NCBI GenBank assembly: GCA_008632985.1
Contig: QPGO01000310.1
Location: 1 to 62,203 of the forward strand
Reading direction: 5' to 3'
Length of the DNA stretch: 62,203 bases
DNA from: Psammoneis japonica
Taxonomy: Eukaryota
Part shown: one piece after another, positions 1-62,203 of the stretch
Position numbering within the stretch: position 1 is the stretch's first letter
How the letters are laid out: every line of letters starts with the position of its first letter
Notes under the pieces: generated by a model
Told to the model about the DNA's origin: nothing
Database searches by the model: none
What the model saw: only the letters and a program-made list of their open reading frames with translations
Made by a program: the position numbers and the translations under genes

Positions 1-22
1 GCCCTCTCTTTTACTTCTACAG

Positions 23-517
23 AGATATCGACAAAGTCAAATTGACTCGCGTTCCAGAGTTCGTCAGTCTTGTCAACTTTCCTAACCACATGTCCAGAAA
101 CAGTCGGTAAATCTCCCGGATGGCATGCGTTGTTGCGTCATGTGCGGTCAGGCCTGCCCGTGTTCGGCCGGCAACAAAAAGAAGGACAAGAGGAACAAGG
201 AGGGAGGTCTCGCACCACGCAACAACAACAGTCAGGATGCTAAAGAGAAGCAAAACAGTGGCTACGCCATTATCCCTACTCAAAACAAGGGACTATGCAC
301 CAATTGCGACGTGAACGTGTGGGTGGTGACACAATCTGGATTGGAAATCAAGTGGTGTAAAGGCTGCAAGAACTTTCGCCCGTGGGCGGCCTTTGGTGAT
401 AAGGGTCTCGCCACCAAGTGTCTGCGTTGTCGCGAACGTCAGCGTGAAAAGTATGCCTTGCAAAAGGAGGAAAAGGAGAGGAAGCGGCTGTTGGCGAAGG
501 GCGCGATCACGGCATAG
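23..517 (+). CDS. Last exon of Cys-rich zinc-finger-like protein, upstream copy (5' part outside window; 1-bp deletion near 95)
   Basis: Acceptor ctacag at 17-22. Otherwise identical to exon 1898-2393 (CCVMCGQACPC...KWCKGCKNF...KCLRCRERQREKY). Confidence 0.65.
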
Positions 518-1049
518 ATTAATAAATGCTCTGTCGGTATTTAGTTCATGGGGGGAAAGAGCAACACGTTGAATTATGGTTAAGGAATTGTTGTGTTTTG
601 CTCTCGCGATGCACGAAAAGCGTAAATTAAAAACTACACATTTAGGGCTCGAAATGAATAGTACAGTAGTCGTATGGTATGGTGCCATGTGTTCAAGGCA
701 AGACTGCGATGAGCTGCTCTGCCGATGAGAAAGGATGTATTCTTTGGGATCGCGTCAGTACGAAGGAATTCATCCGAACGCAATGTAGAGATACCTTCTC
801 TACTAGCTGCTAGAGTAGCTAGCTCATTAGCTCTAGCAAGCTAGCGCGCAACACCCTTTTGGTACAAAACATCCAGAGCAAGTTGTTTTCTTTCAAACAT
901 GCAATGAAAAATTTTAAGGTCTGAATCATCAACAGAGTTGCTGCAAGAGAGTTGGTGGAAAGCCACTTTTGGCTGTGCTTGCAGCAGAAAGGGGTTGCAT
1001 GGAGGACACGGTAAAACCACTCTTCTCCAGTGGTGCCATGTCAGAAGTG

Positions 1050-2393
1050 CGCGTTTGGGATGGCTACTGGAGTTCTCTCGCCTACTTCGGACCTTGCGAT
1101 GAACATGGAAGGCGGAAACGTAGAGTCGACTCCGTTGCCGATGGTTCTGGGCCACGCTGCTTCTAGCGAAGAAAGAGAAAATCTTTTGAAAGCCAATTCA
1201 GTTTTCTCTATCGGCTTTCAGGATGGTTCAGGGAATCGTGGTGGTGTGGCTCAGTCGCAGTATGGTGATGCCGATCATATTCATCATCTCTTTCTGACAA
1301 ATGGAGGTAGGGGAAGTAGCTCCAAGGGCAACCAACCTTTCCGTCCACCCACTTGGTCTTCCGATTTCGTCAGGAAGCCGATGCCTCCAACACCAGTGTT
1401 TTCAGATAATCATGAAGATGGTTTTGGTCGAAGCCCCCTCAACATTGATGGGCACATGGAGTTCTTCTCCAATAATATGTTTGGGCACGGCGTGAACAAT
1501 GATCGCGTGAGGAACCTTCGAGGGTAAGTGGGCTACTACGACAGCAAATCCTTCTATTTGACGCTAACTGATGTATTCCAATGTCTTTATGTACAGTCGT
1601 GTTCAATCGGGAGGGCTTCCGATGCAACTTCAGATGCCACCACAGACAATGTCGCACCATCATAATCTGACTTCTCCCATCGGTCTTGGCGGGTCAACCG
1701 GAAAGCCTGGCATGTGGGGAAGTCTTCATAGTCCTCATCATATGCCCCAGGTTGATCTCAATTCATCCAAGAGGAAGTGCGTCCCACTGAAGCCACCCAT
1801 TCCGTCTAAATTCCAAGGGTAAGCTCTTTTTCTGAAAAAATCCTGTCGGAACTTAAGATCGATATGACTCACGGGGCCCTCTCTTTTACTTCTACAGAGA
1901 TATCGACAAAGTCAAATTGACTCGCGTTCCAGAGTTCGTCAGTCTTGTCAACTTTCCTAACCACATGTCCCAGAAACAGTCGGTAAATCTCCCGGATGGC
2001 ATGCGTTGTTGCGTCATGTGCGGTCAGGCCTGCCCGTGTTCGGCCGGCAACAAAAAGAAGGACAAGAGGAACAAGGAGGGAGGTCTCGCACCACGCAACA
2101 ACAACAGTCAGGATGCTAAAGAGAAGCAAAACAGTGGCTACGCCATTATCCCTACTCAAAACAAGGGACTATGCACCAATTGCGACGTGAACGTGTGGGT
2201 GGTGACACAATCTGGATTGGAAATCAAGTGGTGTAAAGGCTGCAAGAACTTTCGCCCGTGGGCGGCCTTTGGTGATAAGGGTCTCGCCACCAAGTGTCTG
2301 CGTTGTCGCGAACGTCAGCGTGAAAAGTATGCCTTGCAAAAGGAGGAAAAGGAGAGGAAGCGGCTGTTGGCGAAGGGCGCGATCACGGCATAG
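1050..2393 (+). CDS. 5'-truncated 3-exon gene for a low-complexity protein with a C-terminal Cys-rich zinc-binding/basic domain (putative DNA-binding protein)
   Basis: Exons 1050-1523, 1597-1818 and 1898-2393. GT-AG introns 1524-1596 (branch gctaac) and 1819-1897 join ORFs 1030, 1571 and 1917 in frame. The C-terminus has four CxxC pairs and a basic tail. Confidence 0.75.
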
Positions 2394-2749
2394 ATTAATA
2401 AATGCTCTGTCGGTATTTAGTTCATGGGGGGAAAGAGCAACACGTTGAATTATGGTTAAGGAATTGTTGTGTTTTGCTCTCGCGATGCACGAAAAGCGTA
2501 AATTAAAAACTACACATTTAGGGCTCGAAATGAATAGTACAGTAGTCGTATGGTATGGTGCCATGTGTTCAAGGCAAGACTGCGATGAGCTGCTCTGCCG
2601 ATGAGAAAGGATGTATTCTTTGGGATCGCGTCCAGTACGAAGGAATTCATCCGAACGCAATGTAGAGATACCTTCTCTACTAGCTGCTAGAGTAGCTAGC
2701 TCATTAGCTCTAGCAAGCTAGCGCGCAACACCCTTTTGGTACAAAACAT

Positions 2750-4220
2750 CCAGAGCAAGTTGTTTTCTTTCAAACATGCAATGAAAAATTTTAAGGTCTG
2801 AATCATCAACAGAGTTGCTGCAAGAGAGTTGGTGGAAAGCCACTTTTGGCTGTGCTTGCAGCAGAAAGGGGTTGCATGGAGGACACGGTAAAACCACTCT
2901 TCTCCAGTGGTGCCATGTCAGAAGTGAGTCTCAAGATTGCAAAGCACTTGCATGATTTGGGTCACATGTCCAACTTGCACTTGTCATGCACCAACATGGA
3001 ATGAAATGTGTTGACCCCATTGCTGCCATCAAGGAGAGGGACGCCCCATCCAAAAGGGCAGAGGTGGTCATTTGCAACATCATGTCATTGCAAGTTGATC
3101 TGTCTGAAGGACAAGATGAACAGAAAGCAACCAAGGGAGGACTTGTCTGTGCACCAGTTGTTTTCTTTCAAACATGCAATGAAAAAGCAAAAGGACTGAA
3201 TCATCAACAGAGTTGCTGCAAGAGAGTTGGTGGAAAGCCACTTTTGGCTGTGCTTGCAGCAGACAGGAATCACGTTCCATGCAAACAACACAACAAACAA
3301 TCGTCCATGACGAATTGCACTTGAAACCATTTCGCTCTGTCTTTTTCGTCTTGGCTCTGACAAAGCGAATAAATCTCGATGCAACGAAAGAACAAGCACG
3401 GTGCCTCAAGTCTAAACAGAAAGTGGTGACACTGTCAATGTGAACCCAAACCTGATTAGATTGTGAGCGTGTCGCTGCAGCACCACTCGATCCACATGTC
3501 TTAACCAACCACCAATTGTGACACAGCCCTCCATCCAGATTTACTCAGAATCACATGGAGGACACAGCAAAACCACTTTTTTCCAGTGGTGCCATGTCAG
3601 AAGTGAGTCAAGATTGCAAAGCACTTGCATGATTTGGGTCACATGTCCAACTTGCACTTGTCATGCACCAACATGGAATGAAATGTGTTGGCCCCATTGC
3701 TGCCATCAAGGAGAGGGACGCCCCATCCAAAAGGGCAGAGGTGGTCATGTCATTGTGGGTTGATCTGTCTGAAGGACAAGATGAACAGAAAGCAACCAAG
3801 GGAGGACTTGTCTGTGCGCCAGTTGTTTTCTTTCAAACATGCAACAAAAAAGCAAAAGGACTGAATCATTGACAGAGTTCTTGCTGCAAGAGAGTTGGTG
3901 GAAAGCCACTTTTGGCTGTGCTTGCAGCAGACAGGGATCACATGGAGGACACAGCAAAACCACTCTTTTCCAGTGGTGCTGTGTCAAAAGTGAGTCAAGA
4001 TTGCAAAACACTTGCATGATTTGGGTCACATGTCCAACTTGCACTTGTCATGCATTGACATGGAATGAAATGTGGTGACCCCATTGCCGCCATCAAGGAG
4101 AGGGATGCCCCATCCAAAAGGGCAGAGGTGGTCATTTGCAAGATCATGTCATTGTGGGTTGATCCATCTAAAGGACAAGATGAGCAGAAAGCAACCAAGG
4201 GAGGACTTGTCTGTGCACTG
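2750..4220. repeat. Diverged tandem repeat, ~390-bp unit, about 3.5 copies, with a ~280-bp interruption at ~3270-3545
   Basis: tcaagattgcaaa..acttgcatgatttgggtcacatgtcc occurs at 2931, 3608 and 3995. aagagagttggtggaaagccacttttggc occurs at ~2822, 3220 and 3888. Confidence 0.85.
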
Positions 4221-7200
4221 CATTTGGCAAAATGTGCCTGCAAGGAATGTGGAATTGAGTTTGGAGCTCAAATTGCCAGCTCATCTTGGAACTGCTGTCT
4301 CTCAGTTTGACCATGTGTGACAGACATAAAGAGCACTTGAAAAGAGCACAGTCATCATGCTTTGATGGAGCCACCACACACACCACATGTGCAAGGGTGA
4401 AGGTTGCAAAACTGGGTGCTGCTGGAGCACAGTTGCGCCAGCACTGGTGTTGTCGTTGTTCTTGAGCACCACATGTTTGAATTAAATTTCACACTGCACA
4501 AATGATTTTTGATGTCAGGGCATTCAAAGCCTTTTGTTGGCTGTGAGGATCATTGCAAGTGGGCCAGGATGGTGCAGGCTGACAAAAGCCACAAGCAGCA
4601 TTGCATGTTTGCAAGGAAGAGACAGTGCAAAAAGGCATTGTGAGCAAGAGCAGCAGCTGCACAGCTTTTTCAGAGCTTGTTGTTGAAATGAGCAGCTTTT
4701 GTGATGTCATCTTGTGTCATGTGGTGAAGCAGCTCAGCACTGGAAAGTGGGGTCACAGCCAGCCAGGAGTTTGCTCCTCATTCAGATGGACCCTTGCTGT
4801 GAAGAAATCAGCAAGATGCATCTTGTGATTGAGGACAGCTTTTGCTTTTCATTTGGCTGTCACAAAAAATCAAGGCTCTCTCACTCTCTCTTTCTCACTC
4901 TGTTTCTCTCTCTTGTGTGCTGTGCCACCAGCAACCAAGGTGCCAGGCACTGTCATCCATCTCAACTCACGTGTCAACACACATGTTTGTGTTGGAGGCA
5001 GGAGGCATGCAAAGAGAAAAACCAAGGAACAGAGAAGACACTTGTTTTGAAAGGATCCAAAGGATCCAAAATGTTGGTGTGGCACAGTTTGTCTCTGTGG
5101 TTTGTTGATTGTTGCCAAAATGTTGCTGATTTTGCAGTGGTCATGTGCAGCACCTGATGCTGGCAGGGTTGTGCTTTCAAAGCTGGCACTTGTGGTTTGC
5201 TCCTGTCTCAAGCTGGGCTCACATGCTGGTTGCATGGGCAGATGCTGCAGCTCAATGAGAGTGGAGGAGCAAGCAGGAGAGAAACAAAACAAGCAGATGC
5301 AAAAAGACGTGCAGCTGTGCCATGCAACATGTGAGTGACACTCACAGATTGGCCACAGAACAGCTCAAAAATTGTGACAAAATTGCAGTGGAACCACCCC
5401 AATGATGAGAAAGATGCCACAAAGCAGAAAAAATGACATTCAAGGTGCTTTGACAATGCTCTTCATGCCACACAGAAAAATCAGCACCACAACACTGGCA
5501 AAAATTCATGACACAATGACTGCCACCCAATCTTTGTGCTCTTGAAAAATGCAGTGGAGAAATGGAGCTGCTGTGCGCTTTGCAAATTTTGGTGCTGACA
5601 ACTGTCTGAGCATCCTCCAAGCAGCAGCAGCTTGAGCAGCAGCTGCAACTTTGCTTTTGACAATGCAAGCAACACAGTCCATCACACTTTTGTCATCATT
5701 CTCTTTGTCTTTTTTCTGTTGTGTTTTCACAAACACAATGATCATTCTCAGCCACCACCATGATTTGACTCTGCCTTCACAGTTGATTGCAAGAGCAGTG
5801 TGAGTGACTGTCTTTCTCACAGTGCTCTCTTTGGGAAATGCTTGCCAGCACTGCTGCATCTTGCTGTGTAGAGGTTTTCAGCATTGTGCTGCATTTGGTC
5901 TGGTTGTCCATCATTCTTGGGTGGTTCCCATCACTTGCTGGAACAAACTGCACCTCTTCTTCATCACGCTCAAGTCATTCCCACTGTGAGGTGCACAGAG
6001 CACTTGCTGTTCTCACATTCAAGAAAGAAGTCACTGCACATTCATGCCTTGTTGAGGTGTGTTCACAGGATCATGAGCACTGTCATCTCATTGTTCAACG
6101 TCTGTCTCTGGGTTTGAAAAATTTTGATGCAATCAACAGCAGAGGAGCAATGCCATGGCAGGATTTTGGATCTGCCAGCATTGCCTTGCATTGGATGCTC
6201 ATGCTGCTGGCTGCTGCTGTCTCTTCTTCATCAAAGCTGACTTCTTGTGTCTTTGTTGTCATTTCCAATCTCTGCAGCTGCCAGCACATTCAACATGCTC
6301 AACTCAGCAAAATGTCCCCTGATGTGAGAAGGGTTGCCATGATCAAAAACAGAGTGAGCAAGTCACATCTTGCAGAACACTCTCAGTCAGTGTGTGCAGC
6401 ATCATTTGGTGTGCAATTTTTGTCACATTGGTGCTTTGAGCAAATGCCCTGTGCCCCCTTGCTGATGGCACTTTCATTGTCAACCTGACAAAAAGGAGCT
6501 TTGTGGCAAAAGGCTCTGTCATCTGGGGCAGGTGTGGGCAGCAGCAATCCTGGAGGCTGAAGAAGGTCATCACACATGAGGTTGCCAAAGATTTTGCACA
6601 CAGCAAATGAGAGATTGTGGCCTCCATGCACGTGCACCCACTTGATGTTCTTTTGCAAGAATCACAAAAGAGATGTGGGTTTTGCTGCTGGAAGTCAATC
6701 TGTGCTCTTGTGCGTGAGTGTCTCTGTCAACAAAAAGATGATGGGGTGCATCTTCCTCATTTTTTTTTCATGAAGCAGAGTGCCCAGCAGCAAAGTGACA
6801 ATGGACACAACATGCTTTGAGGTGGGTGCTTTGCATTGTCTGCCATGACTTTCACTCACAGCCAAAGACTTTGTCACATCCCATCCTGACAACCAGGGTC
6901 ACACTCTCTTCTTTGCTCCATTTTGCTCAATGTCTGGAAGAGCCATTTTTCCAACCTGCTCATGCTTTCTTCATTTCCAAATCTGCTGACTCATCTTTAG
7001 ATGACTCAGACAGAGCAGGCATTTTCAATGTTGGTGACAAAGAACATGCATGGCTGGACATTTGTTTTTTCCTCTCAGATTCTTGAGATGATGATGTGCT
7101 TGCCAATCAAGCAAGATGCCCAGCACCAGCTTTGTGAACGTTCTTGCAACTCTTGTGCAGCAAAAAGAGGTTTGTGCGCCTCCTTTCTGTGCTGTTGGTG

Positions 7201-7700
7201 GAAATTGCACAGTGTGAATCATGTTTAAACTGAAATGGCGGTGTGTGTGGGGGGCAAGCTTGGATGCCAAGGGGTTTGTTTGCAGCACTCAGTGCAGCAG
7301 AGAGGGTGACAGATGCTCCAGAGAGCCTTGCAAATCAAGCAACTCATCCAGCAATGACCTTTTGAAAGTTTGCCCTTGCACATCATCAAAATTCCTTGTT
7401 TCTCCAACTCAACAAGAGAAACAACAAAAGATGCAGGGAAGCACAGCAGGAAGAAAAAGCAGCCAAGTTGTGCTCATCGGTCTCTGCAACTTGACGAGTC
7501 TGCCTCTTTTCGAGCCAACAACAGCCGAGTGCAAAAGGGGGAGCAACTGGTTGCTCTCTGTGGTCATTGTGAGAAGCAATGAATTTTTTTCATCGAGCAG
7601 CAGAGAAGGAGCAGCAGCCTTCACAGCCACTGAAGCAAGAAGCAAAGAGCCAAAAGATTCTCCATGGAAATGGAAGCTCATGAGCTGCTCGCTCATGCAC
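4220..7700. mobile_element. Degenerate TpA/CpG-depleted block, probably a decayed transposon or gene relic (family not recognisable)
   Basis: Only a handful of TA dinucleotides in 3.5 kb. Overlapping spurious ORFs lack Tyr. Composition matches the block carrying RT motifs. Confidence 0.45.
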
Positions 7701-7889
7701 AGATGAGTTGCTTCCTCGAGAGCCTAGAGCAGTGTACACAACAACAAAACTTCTTCCCACCGGCCGACCACCGACAGGAGAGAACCCGGAAATCGCACAC
7801 ATTCGGAGATCGGAGATCTTTCGCAGTTGATTGATGAACCGCCATGACGACGAAGACCGGCGCCGCTACATTGAAATCAACAATTTGCA

Positions 7890-8579
7890 ATGTCCCCAAA
7901 CACTCGTCCAAGAGGCTTGTTGGCCTTGCTCAATGAAGAAGTAAAGACGTTCTTTCCGTATGACCCCGATTTAATCCAACAAAGTACTCCACAATTATTC
8001 AAGCGTCATGGGCGTGCGCAAATTGTAAAGCAAGAAAATGCATTAGATACTTCTCCCAACGACGACGACGACTTGACGCTCTTTTTCTTTGCCGATACTA
8101 CTTGCAAAAATTCCATTCGGTTTCGTTCCATACTGGCGGAATTTTTACAAAGTCTCTGCAAGAATGATGATGCTGGAGTTGTAAGTTGCGTGACAATTCT
8201 CAACAGCGAGCGTAACGAAGACTTGTTTTGCAACGGAACGGGCTTTTACAAATTACCATGGCATTATGAGAATCGTACAGCACTTATAAAGTGAGTGTGC
8301 TACTCTGCTAGAGAGAGCGTGACTTTTTTGAAGCTCAACATGATTGTTGTTCATGGACTTATTTCTCTCTGTGCCTGCGTTGCCACCAGATTACTCTCGA
8401 TATCGCACGTACCTACCGTTGTGGTGGTTCGAAACAAGACGGGACAAAAGGTGACGGATTTAGGAATGCGTGCGATTGAATGCAATAGAAAATCAAATGG
8501 AAAACATTTGGTGGAACAGTGGCGACAAAACAAATCAGGCCTGACAATCCTACAACGCATCGGTTGTGTCATTACTTGA
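7890..8579 (+). CDS. Thioredoxin-fold (nucleoredoxin-like) protein without CxxC, ending in a CaaX motif
   Basis: Exons 7890-8290 and 8390-8579 with an in-frame GT-AG intron at 8291-8389. LFFFADTTCKNSIRF and ISHVPTVVVV resemble thioredoxin-like beta-strand and cis-Pro motifs. Ends in CVIT*. Confidence 0.7.
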
Positions 8580-8822
8580 ATTCCACAACGCAAAAAAAAC
8601 AATATTAAAGGGACCAAGAGGCGAGTCCACACAAAAACAAGCGCACGACGATCGAATACAGTTGGTTCATTAGCAATCACTGACGTATTGTACAATGTCC
8701 GGTGCTAAAGCTGTTAATGATGTCGCAAACTCGTTCCCATGCAAAACCCAAACACTCTCGCAAATCTTCATACTCTCCCTGTCACGACATTATATATATA
8801 TGCATTGTTCTGTTTTTTTTTT

Positions 8823-9306
8823 CTATTCCGCTTTTACCGGAGGCCCCGTCGGCACGGGTTCCACCACCATGTGACAGGCACGGTTCACGGCTGGATTTTT
8901 GGTTTCCGGCTTGACGACATACTTCATGGTGGCATAGAGGGATGCAAAAAAGGTCAAGCCACCAAGCCACCACGTCAATCCCTCTCCGGAGCTCACGTGT
9001 TGACAATCAAAATCCAAAGCCAACTCGGGAGCGACGCCATCGTCAAAGGTACAATCGTGTTGTTCCACCAACTACAGTACGAAAATGTGAGCAAAAAGAC
9101 AGGGACACAGTGAGATTCCACATTCCATATCACACAGACAATAAAATACGCACGCACACACAACGCATACATACCTTTTGTGTCGGCGCCGGAATGCGTG
9201 CAAAGGGTGGAAGCGGTGGTGTTGCTCCACCGGCACGAACGGCCGATTGTGTATAGGAACGTGTTGTGAGCGTCACAACCGAACGTCGAACAATGGATGA
9301 CGCCAT
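8823..9306 (-). CDS. NDUFB8: Mitochondrial complex I subunit NDUFB8 (ASHI)-like
   Basis: Exons 9306-9175 and 9071-8823 (intron 9174-9072, GTATGT...CTGTAG). Arg/Ser/Thr-rich presequence MASSIVRRSVV. FDDGVAPELALD followed by a single TM segment (WWLGGLTFFASL) resembles plant/algal NDUFB8. Confidence 0.75.
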
Positions 9307-9600
9307 GGCGATGTTGTTGTTTTGTTGTTGTTGTCCGTGTCGGCGAGAAATCGCGCGAGCGAATGCGCGTTCCCATCCGTACAATACGATTGTACTGGTT
9401 TTTGTGTAAGTAGTTCCCAGTATGACACATACGTAGACGATGCGAACTCACTCCGACGCAGAAATTGGAAATCAGCCAGCGAACATGCCAGCCGCATTTG
9501 CCGCATTATGTGTTTGCGTTCTCGCGGTGTCAGCGAAATAGCAGAGCCAGTGATTGTTGTGTCTCTGTCATTGACATACAATATCCATCATTGATTCACT

Positions 9601-10214
9601 ATGCCCCGAATTGAGCGTCGTCTTGCCTGTGGCTGCTCTACAGCCTTTGTTCTGTTTGTCATGGGCGCTGTAGCTCTCGTTTATGGATCGATTGATTTGG
9701 CCGACTACAGCACGCCGAGGTGTAAGTAGTGTCACGTTTCTCAATCCTGCGCTGTGAGTATTAGTATCGTTGTTACAGTGTAAGCTTATTTGCATGCCTC
9801 TTTCTATAATGTTTTCTTTAGGTGGCGTTGATGGCAAGCCTCCTCTCCGAGACTGGCTCTTTGGTACCGGGCATTTCCTTTATTGCGATTGCTTCGTCCT
9901 TTGTCATTGTCGGCAACAAGCCACTCGACAGCACCAAGATTGGCTGTTGCGACTTGGTTGCTGCCGTTTCCAACCTATTTTTGTTTGCATGGGCCATTGT
10001 GGGTGCCGTCAGTCTTGGGCGGGACGGAAAGGATTGTGAAGACATTGATCCGGCTCTGTACAGATGCTCGCTGGCGGCACTTGTGATTAATTGGATTGTG
10101 TGCTGCTGTGGTGGTTTTGTGGTTTATGAAAGCGCTGTTGGTGGTGGAAAAGGTGGCGAAGATGATGGTGAGGGTGGTGGTGATGAAGGAAACAAAAATG
10201 ATGAGAATGCTTAG
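9601..10214 (+). CDS. Small 4-TM membrane protein with an acidic Gly-rich tail (apparent +1 frameshift near 9870)
   Basis: Exon 9601-9721, intron 9722-9821. Frame reads CGVDGKPPLRDWLFGTG, then continues as ISFIAIASSF...FLFAWAIVGAV in another frame across a G-run. Confidence 0.6.
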
Positions 10215-11935
10215 AATTTAGTGTTGTGTGAGTTGAGTCTGTGGTCGATGTAATCTTATGATCAATTTCATGGGATTTGAGGCATCGGTTGGACCGTATT
10301 TGAAGTTAAAAGTCAGAGCCTCACAGATCTTGTGCTTGTAAACGTATTAGAAAGTCAGTGAACACGCCATTACATACGAAAGCATTCAGGGTTGTTAAAC
10401 CGCCGCCAGGTCTGCCACCAGAGTCGTCGTCGTTCGCCCTTTGCAAAGAAGCAAGAAGCCCCTCATCATGCCTCTTCTGCTGCACCGTGTAGAGAACCGG
10501 TCACATCGAAACAAGGATAGATCAAGCGGAAGTGCGACAGAAAGAACACCGACTCCGAGTTTCATTCATACGAAGTACAAGGAAAGCAGCAAGACAAAAA
10601 GTGTCGAGATACGGGCTGGGCGGGGTGCTGTTTACTCGTCGTGTTTTCAGCGCTGAAGTTCGGTTCTGGTGTCGTTGTTGAGCGACAACAACTCGAGCAA
10701 GATGGTCAAGAGTGTGCGTGTTTTGGAAATCACATACTCAAGCAAGGGTGTCGACAGCACTGGTAGGATTGTTGACGGAACTGTTTTCTCCTCCTACGGC
10801 GACAGCTCGGCTCACGTGTTGCGGATGATTTAATCCTGTCGAACTTTTTTATCGTATATCGGACCAAGGTTTCAATACTGTTCTCTTGTGTGTTGTGATG
10901 GCATTCATTAGCCATGCAAACGAAGCCCCGCTTGTCCTCGGTGATACTCACTCGCTTCTTTGACTTGGCGTGTTGATACATATCGTATTGGGATTATTCG
11001 CCGCCTTTTTGCAGCGACGTTTGCAATCAGTACGTTTCGTTGCTAGCCATTTGCCTACATGGACGAAATTCAAACTCCTCTCGTTTCAATGCCCTACAAG
11101 CTCACCGGCGCTTCTTCTTTTTGTTGTACCATCTTGAATTTTCACAGCAGCGTTGTAACTATGGCGTCTTACTGTGACGAGCACGTTGCTTGATGAGAAC
11201 TAAGTCTCTCAAGTGATGGAGCAGCCGAGCAAAGAGGACGCACCTCTGTATTGACTATAGGGCTAGAAGCAACCAATGAGACAAAGTGATATCCCAAGTA
11301 GTGATCCCAATCTGTACAAAGCCGCAGTTCTTCTTATAAGCCTTGAACACAACTGAGATACGAATCTGAATGTTGTGTACCTCAAGAGTCAAGATTGTCG
11401 TCTTGGCAGTATGAAATACTAACAATAGTTCTGCATTGTCTCAATAGCCTGTCGAGTCAGCAAATCCATCTCTTTGGCCGAGCTGGAGGAATGCACGGCA
11501 GAGCAGCACAGCGGACGGAAGCTGTTTTCTTACTGTCCAACTGAAAAACCTTGCCTTTGCAAAGGATACGAAAGTTTTTGTCGTCGTAAATAAATAGAAG
11601 CGATTTATCCCAGAGACGCCAGCGACAAAATAGCGCAGCGACCTTTAGCAAGCTGGGCATACGAATAGTCATTCTAGAGACTTGATGCACTCAGTACGTT
11701 ACTCCCGTCACTCTTGTAGCTCTATCACTCTCATTGCTACCGGTAGTTAGTTGCACCTCCTACGGTGTAGAGCTACAGCAGAGAGGAATCGAGACGAGGT
11801 GCATCTTGGAGGAAATCAGACAGCCTCCACAGCAGCGATTTGTTTTTGTAGGTCAAACGTTGTGTAAATGAAAGATGTAAATATCTAAATGCACTTTTAC
11901 ACCAGCTACTGCCACGCCGCGAACACAACTTTTTC

Positions 11936-13897
11936 TTATTCCTGGAAGCAACTTCTGTCGCAGTGTTCGCTGGGCGCAGGCACCTCAAGAGGGGAGTCCA
12001 TGGAGTTTACATATGGCGTGATATCCCTCCCGTACAATATCGTAGGAGTGCAGCAATGAGGCCATTGTATTTGAAGCTTTATGGGCGTTCCTGACGGACC
12101 AAGACCGAATATGACACGGTCCTCACTTCCGCCATATGCGTCTGTCTCGTGACCACGTGTGCTGATCACGCGCAACTGCCTTGTTGTCTCGTTTTCATTC
12201 GGCCCCATTCCTACTGCTGTGAGTTGCACGATAGCACCAATAGAACTTGCATGGCGGACCCTCTTTTCAAAGTTGAGAGCGAGGAATCTGTTTTTGTTGC
12301 CGGTGTCTCCCAGTGTGTTACGCAGAATCACCATGGGTGCAAACTTGTATCCAATAATGACGTCGACGAAGCCATCATTATCAAGGTCCGCAACCGTTGG
12401 AGGAAAGGCAAAAACAGGTTCTCGTTTGTTTTTGAATATGCTGCATATGGCAAACTGTTTGTCGAACAGAAGTGACTTACACACTTCCTTAGGTTGATGG
12501 TAACGGCATTGGCGACTATTTTGCGTATCAGCATTGGTTGTCGGGACACCCTTGCAAAACTGCTCGGGATCCTGTCCATAACGAAGAGAATTAAGTTCCC
12601 CAAAATCCATGTCGGTCCCGTCGGGATTCTTCAGCTTTTGCCATGTCATGCTGCTGGATAATTCATAAATACTGTGGCGCCCTGGTTGGCTCTTACAAAC
12701 CACCAACATGTCTATCTTTCCATTCAGGTTGAAATCTGCAAAGCGAAATCCAGCGGCAATCGTGCCACCGCACACGTTTAATGTTGCGTCTGGTCGTCCC
12801 ATGTGTAACAGGCAAGACTGGCGCTCAGCGTCGTCTGAAAACTGTGCGCACCTGCTTTGGCGTGACGATGACAGAAAAAAATCAACGCTTGACCTCCTGA
12901 GGATAGCCACATCTGGGAATCCGTCCAAGTCAAAGTCTTGAGTTGCAATTCCGTGTGCAATATCGTTCATATTCATTCCCTTGGGAGGCAGAGTGATGGT
13001 CCTTCGAAGCAAATTGTCCGCTTCCGAATCGAACTGATAAACGCTGAGACTATGCCTAGGTGCCTTCTGGCACACTGCATTTGTAGAAACACCAGGATTG
13101 CATTGCGATGGTACAATAAACTCCTTGGCGAAACCGTCACCGTCGAGATCTGTCAACACGGCCACAAACGCGAATTCCTCAAAGTTGTGAGAAGGGCTCC
13201 TCGTCACGTGGAACCTCCGCCCGTCAATGTTTCTATAGAAAAATCCCGGGCTTACTACGTCATCCTCTCGCTCACTGTTGAATGTTACAACATCCAAAAA
13301 ACCATCACCGTCTGCATCAAACCAGTACTGATGACGACCCCGTTCGTTTCCATAGCTATGTCGTCCCTGCAATCCCGCTTCAAGCGCCGCGTCTTTGCCA
13401 CCAACAAGACGGTACCCTAGTTCCGATGTTTCATCTCTTTCTCCCCAATAGATTGCGTTATCATATTTTTTTGCGTTCCCCACGCCAAACCCCGCACCCG
13501 TGACCACGTAAAAGTCTGTGATGCCGTCACCGTCAATGTCGACAAATGCAACGGAATGAGTATCGTAGCAAAGGTCATCTTTGTTTAGCAATGGATCGTC
13601 AGTAGTTTCGATGAAACCTTTGCCGTCGTTGGCCGCATAATAGGTGCCATCAGTCCCATTACGAAGTACTCCATCCCAATCAACCGTACAACCACCTTTG
13701 GGACCCCATGGCGATGTGCCTGGGTCAGACCATCTGGACCTCGCTTTAGTAAACCTTAAGTGGTTGTGATGATAGAGGTCGAGAACTCCGTCGTGATTCA
13801 AATCGGGCACATATGCGGAACCCCAGCTGAACATGGGTATCTGCATAGCTAGCTCCGTCATCGGGGGCTTGTCATATCCTGGAAGCAGCTTGAACAT
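11936..13897 (-). CDS. FG-GAP/VCBS-repeat protein with a C-terminal ASPIC/UnbV domain (CRTAC1-like), copy 1
   Basis: Repeated DxDxDG Ca-binding motifs (DLNHDGVLDL, DIDGDGITDF, DADGDGFLDV, DLDNDGFVDV) and C-terminal IGAIV...FGLG...IQWP. Intronless. Start MFKLL chosen from conservation with the paralog; an alternative ATG lies at 13975. Confidence 0.88.
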   Translation of the reverse strand: MFKLLPGYDKPPMTELAMQIPMFSWGSAYVPDLNHDGVLDLYHHNHLRFTKARSRWSDPGTSPWGPKGGCTVDWDGVLRNGTDGTYYAANDGKGFIETTDDPLLNKDDLCYDTHSVAFVDIDGDGITDFYVVTGAGFGVGNAKKYDNAIYWGERDETSELGYRLVGGKDAALEAGLQGRHSYGNERGRHQYWFDADGDGFLDVVTFNSEREDDVVSPGFFYRNIDGRRFHVTRSPSHNFEEFAFVAVLTDLDGDGFAKEFIVPSQCNPGVSTNAVCQKAPRHSLSVYQFDSEADNLLRRTITLPPKGMNMNDIAHGIATQDFDLDGFPDVAILRRSSVDFFLSSSRQSRCAQFSDDAERQSCLLHMGRPDATLNVCGGTIAAGFRFADFNLNGKIDMLVVCKSQPGRHSIYELSSSMTWQKLKNPDGTDMDFGELNSLRYGQDPEQFCKGVPTTNADTQNSRQCRYHQPKEVCKSLLFDKQFAICSIFKNKREPVFAFPPTVADLDNDGFVDVIIGYKFAPMVILRNTLGDTGNKNRFLALNFEKRVRHASSIGAIVQLTAVGMGPNENETTRQLRVISTRGHETDAYGGSEDRVIFGLGPSGTPIKLQIQWPHCCTPTILYGRDITPYVNSMDSPLEVPAPSEHCDRSCFQE

Positions 13898-14039
13898 GGT
13901 GTCGTTGGTGAAATGTGATTTTGTTCTTGTGTCAAATTTTATGAGAGATGTCAAAGCTATTCTATCTCCCATCATGAATGCGAACCGAGAACCGCGCGCA
14001 GTCCGTAGTACTGAAGTGTAAATAGTTTGATACACTAAT

Positions 14040-14572
14040 TATTGTACTTAAAAATTATACGGAAGGTTTCTCAATCACACGAATGAAACATAATTCTGGT
14101 GATCTCGTGAAATTCGTACTGCAATGTACGTCCAGTGTCACATCATTAAGAACTCATCGGTCATTAGTAGCCCTAAGTAAACCTCGGTGAGATCGCCCAA
14201 GTCGCATGAACCTTATAAATGTACACAACAATTATACGGAGACTTTCTAAGCCATCACATAAATGTTAGAAATCATTTATCAATCAGGTCATGGCATCTA
14301 AAGATCGTCTAATAAATAACGTCGGAGAAACTCATCGGTCATAATTATTAAAAAAACGCGGGAGACGAAGGTCGCGGTTCGCATTTGTGCCAGATTTTTG
14401 TGCAGTAAGTGGGCCGAAGGTTCGTGCCACTCGAGAGGACACACAAAAAAAACAAGAACATCAAAAGAAATAAAAAAGTGAACGCGGAATTAAAATTTAC
14501 TGCATTCAGTTTGAACATAAAGAACAAGAAGCCCGTGGATTACATTGAATTGCTCTCTCGGAAGTCCTAACC
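14040..14572. promoter_or_regulatory. AT-rich divergent promoter region with three GGTCAT motifs
   Basis: Lies between head-to-head genes. aactcatcggtcat occurs at 14151 and 14329, tcaatcaggtcat at 14280. These blocks are conserved at 19140-19260 and 31905-32050. Confidence 0.6.
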
Positions 14573-16272
14573 ATGCATCTCCACAATAGAGCTACATTAT
14601 CCCTTGCACTGTTGACGGCTTCAACGATATCGCTTTTTCAGGATGTGTCCGCTGCATTCGAATTTGTTTGCCCGGTAAATGGTCTAGAGGACTCATCCTC
14701 GGAACTCCAGGCATTTGACAAAAACGGCCCGAATTTTTCGGCTATCTCTGGACTGGCCTTCTCTTCCATCCAAACAGGACCTTCAGGTCAGCCTGTCATG
14801 TACGCCAACATTGATAGACGAAACGGCAAAAGGTTGGGTATTTTTGACTCTGGTTCCGGAGAACGGTTGTTAACGCTGCAGATTCCAAGCCTTCCTTCAG
14901 ACTTTGATTGGGAGTCTCTGGCCATTGGATCGTGCGGTATTCATGGGAGGCCGCATCATGTATCTACATTGGTGATATCGGCGACAGCTATGCAAACCAA
15001 AATGGTGGGGTAGAATCAGGAAGACAGGGAAACCCTTATCGAATCTACAAGATAAGAGAACCAGTTCTACACATGTTCAATGACAATGATGTCATTCCAA
15101 AGAACGATACGTACGTGTTGGAGTATGATTACATTCACCCTTCATCTCCCACTGATTTTGCGGATTGCGAAGCCATGTTTTTGGACCACCAGGGTTGGGG
15201 GGCAGGAGAGAGTAAAGGCGACATTTACTTGGTTACCAAATGGGGCAACACCTACAAAAAATACTACACGAGGTTGTTTCAAATTCCCGCATCTGCCTGG
15301 GATTTGTCCGAGGTTCCCTATTCACCTGCGTCCGTTGGGAAATGTCCCAATGGGGGCTACTTATATGGCAGAACGTTTACAATGGCAGATATGTCATTGG
15401 ACGGCACTCTGATCGCTTTTGGTGGCGCACTTAGATGCACAGTTGTATTTCCGCGATGTCCCGGTGTCAGTGTCGCCGAAGCCCTGACGGGTGACACCAA
15501 GGGATGCGTAAAGTGGCAGCACATCCCTGGCCGAACGGAGACCTTTGCATGGAGCTTGGATGGAACCCGAAATTTGATCATATCGGAGCGCGAATCCTGC
15601 GACCCTCGAGGCCCGCCCATGGCCTGGACCACCATGGATTACGCTTCTCCAAATGCAACAACCATAATTTGCCCGGATAAAGAGGCAAATGTGCAGCCTG
15701 TACAAACAACCACAGAAGAATGTCCAACCGTTGTTCCACCTACAGAACCCCCGCTTTCATTTCCTGAGGAGTTTGCTGAGCTGAAGTGTCAATACTCAGA
15801 ATGCCTCGAGGAGTACACGACAAAGTTTGACTATGCGCCTGAAGGATTTGCTGTGCGAGTCCTTTCTAAATCTGAGAAAAAAGTAGAGGACATCAAGAAT
15901 ATGATAGACCGTGGAGACGTCATTGTGTCTGCGGAAATGATGAAAGCTTCGCTAAAGTTTTTTCAGCGATATCGTGCAGTAGCTCTCAGGAAGGGACGGC
16001 GAAATGCTCAAGCGTTTGCTGACTGCGCCGGTGGATTCGGAGGCAAATGCTCGCTTGACTTTCTTCAAGGCTTGATCGAGGCAGTGGCAAATGAGGATGG
16101 GCTCATGGATGATGTGAATCTTGTGGAAGCAGACAAGTATTTGGAGCAAGCCAAGGTTTTCCTGAGAGAGAAGAATTGGAGGTTCGCCACCGCTAGGGCC
16201 TTGTGGGGCATTCGCCTTATCTTCAAAAGTCTCGACGATGATCTCGTCGACGCCCCTAACTTGTGCGAATAA
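14573..16272 (+). CDS. Secreted bacterial-like beta-propeller protein, copy 1 (1-bp deletion at ~14946)
   Basis: Signal peptide. Motifs DWESLAIG / IYIGDIGD / YKIREP / DCEAMFLD / IYLVTK. ORFs 14573 and 14908 join if catgggagg is catggggagg as in the paralog at 32417. Confidence 0.8.
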
Positions 16273-17072
16273 CAACTAGAGGAGACGGCCATGTTTACGT
16301 CCTTCACTGTTGATTTGACAGGCCGTCAGCGACTTCAATTTGACGGGCAGATACATCATAGCGGTTTGCGGTATCATTGCCTACGCTAGTTGGAATGCTC
16401 TAATTGGTCCATAATTACTAAACTACATGTGCAAATTGATTTGCTATTTCTACGTAGTAGGGTGCTGCAATCCAAGCATAAGTAGGCATCCCGACTCATC
16501 GCGGAGCCTTGATGCCGTTCCAGGCTCAGATCGTTCTTCCTCTTAGATTGACCCATCCGTTTGGAGTGCGCTCAGATTGAAAAAAAGAACTAGCAATAAA
16601 AAACCTAGCCTTGTAAAGGACAGAAAAGTTTATTGCCTTCGGTAAAATAGAAGGAGCGAATAATAACCCACCCGGATCAGAGCATATGTGTCTTGCGGCA
16701 AGCGACAAAACAGCGTAGCGACCTTCATCCTCCGAGAATCTACAAGCAACTTCATTTTCTCTTTCTATGGGGCAGCAGTTATACGAGCCCATACCTAGCT
16801 CAAGCAAACTGGGCATACGAATACTGCAGTCATTTTGGACTTGATAAAGTCAGTATGTTACTCCCTCCATCGTGTAGCGCTCTATCGCTTTCAATGGCAT
16901 GCTGTAGTTGCGCTTCCGACGGAAGCGCTAGGAATCGAGACGACGCATCTTGAAGGAAATCAGAAACGTCTACAGAGTAGTTGTTGTCGTAGGTCAGCCG
17001 TTGTGCAATGGAAAAAGTAAAGTTCTGAGGTTTTTACATCGGCGACTGCCACACAGCGAACACAACCTTTTC

Positions 17073-19041
17073 TTAATTCTGGAAGCAACTCCTATCGCAG
17101 TTCTCGCTGGGTGCAGGCACCTCAAAAGGCGAGTCCATGGAGTTTAGAAATGGCGTTAGCTGCTTCCTCCACAATATGGTAGGAGTGCAGCAATGAGGCC
17201 ATTGTATTTGAAGCTTTACGGGCGTTCCTGACGGACCAAGACCGAATATGATACGGTCCTCACTTCCTCCATATGCATCTGTCTCGTGACCGCGTGTGCT
17301 GACAACGCGCAACTGTCTTGTTGTCTCGTTTTCATTCGGCCCCATTCCTATCGCTGTGAGTTGCACGATAGCACCAATAGAACTTGCATGACGGACTCTC
17401 TTTTCAAAGCTGAGAGCGAGGAATCTGTTTTTGTCGCCGGTGTCTCCAAGTATGTTCCGCAGAATCACCATGGGTGCAAACTTGTATCCAATAATGACGT
17501 CGACGAAGCCATCATTATCAAGGTCCGCAACCGTTGGAGGAAATGCATAAACGGGGTCTCTTTTGTTTTTGAATATGCTGCATATGGCAAACTGTTTGTC
17601 GAACAGAAGTGACTCGCACACTTTCTTAGGTTGATGTCTCCTGCATTGACGACTATTTACCGTATCAGCATTGGTTGTTGGGACACCCTTACAAAACTGC
17701 TCGGGATCAGGTCCATAATCAAGAGAATTAAGGTCCCCAAAATCCATGTCGGTCCCGTCGGGATTCTTCAGCTTTGCCATGTCATGCTGCTGGATAATTC
17801 ATAATACCGTGATGCCCTGGTTGGCTCATACAAACACCATCATGTCGATCTTTCCATTCAGGTTGAAATCTGCAAAGCGAAATCCAGAGGAACCCTTGCC
17901 ACCGCACAAGCTTGTAAGGTCAAATTTTGCGTTTGGTCGTCCCATGCGTAAAAGGCAAAACTGACGCGCCGCGTCGTCTGAAAACTTTGCACACCTTCTT
18001 CGGCGTGACGATGACAGATAAAAATCGACCCTTTCCTTCCTGAGGATCGCCACATCTGGTTTGCCATCTAGATCAAAGTCTTGAGTTGCAATACCGTTTG
18101 CAATATCATTCTTACCCAATTCTTGGGGAGGCTGAGTTATGGTCTTTCGACGCAGGTTGTCCCTTTTCGAATCGAACTGATAAACGGTGAGACTAAGCAT
18201 AGGTGACTTCTTGCACACTGCATTTGTAAAGAACCAGGATTGCATTGCGATGGTACAATAAGCTCCTTGGCGAACCCGTCACCATCGAGATCTGTCAACA
18301 CGGCCATAAATGCGAATTCCTCAAAGTTGCGAGAATTGCTTCTCGTCACGTTGAACTTCCGCCCGTCAATGTTCCTGTAGAATAATCCCGGGCTTACTAC
18401 GTCATCCTCTCGTTCACCGTTCAGTGTTACAACGTCCATAAGACCATCACCGTCTGCATCAAACCAATACTGATGACGACCACGTTCGTTTCCATAGCTA
18501 CTTCGTCCTTGTAATCCCGCTTCAAGCGCCGCGTCTTTGCCGCCGACAAGACGGAACCCAAGTTCCGATGCTTCATCTTTTTCTCCCCAGTAGATTGCAT
18601 TATCAAATTTTTTTGCGTTTCCCACGCCAAACCCAGCACCCGTGACCACGTAAAAGTCTGTGATACTGTCACCGTCAATGTCGATAAATGCAGCGGAATG
18701 AGTATCGTGGCAAAAGTCTTGTTTGTTTAGCAATGGATCGTCAGTAGTTTTGATGAAGCCGTTGCCGTCGTTGGCCGCATAATAGGTGCCATCAGTCCCG
18801 TTACGAAGTACTGCATCCCAATCAACCATACAACCACCTTTTTTGGGACCCCATGGCGATGTGCTTGGGTCAGACCATCTGGAGTTCGCTTTAGAAAACC
18901 TCAAGTGGTTGTGATGATAGAGGTCGAGAACTCCGTCGTGATTCAAATCGGGCGCATATGCAGAACCCCAGGAGAACATGGGTAGCTGCATAGCTAGCTC
19001 CGTCATGGGGGTTCGTCATATCCAGGAAGCAGCTTGAACAT
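17073..19041 (-). CDS. FG-GAP/ASPIC-UnbV protein, copy 2, broken by about four 1-bp deletions (sequencing errors or recent pseudogene)
   Basis: ORFs 18137, 17826 and 17073 are colinear with copy 1. Deletions at ~19008 (G-run), ~18230, ~17804 (A-run) and ~17774 (T-run). Confidence 0.8.
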
Positions 19042-19299
19042 GGTGTCGTCGGTTAAATGTGGTTTTGCTGTTTGTGTGTTGCATAGCCCTGGTCGCCTCA
19101 GCTCTCTAGTATTCTCCCAAAAAATGTTCGCATCGTTACGCATCAATCAGGTCATCGATTGGACATATTAATAATATGTGAAATCGAGAACTCATCGGTC
19201 ATAAATGGTAATATGAATTTTCTGAAAGAAAACCTGGTCCGTTCAGGTCGGTGAGATCGAGCACCGTCAGGACAAAATTGGTCATTTTCTTATTCAACT

Positions 19300-22200
19300 A
19301 CAGTACAGCGCAGCAAGGGCAGCAATGTGAGAAAGGGGCATTTGTGTTGAAGAAGCGTGTAAAAAAATTGGGGTTTGGGCGCTGGCAGATTGGGAGGTTC
19401 TTGGACACGGCTCATGCAGGGGCACCCCAGACTGTTGCATTCAGTGCTGACGGGCATGGTTTTGGCCACGCACCAGTTTTGGCAGTGCACCTCAATTGCC
19501 CATGCCTTGTCACTGGGAAGATTGCAGAGGATCAACTTGAGTGACTCCTTGTGTGCATTTGCTTTCCTCTCCATTTGCTTTCCTCTCAGCTGCCCCCCCC
19601 CACTTCTTCACCTCATGAGTTGTGGCCTCTTTGTGGATGGCCAAAATGATTTTGGAATGGCCGCGAAGTGAGCTGTTTTGCATTGCTGGCTCCATCAGAT
19701 GTGAGAGATGGATGGCCCTGCAACCAATTTGACAGGCAGGCCGCCCCTGGGTTGTGCCTGGTGCCAGAATCTTGCAAATCAGTGCTGGAGGAGCTGATCC
19801 TGGATGGCATCTTTGACATCAGCAAACAACTCTTGTTGGGTGCACCACACCACTCATGCCATTTGGAGCTTGTGAAGACCAGCACGAGCAGCTCTTGTGT
19901 TCTTGTGGTCAGTGGTCAGTCGCTGTTTTGTCAGGGCCTTGGATTGCCAAGATCTGTGCTTTGGATTTCTCAGATGCCCGGCTGTGGTCGATTGATTCCT
20001 TCTCACCCACAAAGCCTCAAAGACAGTGCTGCCTGCAGAGACAGCAAATCATGACTGGAGCATTTTTGAAGTTTTTGGCAGAGTGGCACACCTGTGCTTG
20101 GGGCCACATGCCAAGGAGTCAACAAGGCCAAGTCCATGAGCTGCCATTCCTTGTGGGTCACCTTGATTGACACCTTTTTTTTGCTGAAAAGGATGGCCAT
20201 CATTCTGAAGTGGCCACAAATGTTCAGAACACTGCAGAATTTTGCACCAAATGACCACAAGTGTGCCTCATGTCATGCAGTGCTTGGGCCATGCTTTGCT
20301 GATGACAAGAACCGCTGCAGTTGTCTTTGAACTTGCTTGCGCTGTTCCCAGAGCAACTTCATCATGTTGTCTTGGCCCTCAATTTCTGCTTCTAGTCCAG
20401 CACACAACTGATCTGTGCCAAAAGCCTCTTTGGCTTCTTTCCCAGCAGCTCCAGCCAGGCAAATGCCGAGACTTGTGACTGGTGCCGGAGAAGTCTCTTT
20501 GCCATGAGCGCTGTGCATGCTGCCTTTCTGGGGCAAGAATGTGTTTGCCAGGCAGTTGGCAAACATGTGCAGCACTTCTCAAAGCTGTCCACCAGCTTTG
20601 CTGCATTGGAGCAGCCAATGCTGTGTTTTGGCATCCAATTCTGCCAAGTCATCCTGTGCTCCCTGATGACAACTTTTGTGTGATGGTCTTGACATTGCTG
20701 TTGGTGACAATGACATCCCAGCAGAGTTCAGGCAGCTCACTTGAGTCACTGTGAAAATGTGGTCTTCAACTTTCTCATCATCTCTCCCTTTGTCAGCAGC
20801 ACCCTTCTCTCTTGCTTCACTCTTGGGTGTGGTGTTTTCCTTGTCAGCTTTCTCAGCACATGCCCACCTTTTTTCTCTTTGCCATTGACATCAGGGGTGG
20901 GGTGTTGATGAGTTGACAATTTTTAGCTGAAGCAGACAGGTCTTCCAGAGGTGAAAACCTTTTGGGGCTTTTTGCCCAAATTCCCATCACTCAAGCCACA
21001 AGTTGGGAATCCTGCCTTTTTTTTTTGCACTTTTTGAAACAAGCACAAGAGCTGCATCATGGTTGGCCCTGCTTGCTGGGTGGTGTGCAAGCAAGCAATG
21101 AGTTTGGTGAGCAGGCATCAATGTGCAATCACAGCACAGCTTGCTTTTTCCCTGGGATGTTGTTTCTTTTTCAGCAGCATGGGCAGGTCAGGGCTTGAGT
21201 CTCAACTCATGTGCTCTTTGGGCAGGAGGCCTCACATTCATCAGATCACAACTGTGCCATGGTTGCCCATGTTGTTGTTCATGTTGTTGTCATCCAATGG
21301 GTCCAAGGTTTTTTTTGGGGGGGGGGGGTTGCCGCTCCATTCAAAATTGCTTGAGTTCAAAGAAATTTGTTGTGAATTTTTCTCTCAATTGCGGCACAAG
21401 CACAAAAAGACAGTGGTCATCACATTGAAAATCATGTCCAAACTTCAGCAATGAGAGAGACAAGTTTGGGAATGTTTTTGCACTTGATGCAACTTTTCTG
21501 GCTGCAAAGCTGTTTCTTGCCATGGTGCAGCACTCCTGTGGCTGTGACATCTGGTGCCACATCATTGCTTGAAGTTGCGGTGCAAGTGCAAGTTCCAGTC
21601 TGTCATGGGATTTCTCAATCAACTCAGATGAGATGCCAGCTGGGTTGATTGCATTGGTGGTGGGAAGGTCATGTTCATCAATCAAAGTGGATTGCAGCTT
21701 GGGGTGACAAAAGGCATGCATGGAGACATGCAGCCTGTGCACAGCATTGTCTCTGATTCCCACATCACCAGCAGCTGCATCTTGACAGAGCACAAGTTGC
21801 TGGGCCCAAAAAATGGTTGGCAGTCATGTGGAGCTGGCGTTGATGCCCCCTCATGACACCTGTGCACCCACCTCAATCTGAGCTCAGCAGATGGCAGAGT
21901 CAGATGTCAGAGGATTGGCTGGAATGATGGGCACGTCCAGTTCTGCAAATTTCATGTTGGGGTGGTTGATGGCAAAAAAGGCGAGACTCAGAAGGAGCTG
22001 AGAAGGTGTGTGTTCATCCACTCTTGCATGTCCAAGTGTTCAAATGGAGCTGTCACCAAACAAGTCAGTTCTGTGGGGGGGGCTTCTTGTTGGAGATCAG
22101 TGGCTTTCTCTGCTGTGTTTCCCCTGATCTGCAGTCAATGGATCATTGTCAGCCAGAGTCATGGGATCAGGGGTGTCAGCATGATGCATGCCATGTGCAA

Positions 22201-24560
22201 GAAAGAGTGGATGGTGCAAGAGGCAGCAAGTCTGTGGGGCCCTGTTTCACAGCCACCCTGCTGTCATTCATTTGTGTCAGAGCTTGGCAGAGTGGGTGGC
22301 CATCACTTTTCTGGGTCCAGTGATGGCCTTTGTGAAAATCTGTGTGGCAATCTTGGCAGCCTTCTGACACCACATTGCAGTCACATTGACCATGTTGGAT
22401 GAATTGGCTGGATCAAACAAGATGTGAATGGAGGCAGTCAGCATCATTGAGGACAGGGAAGTCAGCAAAAGAAAGGCATTGTTTGCCACATGACAAGCGT
22501 GGTTGGGTCTGGGCTTCATTCAGTTGCATGTTGATTTTGTGGATGGCTGCCTTGCAAATTTTGTGCATTTCTTGGGCTTGCACATCATCTGCTGCAATGT
22601 CCATGGCAGATGCCTTCTTGTTTGCCAAAGCTGCTGTGGTTTCTTCCTTGGTCTCAACAGTGGAGTGCATTGTTGTCCTTGTTCAGAGTCTCAGAGGGCA
22701 CGACATTGGCTTTGCTTGTCATTGGCACCTGGGTGGCAGCTGTCATGGCAGCTGTCGCAGTGGGCAAATGAACACGCATCACTGAGGGTGTTTTGACAGA
22801 CCTTGTTGCAGTTCCAGGCTGTCAGGTTCTTTGAGCACCAAAGCAAGGGTCTCTGCAATTTTTTCATTTGCAGAGGTGTGCTTTGTTGATGTCTTTTTGT
22901 GCTTCAGCAGTCTTGCCATGCAGGCATTTGCTGTGGCATGTGTTGCTGATGAAGATGTCAAGGGCAGCATTGCCCATGCCCTCAACAACAGCCCTTGAGA
23001 GCCACAGAGAAAGTCTTGGAATTCTGTGTCTTTTTCAGGAGCATCAGGTTGTTCTGCACTGGTGGGCATGTCTTCATCATCTTGCAGGGGTGCTCATGCC
23101 ACATTGGGTGGTGGTTGAATGTGGTCATCTTCAGGGTGGTGCACTTTTGTCTAGAGTGCCAGTGGATGATGTCTGGGAACTTGGAGTTGGGCTCCCAGAA
23201 GGCATTTCTTTCCTGAAGGTGCTGGCAAAGGACAAAACTGTTTTCACATGGTTGAGCTGGGTGAGCATGCAGAGGGGCAAAGTGTTGTTTTTGTTGTTGC
23301 TTGCTGTGAATCCCCAGTGTTTGTTGTCTTTCATGAAGCACCGTGGTGGGTGGATGAGTGTCTTGATGTCTGATGCTGGGTGTGTGACTGTGACACACAA
23401 CTGGAGGTGTGTCATCGGCACACACAACTCACAGCCCACACTCAATCAGCTGTTGCCTGCCTTTGCTTCATTTCTTGCCATCTTTTGCAGGCTCAACTGT
23501 TGGTGCCCCTTCCTTGGCAAAGGGCTGTCAATGCTTGCATTTTTGGATGACAGCCACACTCCCTTCCCGCCATCTTTGATGCACCATGTCATGAGCATCT
23601 TTTCTCTGACTGTCTCTGCGTTCACCTTGTTCTTGTCACTTTTCAAACATTTGCACTCACTCCTCTGAACAACTGTGCTCCCTTGTTTCTTGGCCTTTTT
23701 GAAACATCAATGCAAGAGCTTTTTCCCTCCTTTGCATTTGTGTTTTGAACTCCATTCCATTTTCTCCAGCCCAAAATTTGCCGCCCGACAAATGGCTGCA
23801 AAGATGGACAGCGCCACGTGTTGCTTTTTTGACATTTCACTTTTGTTGGTGTCCCCCACTGGGTGTGGTTTTTAGGCTTTCCATTCTTCAAACACATCCA
23901 ACCATGCAAAGAGCATCCAGTTGATTTCCTGCTTGACCCAAAAAAACCAAAACAGACAGACTGTGCAGCAACAAACAACCCTGCCATGTGCCGCCAATCT
24001 GCGCGCTGGGAATGTGGGTCAATCTGATAGATTTAACAGCACTTGAAATGCAGAAGAGATGGCAGCTGGCTTCAAATGTTGTTGCAGAAGCAAAGGAAGA
24101 AGAGCAAGGAGAGCTCTTTCTGGGGCTGGCACGCTGGGAGCTTCTGCCGCGCCATTTGCCAGTTTCACGCGACGGCGAGAGAGGGCCCCCACTCGCAACA
24201 AGTTTTCTCCAGCAAGATGTGCTCTCCACCACCATTTTTCTTTTGTGTCATCATTGACAACATCTTGGAATTGCCCACAAAAGCTGGCATCATGGACTGG
24301 ATTGGATTGCTCCTGAAGAGTCATCGCCAACCCATGCTGCGCTTTTCCCCTCTGGACCAGCTCCCGCCCCACACAGAGGGGGGCAGGGGCCAGCACTCCT
24401 GGCATGTCCAAGACCTGCTGCCCTTTTTGTTTTCCCTTGATTGACATTGCAAGGAAGCTGCCATCAGGCACAAAACTGATTGGTGCAGGCAAAATGCCAC
24501 AGCAACACAACAACACCAATCTTGAAGTGCTGGAGAGTCGCCAAGAAATAATGCAGCAAG
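19300..24560 (-). mobile_element. Degenerate non-LTR retrotransposon (reverse transcriptase, CRE-like signature)
   Basis: Minus-strand remnants KEAFGTDQLCAGLEAEIEG (~20380-20440) and KGVNQGDPQGMAAHGLGL (~20120-20175) match the RT motifs QLCAGxxAGxEG and GVxQGDPLxMxxYxLG. Heavily TG/CA-mutated; ends are inferred from composition. Confidence 0.75.
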
Positions 24561-25045
24561 GGCAGTTTTAGTTTACAAAACGCGCAGATTCTACTGTACG
24601 CTACGCACGGACCCGGACGTGCTAGCTGTGACAATTTATGCGTTTTACGTCACGGGTCATTTTCGAAAATTCTTAGTATTGCCTCGGATAACGGTTGTTC
24701 GTCAAATTCATTGTCCCATTTACGAGAATAGTCGTAGGGCCCTGCGTACAGGACAGTACGGTGCGACGTGAAGCCTCCACGTCAGCATGGCTATGACCCT
24801 TGATGATGATGATGCATGCTCTACGAACAAAGTGAGGTGAAGTTGAGCGGAAGCAGCAGCAACAACAAGAGAGCTTGAAGGTGGGGTGTGTGTGTTGCAG
24901 CGCTCTGAAACAAAACAAACACCTGGGCTCCTTTCTCCCGACCAAAGAATATCCAAAACGTTACCGCCCGTGAACTTTGACAGCCGGGCCAAAAGAATTG
25001 TAGCAAAAGAATTGTAAATCAAGCGTCGCAGTACTATTCATCAAG

Positions 25046-26630
25046 ATGGCTGGGCCACCTCCGTGAATGGCAGTTCGTGACGGCGGCGTCGATCCTTGTT
25101 TTCACCGGCTTTTTGTCCGTGCTGGGTTCATCCTTCATCGTATATTCCGCTTGTAAGACAAATCGCCACAAGCTCAAGGAGAAAGCAAACCTGCGGCTAT
25201 TGCTTGGAATGAGTATCTATGATCTATGGTATTCATTAGGCAAGGGCTGTTTCTCTTTCCTCCTGTTCCCCGAGGGATATGGCTTGCCTCAGGCCAAGGG
25301 CAACATGACTACGTGCTCCTTTCAGGGCTTCACAGTTCAAATGGCGTACGGAACGGGCTTCTACAACGGTGAGTAGAGCTAGCTAAAGGGCCTGCCCTGT
25401 AGGGTGAAGAAGAATTCTTCTCACGGTGCCTGTCTGACTTCTCTTTGATACAGCCTGCTTATGCATGCACTACTACCTCACCATCTGCCGAGGCATGCCT
25501 ATAGAGAAGTGGAATCGATTTGAACCCTTCTTGCATGGCTTCAATGCCGTGCTCTGGGTTACTACAGGGATTGTCTCGGCGTTGGTAGGTCTTTACAACC
25601 CAATGCTGGGATGGTGCTTCATCACGTCCTATCCACCAGGCTGCGAGTCCGGTCCCGAAGCTCCTCCCTGCGAGCGTTTCCCACCCGAGACGCTGGGCTT
25701 GGTAATGGAAATCACTTCGCATTGGTGGCTTCAACTCTACTACGTCATTGTTATCTACACCAACACTGCAATCTGGTGGAAAGTCCGGAAGCAAGGTCGG
25801 AAGAATCGCAAGTATGCTCCACGCCTTTCTTCCAATGTATCGTCTTCGATTACTTCAGACAGTGCCAACGGTAGTAACACGAGACGGGGAAATCCTTCAC
25901 GCATGGCTTCTAACGTATCGTCACAGTCGGATAGTGGCAACGGTAATCAGTCAAGAAGTGTGAACTGTCGTTACGTGGCAGTCAGAACGTGTCGTTTTCT
26001 GACCGAGACAGTGAACGCGAGAGACAAGTCGCGGTGCAATGCCTTCTGTACACGGTCGCCTTTGCTTTAAGTTGGAGCGGGCCTCTCATCTGGCATTTAT
26101 ACGCATGGATCACAGGCGCGTTCCCCAACTTTACGATTGCGCTCATTGTTGTGATCTTCACTCCTCTTCAAGGCTTCTCCAACGCTGCCGTCTATGGCCG
26201 TCCAACCTACCTTCGTATCCGACGGAAATACCCCATGCTGTCGCGGTGGCGCGCATGGTACCGTGTTTTCTTTTCGGCGGATCCCTTTGCGGACCCCAAC
26301 CTCAAGCGGGCAACATCGTGCACCGCAGATGACACGGGTGATCGCCAAGAAAGTATGGTTGTGGAAGAAGAGGACTGTGAAGAAGGACCATCAGACCTGC
26401 CGACGGATGTAGTTGCGTGCAAGGGACGAGTTGTCTCCTTCACTGTGGACACCGTTGGCTCGGGTTTGCCACAGGACGACAACATGGGCTTGGACGAAGG
26501 CAGAGAAAGGACTATTGGGGAAGAAGGATCGGACCTTCCATCTGATGATGTTGCGTGCGAAGAAGTAGTTGTCGCTGAAGAACAGGCTGCTGTGGAAGAG
26601 AAAAAGGTGATTGATGAATCAAACAGGTGA
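25046..26630 (+). CDS. 7-TM GPCR-like receptor (Git3/cAMP-receptor-like family typical of diatoms)
   Basis: TM1 GFLSVLGSSFIV, RLLLGMSIYD, GNxxTCSFQGF, WCFI, TM7 FTPLQGFSNAAVYGRP. Intron 25369-25453. Apparent 1-bp indels near 25053 and ~25964. Acidic tail with a duplicated EEG(P)SDLP motif. Confidence 0.85.
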
Positions 26631-26987
26631 AGAAGGCTTTTGCGAGAAACAATTCATCATTGAATTCATAGCAACTATGCGATACGTGTTGGCGAAAGGC
26701 CGAGAAGTTTTGGCTCGAGAAACTAGAGGAAAGATTTTTTGTGTGGATATTTTAAGTGAATTAGCCTATGATTATAATTTAGTCTGGAGTGGCAATCTCT
26801 TTATTGCTTCGAGAATACTGCACGCTTCAAACGAGAGTGGAGATGCTGCACGCTTCAAACGAGAGTCGAGATAGCAAGGAACAAGGAAAAGAAATACAAC
26901 CAACCAAATCTGACAGCCCTCTGGCTTTTCCAGCACCTCTCCAACCTTCTTTCCGACAAAGAATCGATTTACGAAGAGGGCCCAGAC

Positions 26988-29900
26988 ATGGACGGAAGCG
27001 CACGCTATCGCCTTTGCAGAGGTGATGCCCTTGACGAGAGCAGAGGTGTGAACATCCAGAGCAAGAAGGTGACACGCAAAACACTTGATGAGAAACTTGA
27101 TCTCGTCATCCACTTCAGCAACGCCCCAGGTCTTGCCAAAGGGATTCTGGGAAGAAGATTCCATGCAGTGCCATCACAGCACAGATGGCAACAATGACCT
27201 TGAAGCATTTTCTTGCCCACTTGGGGCTTGTGAAACCAGTGTGCTGATGAGGTTCACCCTGACCCCTCATTCTCCTTTGATGACAATGTTGATTTTGATG
27301 ACACACATGGCACCTTGCCAATGGCTTTGGCTTGGAGTTGTTTGGTCCAAAGCAAAAGAGCACAACTGCAGTGCAAACCTCCAAAAATCAGTTTGTGCAG
27401 CACATGAATTGGAAAATTGGACACCTTCTCCCAAATGTCCAAGCTCAAGCTCTGCTGCATTCCATGTGTTGCCCCAAAGTTGTTTGCACCTGCAACATTG
27501 TCAGGCAATCTTTTGGCTGTCCTGACACATGGCCCCACATTGTGGCTCATGGATGGAGCATGAAAAAATCACATCTGGCAAAGGGTGGACAGCAGGTTCT
27601 CTGGCGCCAAAGATCAAAAAAGCTGTCCAGCACTTGTCAACACACCACAAAACTGGGAACAATGAGGGCCTTCATCATGATCTCATCCACAACCTCAATG
27701 CAATGGTGGAGGAGTTTGTGTGCCAGATCATTGCTGGAGATGACCTTGAAGACCCAGTCACTGGCAAGCCTCATTTCATTTTTCAATGTGCCGGTCTCCT
27801 CACCTTGATGCCTTGGTTGATGGCCAAGCACATTGTGAGAAGTGTTCTGCTTGTTTTGTCCCTGACATTGTGTTGCGCATTAGCACATCTCTTGTGCAAG
27901 CCAAAAGACAGAAGTTGTTGGTTTCCGCAGATTTTTTGCACCAAGGTTGTTGCCCAGGTGATGTGGCGCACACCCACTGACAGCTTTCTTGCCATTTTTC
28001 ATTCAATTTGTGTTGGCTCAGAGGCTGGTGTTGTGAAGGCTGACTGCCTGCATGACATCAAGGACAAGGTGACAAAGGAAGGAAATGCCAGGTCCTGGAG
28101 AGAGGCTCATGAAGCAAAAGCAAGTGCATTGCTGCAGCAAGAATTTTGCAAGAGCTGTTCCAAAGAGCAGCCCAGAGCACCTTTTCCAGCAGACAAAGCA
28201 AGCAACTTGCATGAGAACAAAGGCTGGCTGCTTGGAAGAAAAAAATGCAAGAGCTCAAGTCAAAAACAAAGCAAAGAATTGGAGGGCAGTGCACACAGGT
28301 GGCATCTGCTCACATGATGGTGGCTGGCTTCCTTTTCCATTTCACTTGCCCACACTGCATTCTTTCATGTGCCTTCTTTGAATGTCCTTCACAAAAAAGG
28401 CCATGATGCCAACAGCAGTTGTTGATCCACAATCTCTTGTGGTGCAGTGATCATCTTGCATCAGCAAGGGAGGTGTGCTGGCACAGCTGCACATCTGGCT
28501 TTCCCAGCCACTTTGTTGGAGTTCAGCACTCACACTCCCTCTTCAGCTCTGTCTCCACCAAGGATGTTGATTGGTCCTGGCCATCTGCTCTCATCCCCCC
28601 CCATGGAACCAGACAACATGTTGTGGCTGCAGAGCTCAGTGCTCTCAGCACTTTGACCCACTCAAATGTCATCCTCTCACCTCTCAACAAGTTGCTGCTC
28701 TCACCTGTCATGACTGCATGTCATTGACAAGATGATGACTGGCACGGAGCACATGCTGCACCACTCTGTTGCCAATTTCCACCCCACAGTCATGATTCAC
28801 TTGTGCAGCTGTGTTTCAAGATGGAGCTGTCATCTTTTGCACCTGTCATTGCAAGACTCATTGTGCCATGATTGAACAATGCCAATTTGAGCATCATTTT
28901 GCATTTGAAACACAAATGATGATCTTGCTCAGCAGCAATCACAAGTTTCAGACCTGTGTTGTTGACAATGACAATCTTGCTCTTGGCACTGTTGCTGCTG
29001 TCCAACCTCCAGTTGAGGTGCAAACTCTGGCCCATCACAGGAGCATGTTCATCACTGGCCATTTGTGCCAAGTTGCTTGCACATTGACACTGGTCTCTCC
29101 ACAGAGATTGTTGCTGCAAATGCTCCATTTTTTATTTTAAAGCAAACAAAGCAAATGAGATGTTGCTCATCCCCATCTTTGCACTGAATGTCATGACTGG
29201 AGCTCCTCCATTGACTCCCGCTGCTGCAGCGCCAGATCCCAAGTTGACAGCAGATCTAAAGACACCATTTCAGGCTTTCAGCACCCGCAAAGTCAACTGC
29301 CAAAAATGAAGCCACTTTGAAGCAGAATTCATCAGATGCGTGGCCCATGCATTGGCAGTTCATTGCTGGATGACAACTGTGACCAAACCAGCAAGTGCAC
29401 CTGCCATTTTGCATGGCAACATTGCCACTCCAAAGCACTTGACTCCATTGAGCATTCTCAGCTCTCTCTGCAATCAGCAAATTTTTGCCATGACTTCCAA
29501 GCTCAGTGGCCAACTTAAAATTGCGCCAATGGCCCCACCAACAATCTTGACAAGGACCACGACCCAAGATCTGGTTGAGGCTCACAGGGCCTGTTCCAGC
29601 TCTGGGTGATGCAGAACAGGCACCACAGACAAGAAATGCTCTGTCACATCAAGCCAAAGAATGGCAGAGTGTTTGTTCAACCATTTGCACAAATTTGACA
29701 TGGTGAGCCTGCAAGCTGAGTGTGAAGCTGGAGTGGCAGCTGCAGACAACTCAGCCCACAACAAAGCTGAGTTGGGTGAGATTGATCTGTCTCAGCTTGA
29801 GTGGCCCAAGCAAGAATGACTGAGGTGCATTGGGAGACCTCAAGGAGTTTTCAAGCTCCACTCTGCTCATGATGGACTGAACACATGTGGTGCCAGTGCT

Positions 29901-31841
29901 TGAACAGTCATTGAGAGCACTGAGAATGATCCAGCAGCACCTGCTTTTGCACAGATCTGGCTGCGGAAGCTGGCTCTGAAGCATTGTGCTCAAGGTCACA
30001 AACATTTCACCTGGGTGCCACATTCATTTGGTGCCCTGTCACCTCAATGCAGTCAAGACCACAGAGTGCAAGGGTGTCAGCTCTGAACAACCCAGCTGAG
30101 ATCAAGTCTGACAATGTCTGCACAGAGTGGCCTGCAATCTGCTGCCTGGCATCATCACTTGTGTTCAAGAAGCACACAGCAAACTCACAAGTGTGAAGAC
30201 TGCATTGGCTGCCAAACTCCCAGAGAGCAATCTCTCACCTCTCTGACCCATCCCCAAGAATGGGAGTCCCAAGCCAAAAAAGTGCCAAAGACTGTGGCCT
30301 TGAGGGATGCACAAAATGCACCTGGCCCAAGTGCAAGGCTGCTTGCCTGAAGAACAACCCTGCTGCAGCTTGCAGATGCCCAACCCACTGAGAATCCACT
30401 TCAACAGCAACCCAAATGCAGGCCTCTCCCATCCTCCTGGTGCACTGACTTTGCCAGAGAGACCGCCCACTGGGCTTGACTGAGACAACAACAACTTGAG
30501 CTGGAAGTTGCTTGGGAAGCACAAGGAATGTGGGTCTGACACCTGGGCTGTGCCAGAATCATTCCATTGCCAACCAACCAGGCAGTTTTAAGCAGAAGGT
30601 CAAGGAGAAAGCACGCTGTCTGGTGACCTGTTTTTGCCAGAAATTCAGTCATGGCATCCCCGCAGGTCATTTGTTTTGACGCTAAAGACAAATGTGCTTG
30701 CTGCCTGACACAAAAGCTGCAAAGCTCACACCCAGAATTCTGTGAGATGAACATCGTGAAAAGCCCTGCCCAGAGCTGGAGCACATCAATTGTGCTGCAA
30801 GTCAAAGCGAAACAGGCCCAAAGTCATGTGCTGGACACACCATGCTCATGAATTTTGTGCTGAGTTTCAAAAAATGCAAAATGTTGCATGCCCTGCTGGA
30901 AGTTTCTGCCCAAAGCTGAGCCTTGTTTGCAGCCAATGACATGTGGTTGCTTCTTTTGCATGGCACCAAGGGCCGGGCTTTTCATCAGGGAGATGCACCC
31001 CATGCTCGAGTGTTTGGTCACCACCGCGGAAAGGCCATTGGCAACATCCCATCTGTTTTGAAGTTATCTGCCTGCTGGTGTGTGTGTGGGGGGCATTTGC
31101 CATGGCCCTTCACACACTTTTCAGCTTTGTGCAGGCAACCTTGCACTCCTCAGATCCTGGCAGGGGGCTGAGAAAGGCCAAAGCGGCTGGCACCCACAGC
31201 TTGTGTGGCTCTGAAGGCAATGTCAACAAATGCAGTCACACCAAGACAACACACAGTGTGAGGTGTGAGGAACAGCTCCTCCTGCACCATTGATGTGGGA
31301 GCAAGGTGCAGAGAGGGAGCTTTTGGCCAATGGAAAGCGCGACTTTTTTCTCATTTTCAGCTGCAAACTGAGAGATTTCTTTCTTCAAAAAGTTCATGTG
31401 GTTGTGAAGCTGGGCCCCAAATCACATTTGAGCTTTTTTGTCCACCATGTTGTGGCATTTGATGATCAAACCAGTTGTCAGTTGGCGCCACAGGAGCCAG
31501 GGTCTTGGCTGCAATTTGACTTTGAGCAGCACAGCCCTCCCAGAGGCTGTTGTGCAGCATGACGCAACAACTGCATGCACCGAAGGTCCTCAAGTTGACA
31601 AATGTTTGAGTGGAACATCATCAACCAGGTTGTGCTAGCTCCATTGTGGTGGGATGCACCCTGGAAGCAGCTTGAGCATGGTGTCATCGCCAAAATGCTG
31701 GCTTCTTTTGTGTCTGAAATCATGCAAGATGATGAAAGCCACTCTGCGCCATCAAAGAATGGTGGTCGAGAACTGCACAAAACAGTTTGTGATCAATTGA
31801 ACATGGCAATCAAAAGGAAGGTTTCTCAAACACACGAATGA
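26988..31841 (+). pseudogene. TG/CA-mutated relic of a possible ~4.85-kb coding region of unknown identity
   Basis: An unmutated ATG-start segment (MDGSARYRLCRGDALDE) grades into TA-free sequence. Protein-like fragments on + run to ...KRKVSQTHE* at 31841, where normal composition resumes. Confidence 0.4.
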
Positions 31842-31899
31842 TCTTGAAACTTGGACCCTTAAGTGTTCGATTCGTGGCATCATTGTTTGATGATCTTGC

Positions 31900-32416
31900 A
31901 ATGCGAACTCATCGGTCATAGTTTTGACCATAAGTAAACCAAGGTGAGATCGCCACAGTGGTACAACCCGTTAAATGTACACAACAATTATACGGAAACT
32001 GTTTCAGAAATGCTTAAATGTTCGAAATCATTTATCAATCAGGTCATGGCATTTGATGATCTAAAACAATTAAAGACTCACAATCTGCTCACAATAATTA
32101 TTGTTTAAAACCGCGGGCGAGCTAGGTCCCGGTTCGCATTCGATAGCTACCCTCTACGTAGGAATTTCGTAAAATTGGGTACGAGAGGAACATTTAAGTT
32201 CGCGCCAATCGCAACCGAGAGGACACAAAAGAAAACAAGGAAAACAACAAAAAGGAAAGAATTGACGTGAAAGCTTGCGAGCGCTACTGTACTGTAAATT
32301 GCATTGAACATTATTCCTCGGCTTGAATTATTAAAATTTACTGCAATCACTTCGAACATACTAACGGACAAGAAGCCTGTGGAATACATTGAATTGCTCT
32401 CTCGGAAGTCCTAACC
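31900..32416 (+). promoter_or_regulatory. Promoter region homologous to 14150-14572
   Basis: Shares gaactcatcggtcat, taagtaaacc..ggtgagatcgcc, aaatgtacacaacaattatacgga, gaaatcatttatcaatcaggtcatggcat and an identical pre-ATG sequence. Confidence 0.65.
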
Positions 32417-34126
32417 ATGCATCTCAACAATACATCATCCTGGCGCTTGACAGCACGGTTTGCACTGTTGACAGCTTCAACGCTACTGCTTTTTCAGGAG
32501 TTGTCCGCCGCATTTGAATTCGTTTGTCCGATAAATGGTCGAGAGGACTCATCCTCGGAACTCCAGGCAAAAGACGAAAATGGCCCGGATTTTTCGGCTA
32601 TCTCTGGACTGGCCTTCTCTTCCATCCAAACAGGACCTTCAGGTGAGCCTGTCATGTACGCCAACATTGACAGAGGAAACGGTAAAAGGTTGGGTATTTT
32701 TGATTCTGGTTCCGGAGAACGGTTGCTAACGCTCCAAATTCCAAGCCTTCCTTCTGCCTTTGATTGGGAGTCTCTGGCCATTGGATCGTGCGGTATTCAT
32801 GGGGAGGCCGAATCGTGTATCTACATTGGTGACATCGGCGACAGCTATGCAAACTTAAACGGCGGGGCCGAATCGGGAAGACGGGGAAACCCTTATCGAA
32901 TCTACAAGATACGAGAACCAGTTCTACAGGCCTTCAATGACAATGATGCCATTCCAGAGAAAGATACGTATGTGTTGGAGTATGATTACCGTCACCCATC
33001 ATCTCCCACTGATTTTGCAGATTGTGAAGCTATGTTTTTGGACCACCAGGGTTGGGGGGAAGGAGGGAGTAAAGGCGACATTTACTTGGTTACCAAATGG
33101 GGCGAAGCCTACAAAAAGTACTATACGAGGTTGTTTCAAATTCCCGCATCTGCCTGGGATTTGTCCGAGGTTCCCTATTCACCTGCGTCCGTTGGGAATT
33201 GTCCAAATGGGGGGTACTTATATGGCAGAACGTTTACAATGGCAGACATGACATTGGATGGCACTCTGATCGCTTTTGGTGGCGCAGCTAGATGCACAGT
33301 TGTATTTCCGCGATGTCCCGGTGTCAGTGTCGCCGAAGCCCTGACGGGTGACGTCAAGGGTTGCGTAAATTGGCAGCACATCCCTGGCCGAACAGAAACC
33401 TTTGCATGGAGCCTGGATGGTACCCGAAACCTGATCTTATCGGAACGCGAAGAGTGCGACCCTCGAGGCCCACCCTTAGCTTGGACCACCATGGATTACG
33501 ATTCCCCAGAAGCAACGATCATAAGGTGCCCGGATAGTGAGGTAAATGTGCGGCCTGCAACAACCACGGAGGGGTGTCCAACTGTCGTTCCACCGACAGA
33601 AGCCCCGCTTCCATTCTCTGAAGTTTTTGTTGAGCTGAAGTGTCAGTACTCAGAATGCCTCGAGGAGTACAAGACAAAATTTGACTATGCTCCTGAAGGG
33701 TTTGGAGAAGTAATCCTTGCTAGTTCTGAGGAAGAAGCAGAGGCCATCAGGAATGTGACGGACCTTGGAGACATTATTACATCAGCGGCAAGGATGAGAG
33801 CTTCGCTGAGGTTTTTTCAGCAATATCGTGCAGTAGCTCTCGACGAGGGACGGCTAAATGCTCAAACGTTTGCTGACTGCGCTGGTAGATTTGGAGGCAA
33901 ATGCTCGCTTGACTTTCTTCAAGGCTTGATCGAAGCGGTGGCAAATGAAGATGAGCTCACGGATGATGTGAACACTGTGGAAGCGGACCAGTACTTGGAG
34001 CAAGCTAAGGTTTTCCTGCGCGATAAGAAGTGGATGCTCGCCACCTCTAGGGCGTTGTGGGGCATTCTTCTAATCCTCGCAAGACTTGATGATGATCTCC
34101 TCAGCGCTCCTCACTTGTGCAAATAA
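32417..34126 (+). CDS. Secreted bacterial-like beta-propeller protein, copy 2 (intact, 569 aa)
   Basis: Signal peptide, the same propeller motifs as 14573-16272, a Pro/Thr linker and a helical C-terminal domain. Intronless. Confidence 0.9.
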   Translation: MHLNNTSSWRLTARFALLTASTLLLFQELSAAFEFVCPINGREDSSSELQAKDENGPDFSAISGLAFSSIQTGPSGEPVMYANIDRGNGKRLGIFDSGSGERLLTLQIPSLPSAFDWESLAIGSCGIHGEAESCIYIGDIGDSYANLNGGAESGRRGNPYRIYKIREPVLQAFNDNDAIPEKDTYVLEYDYRHPSSPTDFADCEAMFLDHQGWGEGGSKGDIYLVTKWGEAYKKYYTRLFQIPASAWDLSEVPYSPASVGNCPNGGYLYGRTFTMADMTLDGTLIAFGGAARCTVVFPRCPGVSVAEALTGDVKGCVNWQHIPGRTETFAWSLDGTRNLILSEREECDPRGPPLAWTTMDYDSPEATIIRCPDSEVNVRPATTTEGCPTVVPPTEAPLPFSEVFVELKCQYSECLEEYKTKFDYAPEGFGEVILASSEEEAEAIRNVTDLGDIITSAARMRASLRFFQQYRAVALDEGRLNAQTFADCAGRFGGKCSLDFLQGLIEAVANEDELTDDVNTVEADQYLEQAKVFLRDKKWMLATSRALWGILLILARLDDDLLSAPHLCK

Positions 34127-36578
34127 TACTAGTAGAGAAGACGGCCATGTTTACGTCCTTCACTGCTGATTTCAAAGGCCGTCAGCAATTTCAATTTGCC
34201 GGGCAGATTCATGATAGCGGTGTGCGGTGTCATGGCCCAAGCAAGTTGGAATGCTCAATAGTATCCATAATTATTTAAACTACATGTGCAAATTGGAATC
34301 GGTCCACTTGTGTGCTTCTTCCTTGAGTCTTGATGTACTGTATGGTGCATGTACTTGAAGAAAGGAGTGGTTGCATGAGCCTCTTGTCCAACGAATCAGT
34401 TCAAGCAACGACATGCAAAGTCCTTAAATCATTCTCCAAGACGGGAGTCGAAACAGTAATTCCCATAATCACTAAGTGCTCGGAGGCGTTGCACAAGCCC
34501 GTTACAGTCCAGTAGCCGACGCAGCGCTTCTGTCGCAGCATCCGACCCATTGAGAATACCACGAATGATAACCACGGATAGTTCAGGACAGTACGGTGGT
34601 GGGAAACGAGCATATGTTCGACTACAACCCAATTCATCCGGTTCCAAGCATCGACGACGTCGTCACCATAGTTGACCCCAAATGCGCTTCAAACGGCAGA
34701 GTTATAAGATCATCACGATTGAACACAACGAATCTGCCGATCAGAAGCAAGTCTCCTTGCCCTCACTGCAACCTGCTGCAACGGCAATAAACGCATCAGC
34801 ACGATGTGGGTGCAATTCAATGAAGATAACCCCCGCAACCCCACAACTACCATCATCTCATGATCTCGACGGTTGGCCGGGTCTCAAAGCCCCTATAGTC
34901 CAAGAAGACCATAGAAACTGATCAATCGCTTGCGACTGCCTTTAGAAAATTTCTAAAATCTCGTATTTTAAGGCGAGTCTGATGTCGATAGCCCTACGTG
35001 ACGTGTTCTTGGTACTGTTGCTTCTCACAGAAAGAAGTGTCAATGCAATGGTTTCTTGGCACCGGGCCTTCTCCCAGTAAGCACCAAAAAAAAAAAGCTC
35101 ATTTGTTTCAAGATACAACATACGTCAATTGTAGATGCTGCGTCCGAGTTGCCTAAATTTCAGTGCGTCAAACACCTTTCCTTACGAAAGACCTTGGCAT
35201 TGTAGCATTCTTGTACTTCTACTAAGGTAGCCGCCCAACTGAAAGAGCATACAGCCCAGATGATGGTAAGTCGCAATGTTACCAATCGCCTCGTGCTGAA
35301 CTTGTCAGAGACGGTCACCTTGCTAGTGGCCGTCAGTAATCCTCGAAAGGCCAATCCCAGATCCAAAGCTGGGAAAGCTTTCCTAACGTTTTGCTGCCTC
35401 TGCCATTGCTTCGCACACATCTCGACAGTGCTCTTCTTAGTCAGTCCGTCAGCAGGGTATGGGCTCTTCGTTCTCGTTTCTTAACAGCATTGTTTTGTGA
35501 CGAGAAAGTTTCGCGGTCGAGCGACCCACTTTTTGTTCCGAACTTTGCTCGGTTCTTGCTTCTTGCCGCTGTTCAACTCTGGAGAAAAATGATTTTCCAG
35601 GAAATACGAGTCATATCACGCAATATCCATCAGAGTTTGATCCGCCAGCATCGTTAAATTCAATCACTCGACCAAACAAGAACGGGTCAAAGTTTTACAT
35701 CGCCTTGTTCCTCCTGCACACGGTACCACTGCACAAACTACGATGTGACAACTTTTTGAATCATGATTCTATTGCATAATCCTGCTAGGCGTTGGTTCCA
35801 GTATTCACGTCGTTATCCCAACTACTATATATCAGCTCGACGTGGTGTCAGCAATATGCAAAGCGGCGATAGGAGATAAGTCATGGCAAATCTCGCTTTG
35901 GTGTTAGTCTCATCCCAAATCTCCCAAAAGACGAACTCGCAAAACGCCGGGGTATTATCCATGCAGCTGGTTTCCTCCGTAAAGAGAGTGGAGAAGTGTA
36001 TCGTATGTTGCTTAGGCCACTACGGTTTGTGGTGGTGGATATGAAAGGGTAGGTCGCGGTCATGATCGAACCAAAATGTGAGACCACGCGCGGCGGTCAT
36101 TTTTAGATTTATGCCCAATAATCGTGAAATGACCGTCTAATGTCCTTCGATGATTATAGTCATTCATTCGATATCATAGGTGAATTCAAGGTGGGAAATG
36201 GCATTGAATGACTAAAACGAAATCTAGAGATGGTCCGAATTATGCCCATTCATAAGAATTATTAATGTGTCTCAATGACTTCGTGGAATCGTACGCGGTT
36301 GTGCTTTCAAATAATCTATACAAGCATTAAGATAAATTTTGTCGAGAGACATCGATGCATTTGAAATGTGTTGGTAGTCAGTCACAAATTGTGGAGTCAC
36401 ACTTCTGTTGCAACGCGGACGCCACCAAAGCCAATACTACAAGAAGTATTCTTGTAAAAAAGAGCCATTATTCTGTCTTTCCTTTCGAAAAACTAAACGA
36501 TTGCTCTCGGTAGCAAACGTTGAAGCGATCGTGAAACACCGAGAATCGAAAACAAGGTTGCTATAAAACTCTGAATCA

Positions 36579-39005
36579 ATGCATCGCTTTGGAAACAGCT
36601 CCAGGATAGCCGGAGGCGCTGGTCGTAGTTTTGGATTCTGGCTGTCGATAGTGATACTGCTCAGATGTTCCTTTTCATCATCAATCACTGATCTTTCCAA
36701 ATTATCATTTTCCGATGACTTAATCGAAGAGGGCTTCGACACAAGTCGAAGAACTCAGCTATCTCCTTGTGCTGAAGAGTTGTACGATTACTTTTTGTTT
36801 GTCGACCTTTTTGGCTCAACTGACCAAGTTACACAAGGGGAGCTTACAATCCTAGAACAAGACTTCCAAGACACTTACAATAACTTAACGTCAACGACAT
36901 GTGGCAACGATGATCTGAGAAACATTGACTCTGTTACCATTGAAACTGATGAAATTATACCTGGCCACACAGAGACATCGCGGAGATTTCTTAACTCACG
37001 GAGGAAAAAGACTAAAAGGTTTCGAATTCGAGTCCGTGGGCGTGCCCGAGGCTCAGGAAGACGCAAGGCGCTTTTCAATGATGGTCTTAGGAGGCACCTC
37101 CTACCGGATGAGCAAGAGCAGCATTCGGTGAGAAAGAAAACAGACACCAACACGAGAGCAGTACGAGACGATACCATGGTTCAACGGCGAGGTGGAGAAA
37201 AGAAAGAAGGGAAGGGAAACGGACGCAACCGTAATCTACAACGTAATCGTCGTAGGCGACGGCGAAATGGCCGTCGTAGACGTCGGGGTAATGGAAATGG
37301 TAGACAGCGCGGATGGGGAATTCAATTGAGCTGGGGAAATCCACCGCCGTCGCCTCCACCGCCTCCAGCCAGCAGTGGAACTACCCCGGAACCTCCACCG
37401 GATCCAGCTTCATGCGATTGTCCAGAACCGCCGCTGAGCGAATTCCTCGCATCGTTCAACGCTCTCATCGATTTGCGTCAGGAGAACGGTCTACTACCAA
37501 ACATCGATTCTGCTCAACTTATCGAAGAACTTGAGGAGTTTCAATGCCCCGCAAGCATTACAGAGTTCCAAGATGATACGTATGTGACAGTTCTTGCTGA
37601 TCCAGATGCTATAACGCCGGCTGAGTATGACGCACTTTTCGATGCTTTTATGGAAAAGTACAATCGACTGAACGCCCTAAGTAGCTCGCTTTGCGATCCT
37701 TTATTCCATGTGATCGATTCTGTCGAACTCAGCATTGTTCCTGATGCATTACCAGACGAAGTCCCCGACACCAGAAGGAGGCTCCGCAAGAAGAAGAAGC
37801 GAACACGTTTTCGTTTTCGGTCAAAGGGACGATGCCGTGGCTGTGGAAGTCGCTCAGCGCTGCTAAATGATGGCCTTCGGAGAAGAAGAGAACTTCATTC
37901 GAGATTCAAGAAAAGGCGTCTGCAAGCCGCAACATGCTACTGTCCAGCAAGTGTTGATCAACGCAAACCGACGGAAGGAGAATTCACGATAGCATACAGA
38001 GAAGAATTCGAGCTGCTTAAATTGGATGGCAACTTGACAAATGTTTTTGAACTGATAAGCGTTCGAAATACTCCAGAGCCCCCGTTTGCTGACCCACACA
38101 TTGAGGTGCTTTCACCAGGGGAAAGCTTCACCGTTACTGAAAATGTCTCTTCACCTGCTACGTGTGGCGCTGGAGAATTTGGCGCTGTGGATGTGTGTAT
38201 CATGCCTGACTTAACCGGCTCATTTGTAACCGACATTGACGCAATAGCAGCGGCCGGAGCTGCCATTTTTCAGGATATCTCAGCCATGAGCGCATCAGCA
38301 TATTTTGCGGTTGCTGGCTTCGCGGATTATACAGCGCCCTTTGCGTACCAGTTGTTCCAAACGATGAGTTCGCTGGAAGACGATTGGACAGATGCGCTGG
38401 ATAATCTTGTCGGAGCAACTGTCGATGGTGGAGATTGGCAGGAAGCTCAATATGATGCTATTGTCGGGGCGGCAAGAGGAATCAACTCTGAGCCCGATTG
38501 TGGTTGGTCCGACGATCGCACGGTGGTTCGGATCTTGGTGACATCCACTGACTCTGGCTTTCATGTCCCTGCCGACAATCCTGCACTTTATCAGAACGAT
38601 GCGGCGTCAACCCTACAAGCTCTAGAAGACGAAAGCATTCGTTTGGTAGGGCTCAAGGCCGCCGGGGCTCTTGGTGAATTAGATGCCTTGGCAGCTGGAA
38701 CGGACGGGACCATAAAAACATTTCGGGGATCAAGCGGCGTCGACGTTGTACCTTCTCTAGTGAAGGGCATCAACGACTTGCCTTGTTCAATTCTTCCGGT
38801 TGTGGTTGGATGTGAGGATTTGATTGTAACCTTTGATCCCCCAAGGGCGGTTGTGTCAACAGGGGGTTCCGCTTTGTTTACCGAGACTTTTCAGGTGCCA
38901 TCAACACGAGTTCCTCCTTATGAATACAATTGTGAGATCCAGTATTCGGCAAATGGAATAATCGTGGACGACCACCCTGTCACAATTACTGTCCCTCTTC
39001 CGTAG
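36579..39005 (+). CDS. Secreted 808-aa protein with two diatom RRL-containing modules and a C-terminal integrin-beta-like vWA domain
   Basis: N-terminal hydrophobic segment. Duplicated module (YN.L....C ... R.RG.....L.NDGLRR). MIDAS-like DLTGSF, plus GGDWQEAQYDAI and STDSGFH. Confidence 0.85.
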   Translation: MHRFGNSSRIAGGAGRSFGFWLSIVILLRCSFSSSITDLSKLSFSDDLIEEGFDTSRRTQLSPCAEELYDYFLFVDLFGSTDQVTQGELTILEQDFQDTYNNLTSTTCGNDDLRNIDSVTIETDEIIPGHTETSRRFLNSRRKKTKRFRIRVRGRARGSGRRKALFNDGLRRHLLPDEQEQHSVRKKTDTNTRAVRDDTMVQRRGGEKKEGKGNGRNRNLQRNRRRRRRNGRRRRRGNGNGRQRGWGIQLSWGNPPPSPPPPPASSGTTPEPPPDPASCDCPEPPLSEFLASFNALIDLRQENGLLPNIDSAQLIEELEEFQCPASITEFQDDTYVTVLADPDAITPAEYDALFDAFMEKYNRLNALSSSLCDPLFHVIDSVELSIVPDALPDEVPDTRRRLRKKKKRTRFRFRSKGRCRGCGSRSALLNDGLRRRRELHSRFKKRRLQAATCYCPASVDQRKPTEGEFTIAYREEFELLKLDGNLTNVFELISVRNTPEPPFADPHIEVLSPGESFTVTENVSSPATCGAGEFGAVDVCIMPDLTGSFVTDIDAIAAAGAAIFQDISAMSASAYFAVAGFADYTAPFAYQLFQTMSSLEDDWTDALDNLVGATVDGGDWQEAQYDAIVGAARGINSEPDCGWSDDRTVVRILVTSTDSGFHVPADNPALYQNDAASTLQALEDESIRLVGLKAAGALGELDALAAGTDGTIKTFRGSSGVDVVPSLVKGINDLPCSILPVVVGCEDLIVTFDPPRAVVSTGGSALFTETFQVPSTRVPPYEYNCEIQYSANGIIVDDHPVTITVPLP

Positions 39006-39282
39006 CTCACGAATGGAGCGAGGAAGAGGTCCACAGCGTGATCAAGGCCACAGCAAGCCGAGCCGTCATACGCTACACTATCTTCGACAAGCAGATGGAT
39101 AGGGAAATGTCCCGAGATCTAGTACATCAAGACGAAAGCTTTGCCTTCACAAGCTACTTCAAATGCGTGTACATCCTAGATTCGAAGCATAATGTCATAC
39201 TGTGTGCCATAACTATTAAAGTACACAATGGACCCATATCAGTACAGGTACAGGTGTAGCACACTCTAGATATTCGTCTCTT

Positions 39283-39888
39283 TCAATCTGTCTTGGAGTG
39301 AGGTTTCTTGTCATGACGCCTTGGATTAGACCGCGAGTACCGAGTAGTACGAGCTTGAATACATTCCTTGCCAGATCCTTCTCCACCACCCAGTGCAAGC
39401 TCAGTCTGACGCAAAAGTACGTGCATTTCCTTGCCACATTTTCCCAATGTATCTTGGAACGGGAACCAAAAGAAAAACAGATTGATGAAACAGGCAAAGG
39501 GAATAGCAAGCGGCAGGAATCCAGTGGATTCAGCCCTCAGTTTCGCAGTGTTATTTGATCGATCGAAATCAATTGTAATTTGATCCATCCACTTGGCCCC
39601 TTTTGTGAGAATGTTAATCACCACTCGAGTCGTTTCCTTGCCGTCTTCTATGACGACTAGACTTGATTTCGGATAATAACCCTCAATCTCTTCAGCGGCA
39701 TTCCATACTGCATCAATAGCAGCGTCCATAGTAACCCCGTTGGCAAAGGTCCATTGAGCATCTTCCGAATGCTGCGCTTTGCAGAACTTGAGCCAAGAAG
39801 CAGGTTTCCACTGAGATTGCAGGCTCATTTGCCACGAAATAAACACGCGGAATAAAGCATTTTTCAGTTTGGTCGAAATTACAGCCAT
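39283..39888 (-). CDS. Hypothetical protein (201 aa) with one hydrophobic segment
   Basis: ATG-started ORF with globular composition and a hydrophobic stretch GFLPLAIPFACFINLFFFWFPF. Confidence 0.7.
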   Translation of the reverse strand: MAVISTKLKNALFRVFISWQMSLQSQWKPASWLKFCKAQHSEDAQWTFANGVTMDAAIDAVWNAAEEIEGYYPKSSLVVIEDGKETTRVVINILTKGAKWMDQITIDFDRSNNTAKLRAESTGFLPLAIPFACFINLFFFWFPFQDTLGKCGKEMHVLLRQTELALGGGEGSGKECIQARTTRYSRSNPRRHDKKPHSKTD

Positions 39889-40313
39889 GTTCTAAGAGGT
39901 AAAGTGCGAGCAATACAATCGATAACAGATTTTGTCTGCGGCGGCGTTTTGTTTTCTTCTTCGTTAAAAGTCTTCGTTGTTCATTCGTATCGTCATGGGG
40001 GAGACGGGGTGACGACCGTCGCCAATCTCCAAATCGCCGATCGCAGGCACGACCGACAGCCAAACGCGACCATCGAACACGTCATTGATGTGGTGCGACG
40101 GTCAGGCGACTTTCTTGTTATCATGCATGCACGAAAGTCATAGATTCTTGTTTCATTTAAGCCCCAACAATGACCACCGCATTTTTCAATAAGTCTTCCA
40201 ACATTCTGGATGACCGCAACTTCATAATGACGATAATGACCGGATCAACAACAACCCTCTCACTTTTTTCTTTCAAAGATCGACACTTCTCCACGGAACG
40301 ACAAATCCTGATC

Positions 40314-42083
40314 ATGAGGCTGGCATCTTTGCTGTTGACGACTGCTTTTGGTCTTCTTGCACCAGAGGAATCTCGAGCAGCTAAAATTCTTAACGGTGCG
40401 GCAGAGGCGACATCCGAAGTCACCTTTGGAACTTGCCCAAAGGACACTCGCACGTGTCCTGATGAGAAGATTATTCGACGGGACTGGCGCAACAAGTGTC
40501 GGTTTCCAAAGTGCCCAGAAATCCTTTTTTGTCCACAGGATGATACAAAGACGTGTCCAGACGGCAGAGTCTTGGAACGAGATCCTAAAATGCAATGTAA
40601 TTTCCCCGCTTGCGAGCCCATGTGCTGCGATCCCAGTATAATGCCCCGGTCAAGGAAAGACGCTCAGTGCTGTGGAGCGACAGGAAAGTGGGTAGAGTCT
40701 AGGGTTGATGGTACATTTGAATGTAATGGAGTTACTTCAAAAGGGCCTGACTTTCCTTCACCATTTGGGAAGCCCTGTGAGGTCGAATGTAAGAACCTCC
40801 GGAGAAGGCAACAATGCCGAGAAAATGATGCGAATGGATGCCGATGGTTAGGGAGAAGACAATGTATTCACGAAAAGGATATCACGTGTGAGAATCTCCC
40901 TAGTAGGTTCATATGCAAGAAATCAAAAAAGTGTAAATGGATGAAGGACAAGTGCTTTCCTCGTTGTCCCGCGCCAGATTCTCCCATTTCATGCACCGAA
41001 GAGTACCAACCAGTCGTGTGCAATGGCTGTACATACGACAACATGTGCTATGCTCGAGCAGCACGTCAACGACTAAAGAAGTGTCAGCGCACCTGTAAAG
41101 GTAGCAGCGAGTGTAGCGAAAAGGAGGTTTGCCTTCGAGATTTCAAAACGTGTAGAGGCACCGACTGTGTTGGAACGTGCGTAAAGAAGACGGGAAATAC
41201 ATGCGATGGATTCATTGGTACTACATGTCCCATGGGAGAAAAATGCGTTGTTACGCCGTGTCCTCCAGGCGTAATGGATAGCTGTGGCGGGCATTGTGTT
41301 GACGACGGATGCCGCAAGCCTTCCCGCGGGAGCAATGAGAAGTGTGGCAATGATTTTAATCCCGTCACGTGTGGGGATGGCTGCCAGTACAAGAACCAGT
41401 GTCTTGCTAATCAAGCCGGCTATAGTGAGGATCAATGTAAGGGATTCTGTCCACTACCCAACCCAATGATTCTGTGTCCCGCAGTGCAACCAATGTATGT
41501 CTGCGGTGAAAGTCAGTGTGAATACAGTCGTTGCCACCTAGAATCTTCCGGTTTTAGTATGGATCAATGCAAGCCTGATTGCAAACATACTGCTTGTCCA
41601 GCCATCGCTTGCGCAAACCCAGTTTACGTTGAAGGTGAATGCTGTCCTACGTGCAAAGATATAAAGCCACGAGACTGCTCCATGATTCCTTGCCGATACG
41701 CAGTATGCGCCAACGGTGAAAAGCCCGAAGTTCCTGAAGGGGAATGTTGCCCAGTCTGCAAGAAAGACTGCAGTGATGAGTTTTGTCCCGTTCCAAAATG
41801 CACGCATGGATACAGACCGGAACGAAAGGAAGGAGAATGTTGCCCCGTGTGCGTACCAGATCCATGTCGAATTCCAGACTGTAAATCTAACTGTGCGACT
41901 CTGAAATGTGGACCCGGCGAAGAACCTTTCAAGCCCTACGGTCACTGCTGTGCAACCACATGTGTGAGAAGGGCAGTATGTCGAATGAGATGCCCTCAAA
42001 TCAGATGTTGGGACGACGAAGAATTGTTTCGTGAGGCTGGTGAGTGCTGCCCAAAATGCCGAAAACGTTGCTCAAAAATGTGA
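40314..42083 (+). CDS. Secreted Cys-rich modular protein (CPxDxxxCPDG modules, Kazal-like, VWC-like GECCPxC repeats), paralog A
   Basis: Signal peptide MRLASLLLTTAFGLL. Kazal-like CTEEYQPVVCNGCTYDNMC. Repeated EGECCP.C. Confidence 0.88.
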   Translation: MRLASLLLTTAFGLLAPEESRAAKILNGAAEATSEVTFGTCPKDTRTCPDEKIIRRDWRNKCRFPKCPEILFCPQDDTKTCPDGRVLERDPKMQCNFPACEPMCCDPSIMPRSRKDAQCCGATGKWVESRVDGTFECNGVTSKGPDFPSPFGKPCEVECKNLRRRQQCRENDANGCRWLGRRQCIHEKDITCENLPSRFICKKSKKCKWMKDKCFPRCPAPDSPISCTEEYQPVVCNGCTYDNMCYARAARQRLKKCQRTCKGSSECSEKEVCLRDFKTCRGTDCVGTCVKKTGNTCDGFIGTTCPMGEKCVVTPCPPGVMDSCGGHCVDDGCRKPSRGSNEKCGNDFNPVTCGDGCQYKNQCLANQAGYSEDQCKGFCPLPNPMILCPAVQPMYVCGESQCEYSRCHLESSGFSMDQCKPDCKHTACPAIACANPVYVEGECCPTCKDIKPRDCSMIPCRYAVCANGEKPEVPEGECCPVCKKDCSDEFCPVPKCTHGYRPERKEGECCPVCVPDPCRIPDCKSNCATLKCGPGEEPFKPYGHCCATTCVRRAVCRMRCPQIRCWDDEELFREAGECCPKCRKRCSKM

Positions 42084-43334
42084 TCCAGCTTGAGAAATGT
42101 CTTGTTGTGACTACTCTGTAATAAATAATCCGATTCCATGGTTACCTACCTAGTTGTAATCGACCACCTTCTATCTATTGGAGGAGCCATCCACACTGTA
42201 CACCGGACAAAGCAGTAGAATTGAATTCACATTAACACGACAAACTGTGGTTCAACAAACAACTTTTTCTTACTGCATTAATGACTGCCTTGACTTCGAG
42301 TCTCCAAGACGACGACGAGCGGCAACGTGGGTGCGGGTATTGGTTCAACGCCGGGAGAATAGCAACGTCTTGGCAAATCAAGTATAACCTCCACAATGCT
42401 GAGATTTACCTCAGTTTCTTCGTAGTCCTCTTCCTCGCATGCATGAATTGAAAAAACCTCGCCACAAGAAATCGAGCAAAGTGTTCGAACAACAACTGGT
42501 CTTCTACAAGCTCACAGTTCGGATCACAATCGTTTTTTTAATCATCACACATGTTATGGGAACAAATAATTTAGTTGAATCTCATAGATATCAGGGACTC
42601 AACAAAGCACCTTTAAGATATGAACAATTCGTACAGCCGTGCTCCGCATCGATTTGGTTGGTGACGGTATGTTCACAGAAAACACGTTCCATCTCGTTGC
42701 GGTTCCTCAAGTCCTTTAATTGCTCATTTCTTTCCTCATCTTGTCTACAATCGCTTCCTTTATTGCCTATAGGTGCTATCTAGCTCATTGAACAACGCCT
42801 CCTCAATGATTTCTCGACAGTCTGAGTTGATTAGGCCGTCGCGTCAGGATCAAGGCTACCGTACGGATGCACTTTGGATGAGTTGTTGTTCGGCTCAGAA
42901 TCACCTCTCACAAAAGCCGGGATAATTTCCCCATCATCTCAATCATATAAATCGATGAATGAATCTTCTTCTAGGCACATTTTGCTTGGTGGACCTTGGA
43001 TACTTCGCCTGAAGTTGTCGGCAGCAGAAACAACAAACAACAAGAGAAAACGTGTTGGCGACTGTAATTTCAAAAAACAGCCTTGTCGTTAAAAGTACGA
43101 CCTGGAATTGCCATACCATGACCTTTCAATGGTATCACAAGACAGCTTCATGATAGGGCCCTACTATTCCAACTCGGACTTCAATGTGGACGCGGTCGCA
43201 AACGATGCTTTCACCATGGTCCATGTTGCTAATTTTTGTCGCACAAAAAGCACGAGAAGCTCCAAAGCACGGACGACGGACGGGGATACAGTTAGTCGAT
43301 TTATTCGAGACGGCATCGAGCATGACATTGAAGA

Positions 43335-43476
43335 ATGGAATTTTTTTTTAACGTTTTGACATCAATGACCCAATGATAATAAACAACAGAATTTTTATTT
43401 ATTGTTTTAACATCAATGACCCCATCTTTTAGTATACAATCGAATTTTTATTCATTGCATTGTCATCAATGACCCC
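43335..43476. repeat. Three ~52-bp degenerate tandem units ending in catcaatgaccc, upstream of the Cys-rich gene
   Basis: gaattttt...catcaatgaccc with ATGACC at 43365, 43416 and 43469. Confidence 0.75.
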
Positions 43477-43762
43477 CGAGTAAATTTACAATGGCTTTGA
43501 TTATGGGCATGTCGCACCCCCCCAGAAACATAGAGAGGACATTTATTGTAATATACAATTACATACATAATAATAAATACATGTTGCTAATTGTTCCGAA
43601 TGACCGTGATTGAGAATAATTATAGAACGGGACTATAAATGTTTAAATATATGTATTCGGATCTATATGTCATTTATCGTTCCCGTTCAATCGTTTCTCT
43701 TTTTTGCAGAGAGCCGAAACACTCTTTTCTCTTTTCAAAAGTTTGAAACAAAGCCAGAGAAG

Positions 43763-46057
43763 ATGATTTTGCAACGCTGGTCCTTGAACGCTGCTTTGGT
43801 GCTGGCACTCTCATTACAGAGAGGAGTTGTCGCCCAGCCTGAGCTTGTGAGGCCTGGAAGGCCTGAGATTGCATGCACGGCCGATGTTAAGAAATGTGAC
43901 GATGGATCGTACGTATCCCGTAACCCGTTTAGAAACTGTGAGTTTCATGAATGTCCCCCCATAGTGGTGGTGGACTGTTCCCACGATGCAAAAATCTGCA
44001 AGAATGATGGTGGTTTCAAAGTGAAACGGAACCCCGACGACGATTGCAACTTTTACGATTGCGAACTCAAGTGCTGTGACCCGGACGATCCGAGAATTTT
44101 CTTTGAAGGACGAAGATGCTGCGGCGTTACCGGTGAATGGGTTGGTAGTTTCGGCGATGGAAAAACATTCACGTGCGCTGGTCACACGAGTAGTGGACCC
44201 GAGTACCCTCCTCCATTTGGACAGCCTTGCGAGAAGGATCCGGGCTGCCCAGAAGATGCACGACGCTGTCCCGATGGCACATTTATTGTTCGTGATCCAA
44301 AGAACAACTGCCAGTTCCCCAGGTGTCCTCCTACCGATTGCAAAACCATCAAAAGAAAGAAGCCTTGCACCATGGCCACCTCCAGTGGTTGTCAGTGGTT
44401 GTTTGGTACCAAGGAGTGTATCAACCAAGACGCCGATGTTGATTGCGAGAAGATACGTTTGAAGCCCGACTGCAGAAAGTTCTCGAAATGCAAGTACAAG
44501 AGAAATACTGGAAAGTGTCTTTCCAAGTGCAAAAAGCCCAAGGGAGAAAGGAGATGTACGAGAGAGTACAGACCCGTTAAATGTAAGGGTGGATGTGTGT
44601 ATCCAACCCTCTGTGTTGCGCAAGATGCCGGCCAAAATGCCAATTTGTGCAAGCGTGTATGTGGAGACAGCAGGGAATGTGTCACTGGGAAAGAGATTTG
44701 CCTCAACGAGAATCCCAACAGCAAGACTGGTGTTTGTGTCGCGAAGGACCCAAAGAATATCTGTGGCGGCATTGCTGGATTCCAATGCCCGATTGGAAAA
44801 CGATGTGTATCCGACTTTGGGTCCAAATGCGGAGCCGATTGTGCTGGAGCCTGTGTTCGATACGGATGCAAACGGCCCGTCAAGAACAACAAGTGTACAA
44901 ATGACTTCAATCCTGTACAGTGTGGACCTCAGTCTTGTACCTACAAGAATCCCTGTCTCGCTGCGGCGGCAGGCTTTGGCCCAAAAGACTGTACAGGATT
45001 TTGTCCAAGACCTAATCCAAGGGTACGTTGTGGCCCCGAATTCCTTGCGGGCTTTCAATGCGGCGACAACTCTTGTCGATACGGAAGTAAGTGCCTCGCA
45101 CGTTCTGCTGGCTTCAAACCAGATCAATGCAAAAAAGACTGCTCCACCATGAGATGCGCCAATGCACTTAAGTGCCCACCAGGTCAAGAACCGAGGCAAG
45201 CACCCGATGAATGCTGTCCACGATGCGTTGAAACGAAACCCGACTGCAGTGCAGTCACATGTCCCAAGCCGCAGTGCAAACCTGGTCAAGTCCTGACTAC
45301 TCCGTCGGGAGAGTGCTGTCCAGTTTGCCAAACAGACTGCAGTGCTGTCTCTTGCCTCAGGCCGAAATGTAATTCTCTCCAAGTCCTATTCACTCCACCA
45401 GGAGAGTGCTGCCCTATTTGCAAAACGAATTGTGCGAATGTGCTTTGTAAAGCTCCAGAATGTGAGAAGGCTCTTCAATTCACGCCCTCCGGAGAATGCT
45501 GCCCCAAATGCATGAAGATGGATTGCCGCTTGGTTCGTTGTGCGTTTCCTACGTGTCCCGACGGGCAGACACCCGTAACACCCGAAGGCGAATGCTGCCC
45601 TCAATGCCCCGATAAGTGCTCTGGCATCCAATGTGACATTCCAAAGTGCCCCTACGGACAAACCCCCGTCACAAAAGATGGCGATTGTTGTCCGTCATGC
45701 CCAACTCTCAAAGATGAAGTAAATCCTTTCAGTACCACGAAGGACAAATGCGCCGATGTCGAATGTCCTGTCTACGACTGTGCCATGGGTCATCATCCAG
45801 TCCCTGACCCCGATAACTGCTGCGACAAGTGTGTACCCGAAGGATGCGGCCCCGATTGCACCAATTCTCCGTGCGTTGAGCAAAGTTGCGACGACGGTAA
45901 AGTCTTCTTTACTCCCCTCAACTCATGCTGTGGCTCTTGCGTCGAAAAGCCGACGTGCAATATGCGTTGCGCCGCTCCCAAATGTAAGGACGACGAGGAA
46001 GAGATTACGCTGCCAACCTATTGCTGTCCGATCTGCAAGAAGAAGTGTCCACTTTAA
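43763..46057 (+). CDS. Secreted Cys-rich modular protein, paralog B, with more VWC-like repeats
   Basis: Signal peptide MILQRWSLNAALVLAL. CTADVKKCDDGSYVSR, Kazal-like CTREYRPVKC and tandem C..V.C..P.C...TP.GECCP.C repeats. Same module order as paralog A. Confidence 0.9.
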   Translation: MILQRWSLNAALVLALSLQRGVVAQPELVRPGRPEIACTADVKKCDDGSYVSRNPFRNCEFHECPPIVVVDCSHDAKICKNDGGFKVKRNPDDDCNFYDCELKCCDPDDPRIFFEGRRCCGVTGEWVGSFGDGKTFTCAGHTSSGPEYPPPFGQPCEKDPGCPEDARRCPDGTFIVRDPKNNCQFPRCPPTDCKTIKRKKPCTMATSSGCQWLFGTKECINQDADVDCEKIRLKPDCRKFSKCKYKRNTGKCLSKCKKPKGERRCTREYRPVKCKGGCVYPTLCVAQDAGQNANLCKRVCGDSRECVTGKEICLNENPNSKTGVCVAKDPKNICGGIAGFQCPIGKRCVSDFGSKCGADCAGACVRYGCKRPVKNNKCTNDFNPVQCGPQSCTYKNPCLAAAAGFGPKDCTGFCPRPNPRVRCGPEFLAGFQCGDNSCRYGSKCLARSAGFKPDQCKKDCSTMRCANALKCPPGQEPRQAPDECCPRCVETKPDCSAVTCPKPQCKPGQVLTTPSGECCPVCQTDCSAVSCLRPKCNSLQVLFTPPGECCPICKTNCANVLCKAPECEKALQFTPSGECCPKCMKMDCRLVRCAFPTCPDGQTPVTPEGECCPQCPDKCSGIQCDIPKCPYGQTPVTKDGDCCPSCPTLKDEVNPFSTTKDKCADVECPVYDCAMGHHPVPDPDNCCDKCVPEGCGPDCTNSPCVEQSCDDGKVFFTPLNSCCGSCVEKPTCNMRCAAPKCKDDEEEITLPTYCCPICKKKCPL

Positions 46058-46428
46058 AAAACTATCTCCTCAACTCAGCTCGCGGACGGTAGCAAAGCTA
46101 GGACTACGTAGATACGCTTGTACGGTAATAACTAACTGTAACCTAAAAATTAAACTGAATGGTACCGGTAACCTAACCATTGTAGATTCCAAGTCAGCAT
46201 TAGCTAATAGTCCCACCACTACTCTAGGAGCTTCTAGTACTGCCTGTGGAGGTTTCACCGCGACTACAGAAAAGAATTTCTTAGTTGCGCCATTGCGTCA
46301 ACATAGTCCATGTCGAATGAAGACGAATCCTCCTGTTCATTTTCACCTTCAATGTCAAGGACGCTAGTTTGCCTCTGGATAGGAAGATGAAAGATGAGTT
46401 GAGCAATGAGTCAAGAGACAAAAGCTTG

Positions 46429-47529
46429 TTACAAGGTAACAGCAACGCATTTCAATTCGTTCAAGTTTACCAATGGTTCGTATGCCTTGTACGGTCGATA
46501 TATATGATCATAGCGTTGGTATTCTTGTGGCAGAACCGCCAAGATATCTCGGAGAGAACGCTCAATGACATCCAAACAGAATCGGCATTCAAAGGGTTCC
46601 AGAACTCCAATCAGATTGTACAGCTCGGCAAGAGCTTCTTGCGCATCTGCCAATGCCCCGCAATGGCGCCATGCGCAGCTAACGACAAAAGAGAATAATG
46701 AAATAGAGTGAGCCCGCATGGCACGCAAGACTATATCCAGAATCTGCCCACTACTAGCTAGGACCTACTGTACTCACCTGCCCCACGCAAATCCGATTTC
46801 GGCACGTTCCTCTTGAGACAGTCTGGATGCAGAAGAACTTTGAAGGATAGAACAGCCTCGTTCTAAATCTATCGTCAAGGCCGGTTGGCGTATTATTGTC
46901 CGCATTTCCTCCCACTGATAGTCTTTTGCCAGATTCTTGAGTCTATCGATCGCATCCAAGGCCACGTATAGTGATTGAACCGCGTGATCTACATCGTGTT
47001 GTTGAAAATTATTCCTTTTCCAGTACGGCACTCGTTCTTGTCGATGGTATTTCATAACTTCATTGTACGATGGAACGCCCTTTAGCGTTGCCGAGTCTTC
47101 TAGTAATAAGCGGTCTTCTTTTCCGTAACCCATGCCATACAGCGATTGCGGTCTCAAAGGTCCCCAGGGTTTGATGCGAGACACATCAAAGTCTTGATAC
47201 GAACAAATCATTAGAGAACATAGAACGCACGCCACCAAATGTCTTGCCAGGCGTATGATATCATCAATCGAAACAAAAGAATTATCTGGCATTGTACTGC
47301 TTTCCACCTCTCCTTTTTCTGTTGTTGCCGCATTCATCACGACTTCTGAGAGATAAATAGGACATGATGTTGTTCTCGTTGATTGCGGATGCCGAAAGCG
47401 AAACGAGCATTTATTCTTTCCACACACGCGACCGCCATTCAAACAAAACCCAGCTTTGCAATATTTCAACCACCAAGACAGCGACAGCAAGAGAAGAATT
47501 GGGGCGGTGCGGTGCCGGCAAAACATCAT
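46429..47529 (-). CDS. Hypothetical protein with signal peptide, possibly plastid-targeted (2 exons)
   Basis: Exons 47529-46778 and 46678-46429. Intron 46777-46679 (GTGAGT...TTAG) gives EIGFAWG-SCAWRHCGALADAQEALAELYN in frame. A hydrophobic leader is followed by a Ser/Thr/Arg-rich stretch. Confidence 0.75.
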
Positions 47530-48152
47530 GGTCGAAGTTTGGATGCATACTGCATACATGCCTACAAGCTAGAATCGCAGTGGCGGTCTGTCTGTACGAT
47601 GGTTTCTACGGATATTTTGTACCTTCGTCCGTCCCTACCACCTCTAGCTAAATCTAATTTTGATCGGGCTGGTCGGATTCAGGCTGGAGGTGTTAGGGAC
47701 GNAACGCAAGTACAAAATATGCGTAGAAACAATCGTACAGACAGACCGCCTTTGAGATTCTGCCGTTGCACGTACGCAAGCCACAAAGCGCGTAACGGTC
47801 GACGCATGGACTCACGATGGAGTTTTTGATATATATCTATGATAACGCTCAACGATTTTCACTCTGCCAGCGGCCATGGCCATGGAGGTCAAGGAACGAT
47901 CATACAGCGTTGATATGACGATGGATATCCATCGCCTTGACAGTCACTATACGCTCCGCGCTCCGCCTGCAAAATCTGCAGTCGAGAAGCCTTCCTCGGA
48001 AACATGGTTTGCATTTTGGAATTTGTCGAAAACCTTTTCAAATGTTTCTTTTTGGCGATGATTCGAAACACGTCGTTTTTCGTGTTTCTTCCACGATACT
48101 CTCACAACGCCCACGATACTCACAACGTCGAGACAAACGCACTGCAACAACA

Positions 48153-48716
48153 ATGGCACCAAAGACTGGAGCTGAGCGCCAGAAGGGTTACAGGGACCGA
48201 CATGATGCAAAGGGACCGGAGTTTAGAGAAAGCGAGAATCTTCGACACCGGGAACGTCGAAAGAGGGAGAAGGAACTGAAGAAGGCGAATTCGGAATCCA
48301 TTGCCGTGGCCCAGTTGCTTCTGAAAAACCAAAAGGAGGAGCGCCAAGACCTGCTGAAGCAAAACAAGGAGCAAAACAAGGACCTGCTGAAGCAAAACAA
48401 GGAGCTAAACAAGGACCTGCTGAAGCAAGGCAAGGACACTCGAGAGCTGTGTGCCAAACTGGTTGCTGCGACGCCTGGCAATCTAGTGGCAGATCCGAGC
48501 AGCAACGCCGACAACCCCGAAGCGCAACGTCTACGAAAAGAGCGCGATGACGCATATGAAAAGCTCGATGACGCATATGAAAAGCTTGATGTTGCAGAAG
48601 CAAAGCTTGACGGCGCATACGCAGAGATTCAGCGGCTCAGGCGAGAGCGATCCGGCCGCCAATATGATGCCGAATACTACCGACCGACAAAGCGCACCCG
48701 CCGGGATTACCATTGA
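48153..48716 (+). CDS. Small basic coiled-coil protein with internal tandem repeats
   Basis: ATG at 48153 after an acaaca leader. Three 33-bp repeats (DLLKQNKExNK) and 21-bp repeats (DDAYEKL). Confidence 0.6.
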   Translation: MAPKTGAERQKGYRDRHDAKGPEFRESENLRHRERRKREKELKKANSESIAVAQLLLKNQKEERQDLLKQNKEQNKDLLKQNKELNKDLLKQGKDTRELCAKLVAATPGNLVADPSSNADNPEAQRLRKERDDAYEKLDDAYEKLDVAEAKLDGAYAEIQRLRRERSGRQYDAEYYRPTKRTRRDYH

Positions 48717-48897
48717 ATGATAATTCTCTGCAGATTCATCGTCTGCAACATCGCGCTTCCGATAGGATACTACTTCTATTATAATTAACTTCTATAACTA
48801 ACGTCTCTGGAAGAATCAGCTGTAATACATGTATGCATAGAAATACTACACGAGAGTGGCTTTAACGACCTACTCCTTTGAGGCATCCGGTTGGACA

Positions 48898-50484
48898 CTA
48901 GGATAACACCATTTCTCCAGCCACGGCTTTATCTACTGGGTCGGTGGGAAGGAGAGACTTGTGCTGAGAAAAGGCCTCCTCGAGAAATTTTCCAATAACG
49001 GAAATCGACTGGCACGACCGAACGACAGTGCCAGAAACACCGTCTTTGCACTCCAGCACTGGCACTGGTCCCATGGGATTAATACAAAGAAAGTCTTTGC
49101 TTTTGTTTTCGCCTTTGAATGGACTTTGCGGCAAGCTGACTCGCCAAGTGCATGACGACCTCCAGTAACCGTATAGCTTGAAATCGACGGATCAGCCATC
49201 TTGCACCAGAGAGCAATCATCAGGAGTGCCGTCGGTTCTGGCTGGCAAAATGGTGCCTTCACATTCACCAAAGCCCACGCGAGTTCCATCATGACGGACA
49301 CATTGTCCATTCATTATTACGGAATCACAGTCTATCATTTGCGCACTTTGTCACCCATTCCATGGCACCCTTCCACCTCAATTCGAGCGCACTGCCATAG
49401 TATCACGGTTATGTTCCAGAGATGGTTCCATCCCCATCAACTCGCCTGCTTGCATCACGTAACCCGTTACCGAATGATGCATAAGTTGTCGAGCAGCGTT
49501 CCAATGCATGTGCTTCAAGTTGGATCGATCAACCCCTGTGGGCTCTGACTAGTCAAAAGCCTTTACTCCAACCGATAGTTTGACATCAAATGAATTGTGG
49601 GCTGGGTCTTGGAGATAGGGTAGCGGCATTGGATCGACTTGCTCTGGTTCAGCCGAACTGATGGCACGAAAGTCATCAAGAGCGTTCATGGTGACAATCC
49701 ACGGAGAAATAGTAGTGGCAAAATTCTTCGCCGTAAAGGGACCCAACGGAACATATTCCCACTTTTGAACATCTCGCCGACCAATCATTCATGGGACATA
49801 TCCAAAGATGCGATCGTTGGCTTGTTCGAGTGACATGGGAGCCGTAATGGCAGGTCCGCCAACTACCGCTGCCTCATCCAATTCATAATCCAGCAGTCGG
49901 CAAGGACCATAGATGCTGCCTTGTTTGGGATCGTCCCTGTCTGTTTGCAGCTGTCCAGTTGGACGATGAGCGGGCTTTCCCCAAAGAAATTTAGTGGGTG
50001 ACCGTCCGTAATAACCGACGGGTAAATGCAGCCAATCGGGCTGCACGGCGTTTTCCTCGCCACGAAACATGATACCCAAACTCGTTGCATGCTTTCGGCT
50101 TGAATAAAAGTCGGTATATTCGCCCACAATGATAGGCATACCCTTTTCTACTCTTTCAACAGGGTACAAAGCTGCTTGCTGAAGCTTTCTGTTTGTAGCA
50201 AGTCGATTGTCAGTACCCGTCAAGAGATTCAAAAGAGGTTCTCGGGTGACCGTCCACACTGGTTATGGGTGTCGCAGAAACGAATTGAGCATTGGCTTTG
50301 TAAAGACATTGGGACCTAGATTGGGAATACCAACCAAGAGTCCCGCTTCTTACAAGACTTGTCAACCGTGTCACCGGCAAATATCGTATGAAATAGCACA
50401 TCTTTGTAGTTTCGAGCAAAGTGACACCACACCAAAAGGTAAAAAGTCCAAGTCTTAGCGAACCGGCAACCACGACGACGCCAT
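48898..50484 (-). pseudogene. FAH: Fumarylacetoacetase fused to GST-zeta/maleylacetoacetate isomerase; degenerate and 3'-truncated
   Basis: FAH motifs YTDFYSS.KHA, WLHLPVGY.GR and RDVQKWEYVPLGPF.AKNFATTISPWIVT. Then the GST-zeta motif KLYGYWRSSCTWRV (49138-49180) and NPMG.VPVLE. In-frame stops (e.g. 50455-50457), frameshifts and substituted conserved residues. Confidence 0.85.
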
Positions 50485-51193
50485 TGTCGACAAGAGAACG
50501 ATGAATACGAAAATCTTGCGTCTTTCCAGGACAACTTCTGTTAAGCAATCAAAGATGATCATGATGGTTGTTGCTGTAAGTAGTGTCAGAATCTTTTGTT
50601 TTTGTTCAGACCGGAAAATGACTTGCTTTTCAGAGAGAACCGTCACATCATCGCCCAATGACACCACAACATACTGTAGTCCATGCGCGGTAATTACGTT
50701 TCCGGTGTATATGCTTGCAGCTGTGGTCGTTCTTGATAGTGCTGAAGGAGTTCCGCGTTCCGCCGCATGCTCGGGTGTGTTGTATTCCGCCTCGAGCAAC
50801 GCATTCATCGACGACAGCACCAGCGGTAGGGATTGCAAGCATGCGGTCTATTGTCTTGTCTAGTCTTGAGCGTTTAACAAGTCGTCGTCATGAAAGGACC
50901 AATCGTTGTTATCGTTGCTATGTTGAGTAGTGTCGTTTTGTTTCCCAGAGAGGTGTTGTAGTTGCAGGTTGATGCATGACTTCTGCTTCTGCTTTGATTG
51001 CGATTCTCTGTCAAGAGACTGTCGTCATCGAACGACCATGCATCGAGTCTTCGTCGTTGTTGTCGTCAAGGGTGGGTGGAAAGCAAGTCATCTACGTCAT
51101 CGTTCCAACTGTCTCCTAGCGACGCCATGGTGACAGCGAGAGAGCGAGCGAGGGTTCTGTCAGTGACGGTCTGTCACCGTCGGGTTGTGAGCA

Positions 51194-51301
51194 TCACGTG
51201 CGCACGTGACGAGCGTCCCGTGCGCACGTGTCGAGCGTCCCGTGCGCACGTGTCGAGCGTCCCGTGCGCACGTGTCGGGGTCTGTCACGTGCGCACGTGA
51301 C
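51194..51301. repeat. Three 22-bp tandem units bracketed by two perfect palindromes; seven CACGTG in total
   Basis: gagcgtcccgtgcgcacgtgtc at 51211, 51233 and 51255. tcacgtgcgcacgtga at 51194-51209 and gtcacgtgcgcacgtgac at 51284-51301. Confidence 0.9.
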
Positions 51302-52869
51302 GGTCTTAAGGGGGACCGCCGACCTATTTTTTCCGCGTTTATCCTAAAATTAGCAATGTGTTTGAATGCGTTTATTCATAATTGTCAATTTTAAATGCAA
51401 GAGTTGTTCGATCGCCCACGAAAACGAGAACATCAGGCACCGCGATCGAAGCACGACGATGACGGCAATTGCGCTGTCTCTCAAAATTGGCCCAGTGGCA
51501 CGAGGGACGAAAGCACACAAATCAATCTGAACTGCATGACGACAATGAAGCCAATGAGTGTCCCTCGTGAGGTGGCACTTTGCAGCTCACCGCTCGTCGC
51601 GAACATCGTCATTGTCGCTCGTCCTTTTGTCGTGTTGTTTTCTGTCGCGACCCATCAAAAATGTGTAAAAACCCGGAAAAGACATGCAAAAAAAAAGAGC
51701 CGACGGCCCGCCTTAAAAGATCGCAAAGAAAAAAAGAAAGGCTCATGTTGGCACAAACATTGTGTGTGCTGCATGTTCGCGCACTTTTCCATGCTGGCAC
51801 AAAAAAAGCACCCCTGCGAAGCCAGCAGCGCAGCTTTGAATTGCTCTGTGAGCTGCTGCAAGACAGAGCTTGGCTTGGTTTTGCCCATTTGGGGATTCCC
51901 CAAAATGGCAAGGGGGGCGTGCTCCAGCTCTGGGTGGGACCTCGCACCACTGAGCTGTGGCACAATTGTTTTTTGTCATCCGTCGCATGTTTCGCACGTG
52001 CATTTCTGCGTGTTCCATCACAAAAAATTGTCCCACACTGCCTGATTTGCGAAGCCAAATGCTTTCTGTCATCTGCGCTTGTGCCAACAAAAGACGCAAC
52101 TGTGACATCGACAGTTTTTTGAATCGCGTCGCATGTTGCGCACGTAGATTTCTGCGTGGTTTTTGCGACATTTTGTGTCATTTTACGGTGCACTTGTTGA
52201 GCGATCCGTCCAGCAACTTTTGACATTTTTTGTTGCAGCGCAATTCTATGATGTCTTAAGAATCGCGCAGGGTGGGCGCTTTGCAAAAACGTCGAGTGTC
52301 AAGTGGCACAATTGCAGACGCGTTCCAGGTCTGGGTGGGACCTCGTGCTGCTGAACTGTGACATCGACAGTTTTTTGAATCGCGCCGCATGTCGCGCACG
52401 TGCATTTCTACGTGATTTTGGCAAAATTTTGCATCATTTTATAGCGCAATCATCAGGCGATCCATTCAACAACTTTTAACATTTTTTTCTTCTACGCCAT
52501 TCTCGAGTGTCTTAAGAATGGCGCAGGGCAGGCGCATTGTCCAAAACTTCGAGTGCAAACAGAGACACATGTGCTGCAAACTTGGCCATTTGTTTCATGT
52601 CGAAGACAAATGTGTCCATCAACCAGAGTACGAACCACAGAGCTCGCAGGCAGAATTCTGCGGGGCAAATGTCACAAAAAGCCCCACCTGGGACTGGAAC
52701 CCATCTGCACCACAAACTTGGCCGTTCATTTGATGTTGAAGATGAACACACCCGTTGATTAAATTCTCGTGCTGCGGAGCTCGCACATAGAATTCTGCGG
52801 GCCGAATGTCACACGGAGTCCCACCCAGGGCTGGAACGCATCAAAAGTGCGCTGGGCATGTTCTTTGAT

Positions 52870-54570
52870 GTCCAAAGAACACACCCGGGCATGCTGCAAA
52901 GAATGCACTTCAAGTGTGGAGGAGGAGACACGCTTGCAAAATTGCCTCTTTTTCTGTTGGCGATCATTCGCACAACCATTGCTTGACAATTTTTCTGCTT
53001 AGCTCGCACGCAGAATTCTGCGGGCCCAACATCACAAAAAGTCCCACCTGGGGGCTGGAACCCGTCAAGGGCAAGGGGGAGCTGCCTTGTCCTTTTGGGG
53101 AACACCCGGGAAATGAGGGTGATTTGGCGGGAAGGAACGGCTGAAAGGGGTCAGGGGAAGGAACAAAAAATGAGTGCAGCGCGGCAGCTCCCGCCTTGTT
53201 TTGTGTGGGCGGGTGTGCTTTTTGCCACATTCAACCAGAAAGCCGCGCTCTGCCGCCGCCGACCATGATGGATGCATCGACAAATCAACACAAAGCAGCC
53301 CCTCATGGTGCAGCAAAGGAAGAATGAACTTCGCCATTGAATCACACACATCGACGTTGCTCATGTGCGGCTCTGTTTTTGCCTTGGCATTTGCTCTGGA
53401 GCCGCTGTGGCTTGCATTTGTGACCGCGCGACACAAGAGGGAAAAAATGACACACCACATTCTGCACATTAGACAGGTCAAAGGGAAGAAGAAACATCGT
53501 CAATCAATCAGCCACATTTTTGTCAACCACGCGCGACTCCACTTTTGCCTTGTCCTTCACACTGGACGCCTCGTGGCTTGCCTTTCTGAGTGCATGACAA
53601 AAGAGTGATCTGAGCAACTCCCTTCATTCTGCACACAAGATGTGCAAATTGGAAGAATGAGAGTGACCATTCAATCCACCACATTGTTGTTGTTGGCCAT
53701 GTGTGGCTCTGCTTTTGCCCTGGCCTTTGCCACATGCTTTGTGGCTTGCATTTGTGGCTGCACAACAAAAAAACAACTGACGCCCAACGATCAATTGCGC
53801 TGGTGTTCTGCACATGTGCAACCACATTTCATCTTGTGTTTTGTGCCATGGATCCCGTTCAATCAATGTTGTCGAATGCATTGAGCGGCGTCGTGATTGA
53901 CGGGCAACAGCCATCACAAATGGGACGCGAGCGCGCCATGGCGTGTTGCCCATTTTTGTTGTGGTCGGTCGATTGTCTGGCTCATGCGTGGAACGCGCAG
54001 AAATGCATGAGAGGGAAAGCACGGGGAATTTCCAATGCACCATTTTTCATTCACGCATTGAGGGCACATGTGACGAACGGCAATTCACGGCGATTCTCCG
54101 GGAACTCACCCTTCCCGCGGAAAAACAGGGTGAAAGGTGGCAGCCCCGGGGAATTTTGAGAAAATGCACGGCAAAACCAAACTGAGAGACAGAGCAGTCT
54201 GGCCGTCAGCTTTCTTGGTTGACCAGCCTTTGACCCCCCCCTGTTGACCAACAACTTTGATGGTGGAAATGACCCCTTGGCTCAAGCTTGGCTTCTCGCC
54301 AAAATCGTTGGCTTTGCCGTCAAGGGTGTTGAAGGTGTCGCAGCCCCTGGTGTGTTGGCAAGGGGACTGCGGCTGATGGGCTCCAGCCCTGGGTGGGACT
54401 TTTTGTGACGCTGGGCCCGCAGAATTCTGCACGCAAGCTCTGCAGCAAAATTGTGCAGCAATGAACATGCCAACAATCGCCAACAGAAAAAGAGGCAATT
54501 TTGCGAACGCACCTCGTCCTCCTCCACACTTGAAGCACATTCTTTGCAGCATGCCCGGGTGTGTTCTTCA
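52870..54570. repeat. ~200-bp inverted repeat pair (52870-53065 / 54375-54570)
   Basis: cacccgggcatgctgcaaagaatg.cttcaagtgtggaggagga...gcagaattctgcgggccc versus its reverse complement near 54410-54562. Confidence 0.8.
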
Positions 54571-55753
54571 GTCATTGAAGAGCGCACCCACCAGCGTGCT
54601 TTTGTTGCCAAAATGACAGCAACAGAAGATTGGGCATGTGGGGCTCTGCCACACATCATTGTGAGTGAGAAATGGGATTTTTGAGTCAGAGCGGCGTGTG
54701 AGTCATCAAACCCTCTGTTTCAAGAAACGAGGGTGTGTGGCTGCAGCGGGAGCTCCATCCAGCCCAAGCCCAAGAAATGCATGGTTCTCAGGCCTGGACC
54801 CAGAGCAACTTCAAGTGGTTTTTGAAGGCAAAATTCCCAAATGATCTGCGCATGCAACATCTGAATGGATTGCTCCAACAAACAGAAGATGGTCACATGA
54901 ACATGTCAGCTGCAACAAAAGTTGGGGCCACAGTGCAAAAGCCACTTTTTGTCTCACATGAAGTGCTTGCAAGACAGGGCTGCTGCTGGTGGCAGGAGCA
55001 TGAAGCATCAAACAATGTTGCTCAAGCTCAATTTGTTGTTGTGTGCGTTGATTGAATTTTCTCACTGGAAGGGCCCAAGTCACGCTGCTGAGACAAAAAA
55101 AGTGCTGGGATTGTGCGAAGAGGATGACACTGATGATGCACGTGCTGAAGCTTTTTTGATCTTGAGGCTTTTCTGCCCAAGGCTTGGGATCAGCTCTGGC
55201 AACAAACAGCAAACTCCAGGCCTTTCTTGCATCATGAAAAAGGTTTGCATTGCTGGGTCAAGGCGCCACTTGGTCAGCTCTCCATCATTGCACGTGCGTC
55301 AGATGTGTCAGAATGCTGTCCTCCAGCGCAAAAGACAACTCTGCCTCCCATGCCATTGACTGCAAATTGGCCAAAGGATGGGACACCTTGGCACTTGGAT
55401 GTTTCTTTTGTCAGCTGGAATGGCGGGAAAGCAACAAACATTGGGAATCCACACCACATTTGAGTTTGTCACAATCCAAAAAACTTGAAATGTGACCCCA
55501 GCGACTTGGGCACTTGAGGGGCGGTGTTGTCATGGTGGGGTCAAAATGAAAAAGCTGGGTGCCTCAGCATTTTTTTTGTTTTGGAACAAACTTGGAACAA
55601 GCAGCTCAAGAGGTGCACTTGTGAGCCTGCTGTGGGGCTGCCACACATGTCCCACAGTGTCTGGCACTTGGCCACCCAGTGGGCTTCTTGATGCGGGGCC
55701 GACATTGCTGTCATTGAAATGTTGGTCAATGGGAGTGACTTGTGGAATTGTTG

Positions 55754-57456
55754 AAGTGCATTGCCAAGGGAAACAAACAGAGTTGTGTTGCAAGTGAAAA
55801 CAACAAAGAACCCATTTTTGACATCCTCTTTCCAGGCCGCTGGGATTCTTTGTCATGGAACACCTTGAAAAGCTGCTTGCTTGCCAAGTTGATGTTCTTG
55901 TTGCACCAGTGCTTTGTCGTGCTTGGGCACACTCAATTCCTCTGTGTCAAAAAACTTCACCATGTTTCTTGATTCCTGCGTCAATTTGGCAAGATGATGT
56001 TCATTCTCTCGCTTTTGCTTTTTTCAATGGCGGCACATGAAAGTGCTGGTGACTGTTGCAGCTTTCTGCCAGCTGAACATTTGCAACTAAATCAGATTCT
56101 TTGAGTGATTGTCGCGCCTTTGCCGCTCCATCCAGAGCCATCTCACCAGCTCTCTTGGGTTTTGCCACAAAAGAAAAAAAGTCAAAAGGAGGTGGCAAGT
56201 GGTGCCAACAGCACAATGCCACAGAAACACACAATCAACACACATTGCATGCACAAATCATCAAGCTGTGCATGCCAGACAACTCTTTCAGCAGGGTTGC
56301 TTTCAAGCTGCGGGCTGTCTGCCTGCATGTTGGACATCCCAGAAAACAATGTCCGCTGTGTGGATCAAGAACATTGGATGCAAACAATGTGCGACTGAGC
56401 AAGCAATGCAACTTTGGGCACAAGATGAGTGCAAATGATCCTCTCTCCACTTCTCTGCTCAACTCTCGCCACAGCAATTTTCTTGGAAACTCTCATCCAT
56501 CCAGTCATCTGCTGCCCCGCTGCAACATCAATTTGGCTGACATTGAAGAAAATGAGAAAAGAAGCTGCAGCTGATGAGAGCACAAAAGAGCCCAAGTTGC
56601 GGAGTTGTTTTTAAGTGCGTCACCAAGGGAAACAAACAGAGTTGTGTTGGGAGTGAAGACAACAAAGAGCCCATTTTTGACGTCCTTTTCCCAGGCCGCT
56701 GGGCTTCTTTGTCACAGAACACCTTGAAAAGCTGCTTGCTTGCCAAGTTGATGTTCTTGTTGCACCAGTGCTTGTTGTGCTTGGGCACACTCAACTCCTT
56801 TGTGTCAAAAAACTTCGCCATGTTTCTTGGTTCCTGTGTCAATTTGGCAAGATGATGTTCATTCTCTTGCTTTTGCTTTTTTTCAATGGCGGGGCACATG
56901 AAAGTGCTGGTGTCTGTTGCAGCTTTCCAGCCAAACATTCGCAACTAAATCAGATTCTTTGAGTGCTTGTTGTGCCTTTGCCTCTCCATCCAGAACCATC
57001 TCACCAGTTCTCTTGGGTTTTGCTGCAAAAGAAAAAAGTTAAAAGGAGGTGGCAAGTGGTGCCAACAGCACAATGCCACAGAAACACACAATCAAAGCAC
57101 GTTGCATGCACGAATCATCAAGCTTTGCATGCCAGGCAACTCTTTCAGCAGGACTGCCATCAAGCTGCGGGCCATCTGCCTGCACACCGGACAACCCAGA
57201 AAACAATGTCTGCTGTGTGGATCAAGAACATTGGGTGCAAACAATGTGAGACTGAGCAAGCAATGCAACTTTGGGCACAAGACAAGATGAGCACAAATGA
57301 TCCTCTCCACTTCTCTGCTCAGCTCTCACCACAGCAATTTTCTTGGAAACTCTCGTCCATCCAGTCATCTGCTGCCCCGCTGCAACGTCAATTTGGCTGA
57401 CATTGAAGAAAACAAGAAAAGAAGCTGCAGCTGATGAGAACACAAAAGAGCCCAAG
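55754..57456 (+). repeat. Two tandem ~860-bp diverged copies
   Basis: Copies begin aagtgc..ccaagggaaacaaacagagttgtgttg at 55754 and 56613, and end cacaaaagagcccaag at 56596 and 57456. Confidence 0.9.
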
Positions 57457-57689
57457 GGGAGTCAAACAACACACCACATTGCTCACACAAGATGCACTTG
57501 CACTCAGTTTGGTGCCCCAAATGTCACACAATTTTGATTGAAGAGCAGCCAGAGGGATTGGCTCCTCTTTTTAAGAGGAGCTGCCCTGTGGCCAGTGGCG
57601 AGCTGCACTTCATTCATTGCCATTTTGTGTTTGGCATGCAAGTGCTTGCAATGGAAGCAGCAGAGCCCTTCGGTCTTTGGTTGCACTGG

Positions 57690-60600
57690 CGTCAATGGGA
57701 GTCATTGCGGCTCTCAGAGTCGCTGCACAGAAACTGTGCAAAAGAGCACCAGAAACAATCGCTGCCAGTCTGTCCGCCCTTCCACACTCAAGTGTCGACT
57801 TCTCAGGAAATCAATTGAAATGTCATCTCTCCGAAGGTGTTGCTCTTCACCATGCAAGTCAAAATGCCTTTGGTCAGATGACATTTCAGCTGAGTTCCCG
57901 AAAAGTCGCTGGCTCCAACCACCCTCTCGCGTGACATTGTGCGCATTTCCACCTCGTGCAAAATGCTGGTTGTGACTCTTGCAACATTTTGAATGATTTC
58001 TGTTGATCTTGAATCTGCGGCAAGTCATTGTGATTTGTGACAGATTCTTTCATCAGAAACACGCATGCGCGCACACACACACTCTCCATCGTGAGTCTGT
58101 GTGTCGACCATCACTTTTTGTTTTTGCATGTGTTTGCATGTTTTGGCCCTTTGGTCTTTGATCGCACTGGCTTCAATGGGAGTCATTGTGGCTCTCAGAG
58201 TCATTGTGCAGAAATTGTGCACAAGAGCGCCAGAAACAATTGTTGCCAGTCAGTCTGCCCTTCTGTGCTCGAATGTCAACTTCTCGGGAAATCAATTGAA
58301 ATGTCATCTCTCCAAAGGTGTTGCTCTTCACCATGCAAATCAAAATGCCTTTGGTCAGATGACATTTTAATTGAGCTCCCAAAAAATCACTGGCTCCAAT
58401 CACCCTCTTGCATGACACTGTGTGCATTTCTGCATGATTTGTTGTTTTTCCTTGGTGAAATGCTGGCTGTGACTCTTGCAACATTTTTGAATGACTCCCA
58501 TTGATCTTGACATCTGCGGCATTGTGACGCACTCTCCTTCATGAGTCTGCACATCAACTGCAACTTTTTGTTTTCATTTGTGTTTGTGCGATGATGAAGA
58601 GCCTGGGTGATGACAGTGTCATTTGCAGTCTTCAGGAATGAATGAATCCGAGTGCACGATGCAAAAAATTCAAAATGTTGACGTTGGCAACTGACGATCT
58701 TTGAAGGTGGGTCCAGAGGTGCATGAATCATCTGTTGTCATTTGCACACTCGCACTCGCACACTCAGCATGCACACGAATGACAAAACGATGAGGCGAAT
58801 CACGCTGGCATGTTTGGCTGTAACAACTTGCGGTTTTGAGAGAATTTTTGTGGGGTGAGAAAAGCGGCTTGATCGCCNNNNNNNNNNNNNNNNNNNNNNN
58901 NNNNNNNNNNNNNNNNNNNNNNNNNNNNNNNNNNNNNNNNNNNNNNNNNNNNNNNNNNNNNNNNNNNNNNNNNNNNNNNNNNNNNNNNNNNNNNNNNNNN
59001 NNNNNNNNNNNNNNNNNNNNNNNNNNNNNNNNNNNNNNNNNNNNNNNNNNNNNNNNNNNNNNNNNNNNNNNNNNNNNNNNNNNNNNNNNNNNNNNNNNNN
59101 NNNNNNNNNNNNNNNNNNNNNNNNNNNNNNNNNNNNNNNNNNNNNNNNNNNNNNNNNNNNNNNNNNNNNNNNNNNNNNNNNNNNNNNNNNNNNNNNNNNN
59201 NNNNNNNNNNNNNNNNNNNNNNNNNNNNNNNNNNNNNNNNNNNNNNNNNNNNNNNNNNNNNNNNNNNNNNNNNNNNNNNNNNNNNNNNNNNNNNNNNNNN
59301 NNNNNNNNNNNNNNNNNNNNNNNNNNNNNNNNNNNNNNNNNNNNNNNNNNNNNCAGCCAAATGGGCTTTCTTGTGTCTCTGACGTCAGCGCAGTTGCATG
59401 GCATGTGTTGCTTTGGAGCTCGCCCATCTCCGAATTTTTGTTGGCTCATCTCCATGTTGTCAACAGGGGCAACAATGATGGTGACAAGTGGCGGCAACTG
59501 CGCTTCCACTCCATGCAGTCATCCTGCTCAGCCCAAGCAGCTCACAGACAGCACCGCTGGCTTTTTGGTGAGAGGTGAGCTTCTGGTCTCTCATCAGTTT
59601 CGCGCCCCATTGGCCAAGCTGCTCTTGTTCTTGCAATTGTCTCAGAGAGTGAGCTGGCCTTTGCTCACCCATTCTAGACTTCAATGGCGCTGTTGTGCTG
59701 AAATGCAAGCCACCCGCAGCAGCACATGATCTGTTTTTGAGCTTGGCTCTCATTGCCTGTCATCTCCACACATCGACTCGACTGCTTGAAATGGAAGCAG
59801 CAGAGCCCTTTGGCCGCACTGGCGTCAGACGCGCTCCAGCTCCAGGCGGGACCTGGCACTGCCGAGCTGTGAGACATCGGCAGTTTTTTGGATTGCGCTG
59901 CATGTTGCACGTGCAGAAATGTGCGAGACTTTTGTGAAATTTTGTGTCATTTTGCGGTGAGCTAATTGAGCAATCTGTCCAACAACTTTTGACATTTTTT
60001 GTTGCAGCGCGATTCCACAACGTCTTCAAAATCACGCAGGGCAGGCACGTTTGCAAAAACGTCAAGTGGCAAGAGGCCCAATTGCCAAATTTTTGCACTG
60101 CTGAGCTTGCGCGCACAATTCTGTGGGCCCAATGTCACACGGAGTCCCGCCCAGGACTGGAGCCCATCGTCAATGGGAGTCATCGTGGTTCTCAGAGTCG
60201 CCGCATGGAAATTGTGCAGAAGAGCGCCAGAGACAATTGTTGTCAGTCTGTCCGCCATTCTGCACTCAAATGTCAACTTCTCGGGAAATTGACTGAAGCA
60301 TCATCTGACCAAAGGTGTTGCTCTTCACCATGCAAATCAAAATGCCTTTGGTCAGATGACATTTCAGCTGAGTTCCCAAAAAATCACTGGCTCCAATCAC
60401 CCTCTCACATGGCATTGTGTGCATTTCCACCTCATGCAAAATGCTGGTTGTGACTCTTGCAACATTTTCGAATGATTTCTGTTGATCTTGAATCTGTGGC
60501 AAGTCATTGTGATTTGTGAAGGATTTTTTCGTCAGAGAAACACGCACGCACGCACTCTCCGTCGTGAGTCTGTGCGTCGACCGTCGCTTTTTGTTTTTGT
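57690..60600 (+). repeat. Three copies of a ~330-450-bp module (57693, 58175, 60171)
   Basis: caatgggagtcat..ctcagagtc and tcaccatgcaa.tcaaaatgcctttggtcagatgacattt recur at all three sites. Confidence 0.85.
58878..59353. other. Assembly gap (N run)
   Basis: 476 consecutive N. Confidence 0.99.
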
Positions 60601-61329
60601 CCATGTTTCCATGTTTCAGCTACGATGATGTAGAATCCGGGCAATGACAATGTCCTTTGCAGTGCTGCAAATTGCCAAACACTTGGCAAAAATGCGCGTA
60701 AACCGCCTTCGTTCGCTTCTGAAGGGAAAATTTCCATTCGTTGCGATTTTGTGCCAGAGCCACGTAGAAATGCACAGCGCTGCATCTTGCTGCTTTCCAA
60801 CTCCCGCCTCCGACCTCCGACGAAGACACGGTGAAGCACGAGGATGCACCCGACAATGGCGGTGCCCATTGTCATCGATTCTGCCAATTTTCACACTCTC
60901 CCGTGTTTCATTTAACTCCAAATGGCAATGAAAGAGAGCTTTGGTGCTTTGCATTTTTTCCATTGGCGGCTTCACTCACATTCATTCTCCGTCTGCACAT
61001 TTTGACATCCCAGCCAGCGCAACGCGCAGTTTTTGCTTCCATTCAGGAGCATTGCAGCTCAAGCTGTCGTTCATCAACCAACACTGGTGAAATTCGTTCG
61101 ATTGTTGAATGCCTGGTGTTGCTGTGCACACATTTGAGGCAATGGGAGGGCAAGAAATGGCTCTTGCAAGAGCGCACAACGCGTCATGTTGCTTGACAGA
61201 TGCAACAGACATGGCAGAGTTGGATGTGACCAATGAAGAGGTTGAATTTGTGGTGCACAGGAGGGTGAACATCAACTTCTCTCTGTCGGCGGAGGGAGTG
61301 ACTCGCTTGCAACCAATCTTGGATTAGAT

Positions 61330-61560
61330 TCCATGCTGCTCTGGGTTGTTTGTTCAACACTGCTCTAGATTCAATGCCACTCTCTAGAGGTTGTTTGTTC
61401 AACACCACTCTAGACAAGCCACTGCTCTAGGTTCTTTGTTCAATGCTACATCAGATTCGACACTCATCTGGGTTCTTTGTTCAATGCTGCTCTGGACTCG
61501 ACACTGCTCCAGCATCAATGCAATCGGATCATGCAGCGGCACTGTTGATTCTAGATTGTC
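61330..61560. repeat. Short degenerate tandem repeats (gtt.tttgttcaa...ctctag)
   Basis: ttgttcaa at ~61350, 61394, 61436 and 61477. On the minus strand these read as repeated (E)SRA.LNK(Q/E)P peptides. Confidence 0.6.
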
Positions 61561-62203
61561 TGTTTTTTTTCTACACTGCTGGTGTCCATCCCAATGAAGA
61601 TCCACACACAATGGCACAGTGCAAATGCCGTCTTCTCTTTGGGCTTGGTCGGTCTACGAGACCAGGGCTTTCCTCCGGGTGAATGACATGGCACGCCATT
61701 CCTCTTGCAATTTGCAAACTCCTCGACCGAAGTTTGCCACTCATCGAGTTTACTCTCGTTCCTCTGTGCAATGTTTCGAATTTAGTTTGGCTCATCCACA
61801 GAAAAATGCCCACATCCAATGCATTGACGGTGCGCCTCATCGTCCAGAAGGTGTCCGCCGACCAGAAACTTCCTGTCGCGCTCTTCGGCACACCGCACCA
61901 CAACTCGGTTCCCTCAGCTCGTCGAGCATTTTATCCCTCGTGGGACCATCTACATCATCATACTCGATAGTGTCATGTGGAGTTTCGGCGTTTGATTCCC
62001 GTGCACGGACACGGTTGTGCATGGCGTTTGTTTGCCATGGTTGAAGAGTGCGAGCGTGTCATCTGTGTTGTTTCCAAAAAATCACGCGCGGGAAGATTGT
62101 GTACTTTTCTACGTAGGCTGGTACAATCGAGCAACGAAGAGAAATTTTCCCTTCAGAGGCGAACGAAGGAGCTTTACGCGCGTTTTTGCCAAGTGTTCAG
62201 CAA

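Follow-up and report, generated by a model that had tools for sequence, protein, structure and literature searches.

The window analysed here, the whole stretch of 62,203 nucleotides, contains four blocks from which TA is almost absent. The earlier note had described four sharply bounded TA-free blocks, and when we scanned the window in sliding 1-kb steps for observed/expected (o/e) TA, CG, TG and CA, the TA-defined edges fell within about 100-150 bp of where it had placed them. Block 1 (2889..7725) is a TA-free, CG-poor island whose first ~1.5 kb is an array of ~390-bp tandem units (2755-4220). Block 2 (19360..24549) is TA-free and CG-poor, without a protein-domain relic in six frames, and block 3 (27006..31860) is another TA-free, CG-poor island. 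Block 4 (51117..61325) is TA-free and largely composed of repeats, with its left edge at 51117-51392 and its right edge at about 61325; it includes a tandem pair (55736-56596 and 56593-57456), a three-copy repeat (57664-58148, 58145-58630 and 60142-60663) and an assembly gap (N, 58878-59353). Between blocks 2 and 3 lies a gene island (24550..27006) of normal composition (TA o/e 0.6-0.77, CG o/e 0.85-1.02). It carries an intron-containing gene on the forward strand, with an ATG at about 24788 and open reading frames (ORFs) reaching about 26627, and a contig from sequencing run X2 joins 25367 to 25453 with GT..AG ends. The gene island was spared by the process that removed TA and CG.

Near-zero TA was found inside all four blocks, with o/e values in 1-kb windows of 0.00-0.07 over 3.0-7.5 kb (block 1), 0.00-0.05 over 19.5-24.5 kb (block 2), 0.00-0.06 over 27.0-31.5 kb (block 3) and 0.00-0.09 over 53.0-60.5 kb (block 4); the flanking DNA was ordinary in TA, as the earlier note had said (o/e 0.40-0.87). 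With an expectation based on the o/e of 0.61 that is normal for the window, TA observed/expected was 11/210, 6/197 and 9/192 in blocks 1 to 3 and 7/232 in the core of block 4, a deficit with Poisson P <= 6e-69 in each of the four. The longest runs without TA measured 2618, 2228, 1386 and 1252 bp, and TG and CA o/e in the blocks reached 1.5-2.6. For CG, observed/expected was 35/257, 49/312, 38/286 and 159/338 in blocks 1 to 4. The description of the blocks as mostly poor in CG thus holds for blocks 1-3 but not for part of block 4, namely sub-block 4a (51392..53400), where TA o/e is 0.13 with 16 TA left and CG o/e is 0.92. Six-frame translation likewise agreed with the claim that Tyr is nearly absent and Cys, His, Met and Trp abound: Tyr frequency was 0.0002 in the blocks and 0.0237 in normal DNA, and the blocks had more Cys, His, Met, Trp and Gln and less Arg and Ile. 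The stop triplets in the blocks were TGA (1055), TAA (40) and TAG (21).

We then looked at what the blocks contain. An RT relic reported earlier was not borne out: the motif lies on the minus strand at 20127-20147, and a Pfam search of block 2, read through in six frames, returned no family, even at E<=1 or 0.1. The same search of block 3 gave no families, and of the 94 in-block ORFs that reach 100 aa, the 56 searched gave two sub-threshold chance hits only. The period-3 signal in purine/pyrimidine (R/Y) code had a median of 0.7 in 67 block windows vs 7.7 in 30 gene windows. The reading of the blocks as recognisable retroelements or TE relics therefore found no support, since neither a Pfam family (six frames, blocks 2 and 3) nor coding periodicity was present. 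An LTR-like repeat pair was sought between and within blocks 2 and 3, and none was found. After purine/pyrimidine recoding, and only then, a short repeat family was seen, with one copy in block 3 (30515..30803) and others in block 4 (52515-53068, 60048-60169 and, inverted, 54368-54556); its copies share 81-86% R/Y identity over 122-299 bp, with reported scores of 112-202 bits, which by our estimate amount to ~40-73 true bits when the alphabet has two letters. A trigger by sequence duplication would fit the presence of repeats in the blocks, and also the 83 of the 235 contigs of run X1 placed on the window that were less than 90% alike and are probably relatives from elsewhere. A 1051-bp direct duplicate of 99.8% identity (1-1049 / 1876-2926) and two paralog pairs of 87% identity, about 2 kb each, were not mutated, which speaks against a simple repeat-induced trigger.

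Several comparisons indicate that the blocks are the product of mutation of the DNA itself and not of a native composition. In the blocks, pyrimidine-purine steps made up 0.237-0.251 of the total, where the share in normal DNA is about 0.245 by our own estimate from o/e values and base frequencies. TA accounted for 0.001-0.008 of steps, and TA and CG had shifted to TG and CA; the R/Y skeleton is intact and the two steps are merely redistributed, which argues for mutation. In-block repeat pairs (n=9) had a transition/transversion ratio (ts/tv) of 2.4-15 and 50 TG|CA double differences in 3482 aligned bp, and control paralog pairs (n=2) had 1.1-1.3 and 1 in 4201 bp. Per site, the in-block pairs had 0.118-0.128 transitions at pyrimidine-purine (YR) steps, 0.049-0.062 transitions at other positions and 0.010-0.024 transversions; the control pairs gave about 0.06 and 0.05 in every class. 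R/Y identity of the in-block pairs was 94-97% where nucleotide identity was 82-92%. Among YR columns of the 3-4-copy families, 118 were uniform, 22 mixed TG/CA, 27 contained CG and 2 contained TA, and CG|TG and CG|CA differences occurred between in-block copies. The right edge of block 3 (31640..31860) is TA-free, host-derived DNA homologous to a paralog's intergenic sequence (13880-14110), so that an unmutated paralogous reference (13875..14150) could be used for polarising. In this edge of about 220 bp, 0 of 13 ancestral TA were kept (5 now read CA, 2 TG, 4 AA, 1 TC and 1 GA), and outside the block the paralog's TA were kept at 58/75 and 11/20 sites, or 69/95; the outgroup-polarised sample consists of 13 TA and 9 CG sites in a stretch aligning at only about 73% identity. 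At 4 of the 13 polarised TA sites the block has AA, and a deaminase would not account for such a transversion. Altogether, the polarised comparison, the double differences and the R/Y skeleton support the central claim of the earlier note, that mutation toward TG/CA has removed TA and CG from sharply bounded regions.

TA and CG differed in the way they were lost. Pooling seven edges, TA o/e needed no more than 250 bp to drop from 0.63 to 0.05, and CG o/e by depth from the edge was 1.17, 0.43, 0.33, 0.34, 0.19 and 0.16. Residual TA comprised 26 YTAR, 7 YTAY/RTAR and 0 RTAY, where normal DNA had 225/740/406 (chi-square p = 3e-21), and residual CG comprised 90 RCGY, 136 mixed and 33 YCGR, vs 385/977/443 (p = 1e-8). 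The ratio (YTGY+RCAR):(YCAY+RTGR) was 1.37-1.74 in all 6 sub-blocks vs 1.22 in normal DNA, and it peaked where CG was retained. TA loss is thus saturated and step-edged, and CG loss is graded and incomplete. On the assumption that the blocks began with the window's normal composition, TA loss spares YTAR and favors T-A-Y, and CG loss favors Y-C-G, like the decay of 5-methylcytosine (5mC). TG and CA were about equal in every block (TG 535-629 vs CA 544-576 per block), without strand runs (runs-test z -1.3 to +0.9; binned dispersion X2/df 0.32-1.29). The two losses are separable, since in the sub-block at 51.4-53.4 kb TA is gone and CG is kept, which upholds the earlier view that 5mC decay does not suffice and TA loss calls for a further activity. 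The change of CG to TG/CA in repeat DNA that 5mC-deamination decay predicts was found in the blocks; as the full cause we rejected it, because TA loss is more complete than CG loss and also occurs without it.

These sequence comparisons show the direction of change, its two-strand nature at the level of DNA, the context rules, the differing kinetics, the confinement to blocks and the sparing of the gene island between blocks 2 and 3. The most probable account, taken as a whole, is a region-confined, heritable hypermutation of ordinary DNA by transitions at pyrimidine-purine steps, in which two activities are superimposed and the blocks consist of non-coding repeats, both low-copy and tandem, with a small amount of neighbouring host DNA. 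Activity 1 would be fast and sharp-edged, turning TpA into TpG or CpA (A:T to G:C) with the strand chosen independently at each site, and would be fastest at T-A-Y (= R-T-A) and slowest at YTAR. Activity 2 would be a slower, graded decay of CpG to TpG/CpA with Y-C-G preferred, behaving like methylated-cytosine deamination in silenced repeats. The target would be putative silent, methylated repeat chromatin. For activity 1 the chemistry that we favor, though at clearly less than even odds, is that a nucleic-acid deaminase with a pocket selective for a 5' T enzymatically converts adenine in DNA to hypoxanthine. The tRNA adenosine deaminases have a comparable requirement for a 5' T/U neighbour. 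Among the 16 surviving TA of sub-block 4a, 4 are TACG, a poor fit to a strict tRNA-deaminase-like UACG preference, and we know of no natural DNA adenine deaminase of such a kind. It is conceivable, if short of probable, that we are looking at a natural 'anti-RIP' that hypermutates A:T pairs of chromosomal DNA and clears particular chromatin domains of TpA by A to G change in T-A-Y, most simply through a putative DNA adenine deaminase, in parallel with methyl-CpG decay but independently of it.

Other explanations can be weighed against this evidence. That the blocks are a sequencing, base-calling or polishing artefact of heavily modified DNA is highly improbable. At least one window indel, an extra A after 25962, is contradicted by both runs (X1 and X2), which hints at an assembly from long reads in which some errors persist. 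Contigs from the public run X1, built independently by k-mer assembly at a k-mer depth of 33-68, nevertheless reproduced the block sequence with 0-2 other letters per 1.2-4 kb: none over 19944-21298, 1 over 23470-24668, 1 over 26322-30366 and 2 over 30349-31852. Two of these (23470-24668 and 26322-30366) bridge the block edges at 24549 and 27006, which indicates that the blocks do not arise from assembly or base calling; X1 may be the sample behind the window's assembly, so this tests the assembly and not the biology. Moreover, if both adenines of TA were modified and read as G, the strands would conflict and give no clean contig, and a chemical artefact would not halt at sharp borders flanking a gene. 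Hardly more plausible is foreign or mobile DNA that was natively free of TA and CG, shaped before insertion by selection against a word-reading nuclease or sensor. The segment at 19.08-31.64 kb is indeed an insertion relative to the paralogous copy, and no homologues or domains were detectable for the blocks. However, host-derived edge DNA was also hit, repeat copies scatter TG vs CA at one site as neutral and not maintained differences, there is no coding periodicity to preserve, and the gene island inside the inserted segment has normal composition.

A single dual-specificity enzyme hitting both self-complementary pyrimidine-purine steps, at the C of CpG and the A of TpA, could make both losses one process. 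They share blocks, both end at TG/CA, and in each the attacked base tends to follow a pyrimidine (T in the case of A, Y in that of C), but the step for TA vs the gradient for CG, the 2 kb of sub-block 4a and the unlike 3' rules (Y after A, G after C) leave this improbable. A thymine lesion seems unlikely too, if somewhat less so: the T of R-T-A would either be modified, e.g. hydroxylated by a TET/JBP-type enzyme to give 5-hydroxymethyluracil, or be removed by a glycosylase, after which replication or repair would insert C. A>G and opposite-strand T>C are indistinguishable by sequence alone, the context T-A-Y is equally R-T-A, and the 4/13 TA>AA changes suit error-prone abasic-site repair better than deamination. 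Thymine modification that is concentrated at TpA and linked to repeats is known from other protists, which counts for this reading. The almost perfectly kept R/Y skeleton, with few transversions, speaks against a mainly abasic-site route. The least credible alternative is that the blocks are retro-copies of RNA hyper-edited from A to I by ADAR- or ADAT-like enzymes with a 5' U preference. A>G beside a 5' T is a known neighbour preference of RNA adenosine deaminases. Single-strand RNA editing would however yield TG only, and this candidate was rejected because the observed strand symmetry contradicts it. In addition, tandem copies diverged in DNA after duplication, the six frames of blocks 2 and 3 held no reverse transcriptase relic, and CA, AA and GA steps were not depleted.

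To our knowledge, all described targeted DNA hypermutation acts on cytosine (RIP, methyl-CpG decay, AID/APOBEC). Removal of nearly 100% of TpA within edges of less than 250 bp would require a chemistry not known on eukaryotic chromosomes, the candidates being adenine deamination, a mutagenic thymine modification or strongly biased repair. If true, the proposed system would be the first A:T-to-G:C hypermutator of DNA to be found in nature, where it would parallel the adenine base editors made by engineering. It would add a new mutational signature and a new means of disabling repeat DNA, as TA erasure removes all TAA/TAG stops, TATA-like words and the TA target sites of some transposons. It could also serve as a compositional marker to map silent chromatin from sequence alone, and might supply a naturally occurring enzyme for adenine editing of DNA.

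A literature search found no described equivalent of TA-erasing hypermutation, and the proposed process resembles several known systems in part. As in RIP of Neurospora and other ascomycetes, repeats are affected in kilobase, transition-only blocks with sharp limits on both strands (here ts/tv 2.4-15, TG:CA about 1:1 and a 250-bp step), with some leakage to adjoining unique DNA and with neighbouring genes spared. RIP, however, turns C to T at CpA and makes TpA, whereas the blocks lose TpA and gain CpA/TpG, the reverse step, and the 99.8% identical 1-kb duplicate in the window was unhit. RIP is recognised by TpA/ApT above about 0.89 and (CpA+TpG)/(ApC+GpT) below about 1.03. The six sub-blocks gave 0.02-0.15 for the first index (0.62 in normal DNA) and the blocks 1.69-2.19 for the second (1.24 in normal DNA), the opposite extreme, in keeping with the contrast to fungal RIP drawn in the earlier note. 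Since A:T is the attacked base pair, a DNA cytosine methyltransferase-type enzyme cannot explain the change. The CG to TG/CA change, repeat-confined and graded with a 5' pyrimidine bias, resembles 5mC decay of silenced repeats, which is graded by time or level of methylation and of which the TCG-biased hypermutation reported in some basidiomycetes is a case, but such decay cannot remove TA, whose loss here is faster and fuller than that of CG. With ADAR and ADAT/TadA the blocks share an A read as G and a strong 5' T/U rule; those enzymes use RNA or, in vitro, a hybrid's DNA strand as substrate and mark one strand, whereas the block changes are fixed in both strands of the genome and extend to nearly 100% of sites. 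APOBEC3 offers a context-specific transition hypermutation, enzyme-driven and aimed at mobile DNA, but it gives one-strand C to U at TC/CC without A:T change and acts on replication intermediates and not on a chromosomal domain. Finally, short-word avoidance in phages (e.g. CA/TG-free zones) also leaves a self-complementary dinucleotide pair near-absent over kilobases; there it reflects selection on functional coding viral DNA, whereas the blocks are non-coding, scatter TG and CA among their copies and include host DNA.

The loss of TA steps is confined to four stretches of the window, blocks 1 to 4 (2889-7725, 19360-24549, 27006-31860 and 51117-61325). In 1-kb windows, the observed/expected ratio (o/e) of TA is 0.40-0.87 in the flanks versus 0.00-0.09 in the blocks, those of TG and CA rise there up to 1.5-2.6, and the longest run without TA reaches 2618 bp. 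With expected counts taken from the window's own normal TA level, 11 TA were seen for 210 expected in block 1, 6 for 197 in block 2, 9 for 192 in block 3 and 7 for 232 in the core of block 4 (P <= 6e-69 each). This confirms the bounded, nearly TA-free blocks described in an earlier note on this DNA. Its statement that CG is mostly scarce as well holds for blocks 1-3 (35 seen for 257 expected, 49 for 312 and 38 for 286) but not for the whole of block 4, which is half depleted (159 for 338) and whose first 2 kb (51.4-53.4 kb) have lost TA and kept a normal CG level (o/e 0.13 and 0.92). The left edge of block 4 coincides exactly with a CG-rich 22-bp tandem array of 4.9 copies (51189-51299). The amino-acid bias that the note had remarked upon was also recovered, since in six-frame translation Tyr amounts to 0.0002 in the blocks versus 0.0237 in normal DNA, Cys, His, Met, Trp and Gln are raised and Arg and Ile lowered; TGA makes up 1055 of the 1116 stop triplets of the blocks.

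Contigs assembled from the k-mers of three public sequencing runs, coded X1, X2 and X3, were compared with the window. X1 contains 83% of the words sampled from 19.3-27.3 kb, and its contigs were assembled independently of the window's assembly, with a k-mer depth of 33-68. The longest pieces listed, at 19944-21298, 23470-24668, 26322-30366 and 30349-31852, carry 0, 1, 1 and 2 other letters, respectively; two X1 contigs span block edges, at 24549 and 27006, and X1 depth is also reported within 21.3-23.5 kb, outside these pieces. Assembler, polisher and base-caller artefacts are excluded by X1, which does not thereby check the biology and may be the source sample of the window's assembly. A modified A read as G in TA would make the two strands conflict, so that the clean X1 contigs argue against modified-base misreading. 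In total, 83 of 235 X1 contigs were less than 90% alike to the window, and since their differences are mostly transitions (498 versus 301 transversions, gene flanks included), these stretches probably have diverged relatives at other places in the genome. X2 and X3 gave zero cover on the blocks, which says nothing on expression.

X1 and the window differ at 0-2 positions per 1.2-4 kb in the blocks. Across the gene island at 24932-26204, about 20 differences are listed per 1.3 kb, partly in two depth classes (27 and 36), and contig depth in block 2 is about half that in block 3 (33-34 versus 58-68). The island differences, their depth classes and the depth contrast between blocks suggest a heterozygous diploid in which block 2 may be present on, or diverged between, haplotypes. 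Just beyond the right edge of block 2, at 24632-24668, loose X1 contig ends (11, 8 and 13) suggest a short sequence with many dispersed genomic copies.

The composition of the blocks arose by mutation and is not native, as indicated by the purine/pyrimidine (R/Y) skeleton, the repeat copies, a polarised paralog and strand symmetry. Pyrimidine-purine (YR) steps account for 0.237-0.251 of all steps in the blocks and for about 0.245 in normal DNA, the latter figure being an estimate derived from base frequencies together with o/e values. All that differs at constant YR is how these steps divide among TA, CG, TG and CA, which is the pattern that transitions yield. Among nine in-block repeat pairs (3482 bp, some sharing one copy), the transition/transversion ratio is 2.4-15 and 50 sites oppose TG to CA, versus 1.1-1.3 and one such site in two similarly diverged paralog pairs used as controls (4201 bp). 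Transitions in the in-block pairs reach 0.118-0.128 per site at YR and 0.049-0.062 at other steps, with transversions at 0.010-0.024, whereas the controls show no such contrast, their per-site rates being about 0.06 and 0.05 in every class. Once recoded in R/Y, in-block identity rises from 82-92% to 94-97%, and that of the controls from 87% to 93-94%. In families of three to four copies, 169 columns are YR throughout, 22 of them mixed TG/CA, 27 with CG and 2 with TA; the 22 mixed columns are close to expectation if about 17% of YR steps were TA at copying and each copy resolved independently. Majority-rule polarisation of these families is confounded at YR sites because every copy is derived, and at non-YR sites it gives a weak hint of T>C (23) over C>T (11).

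TG and CA are balanced in each block (TG:CA of 535:553, 629:544, 543:576 and 596:569 in blocks 1-4), tests for strand runs give no significant result and the dispersion fits a binomial, indicating that each site was struck on either strand independently. This absence of strand bias rules out the retro-copy of one edited RNA strand. GC-biased gene conversion was likewise rejected, as it would favour CG and lift G+C, and the G+C of the blocks (0.46-0.52) is like that of the flanks. The core of the earlier interpretation, that bounded regions were subject to a second mutational activity aimed at TA, is supported.

The polarised comparison comes from the edge of block 3. A segmental duplication of 87% identity, carrying a CRTAC1/FG-GAP/ASPIC-type gene and its neighbour, is present at 11647-16438 and at 16803-19077 plus 31905-34295 (paralogous gene pairs at 11.6-16.4 kb versus 16.8-19.1 plus 31.9-34.3 kb), the second copy being split by a 12.6-kb segment with blocks 2 and 3. 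Relative to the paralogous copy, 19.08-31.64 kb is an insertion; a direct duplication of about 95 bp (about 18985-19077 and 31640-31720) bounds it. The final ~220 bp of block 3 (31640-31860) lie outside the inserted material and are homologous to the intergenic 13880-14110 of the paralog. In this small sample, aligned at only about 73% identity, none of the 13 paralog TA is kept (5 CA, 2 TG, 4 AA, 1 TC and 1 GA) and 4 of 9 paralog CG are now TG or CA, while directly beyond block 3 TA is retained in the same pair at 11 of 20 and at 58 of 75 sites. An extension pairing 18789-19060 with 31438-31698 in R/Y BLAST had 51% nucleotide identity and was dropped before any count. The 15-base word GAACTCATCGGTCAT has three exact occurrences and one with 1 mismatch (14150, 14328, 19188 and 31905), always at junctions of duplicated or inserted segments; it could serve in recombination or regulation, its count alone being weak, as shuffles gave at least 5 matches at <=3 mismatches in 5 of 100 trials.

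TA and CG did not behave alike. At seven pooled edges, TA drops in a step from an o/e of 0.63 to 0.05 inside 250 bp, whereas CG goes from 1.17 outside to 0.43, 0.33, 0.34, 0.19 and 0.16 with depth. Presupposing that the former composition of the blocks was normal, the 33 TA left in blocks 1-3 and in the core of block 4 fall in YTAR, YTAY/RTAR and RTAY contexts as 26, 7 and 0, versus 225, 740 and 406 in normal DNA (p = 3e-21), and among the CG left RCGY is over-represented and YCGR under-represented (90/136/33 versus 385/977/443, p = 1e-8). A CTAG at 31636, common to all three copies, survives, in agreement with the TA context rule. Where T-A-Y is found on one strand only, the outcome is, on the same presupposition, skewed to match; (YTGY+RCAR):(YCAY+RTGR) is 1.37-1.74 in all six sub-blocks versus 1.22 in normal DNA, a Y-C-G bias also adding to the TG excess of CG-poor blocks, and it peaks at 1.74 in the sub-block retaining CG (51392-53400). 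The strongest single context is T_C (TG 0.64, CA 0.30). Altogether, these results show a domain-confined, strand-symmetric, transition-only process acting at the DNA level on YR steps, with two components: one, saturating, is directed at T-A-Y and changes A:T to G:C, and the other, slower, is directed at Y-C-G and changes C:G to T:A.

The CG component would correspond to methyl-cytosine decay in silenced repeats. The TA component is probably enzyme-driven, since no spontaneous lesion is both TA-specific and domain-confined, and by analogy our preferred candidate is a deaminase whose pocket takes a 5' T and which deaminates adenine in DNA. tRNA adenosine deaminases recognise U-A, and ADARs favour a 5' U and can edit the DNA strand of hybrids in vitro. 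The main rival, in which thymine is mutagenically modified or a glycosylase acts, would explain the few TA>AA changes better than adenine deamination does. As to the trigger, unmutated repeats, namely a 1-kb duplicate of 99.8% identity and two paralog pairs of 87%, argue against simple duplication, and the affected host DNA at the edge together with the deeper CG loss inwards points towards chromatin spreading. The duplicate (1-1049 and 1876-2926, a 1051-bp direct repeat) has normal TA and CG; its final ~170 bp (878-1049 = 2755-2926) are already part of the TA-poor family of repeats in block 1, which suggests that the block edge was recently duplicated and has stayed unmutated since. Alternatively, it could be an assembly duplication.

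As judged from sequence, the blocks are without a recognisable transposon identity. Of the 94 ORFs in the blocks that reach 100 aa, 56 were searched against Pfam, with two sub-threshold chance matches only, and the six read-through frames (X at stops) of blocks 2 and 3 gave no credible family. The motif taken earlier for a reverse transcriptase relic is indeed present at 20127-20147 on the reverse strand but lacks family support in the six-frame search of block 2. The R/Y skeleton, which is immune to transitions, shows no codon periodicity: the median signal reaches 0.7 over 67 windows within the blocks, compared with 7.7 over 30 windows in genes and 1.5 over 101 other windows, three block windows exceeding 6 (21.6, 28.8 and 29.1 kb). 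The premise of a reverse transcriptase or transposon origin is not supported, the six-frame search having covered blocks 2 and 3. Tandem and dispersed repeats are abundant in the blocks, TRF finding small arrays only, and one short family is common to blocks 3 and 4, seen only after R/Y recoding; nhmmer gives only 5 copies of a short block 4 unit. Only R/Y BLAST matches of at least 110 reported bits were used because E-values are inflated on a two-letter alphabet; a pairing of 2532-2877 with 2934-3275 failed at the nucleotide level and was dropped before counting. No tRNA and no Rfam family marks the block edges.

Blocks 2 and 3 are separated by a 2.45-kb island whose composition is normal and which carries an intron-containing gene. 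There, 25367 is joined to 25453 in an X2 contig that skips 85 bases with GT..AG ends, and X1 is without that join, as expected of a spliced transcript, the kind of run X2 is being a guess. Within the 16 kb compared, this gene alone has X2 cover, and X2 behaves like a transcriptome. Both X1 (depth 41/41) and X2 (337/337) have an extra A after 25962, so that the window carries a 1-base deletion splitting the ORF, likely a residual assembly indel or an allele. The flanking genes are of the CRTAC1/FG-GAP/ASPIC kind; word-index searches gave one weak match each and an exhaustive search gave 320, and the relatives of the homologue P0007 come from EukProt, MMETSP and transcript-sized JGI contigs, which indicates a poorly sampled microbial eukaryote; a metagenome scan returned no relative. 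Two long ORFs without Pfam domains (40782-41802 and 44333-45371) have 73% R/Y-level identity over about 1 kb, and the 815-aa ORF at 43610-46054 has a 523-aa antisense ORF, an unusually high TG o/e (1.6-1.7) and a low TA (0.41). By their sequence, the ORFs of 40782-46054 look like a low-complexity, lineage-specific gene family.

The earlier note knew of no named system acting in this way, and region-targeted loss of TA with CG was not found in full-text searches of the literature outside subscription journals, where a description is possible. One paper describes TAA/TAG enrichment in gene-poor regions of Toxoplasma, a bias opposite to that of the blocks (PMC4008256). Methyl-CpG decay accounts for only half of the block change. 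The RIP indices, read against their usual thresholds, are reversed here, with TpA/ApT of 0.02-0.15 and (CpA+TpG)/(ApC+GpT) of 1.7-2.2 in the blocks. Finally, the likeness to ADAR, ADAT or APOBEC breaks on either strand symmetry or the attacked base.

Follow-up and report, generated by a model that had tools for sequence, protein, structure and literature searches.

The window analysed here, a stretch of 62,203 nucleotides, holds four discrete islands of 4-9 kb each from which the dinucleotide TA has almost disappeared, separated by genes with a TA O/E of 0.5-0.6. We consider it about three-in-four probable that these islands record an in-place, regional process that turns TpA into TpG or CpA in nuclear, non-coding, high-copy repeats, most likely of a diatom, together with a slower decay of CpG, and that the agent of the first change is a putative TadA/ADAT2-like deaminase. 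The sequence shows that the changes are context-specific transitions confined to regions with sharp borders, and that they spare the neighbouring genes.

Loss of TA with retention of CG in the segment 51400-54620

The first-pass annotation had described the segment 51400-54620 as rich in CG and nearly free of TA, and the counts bear this out. In its 3221 bp (GC 0.51), TA was found 17 times against 135 expected (O/E 0.09) and CG 174 times against 175 expected (O/E 0.83), the expected counts being taken from the ordinary DNA of the window, which carries 42.0 TA and 54.4 CG per kb. At this background density the Poisson probability of 17 or fewer TAs is 1e-37 and the loss of TA amounts to about 87%, while CG shows no loss at all. 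A depletion of CG equal to that of TA, named in the annotation as an outcome that would speak against its reading, is thus absent from the segment. TG and CA have gained equally, with 310 and 307 occurrences (O/E 1.55 and 1.52).

The composition of the segment is uneven. The CG O/E is 0.9-1.3 at 51.5-52.5 kb and drops to 0.34 at 54.5 kb. Of the 17 remaining TAs, 16 are located 5' of 53001. The left border is sharp: the eight TAs of the abutting stretch at 51307-51392 are followed by the next TA only at 51666. A contig of X2 covers positions 51306-51621, so that this border falls within a repeated element.

The segment lies at the left end of island 4, which is made of short high-copy repeats (Table 1), and it is the least CG-decayed part of that island. 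Summed contig depth across the segment is 11,000-77,000, compared with about 58 for single-copy DNA, and at position 53050, in the ~137-bp repeat, the depth in X1 is 25,781. A 167-bp tandem repeat occupies 53318-53820, between the inverted arms, and the inverted pair 52875-53067 and 54568-54374 compares at 84.7%. Island 4 as a whole contains 26 TA (O/E 0.046) and 312 CG (O/E 0.59) in 8745 called bases; a run of N lies inside it at 58878-59353.

Table 1. Positions of the TA-poor islands of the window and of the segments and repeat units of island 4
Feature	Position	Strand	Details
Island 1, TA and CG erased	2900..7600 (borders approximate)	.	3000-7000: TA 10 (O/E 0.035), CG 25 (0.116), TG 465, CA 477
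Island 2, TA and CG erased	19310..24500 (borders approximate)	.	19370-23600: TA 3 (O/E 0.012), CG 29 (0.111), TG 540, CA 445
Island 3, TA and CG erased	27010..31500 (borders approximate)	.	26700-31000: TA 21, CG 39
TA-rich stretch abutting island 4 on the left	51307..51392	.	8 TA in 86 bp
Island 4, entire TA-poor block, ~9.2 kb	51393..60620 (right end approximate)	.	TA positions at borders
TA-eroded, CG-keeping mosaic of short high-copy repeats	51400..54620	.	Dinucleotide counts, repeat anatomy, contig depth
~256-bp unit, two tandem copies	52098..52610	+	80% identity; third copy 59870-60085
~137-bp unit with GCAGAATTCTGC palindrome, three copies	52570..53065	+	Further copies 54374-54447 (-) and 60098-60168
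Inverted arms 52853-53053 / 54387-54590, flanking 1.3 kb	52853..54590	.	82-85% complementary; repeat comparison
Part of island 4 with CG decaying too	54621..58877	.	TA 6, CG 70 (O/E 0.32)
Tandem duplication within 54621..58877	55740-56596 / 56597-57456		90.5%
Right end of island 4	59354..60620	.	TA 2 (O/E 0.026), CG 52 (O/E 0.65)

Loss of CG is nested in loss of TA

In islands 1-3 both dinucleotides have been lost. The CG O/E is 0.11-0.15 there, and TG/CA reach an O/E of 1.9-2.0, compared with 1.5 in the segment 51400-54620; the share of YR steps is constant, at 0.24-0.25, across all regions of the window. The islands include 2-kb stretches that lack TA entirely, and TA makes up 0-0.5% of their dinucleotides. 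No mutual similarity was found among islands 1-3, and neither island 2 nor island 3 occurs a second time in the window; contigs of X1 contain 0.88 of the sampled words from island 2. Repeats at the border of island 1 were considered for a comparison of inside and outside copies and proved uninformative, both copies being TA-poor already.

We classified 122 windows of 500 bp by their TA and CG content. All 28 CG-low windows were also TA-low, and none of the 79 TA-normal or TA-intermediate windows was CG-low. CG was normal or intermediate in 15 TA-low windows; it was normal in five, four of which lie inside the segment 51400-54620. This nesting of CG loss in TA loss argues that TA loss is a wider, faster and independent process. 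The same arrangement is seen in L005, an independent metagenome contig from a relative, where a 3-kb stretch has a TA O/E of 0.11-0.23 and TG/CA of 1.6-1.8, with a CG-low core nested within a broader TA-low zone. When metagenomes were searched for a degenerate form of the 137-bp repeat, 0 matches were obtained. The proposal of the first-pass annotation that TA is eroded by a distinct process, able to outrun CpG decay, is therefore supported by the TA lost from the segment at no cost in CG, by the 500-bp windows and by L005.

The further suggestion that the segment is at an early stage fared less well. It is consistent with the nesting, but the youth of the segment is not demonstrated, as its copies are 80-85% alike and those of the CG-poor part of island 4 are 90% alike, and weaker CpG methylation would account equally well for the retention of CG. 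In the tandem duplication of the CG-poor part (55740-57456), CG is kept at 3 sites and stands against TG/CA at 17, among 54 transitions and 11 transversions. Inside island 4, surviving TAs and CG O/E were weakly correlated (rho 0.33, p = 0.21).

Sequence context of the surviving TAs

The TAs that survive in the islands are mostly YTAR (30/46, compared with 215/1283 in the background, p = 1e-12) and hardly ever RTAY (1/46, compared with 380/1283, p = 3e-6), which implies a 5'-TAY target. The survivors of L005 show the same bias (YTAR 19/36 vs 96/409; RTAY 1/36 vs 95/409). A in 5'-TAY-3' is favoured about 3.5-fold over A in 5'-TAR-3'. A two-strand additive model predicted a -ln survival of 3.57 in mixed contexts, where 3.44 was observed, and in the segment mixed-context TA is down by 19.7 per kb, with the favoured products YTGY and RCAR up by 16.4 and the disfavoured products up by 3.2; both calculations assume that the ancestral composition of the islands was that of the window background. 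Polarised copy differences gave five cases for the TAY rule and two against it. TG and CA were not found in strand-coordinated runs, the runs test giving z values of -0.93 to +0.95 in the islands and -0.8 to -1.0 in the background, and there is thus no indication of a deaminase acting processively on one strand. One case of CA-CA facing TG-TG was not generalised, the runs test being the same as in the background.

Comparison of repeat copies

The three copy differences quoted in the first-pass annotation were found exactly where it had placed them: ATTTCTACGTG at 52404 differs from ATTTCTGCGTG at 52002 and 52148, CTTTTAACAT at 52473 from CTTTTGACAT at 52217 and 59986, and TAGAATTCTGCGG at 52788 from CAGAATTCTGCGG at 52651 and 53011. 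TA is the minority state in all three (1/3, 1/3 and 1/3-4), so that simple parsimony alone would make it derived, which the annotation had recognised as damaging to its reading. However, parsimony within the window gives an ambiguous polarity, because a directional process yields parallel changes, and two other observations point to TA as the ancestral state.

The first is the frequency of double differences in which one copy has TG and the other CA, which require a TA or CG ancestor: 42/631 in the islands compared with 1/511 in gene duplicates (Fisher p = 3e-10). Pair tables of the ~256-bp unit contain four such differences, together with TA against TG/CA at three sites. Transitions exceed transversions by a ratio of 5-10 in the larger copy pairs of the islands, compared with about 1.2-1.3 in two gene duplicates, and most TG/CA steps are common to both copies of the island pairs. 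The other observation comes from an X3 contig that carries another copy of the leader of the 256-bp unit. It matches window positions 52324-52353 at 27 of 30 bases, and all three mismatches are TA in the contig and TG in the window; the window copy at 51923-51952 has CA at two of these three sites, in an alignment judged by eye. TA is one step from both TG and CA and is the sole observed state of which this is true, which argues that it is ancestral at these sites. Among the nine positions listed between 51368 and 61634 at which reads had another letter, TG/CA of the window faced TA in the read at three and CG at two, and the reverse at none. X1-X3 represent one sample, possibly that from which the window was assembled, and are thus not independent proof.

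Coding content

No Pfam family scored above threshold in the 11 stop-to-stop ORFs of 51400-54620, and a six-frame read-through of islands 2 and 3 (12 frames) returned 0 families. Among 42 stop-to-stop ORFs, 38 from islands 1 and 4 and four from the gene region between islands 2 and 3, the sole lead was DUF1361, in an island ORF, with an E value of 0.0014, below the cut-off. Viral, transposon and reverse transcriptase families were absent from the island scans (12 read-through frames and 38 island ORFs). A tRNA scan and an Rfam search found nothing, and a search for the spliced-leader motif gave 0 matches, whereupon a dinoflagellate origin was set aside. One gene family of the window has diatom proteins as homologues, and it is on this family that the probable assignment to a diatom is based. 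In the protein atlas, the ORF at 36579-39005 had weak, bacterial VWA-like leads only (scores <=0.80); no homologue was found for the ORF at 40170-42083, and the FG-GAP ORF had seven matches.

Discussion

In the reading that we favour, TpA in a block becomes TpG or CpA through A>G changes on either strand, probably by enzymatic deamination of adenine in DNA. The bacterial TadA target has the context U33-A34-C35, and the T-A-pyrimidine preference deduced here is similar, with A deaminated after U/T; TadA/ADAT2 and ADAR enzymes act on RNA, whereas the present process would act on DNA. The second, slower step converts CpG to TpG/CpA in the same kind of block; it is complete in islands 1-3 and barely begun in 51400-54620. 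As the repeat blocks of diatoms are CpG-methylated, this step is presumably the deamination of 5-methylcytosine. The TA step may protect the genome by disabling repeats and foreign DNA, on the model of Bigelowiella natans. Activity on DNA has been reported for few ADAT2 enzymes only (cited in bioRxiv 10.64898/2026.01.13.699255).

Hypermutation of DNA that is specific to TpA is known to date from a single preprint, on one chlorarachniophyte, and the islands would place it in another lineage. In mutation-accumulation lines of B. natans, two hypermutable regions acquired 231 mutations, of which 230 were A>G or T>C changes, every one of them at TpA; the de novo rate was about 1000-fold that of the rest of the genome, and the process was active in some lines only (Mettrop et al., bioRxiv 10.64898/2026.01.13.699255, 2026). 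The targets were integrated viral DNA, and the authors proposed a role in defence and, as the enzyme, an adenine deaminase of the ADAT2 type. The long-term mark was TpA depletion with CpA/TpG gain in clusters of at least 3 kb, mostly unannotated, and TE-type domains were enriched in TpA-poor genes (same preprint). The islands resemble this system, as read from standing sequence, in that TpA gives TpG/CpA regionally, beside ordinarily composed DNA, and independently of CpG mutation, given the CG count of the segment and the 15 TA-low windows that keep CG. They differ from it in several respects. The B. natans proof consists of de novo mutations; that species is a rhizarian, whereas the window has a gene family with diatom homologues; and its active regions keep TpA at 3.3% and 9.2% of dinucleotides, far from the 0-0.5% of the islands. 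The nested CpG loss and the 5'-TAY preference found here have no counterpart in the main text of the preprint, which mentions neither CpG nor an extended motif, and the targets here are short high-copy repeats in which Pfam scans detected no viral genes.

Two other systems bear comparison. In the diatom Cyclotella cryptica, CpG methylation is reported to be found mainly in blocks of repeats as long as 30 kb (PMC5124317), and about 6% of the P. tricornutum genome is reported as methylated (PMC6604790). The islands are likewise several-kb repeat blocks that alternate with gene-rich DNA, described as unmethylated in those diatoms. Diatom CpG decay would explain why islands 1-3 are CG-free and why CG is still being lost at 54.6-58.9 kb, but it cannot cause the loss of TA; 51400-54620 lost TA and kept CG. 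Fungal RIP also disables repeats and mobile DNA by dense context-specific transitions (PMC2621366, PMC3318451). However, RIP is described as C>T mostly at CpA, which raises TpA and lowers CpA/TpG, whereas the reverse is seen here (TpA O/E 0.01-0.09, TG/CA 1.5-2.0); it is also described as dependent on duplication, and islands 2 and 3 lack a second copy in the window.

A bolder proposal, which we put forward only tentatively and consider improbable, is that a single editing system common to distant SAR lineages (the rhizarian alga and diatoms) reads a mark on the chromatin of repeats or foreign DNA and removes both dinucleotides, acting on A in 5'-TAY and more slowly on C in CpG. One TadA/ADAT2-like enzyme might possibly do both, the family being reported to deaminate A and C. 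If this were true, the end product would be DNA without TA or CG, and the loss of CG from the islands would not be passive methylcytosine decay.

Modification of thymine could produce the same regional change of TA to TG/CA, if T at TpA were converted to a base like 5-hydroxymethyluracil that mispairs with G and gives T>C. T>C on one strand is A>G on the other, so that the two cannot be distinguished by sequence, and TG and CA did gain equally in the segment. Hydroxymethyluracil in dinoflagellate DNA prefers TpA. We nevertheless regard this chemistry as unlikely, as we know of no base of this type in diatoms, the 5'-TAY preference is similar to U-A-C, the context of the anticodon-loop site targeted by TadA/ADAT, and an ADAT2 candidate was identified by the B. 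natans authors. There is still less to be said for a composition inherited by repeat families that were TA-poor at amplification or arrival, for example from a TA-poor foreign source, with no erosion in place. Such inheritance would account for most TG/CA steps being common to copies, but the sites with three states (TA, TG and CA) and the 42 double differences postdate duplication, islands 1-3 are in the same state although they are unrelated unique sequence, and the survivor gradient, with RTAY lost first and YTAR last, marks a rate process.

Selection or avoidance acting through a nuclease, a restriction-like system or an RNA-level sensor would fit the fact that TA and CG are the two self-complementary YR dinucleotides. 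We give it very little weight: no genes could be detected in the islands, which are bordered by normal genes at a TA O/E of 0.6, and zero-TA runs of 2 kb with a transition-only copy spectrum fit mutation and are unexpected from selection on non-coding repeats. An artefact of sequencing, of base-calling of modified bases or of assembly might be suspected from the N runs in the window and from the possible common origin of X1-X3 and the assembly. It is hardly credible, as the Logan contigs of X1 reproduce the TA-free stretches with 0-3 differences per 423-502 bases, the unrelated metagenome assembly of L005 has the same signature, copies differ from one another at TA/TG/CA sites, and B. natans shows the signature as new mutations in Illumina data. 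ADAR-like A-to-I hyperediting of repeat transcripts, fixed through reverse transcription, seems to us just as far-fetched. ADARs favour a 3' G, whereas the preferred 3' neighbour here is a pyrimidine, and they are to our knowledge metazoan. Nor were a reverse transcriptase or any other family found by Pfam in islands 1-4 (12 frames, 38 ORFs), and the strand-coordinated clusters typical of ADAR are not matched by the islands, whose runs test, at z about -0.8, was like that of the background. The feature that does agree is the 5' U/T preference, which is common to ADAR (bioRxiv 10.64898/2026.01.13.699255).

A literature search that covered few subscription journals found no report of TpA-directed hypermutation or of TA-free repeats in diatoms; for B. 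natans it found nothing on CpG methylation. For annotation, blocks free of TA and CG are a source of long spurious ORFs, since the stop codons TAA and TAG are lost from them, and such blocks thwart homology-based repeat annotation. For the process itself, the 5'-TAY preference narrows the search for the enzyme, the window points to an order of events in which TA goes first and over a broader area, with CpG loss following inside it, and the range of targets would extend beyond viral inserts to cellular high-copy repeats. The presence of this footprint in a diatom-like genome and in an environmental relative suggests that the process occurs widely in one of the major groups of ocean algae, where it would then shape the decay of repeats, GC content, the death of genes and how readily transposons and integrated viruses can be detected.

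TA is lost from 51400–54620 whereas CG is retained

The segment 51400–54620 (3221 bp, GC 0.51) contains 17 TA (O/E 0.09) and 174 CG dinucleotides (O/E 0.83), together with 310 TG (O/E 1.55) and 307 CA (O/E 1.52). At the densities of the ordinary DNA of the window, used as background throughout (7.8–19 kb and 31.6–51 kb; 42.0 TA and 54.4 CG per kb), 135 TA and 175 CG would be expected. The TA deficit of about 87% is real and highly significant (Poisson P = 1e-37) and there is no CG deficit, as the first-pass annotation had proposed in describing this stretch as poor in TA but rich in CG. The left edge is sharp, with eight TAs within 51307–51392 and the next only at 51666. The segment is also uneven: all but one of its 17 TAs come before 53001, and CG O/E drops from 0.9–1.3 to 0.34 towards its right end.

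The segment belongs to the last of four TA-poor islands. Islands 1–3 have a TA O/E of 0.01–0.07, a CG O/E of 0.11–0.15 and a TG/CA O/E of 1.9–2.0. To the eye, the sequence of island 2 is complex and non-repetitive, and essentially all its pyrimidine–purine (YR) steps are TG or CA. The overall share of YR steps is 0.24–0.25, equal in islands and background. Island 2 (19370–23600) shows a strand skew (T 0.295 vs A 0.207, G 0.268 vs C 0.230, 540 TG vs 445 CA), the pattern expected if A>G and C>T were both commoner on the + strand; the other islands lack this skew, and a runs test revealed no clustering.

The DNA between the islands consists of ordinary genes with a TA O/E of 0.5–0.6: FG-GAP/ASPIC genes, a duplicated gene family and a 7TM-like gene. 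Islands 2 and 3, read through in 12 frames, matched no protein family; of 42 ORFs scanned, 38 are in islands 1 and 4, and these produced a single match, below threshold. Many ORFs of 110–280 aa without a family match are found on both strands of islands 1–4 (e.g. 22868–23668, 51395–52045). They are spurious, since TAA and TAG disappear with TA, and are easily mis-annotated as genes.

Features of the window and of the metagenome contig L005
Feature	Position	Description
Island 1	about 2.9–7.6 kb	without both TA and CG
Island 2	about 19.3–24.5 kb	without both TA and CG
Island 3	about 27.0–31.5 kb	without both TA and CG
Island 4	51393 to about 60620	26 TA in 8745 called bases, CG O/E 0.59; 51400–54620 is its left third
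1.05-kb direct repeat	1–1049 and 1876–2926	99.8% identity, ending at left edge of island 1; final ~170 bp related to 400-bp repeats within island 1 (2755–4218); could be a very recent duplication or one introduced by the assembly
22-bp tandem repeat	51189–51299	CG-rich, 4.9 copies, 91% matches, ~100 bp left of island 4 edge; CG O/E 1.53 in the surrounding 500 bp
~256-bp unit	51400–54620; 59870	two tandem copies in the segment, third at 59870
~137-bp unit	51400–54620; 54374; 60098	with GCAGAATTCTGC palindrome; three copies in the segment, then further ones
167-bp tandem array	within 51400–54620	
Inverted arms	within 51400–54620	flanking 1.3 kb
Duplicated two-gene unit	11647–13932 / 16803–19077 and 14150–16438 / 31905–34295	FG-GAP/ASPIC gene plus gene of the ORF 32417–34126 family; about 87% identity
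Second FG-GAP copy	17073–17780 and 18137–19006	broken into two ORFs
7TM-like gene	25465–26630	two overlapping ORFs in different frames, jointly resembling a seven-transmembrane receptor; NAAVY motif in the second
808-aa ORF	36579–39005	weak integrin-beta/VWA-like match (Pfam E = 0.0034, below cut-off); nearest protein-atlas clusters are bacterial VWA proteins (scores ≤0.80)
L005	960–2500	TA O/E 0.11, CG 0.47, TG/CA 1.78
L005	2500–4000	TA O/E 0.23, CG 0.75, TG/CA 1.62
L005, remainder		TA O/E 0.66, CG 0.77, TG/CA 1.21

CG loss is nested within TA loss

We classed 122 windows of 500 bp by their TA and CG levels. Where TA was normal, CG was normal in 67, intermediate in one and low in none; the corresponding numbers were 9, 2 and 0 at intermediate TA, and 5, 10 and 28 at low TA. 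All 28 CG-low windows are thus also TA-low, and CG loss without TA loss occurs in no window: CG loss is confined to DNA already without TA. Four of the five TA-low windows with normal CG lie in 51400–54620. At the island edges, TA depletion extends beyond CG depletion. The nesting of the classes and the extents at the edges therefore indicate that TA loss is wider and faster than CG loss. The earlier suggestion that TA erosion is a primary process, separate from CG decay and able to precede it, is supported by these windows and by the unequal losses of the segment. CG decay is still ongoing in island 4, where a 90% identical tandem pair (55740/56597) keeps CG at 3 sites and opposes CG to TG or CA at 17. 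Among surviving CGs, GCGC is 2.9-fold enriched and CCGA/TCGG depleted (0.35), from which no firm conclusion is drawn.

The segment is a mosaic of high-copy repeats

Short repeats make up the segment as a mosaic. Contigs from one public sample were placed on 42204–62203, giving 5,407 placements (909 at at least 99%, 1,577 at 95–99% and 2,921 at 90–95%). Word depth was about 58 for single-copy DNA against 11,000–77,000 summed per bin of the segment, a summed depth that is not a copy number. These repeats clearly belong to high-copy families. In contigs of X1, a sequencing run of this sample, TA-free stretches recur nearly letter for letter (0–3 differences per 423–502 bases in three records), and 0.88 of the words sampled from island 2 are present. 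As the sample is possibly the source of the assembly itself, this match excludes an assembly-stage artefact only.

TA is converted in place

The larger island copy pairs differ by 5–10 transitions per transversion, compared with about 1.2–1.3 for two gene duplicates of similar divergence, and about half of their mismatched columns fall in YR-to-YR steps. TG stands opposite CA in 42 of 631 cases in island pairs but in 1 of 511 in controls (p = 3e-10; the island pairs partly overlap, and their counts are not fully independent). Such doubles need a TA or CG ancestor that was resolved differently in each lineage.

The loose end of a contig from X3, another run of the same sample, carries a further copy of 52324–52353 that matches at 27 of 30 bases when compared by eye, and at all three differing sites X3 has TA and the window TG. 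The third copy of the window (51923–51952) has CA at two of them, so that, of the states observed, only TA is a single step away from each of the other two. Nine positions within 51368–61634, among the 40 of 217 listed, carried another letter in the reads: the window had TG/CA against TA in three and against CG in two, with no case of the reverse and four other changes. The three copy differences at TA sites quoted in the first-pass annotation are exact. TA is the minority state in each, and parsimony on the window alone would make it derived, which is the weakest link of the polarity argument. A process with a strong direction gives rise to parallel changes, which makes parsimony an unfair test in this setting. 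Read from the copies together, TA appears to be the older state and the changes to have been made in place, after duplication.

Surviving TAs point to a target motif wider than TA

The 46 TAs surviving in the islands are not random in context. YTAR accounts for 30 of them, against 215 of 1283 in the background (Fisher p = 1e-12), and RTAY for one, against 380 of 1283 (p = 3e-6). We considered a two-strand model in which TA can be attacked on either strand and A is attacked faster with a 3' pyrimidine, giving two good targets in RTAY, one in mixed contexts and none in YTAR. Assuming, here and for the products, that the islands started with background composition, TA survival is 0.004 in RTAY, 0.032 in mixed contexts and 0.205 in YTAR. 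For mixed contexts, the additive prediction of −ln survival is 3.57 vs 3.44 observed, with a rate ratio of about 3.5. The products follow: in 51400–54620, where CG is intact, mixed-context TA changes by −19.7/kb, YTGY+RCAR by +16.4/kb and YCAY+RTGR by +3.2/kb, and over all islands the ratio of favoured to disfavoured products is 1.44 vs 1.22 in the background (p = 0.005). Polarised copy differences agree with the TAY rule in five cases and disagree in two.

A similar island in a metagenome contig

ORF 32417–34126 has 27 homologues (36–55% identity, no self-hit). All six that carry an organism name are from diatoms (Attheya, Cylindrotheca closterium, C. fusiformis twice, a Bacillariaceae MAG and Seminavis robusta), and no Bigelowiella protein was named among the matches. 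A second ORF searched had no homologues and a third unnamed matches only. On the basis of this one gene family, the window is most likely from a diatom or a close relative, and not from the published B. natans genome; long ORFs free of introns also suit a diatom better than B. natans. The family gene is part of the duplicated two-gene unit, whose genes are 0.2 kb apart in the first copy and 12.8 kb apart in the second, a gap that contains islands 2 and 3 and the 7TM-like gene. The latter, lying across two frames, implies a frameshift or short intron; its TA and CG are normal despite the two erased islands either side.

Among 19 metagenome loci retrieved with an alignment of this family, one has an island: L005, a contig of 12.4 kb from a microbial mat that carries a homologue of 39% identity. 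In the other 18, no window has TA O/E <0.2 and TG/CA >1.5. The TA-poor, TG/CA-rich, non-coding region of L005 (751–4000) lies 2.3 kb upstream of the homologue, with no ORF of at least 120 aa in 960–2100. A CG-low core (1251–2500) is enclosed in a broader TA-low zone (751–3750), and surviving TAs are enriched in YTAR (19/36 vs 96/409, p = 5e-4) and depleted in RTAY (1/36 vs 95/409, p = 0.002). That another organism, assembled separately, has the same three features argues against an artefact and for a TA-erasing process that is probably lineage-wide.

Candidate mechanism and known systems

At the level of sequence comparison, we show that TA has been converted regionally and in place to TG/CA, by transitions only and with a TAY bias, and that TA loss is independent of CG loss and precedes it. 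A TadA/ADAT2-like enzyme that deaminates adenine in DNA would account for the conversion; these enzymes naturally act on an A preceded by U in the anticodon loop. ADAR editing has a 5' U preference in common with the process seen here and a different 3' neighbour preference. T>C change through a mispairing modified thymine would leave the same signature as A>G by deamination, and we regard it as unlikely. Adenine deamination of the ADAT2 type, the reading we favour, has been proposed for Bigelowiella natans (10.64898/2026.01.13.699255).

The TpA hypermutation of B. natans is the closest case to the islands. The preprint places 231 of 302 new mutations in two regions, one an integrated giant virus and the other a virophage; 230 of the 231 are A>G or T>C changes, always at TpA, and they arise in some lines only, at roughly 1000 times the usual rate. 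It also describes 124 clusters poor in TpA and rich in CpA+TpG, and names an ADAT2 candidate (10.64898/2026.01.13.699255). Its main text leaves CpG unmentioned and gives no motif beyond TpA (10.64898/2026.01.13.699255). Mutational signature and regional targeting are shared. In contrast, the window has diatom homologues in one gene family, its degree of erosion differs, and its targets are high-copy repeats in which viral genes were not found, whereas those of B. natans are integrated viral regions. Nested CpG loss also sets the islands apart.

That CG loss would be the ordinary deamination of methylcytosine is suggested by diatom repeat-block methylation: the genome of Cyclotella cryptica carries mainly CpG methylation, concentrated in blocks of repeats as long as 30 kb that alternate with unmethylated, gene-rich DNA (PMC5124317). 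In P. tricornutum, methylation covers about 6% of the genome, and the passages on its mutation-accumulation lines describe mutation biased from GC to AT, with no effect at TpA (PMC6604790). In the diatom literature searched, mostly outside subscription journals, we found no report of TpA-directed hypermutation. Fungal RIP is a functional analogue that works in the opposite direction, creating TpA. The process may likewise disable repeats and foreign DNA. This kind of phenomenon has been described very recently, in one other lineage only, to which the islands add testable points: a TAY motif, CG loss that follows and is nested within TA loss, and repeats as targets.
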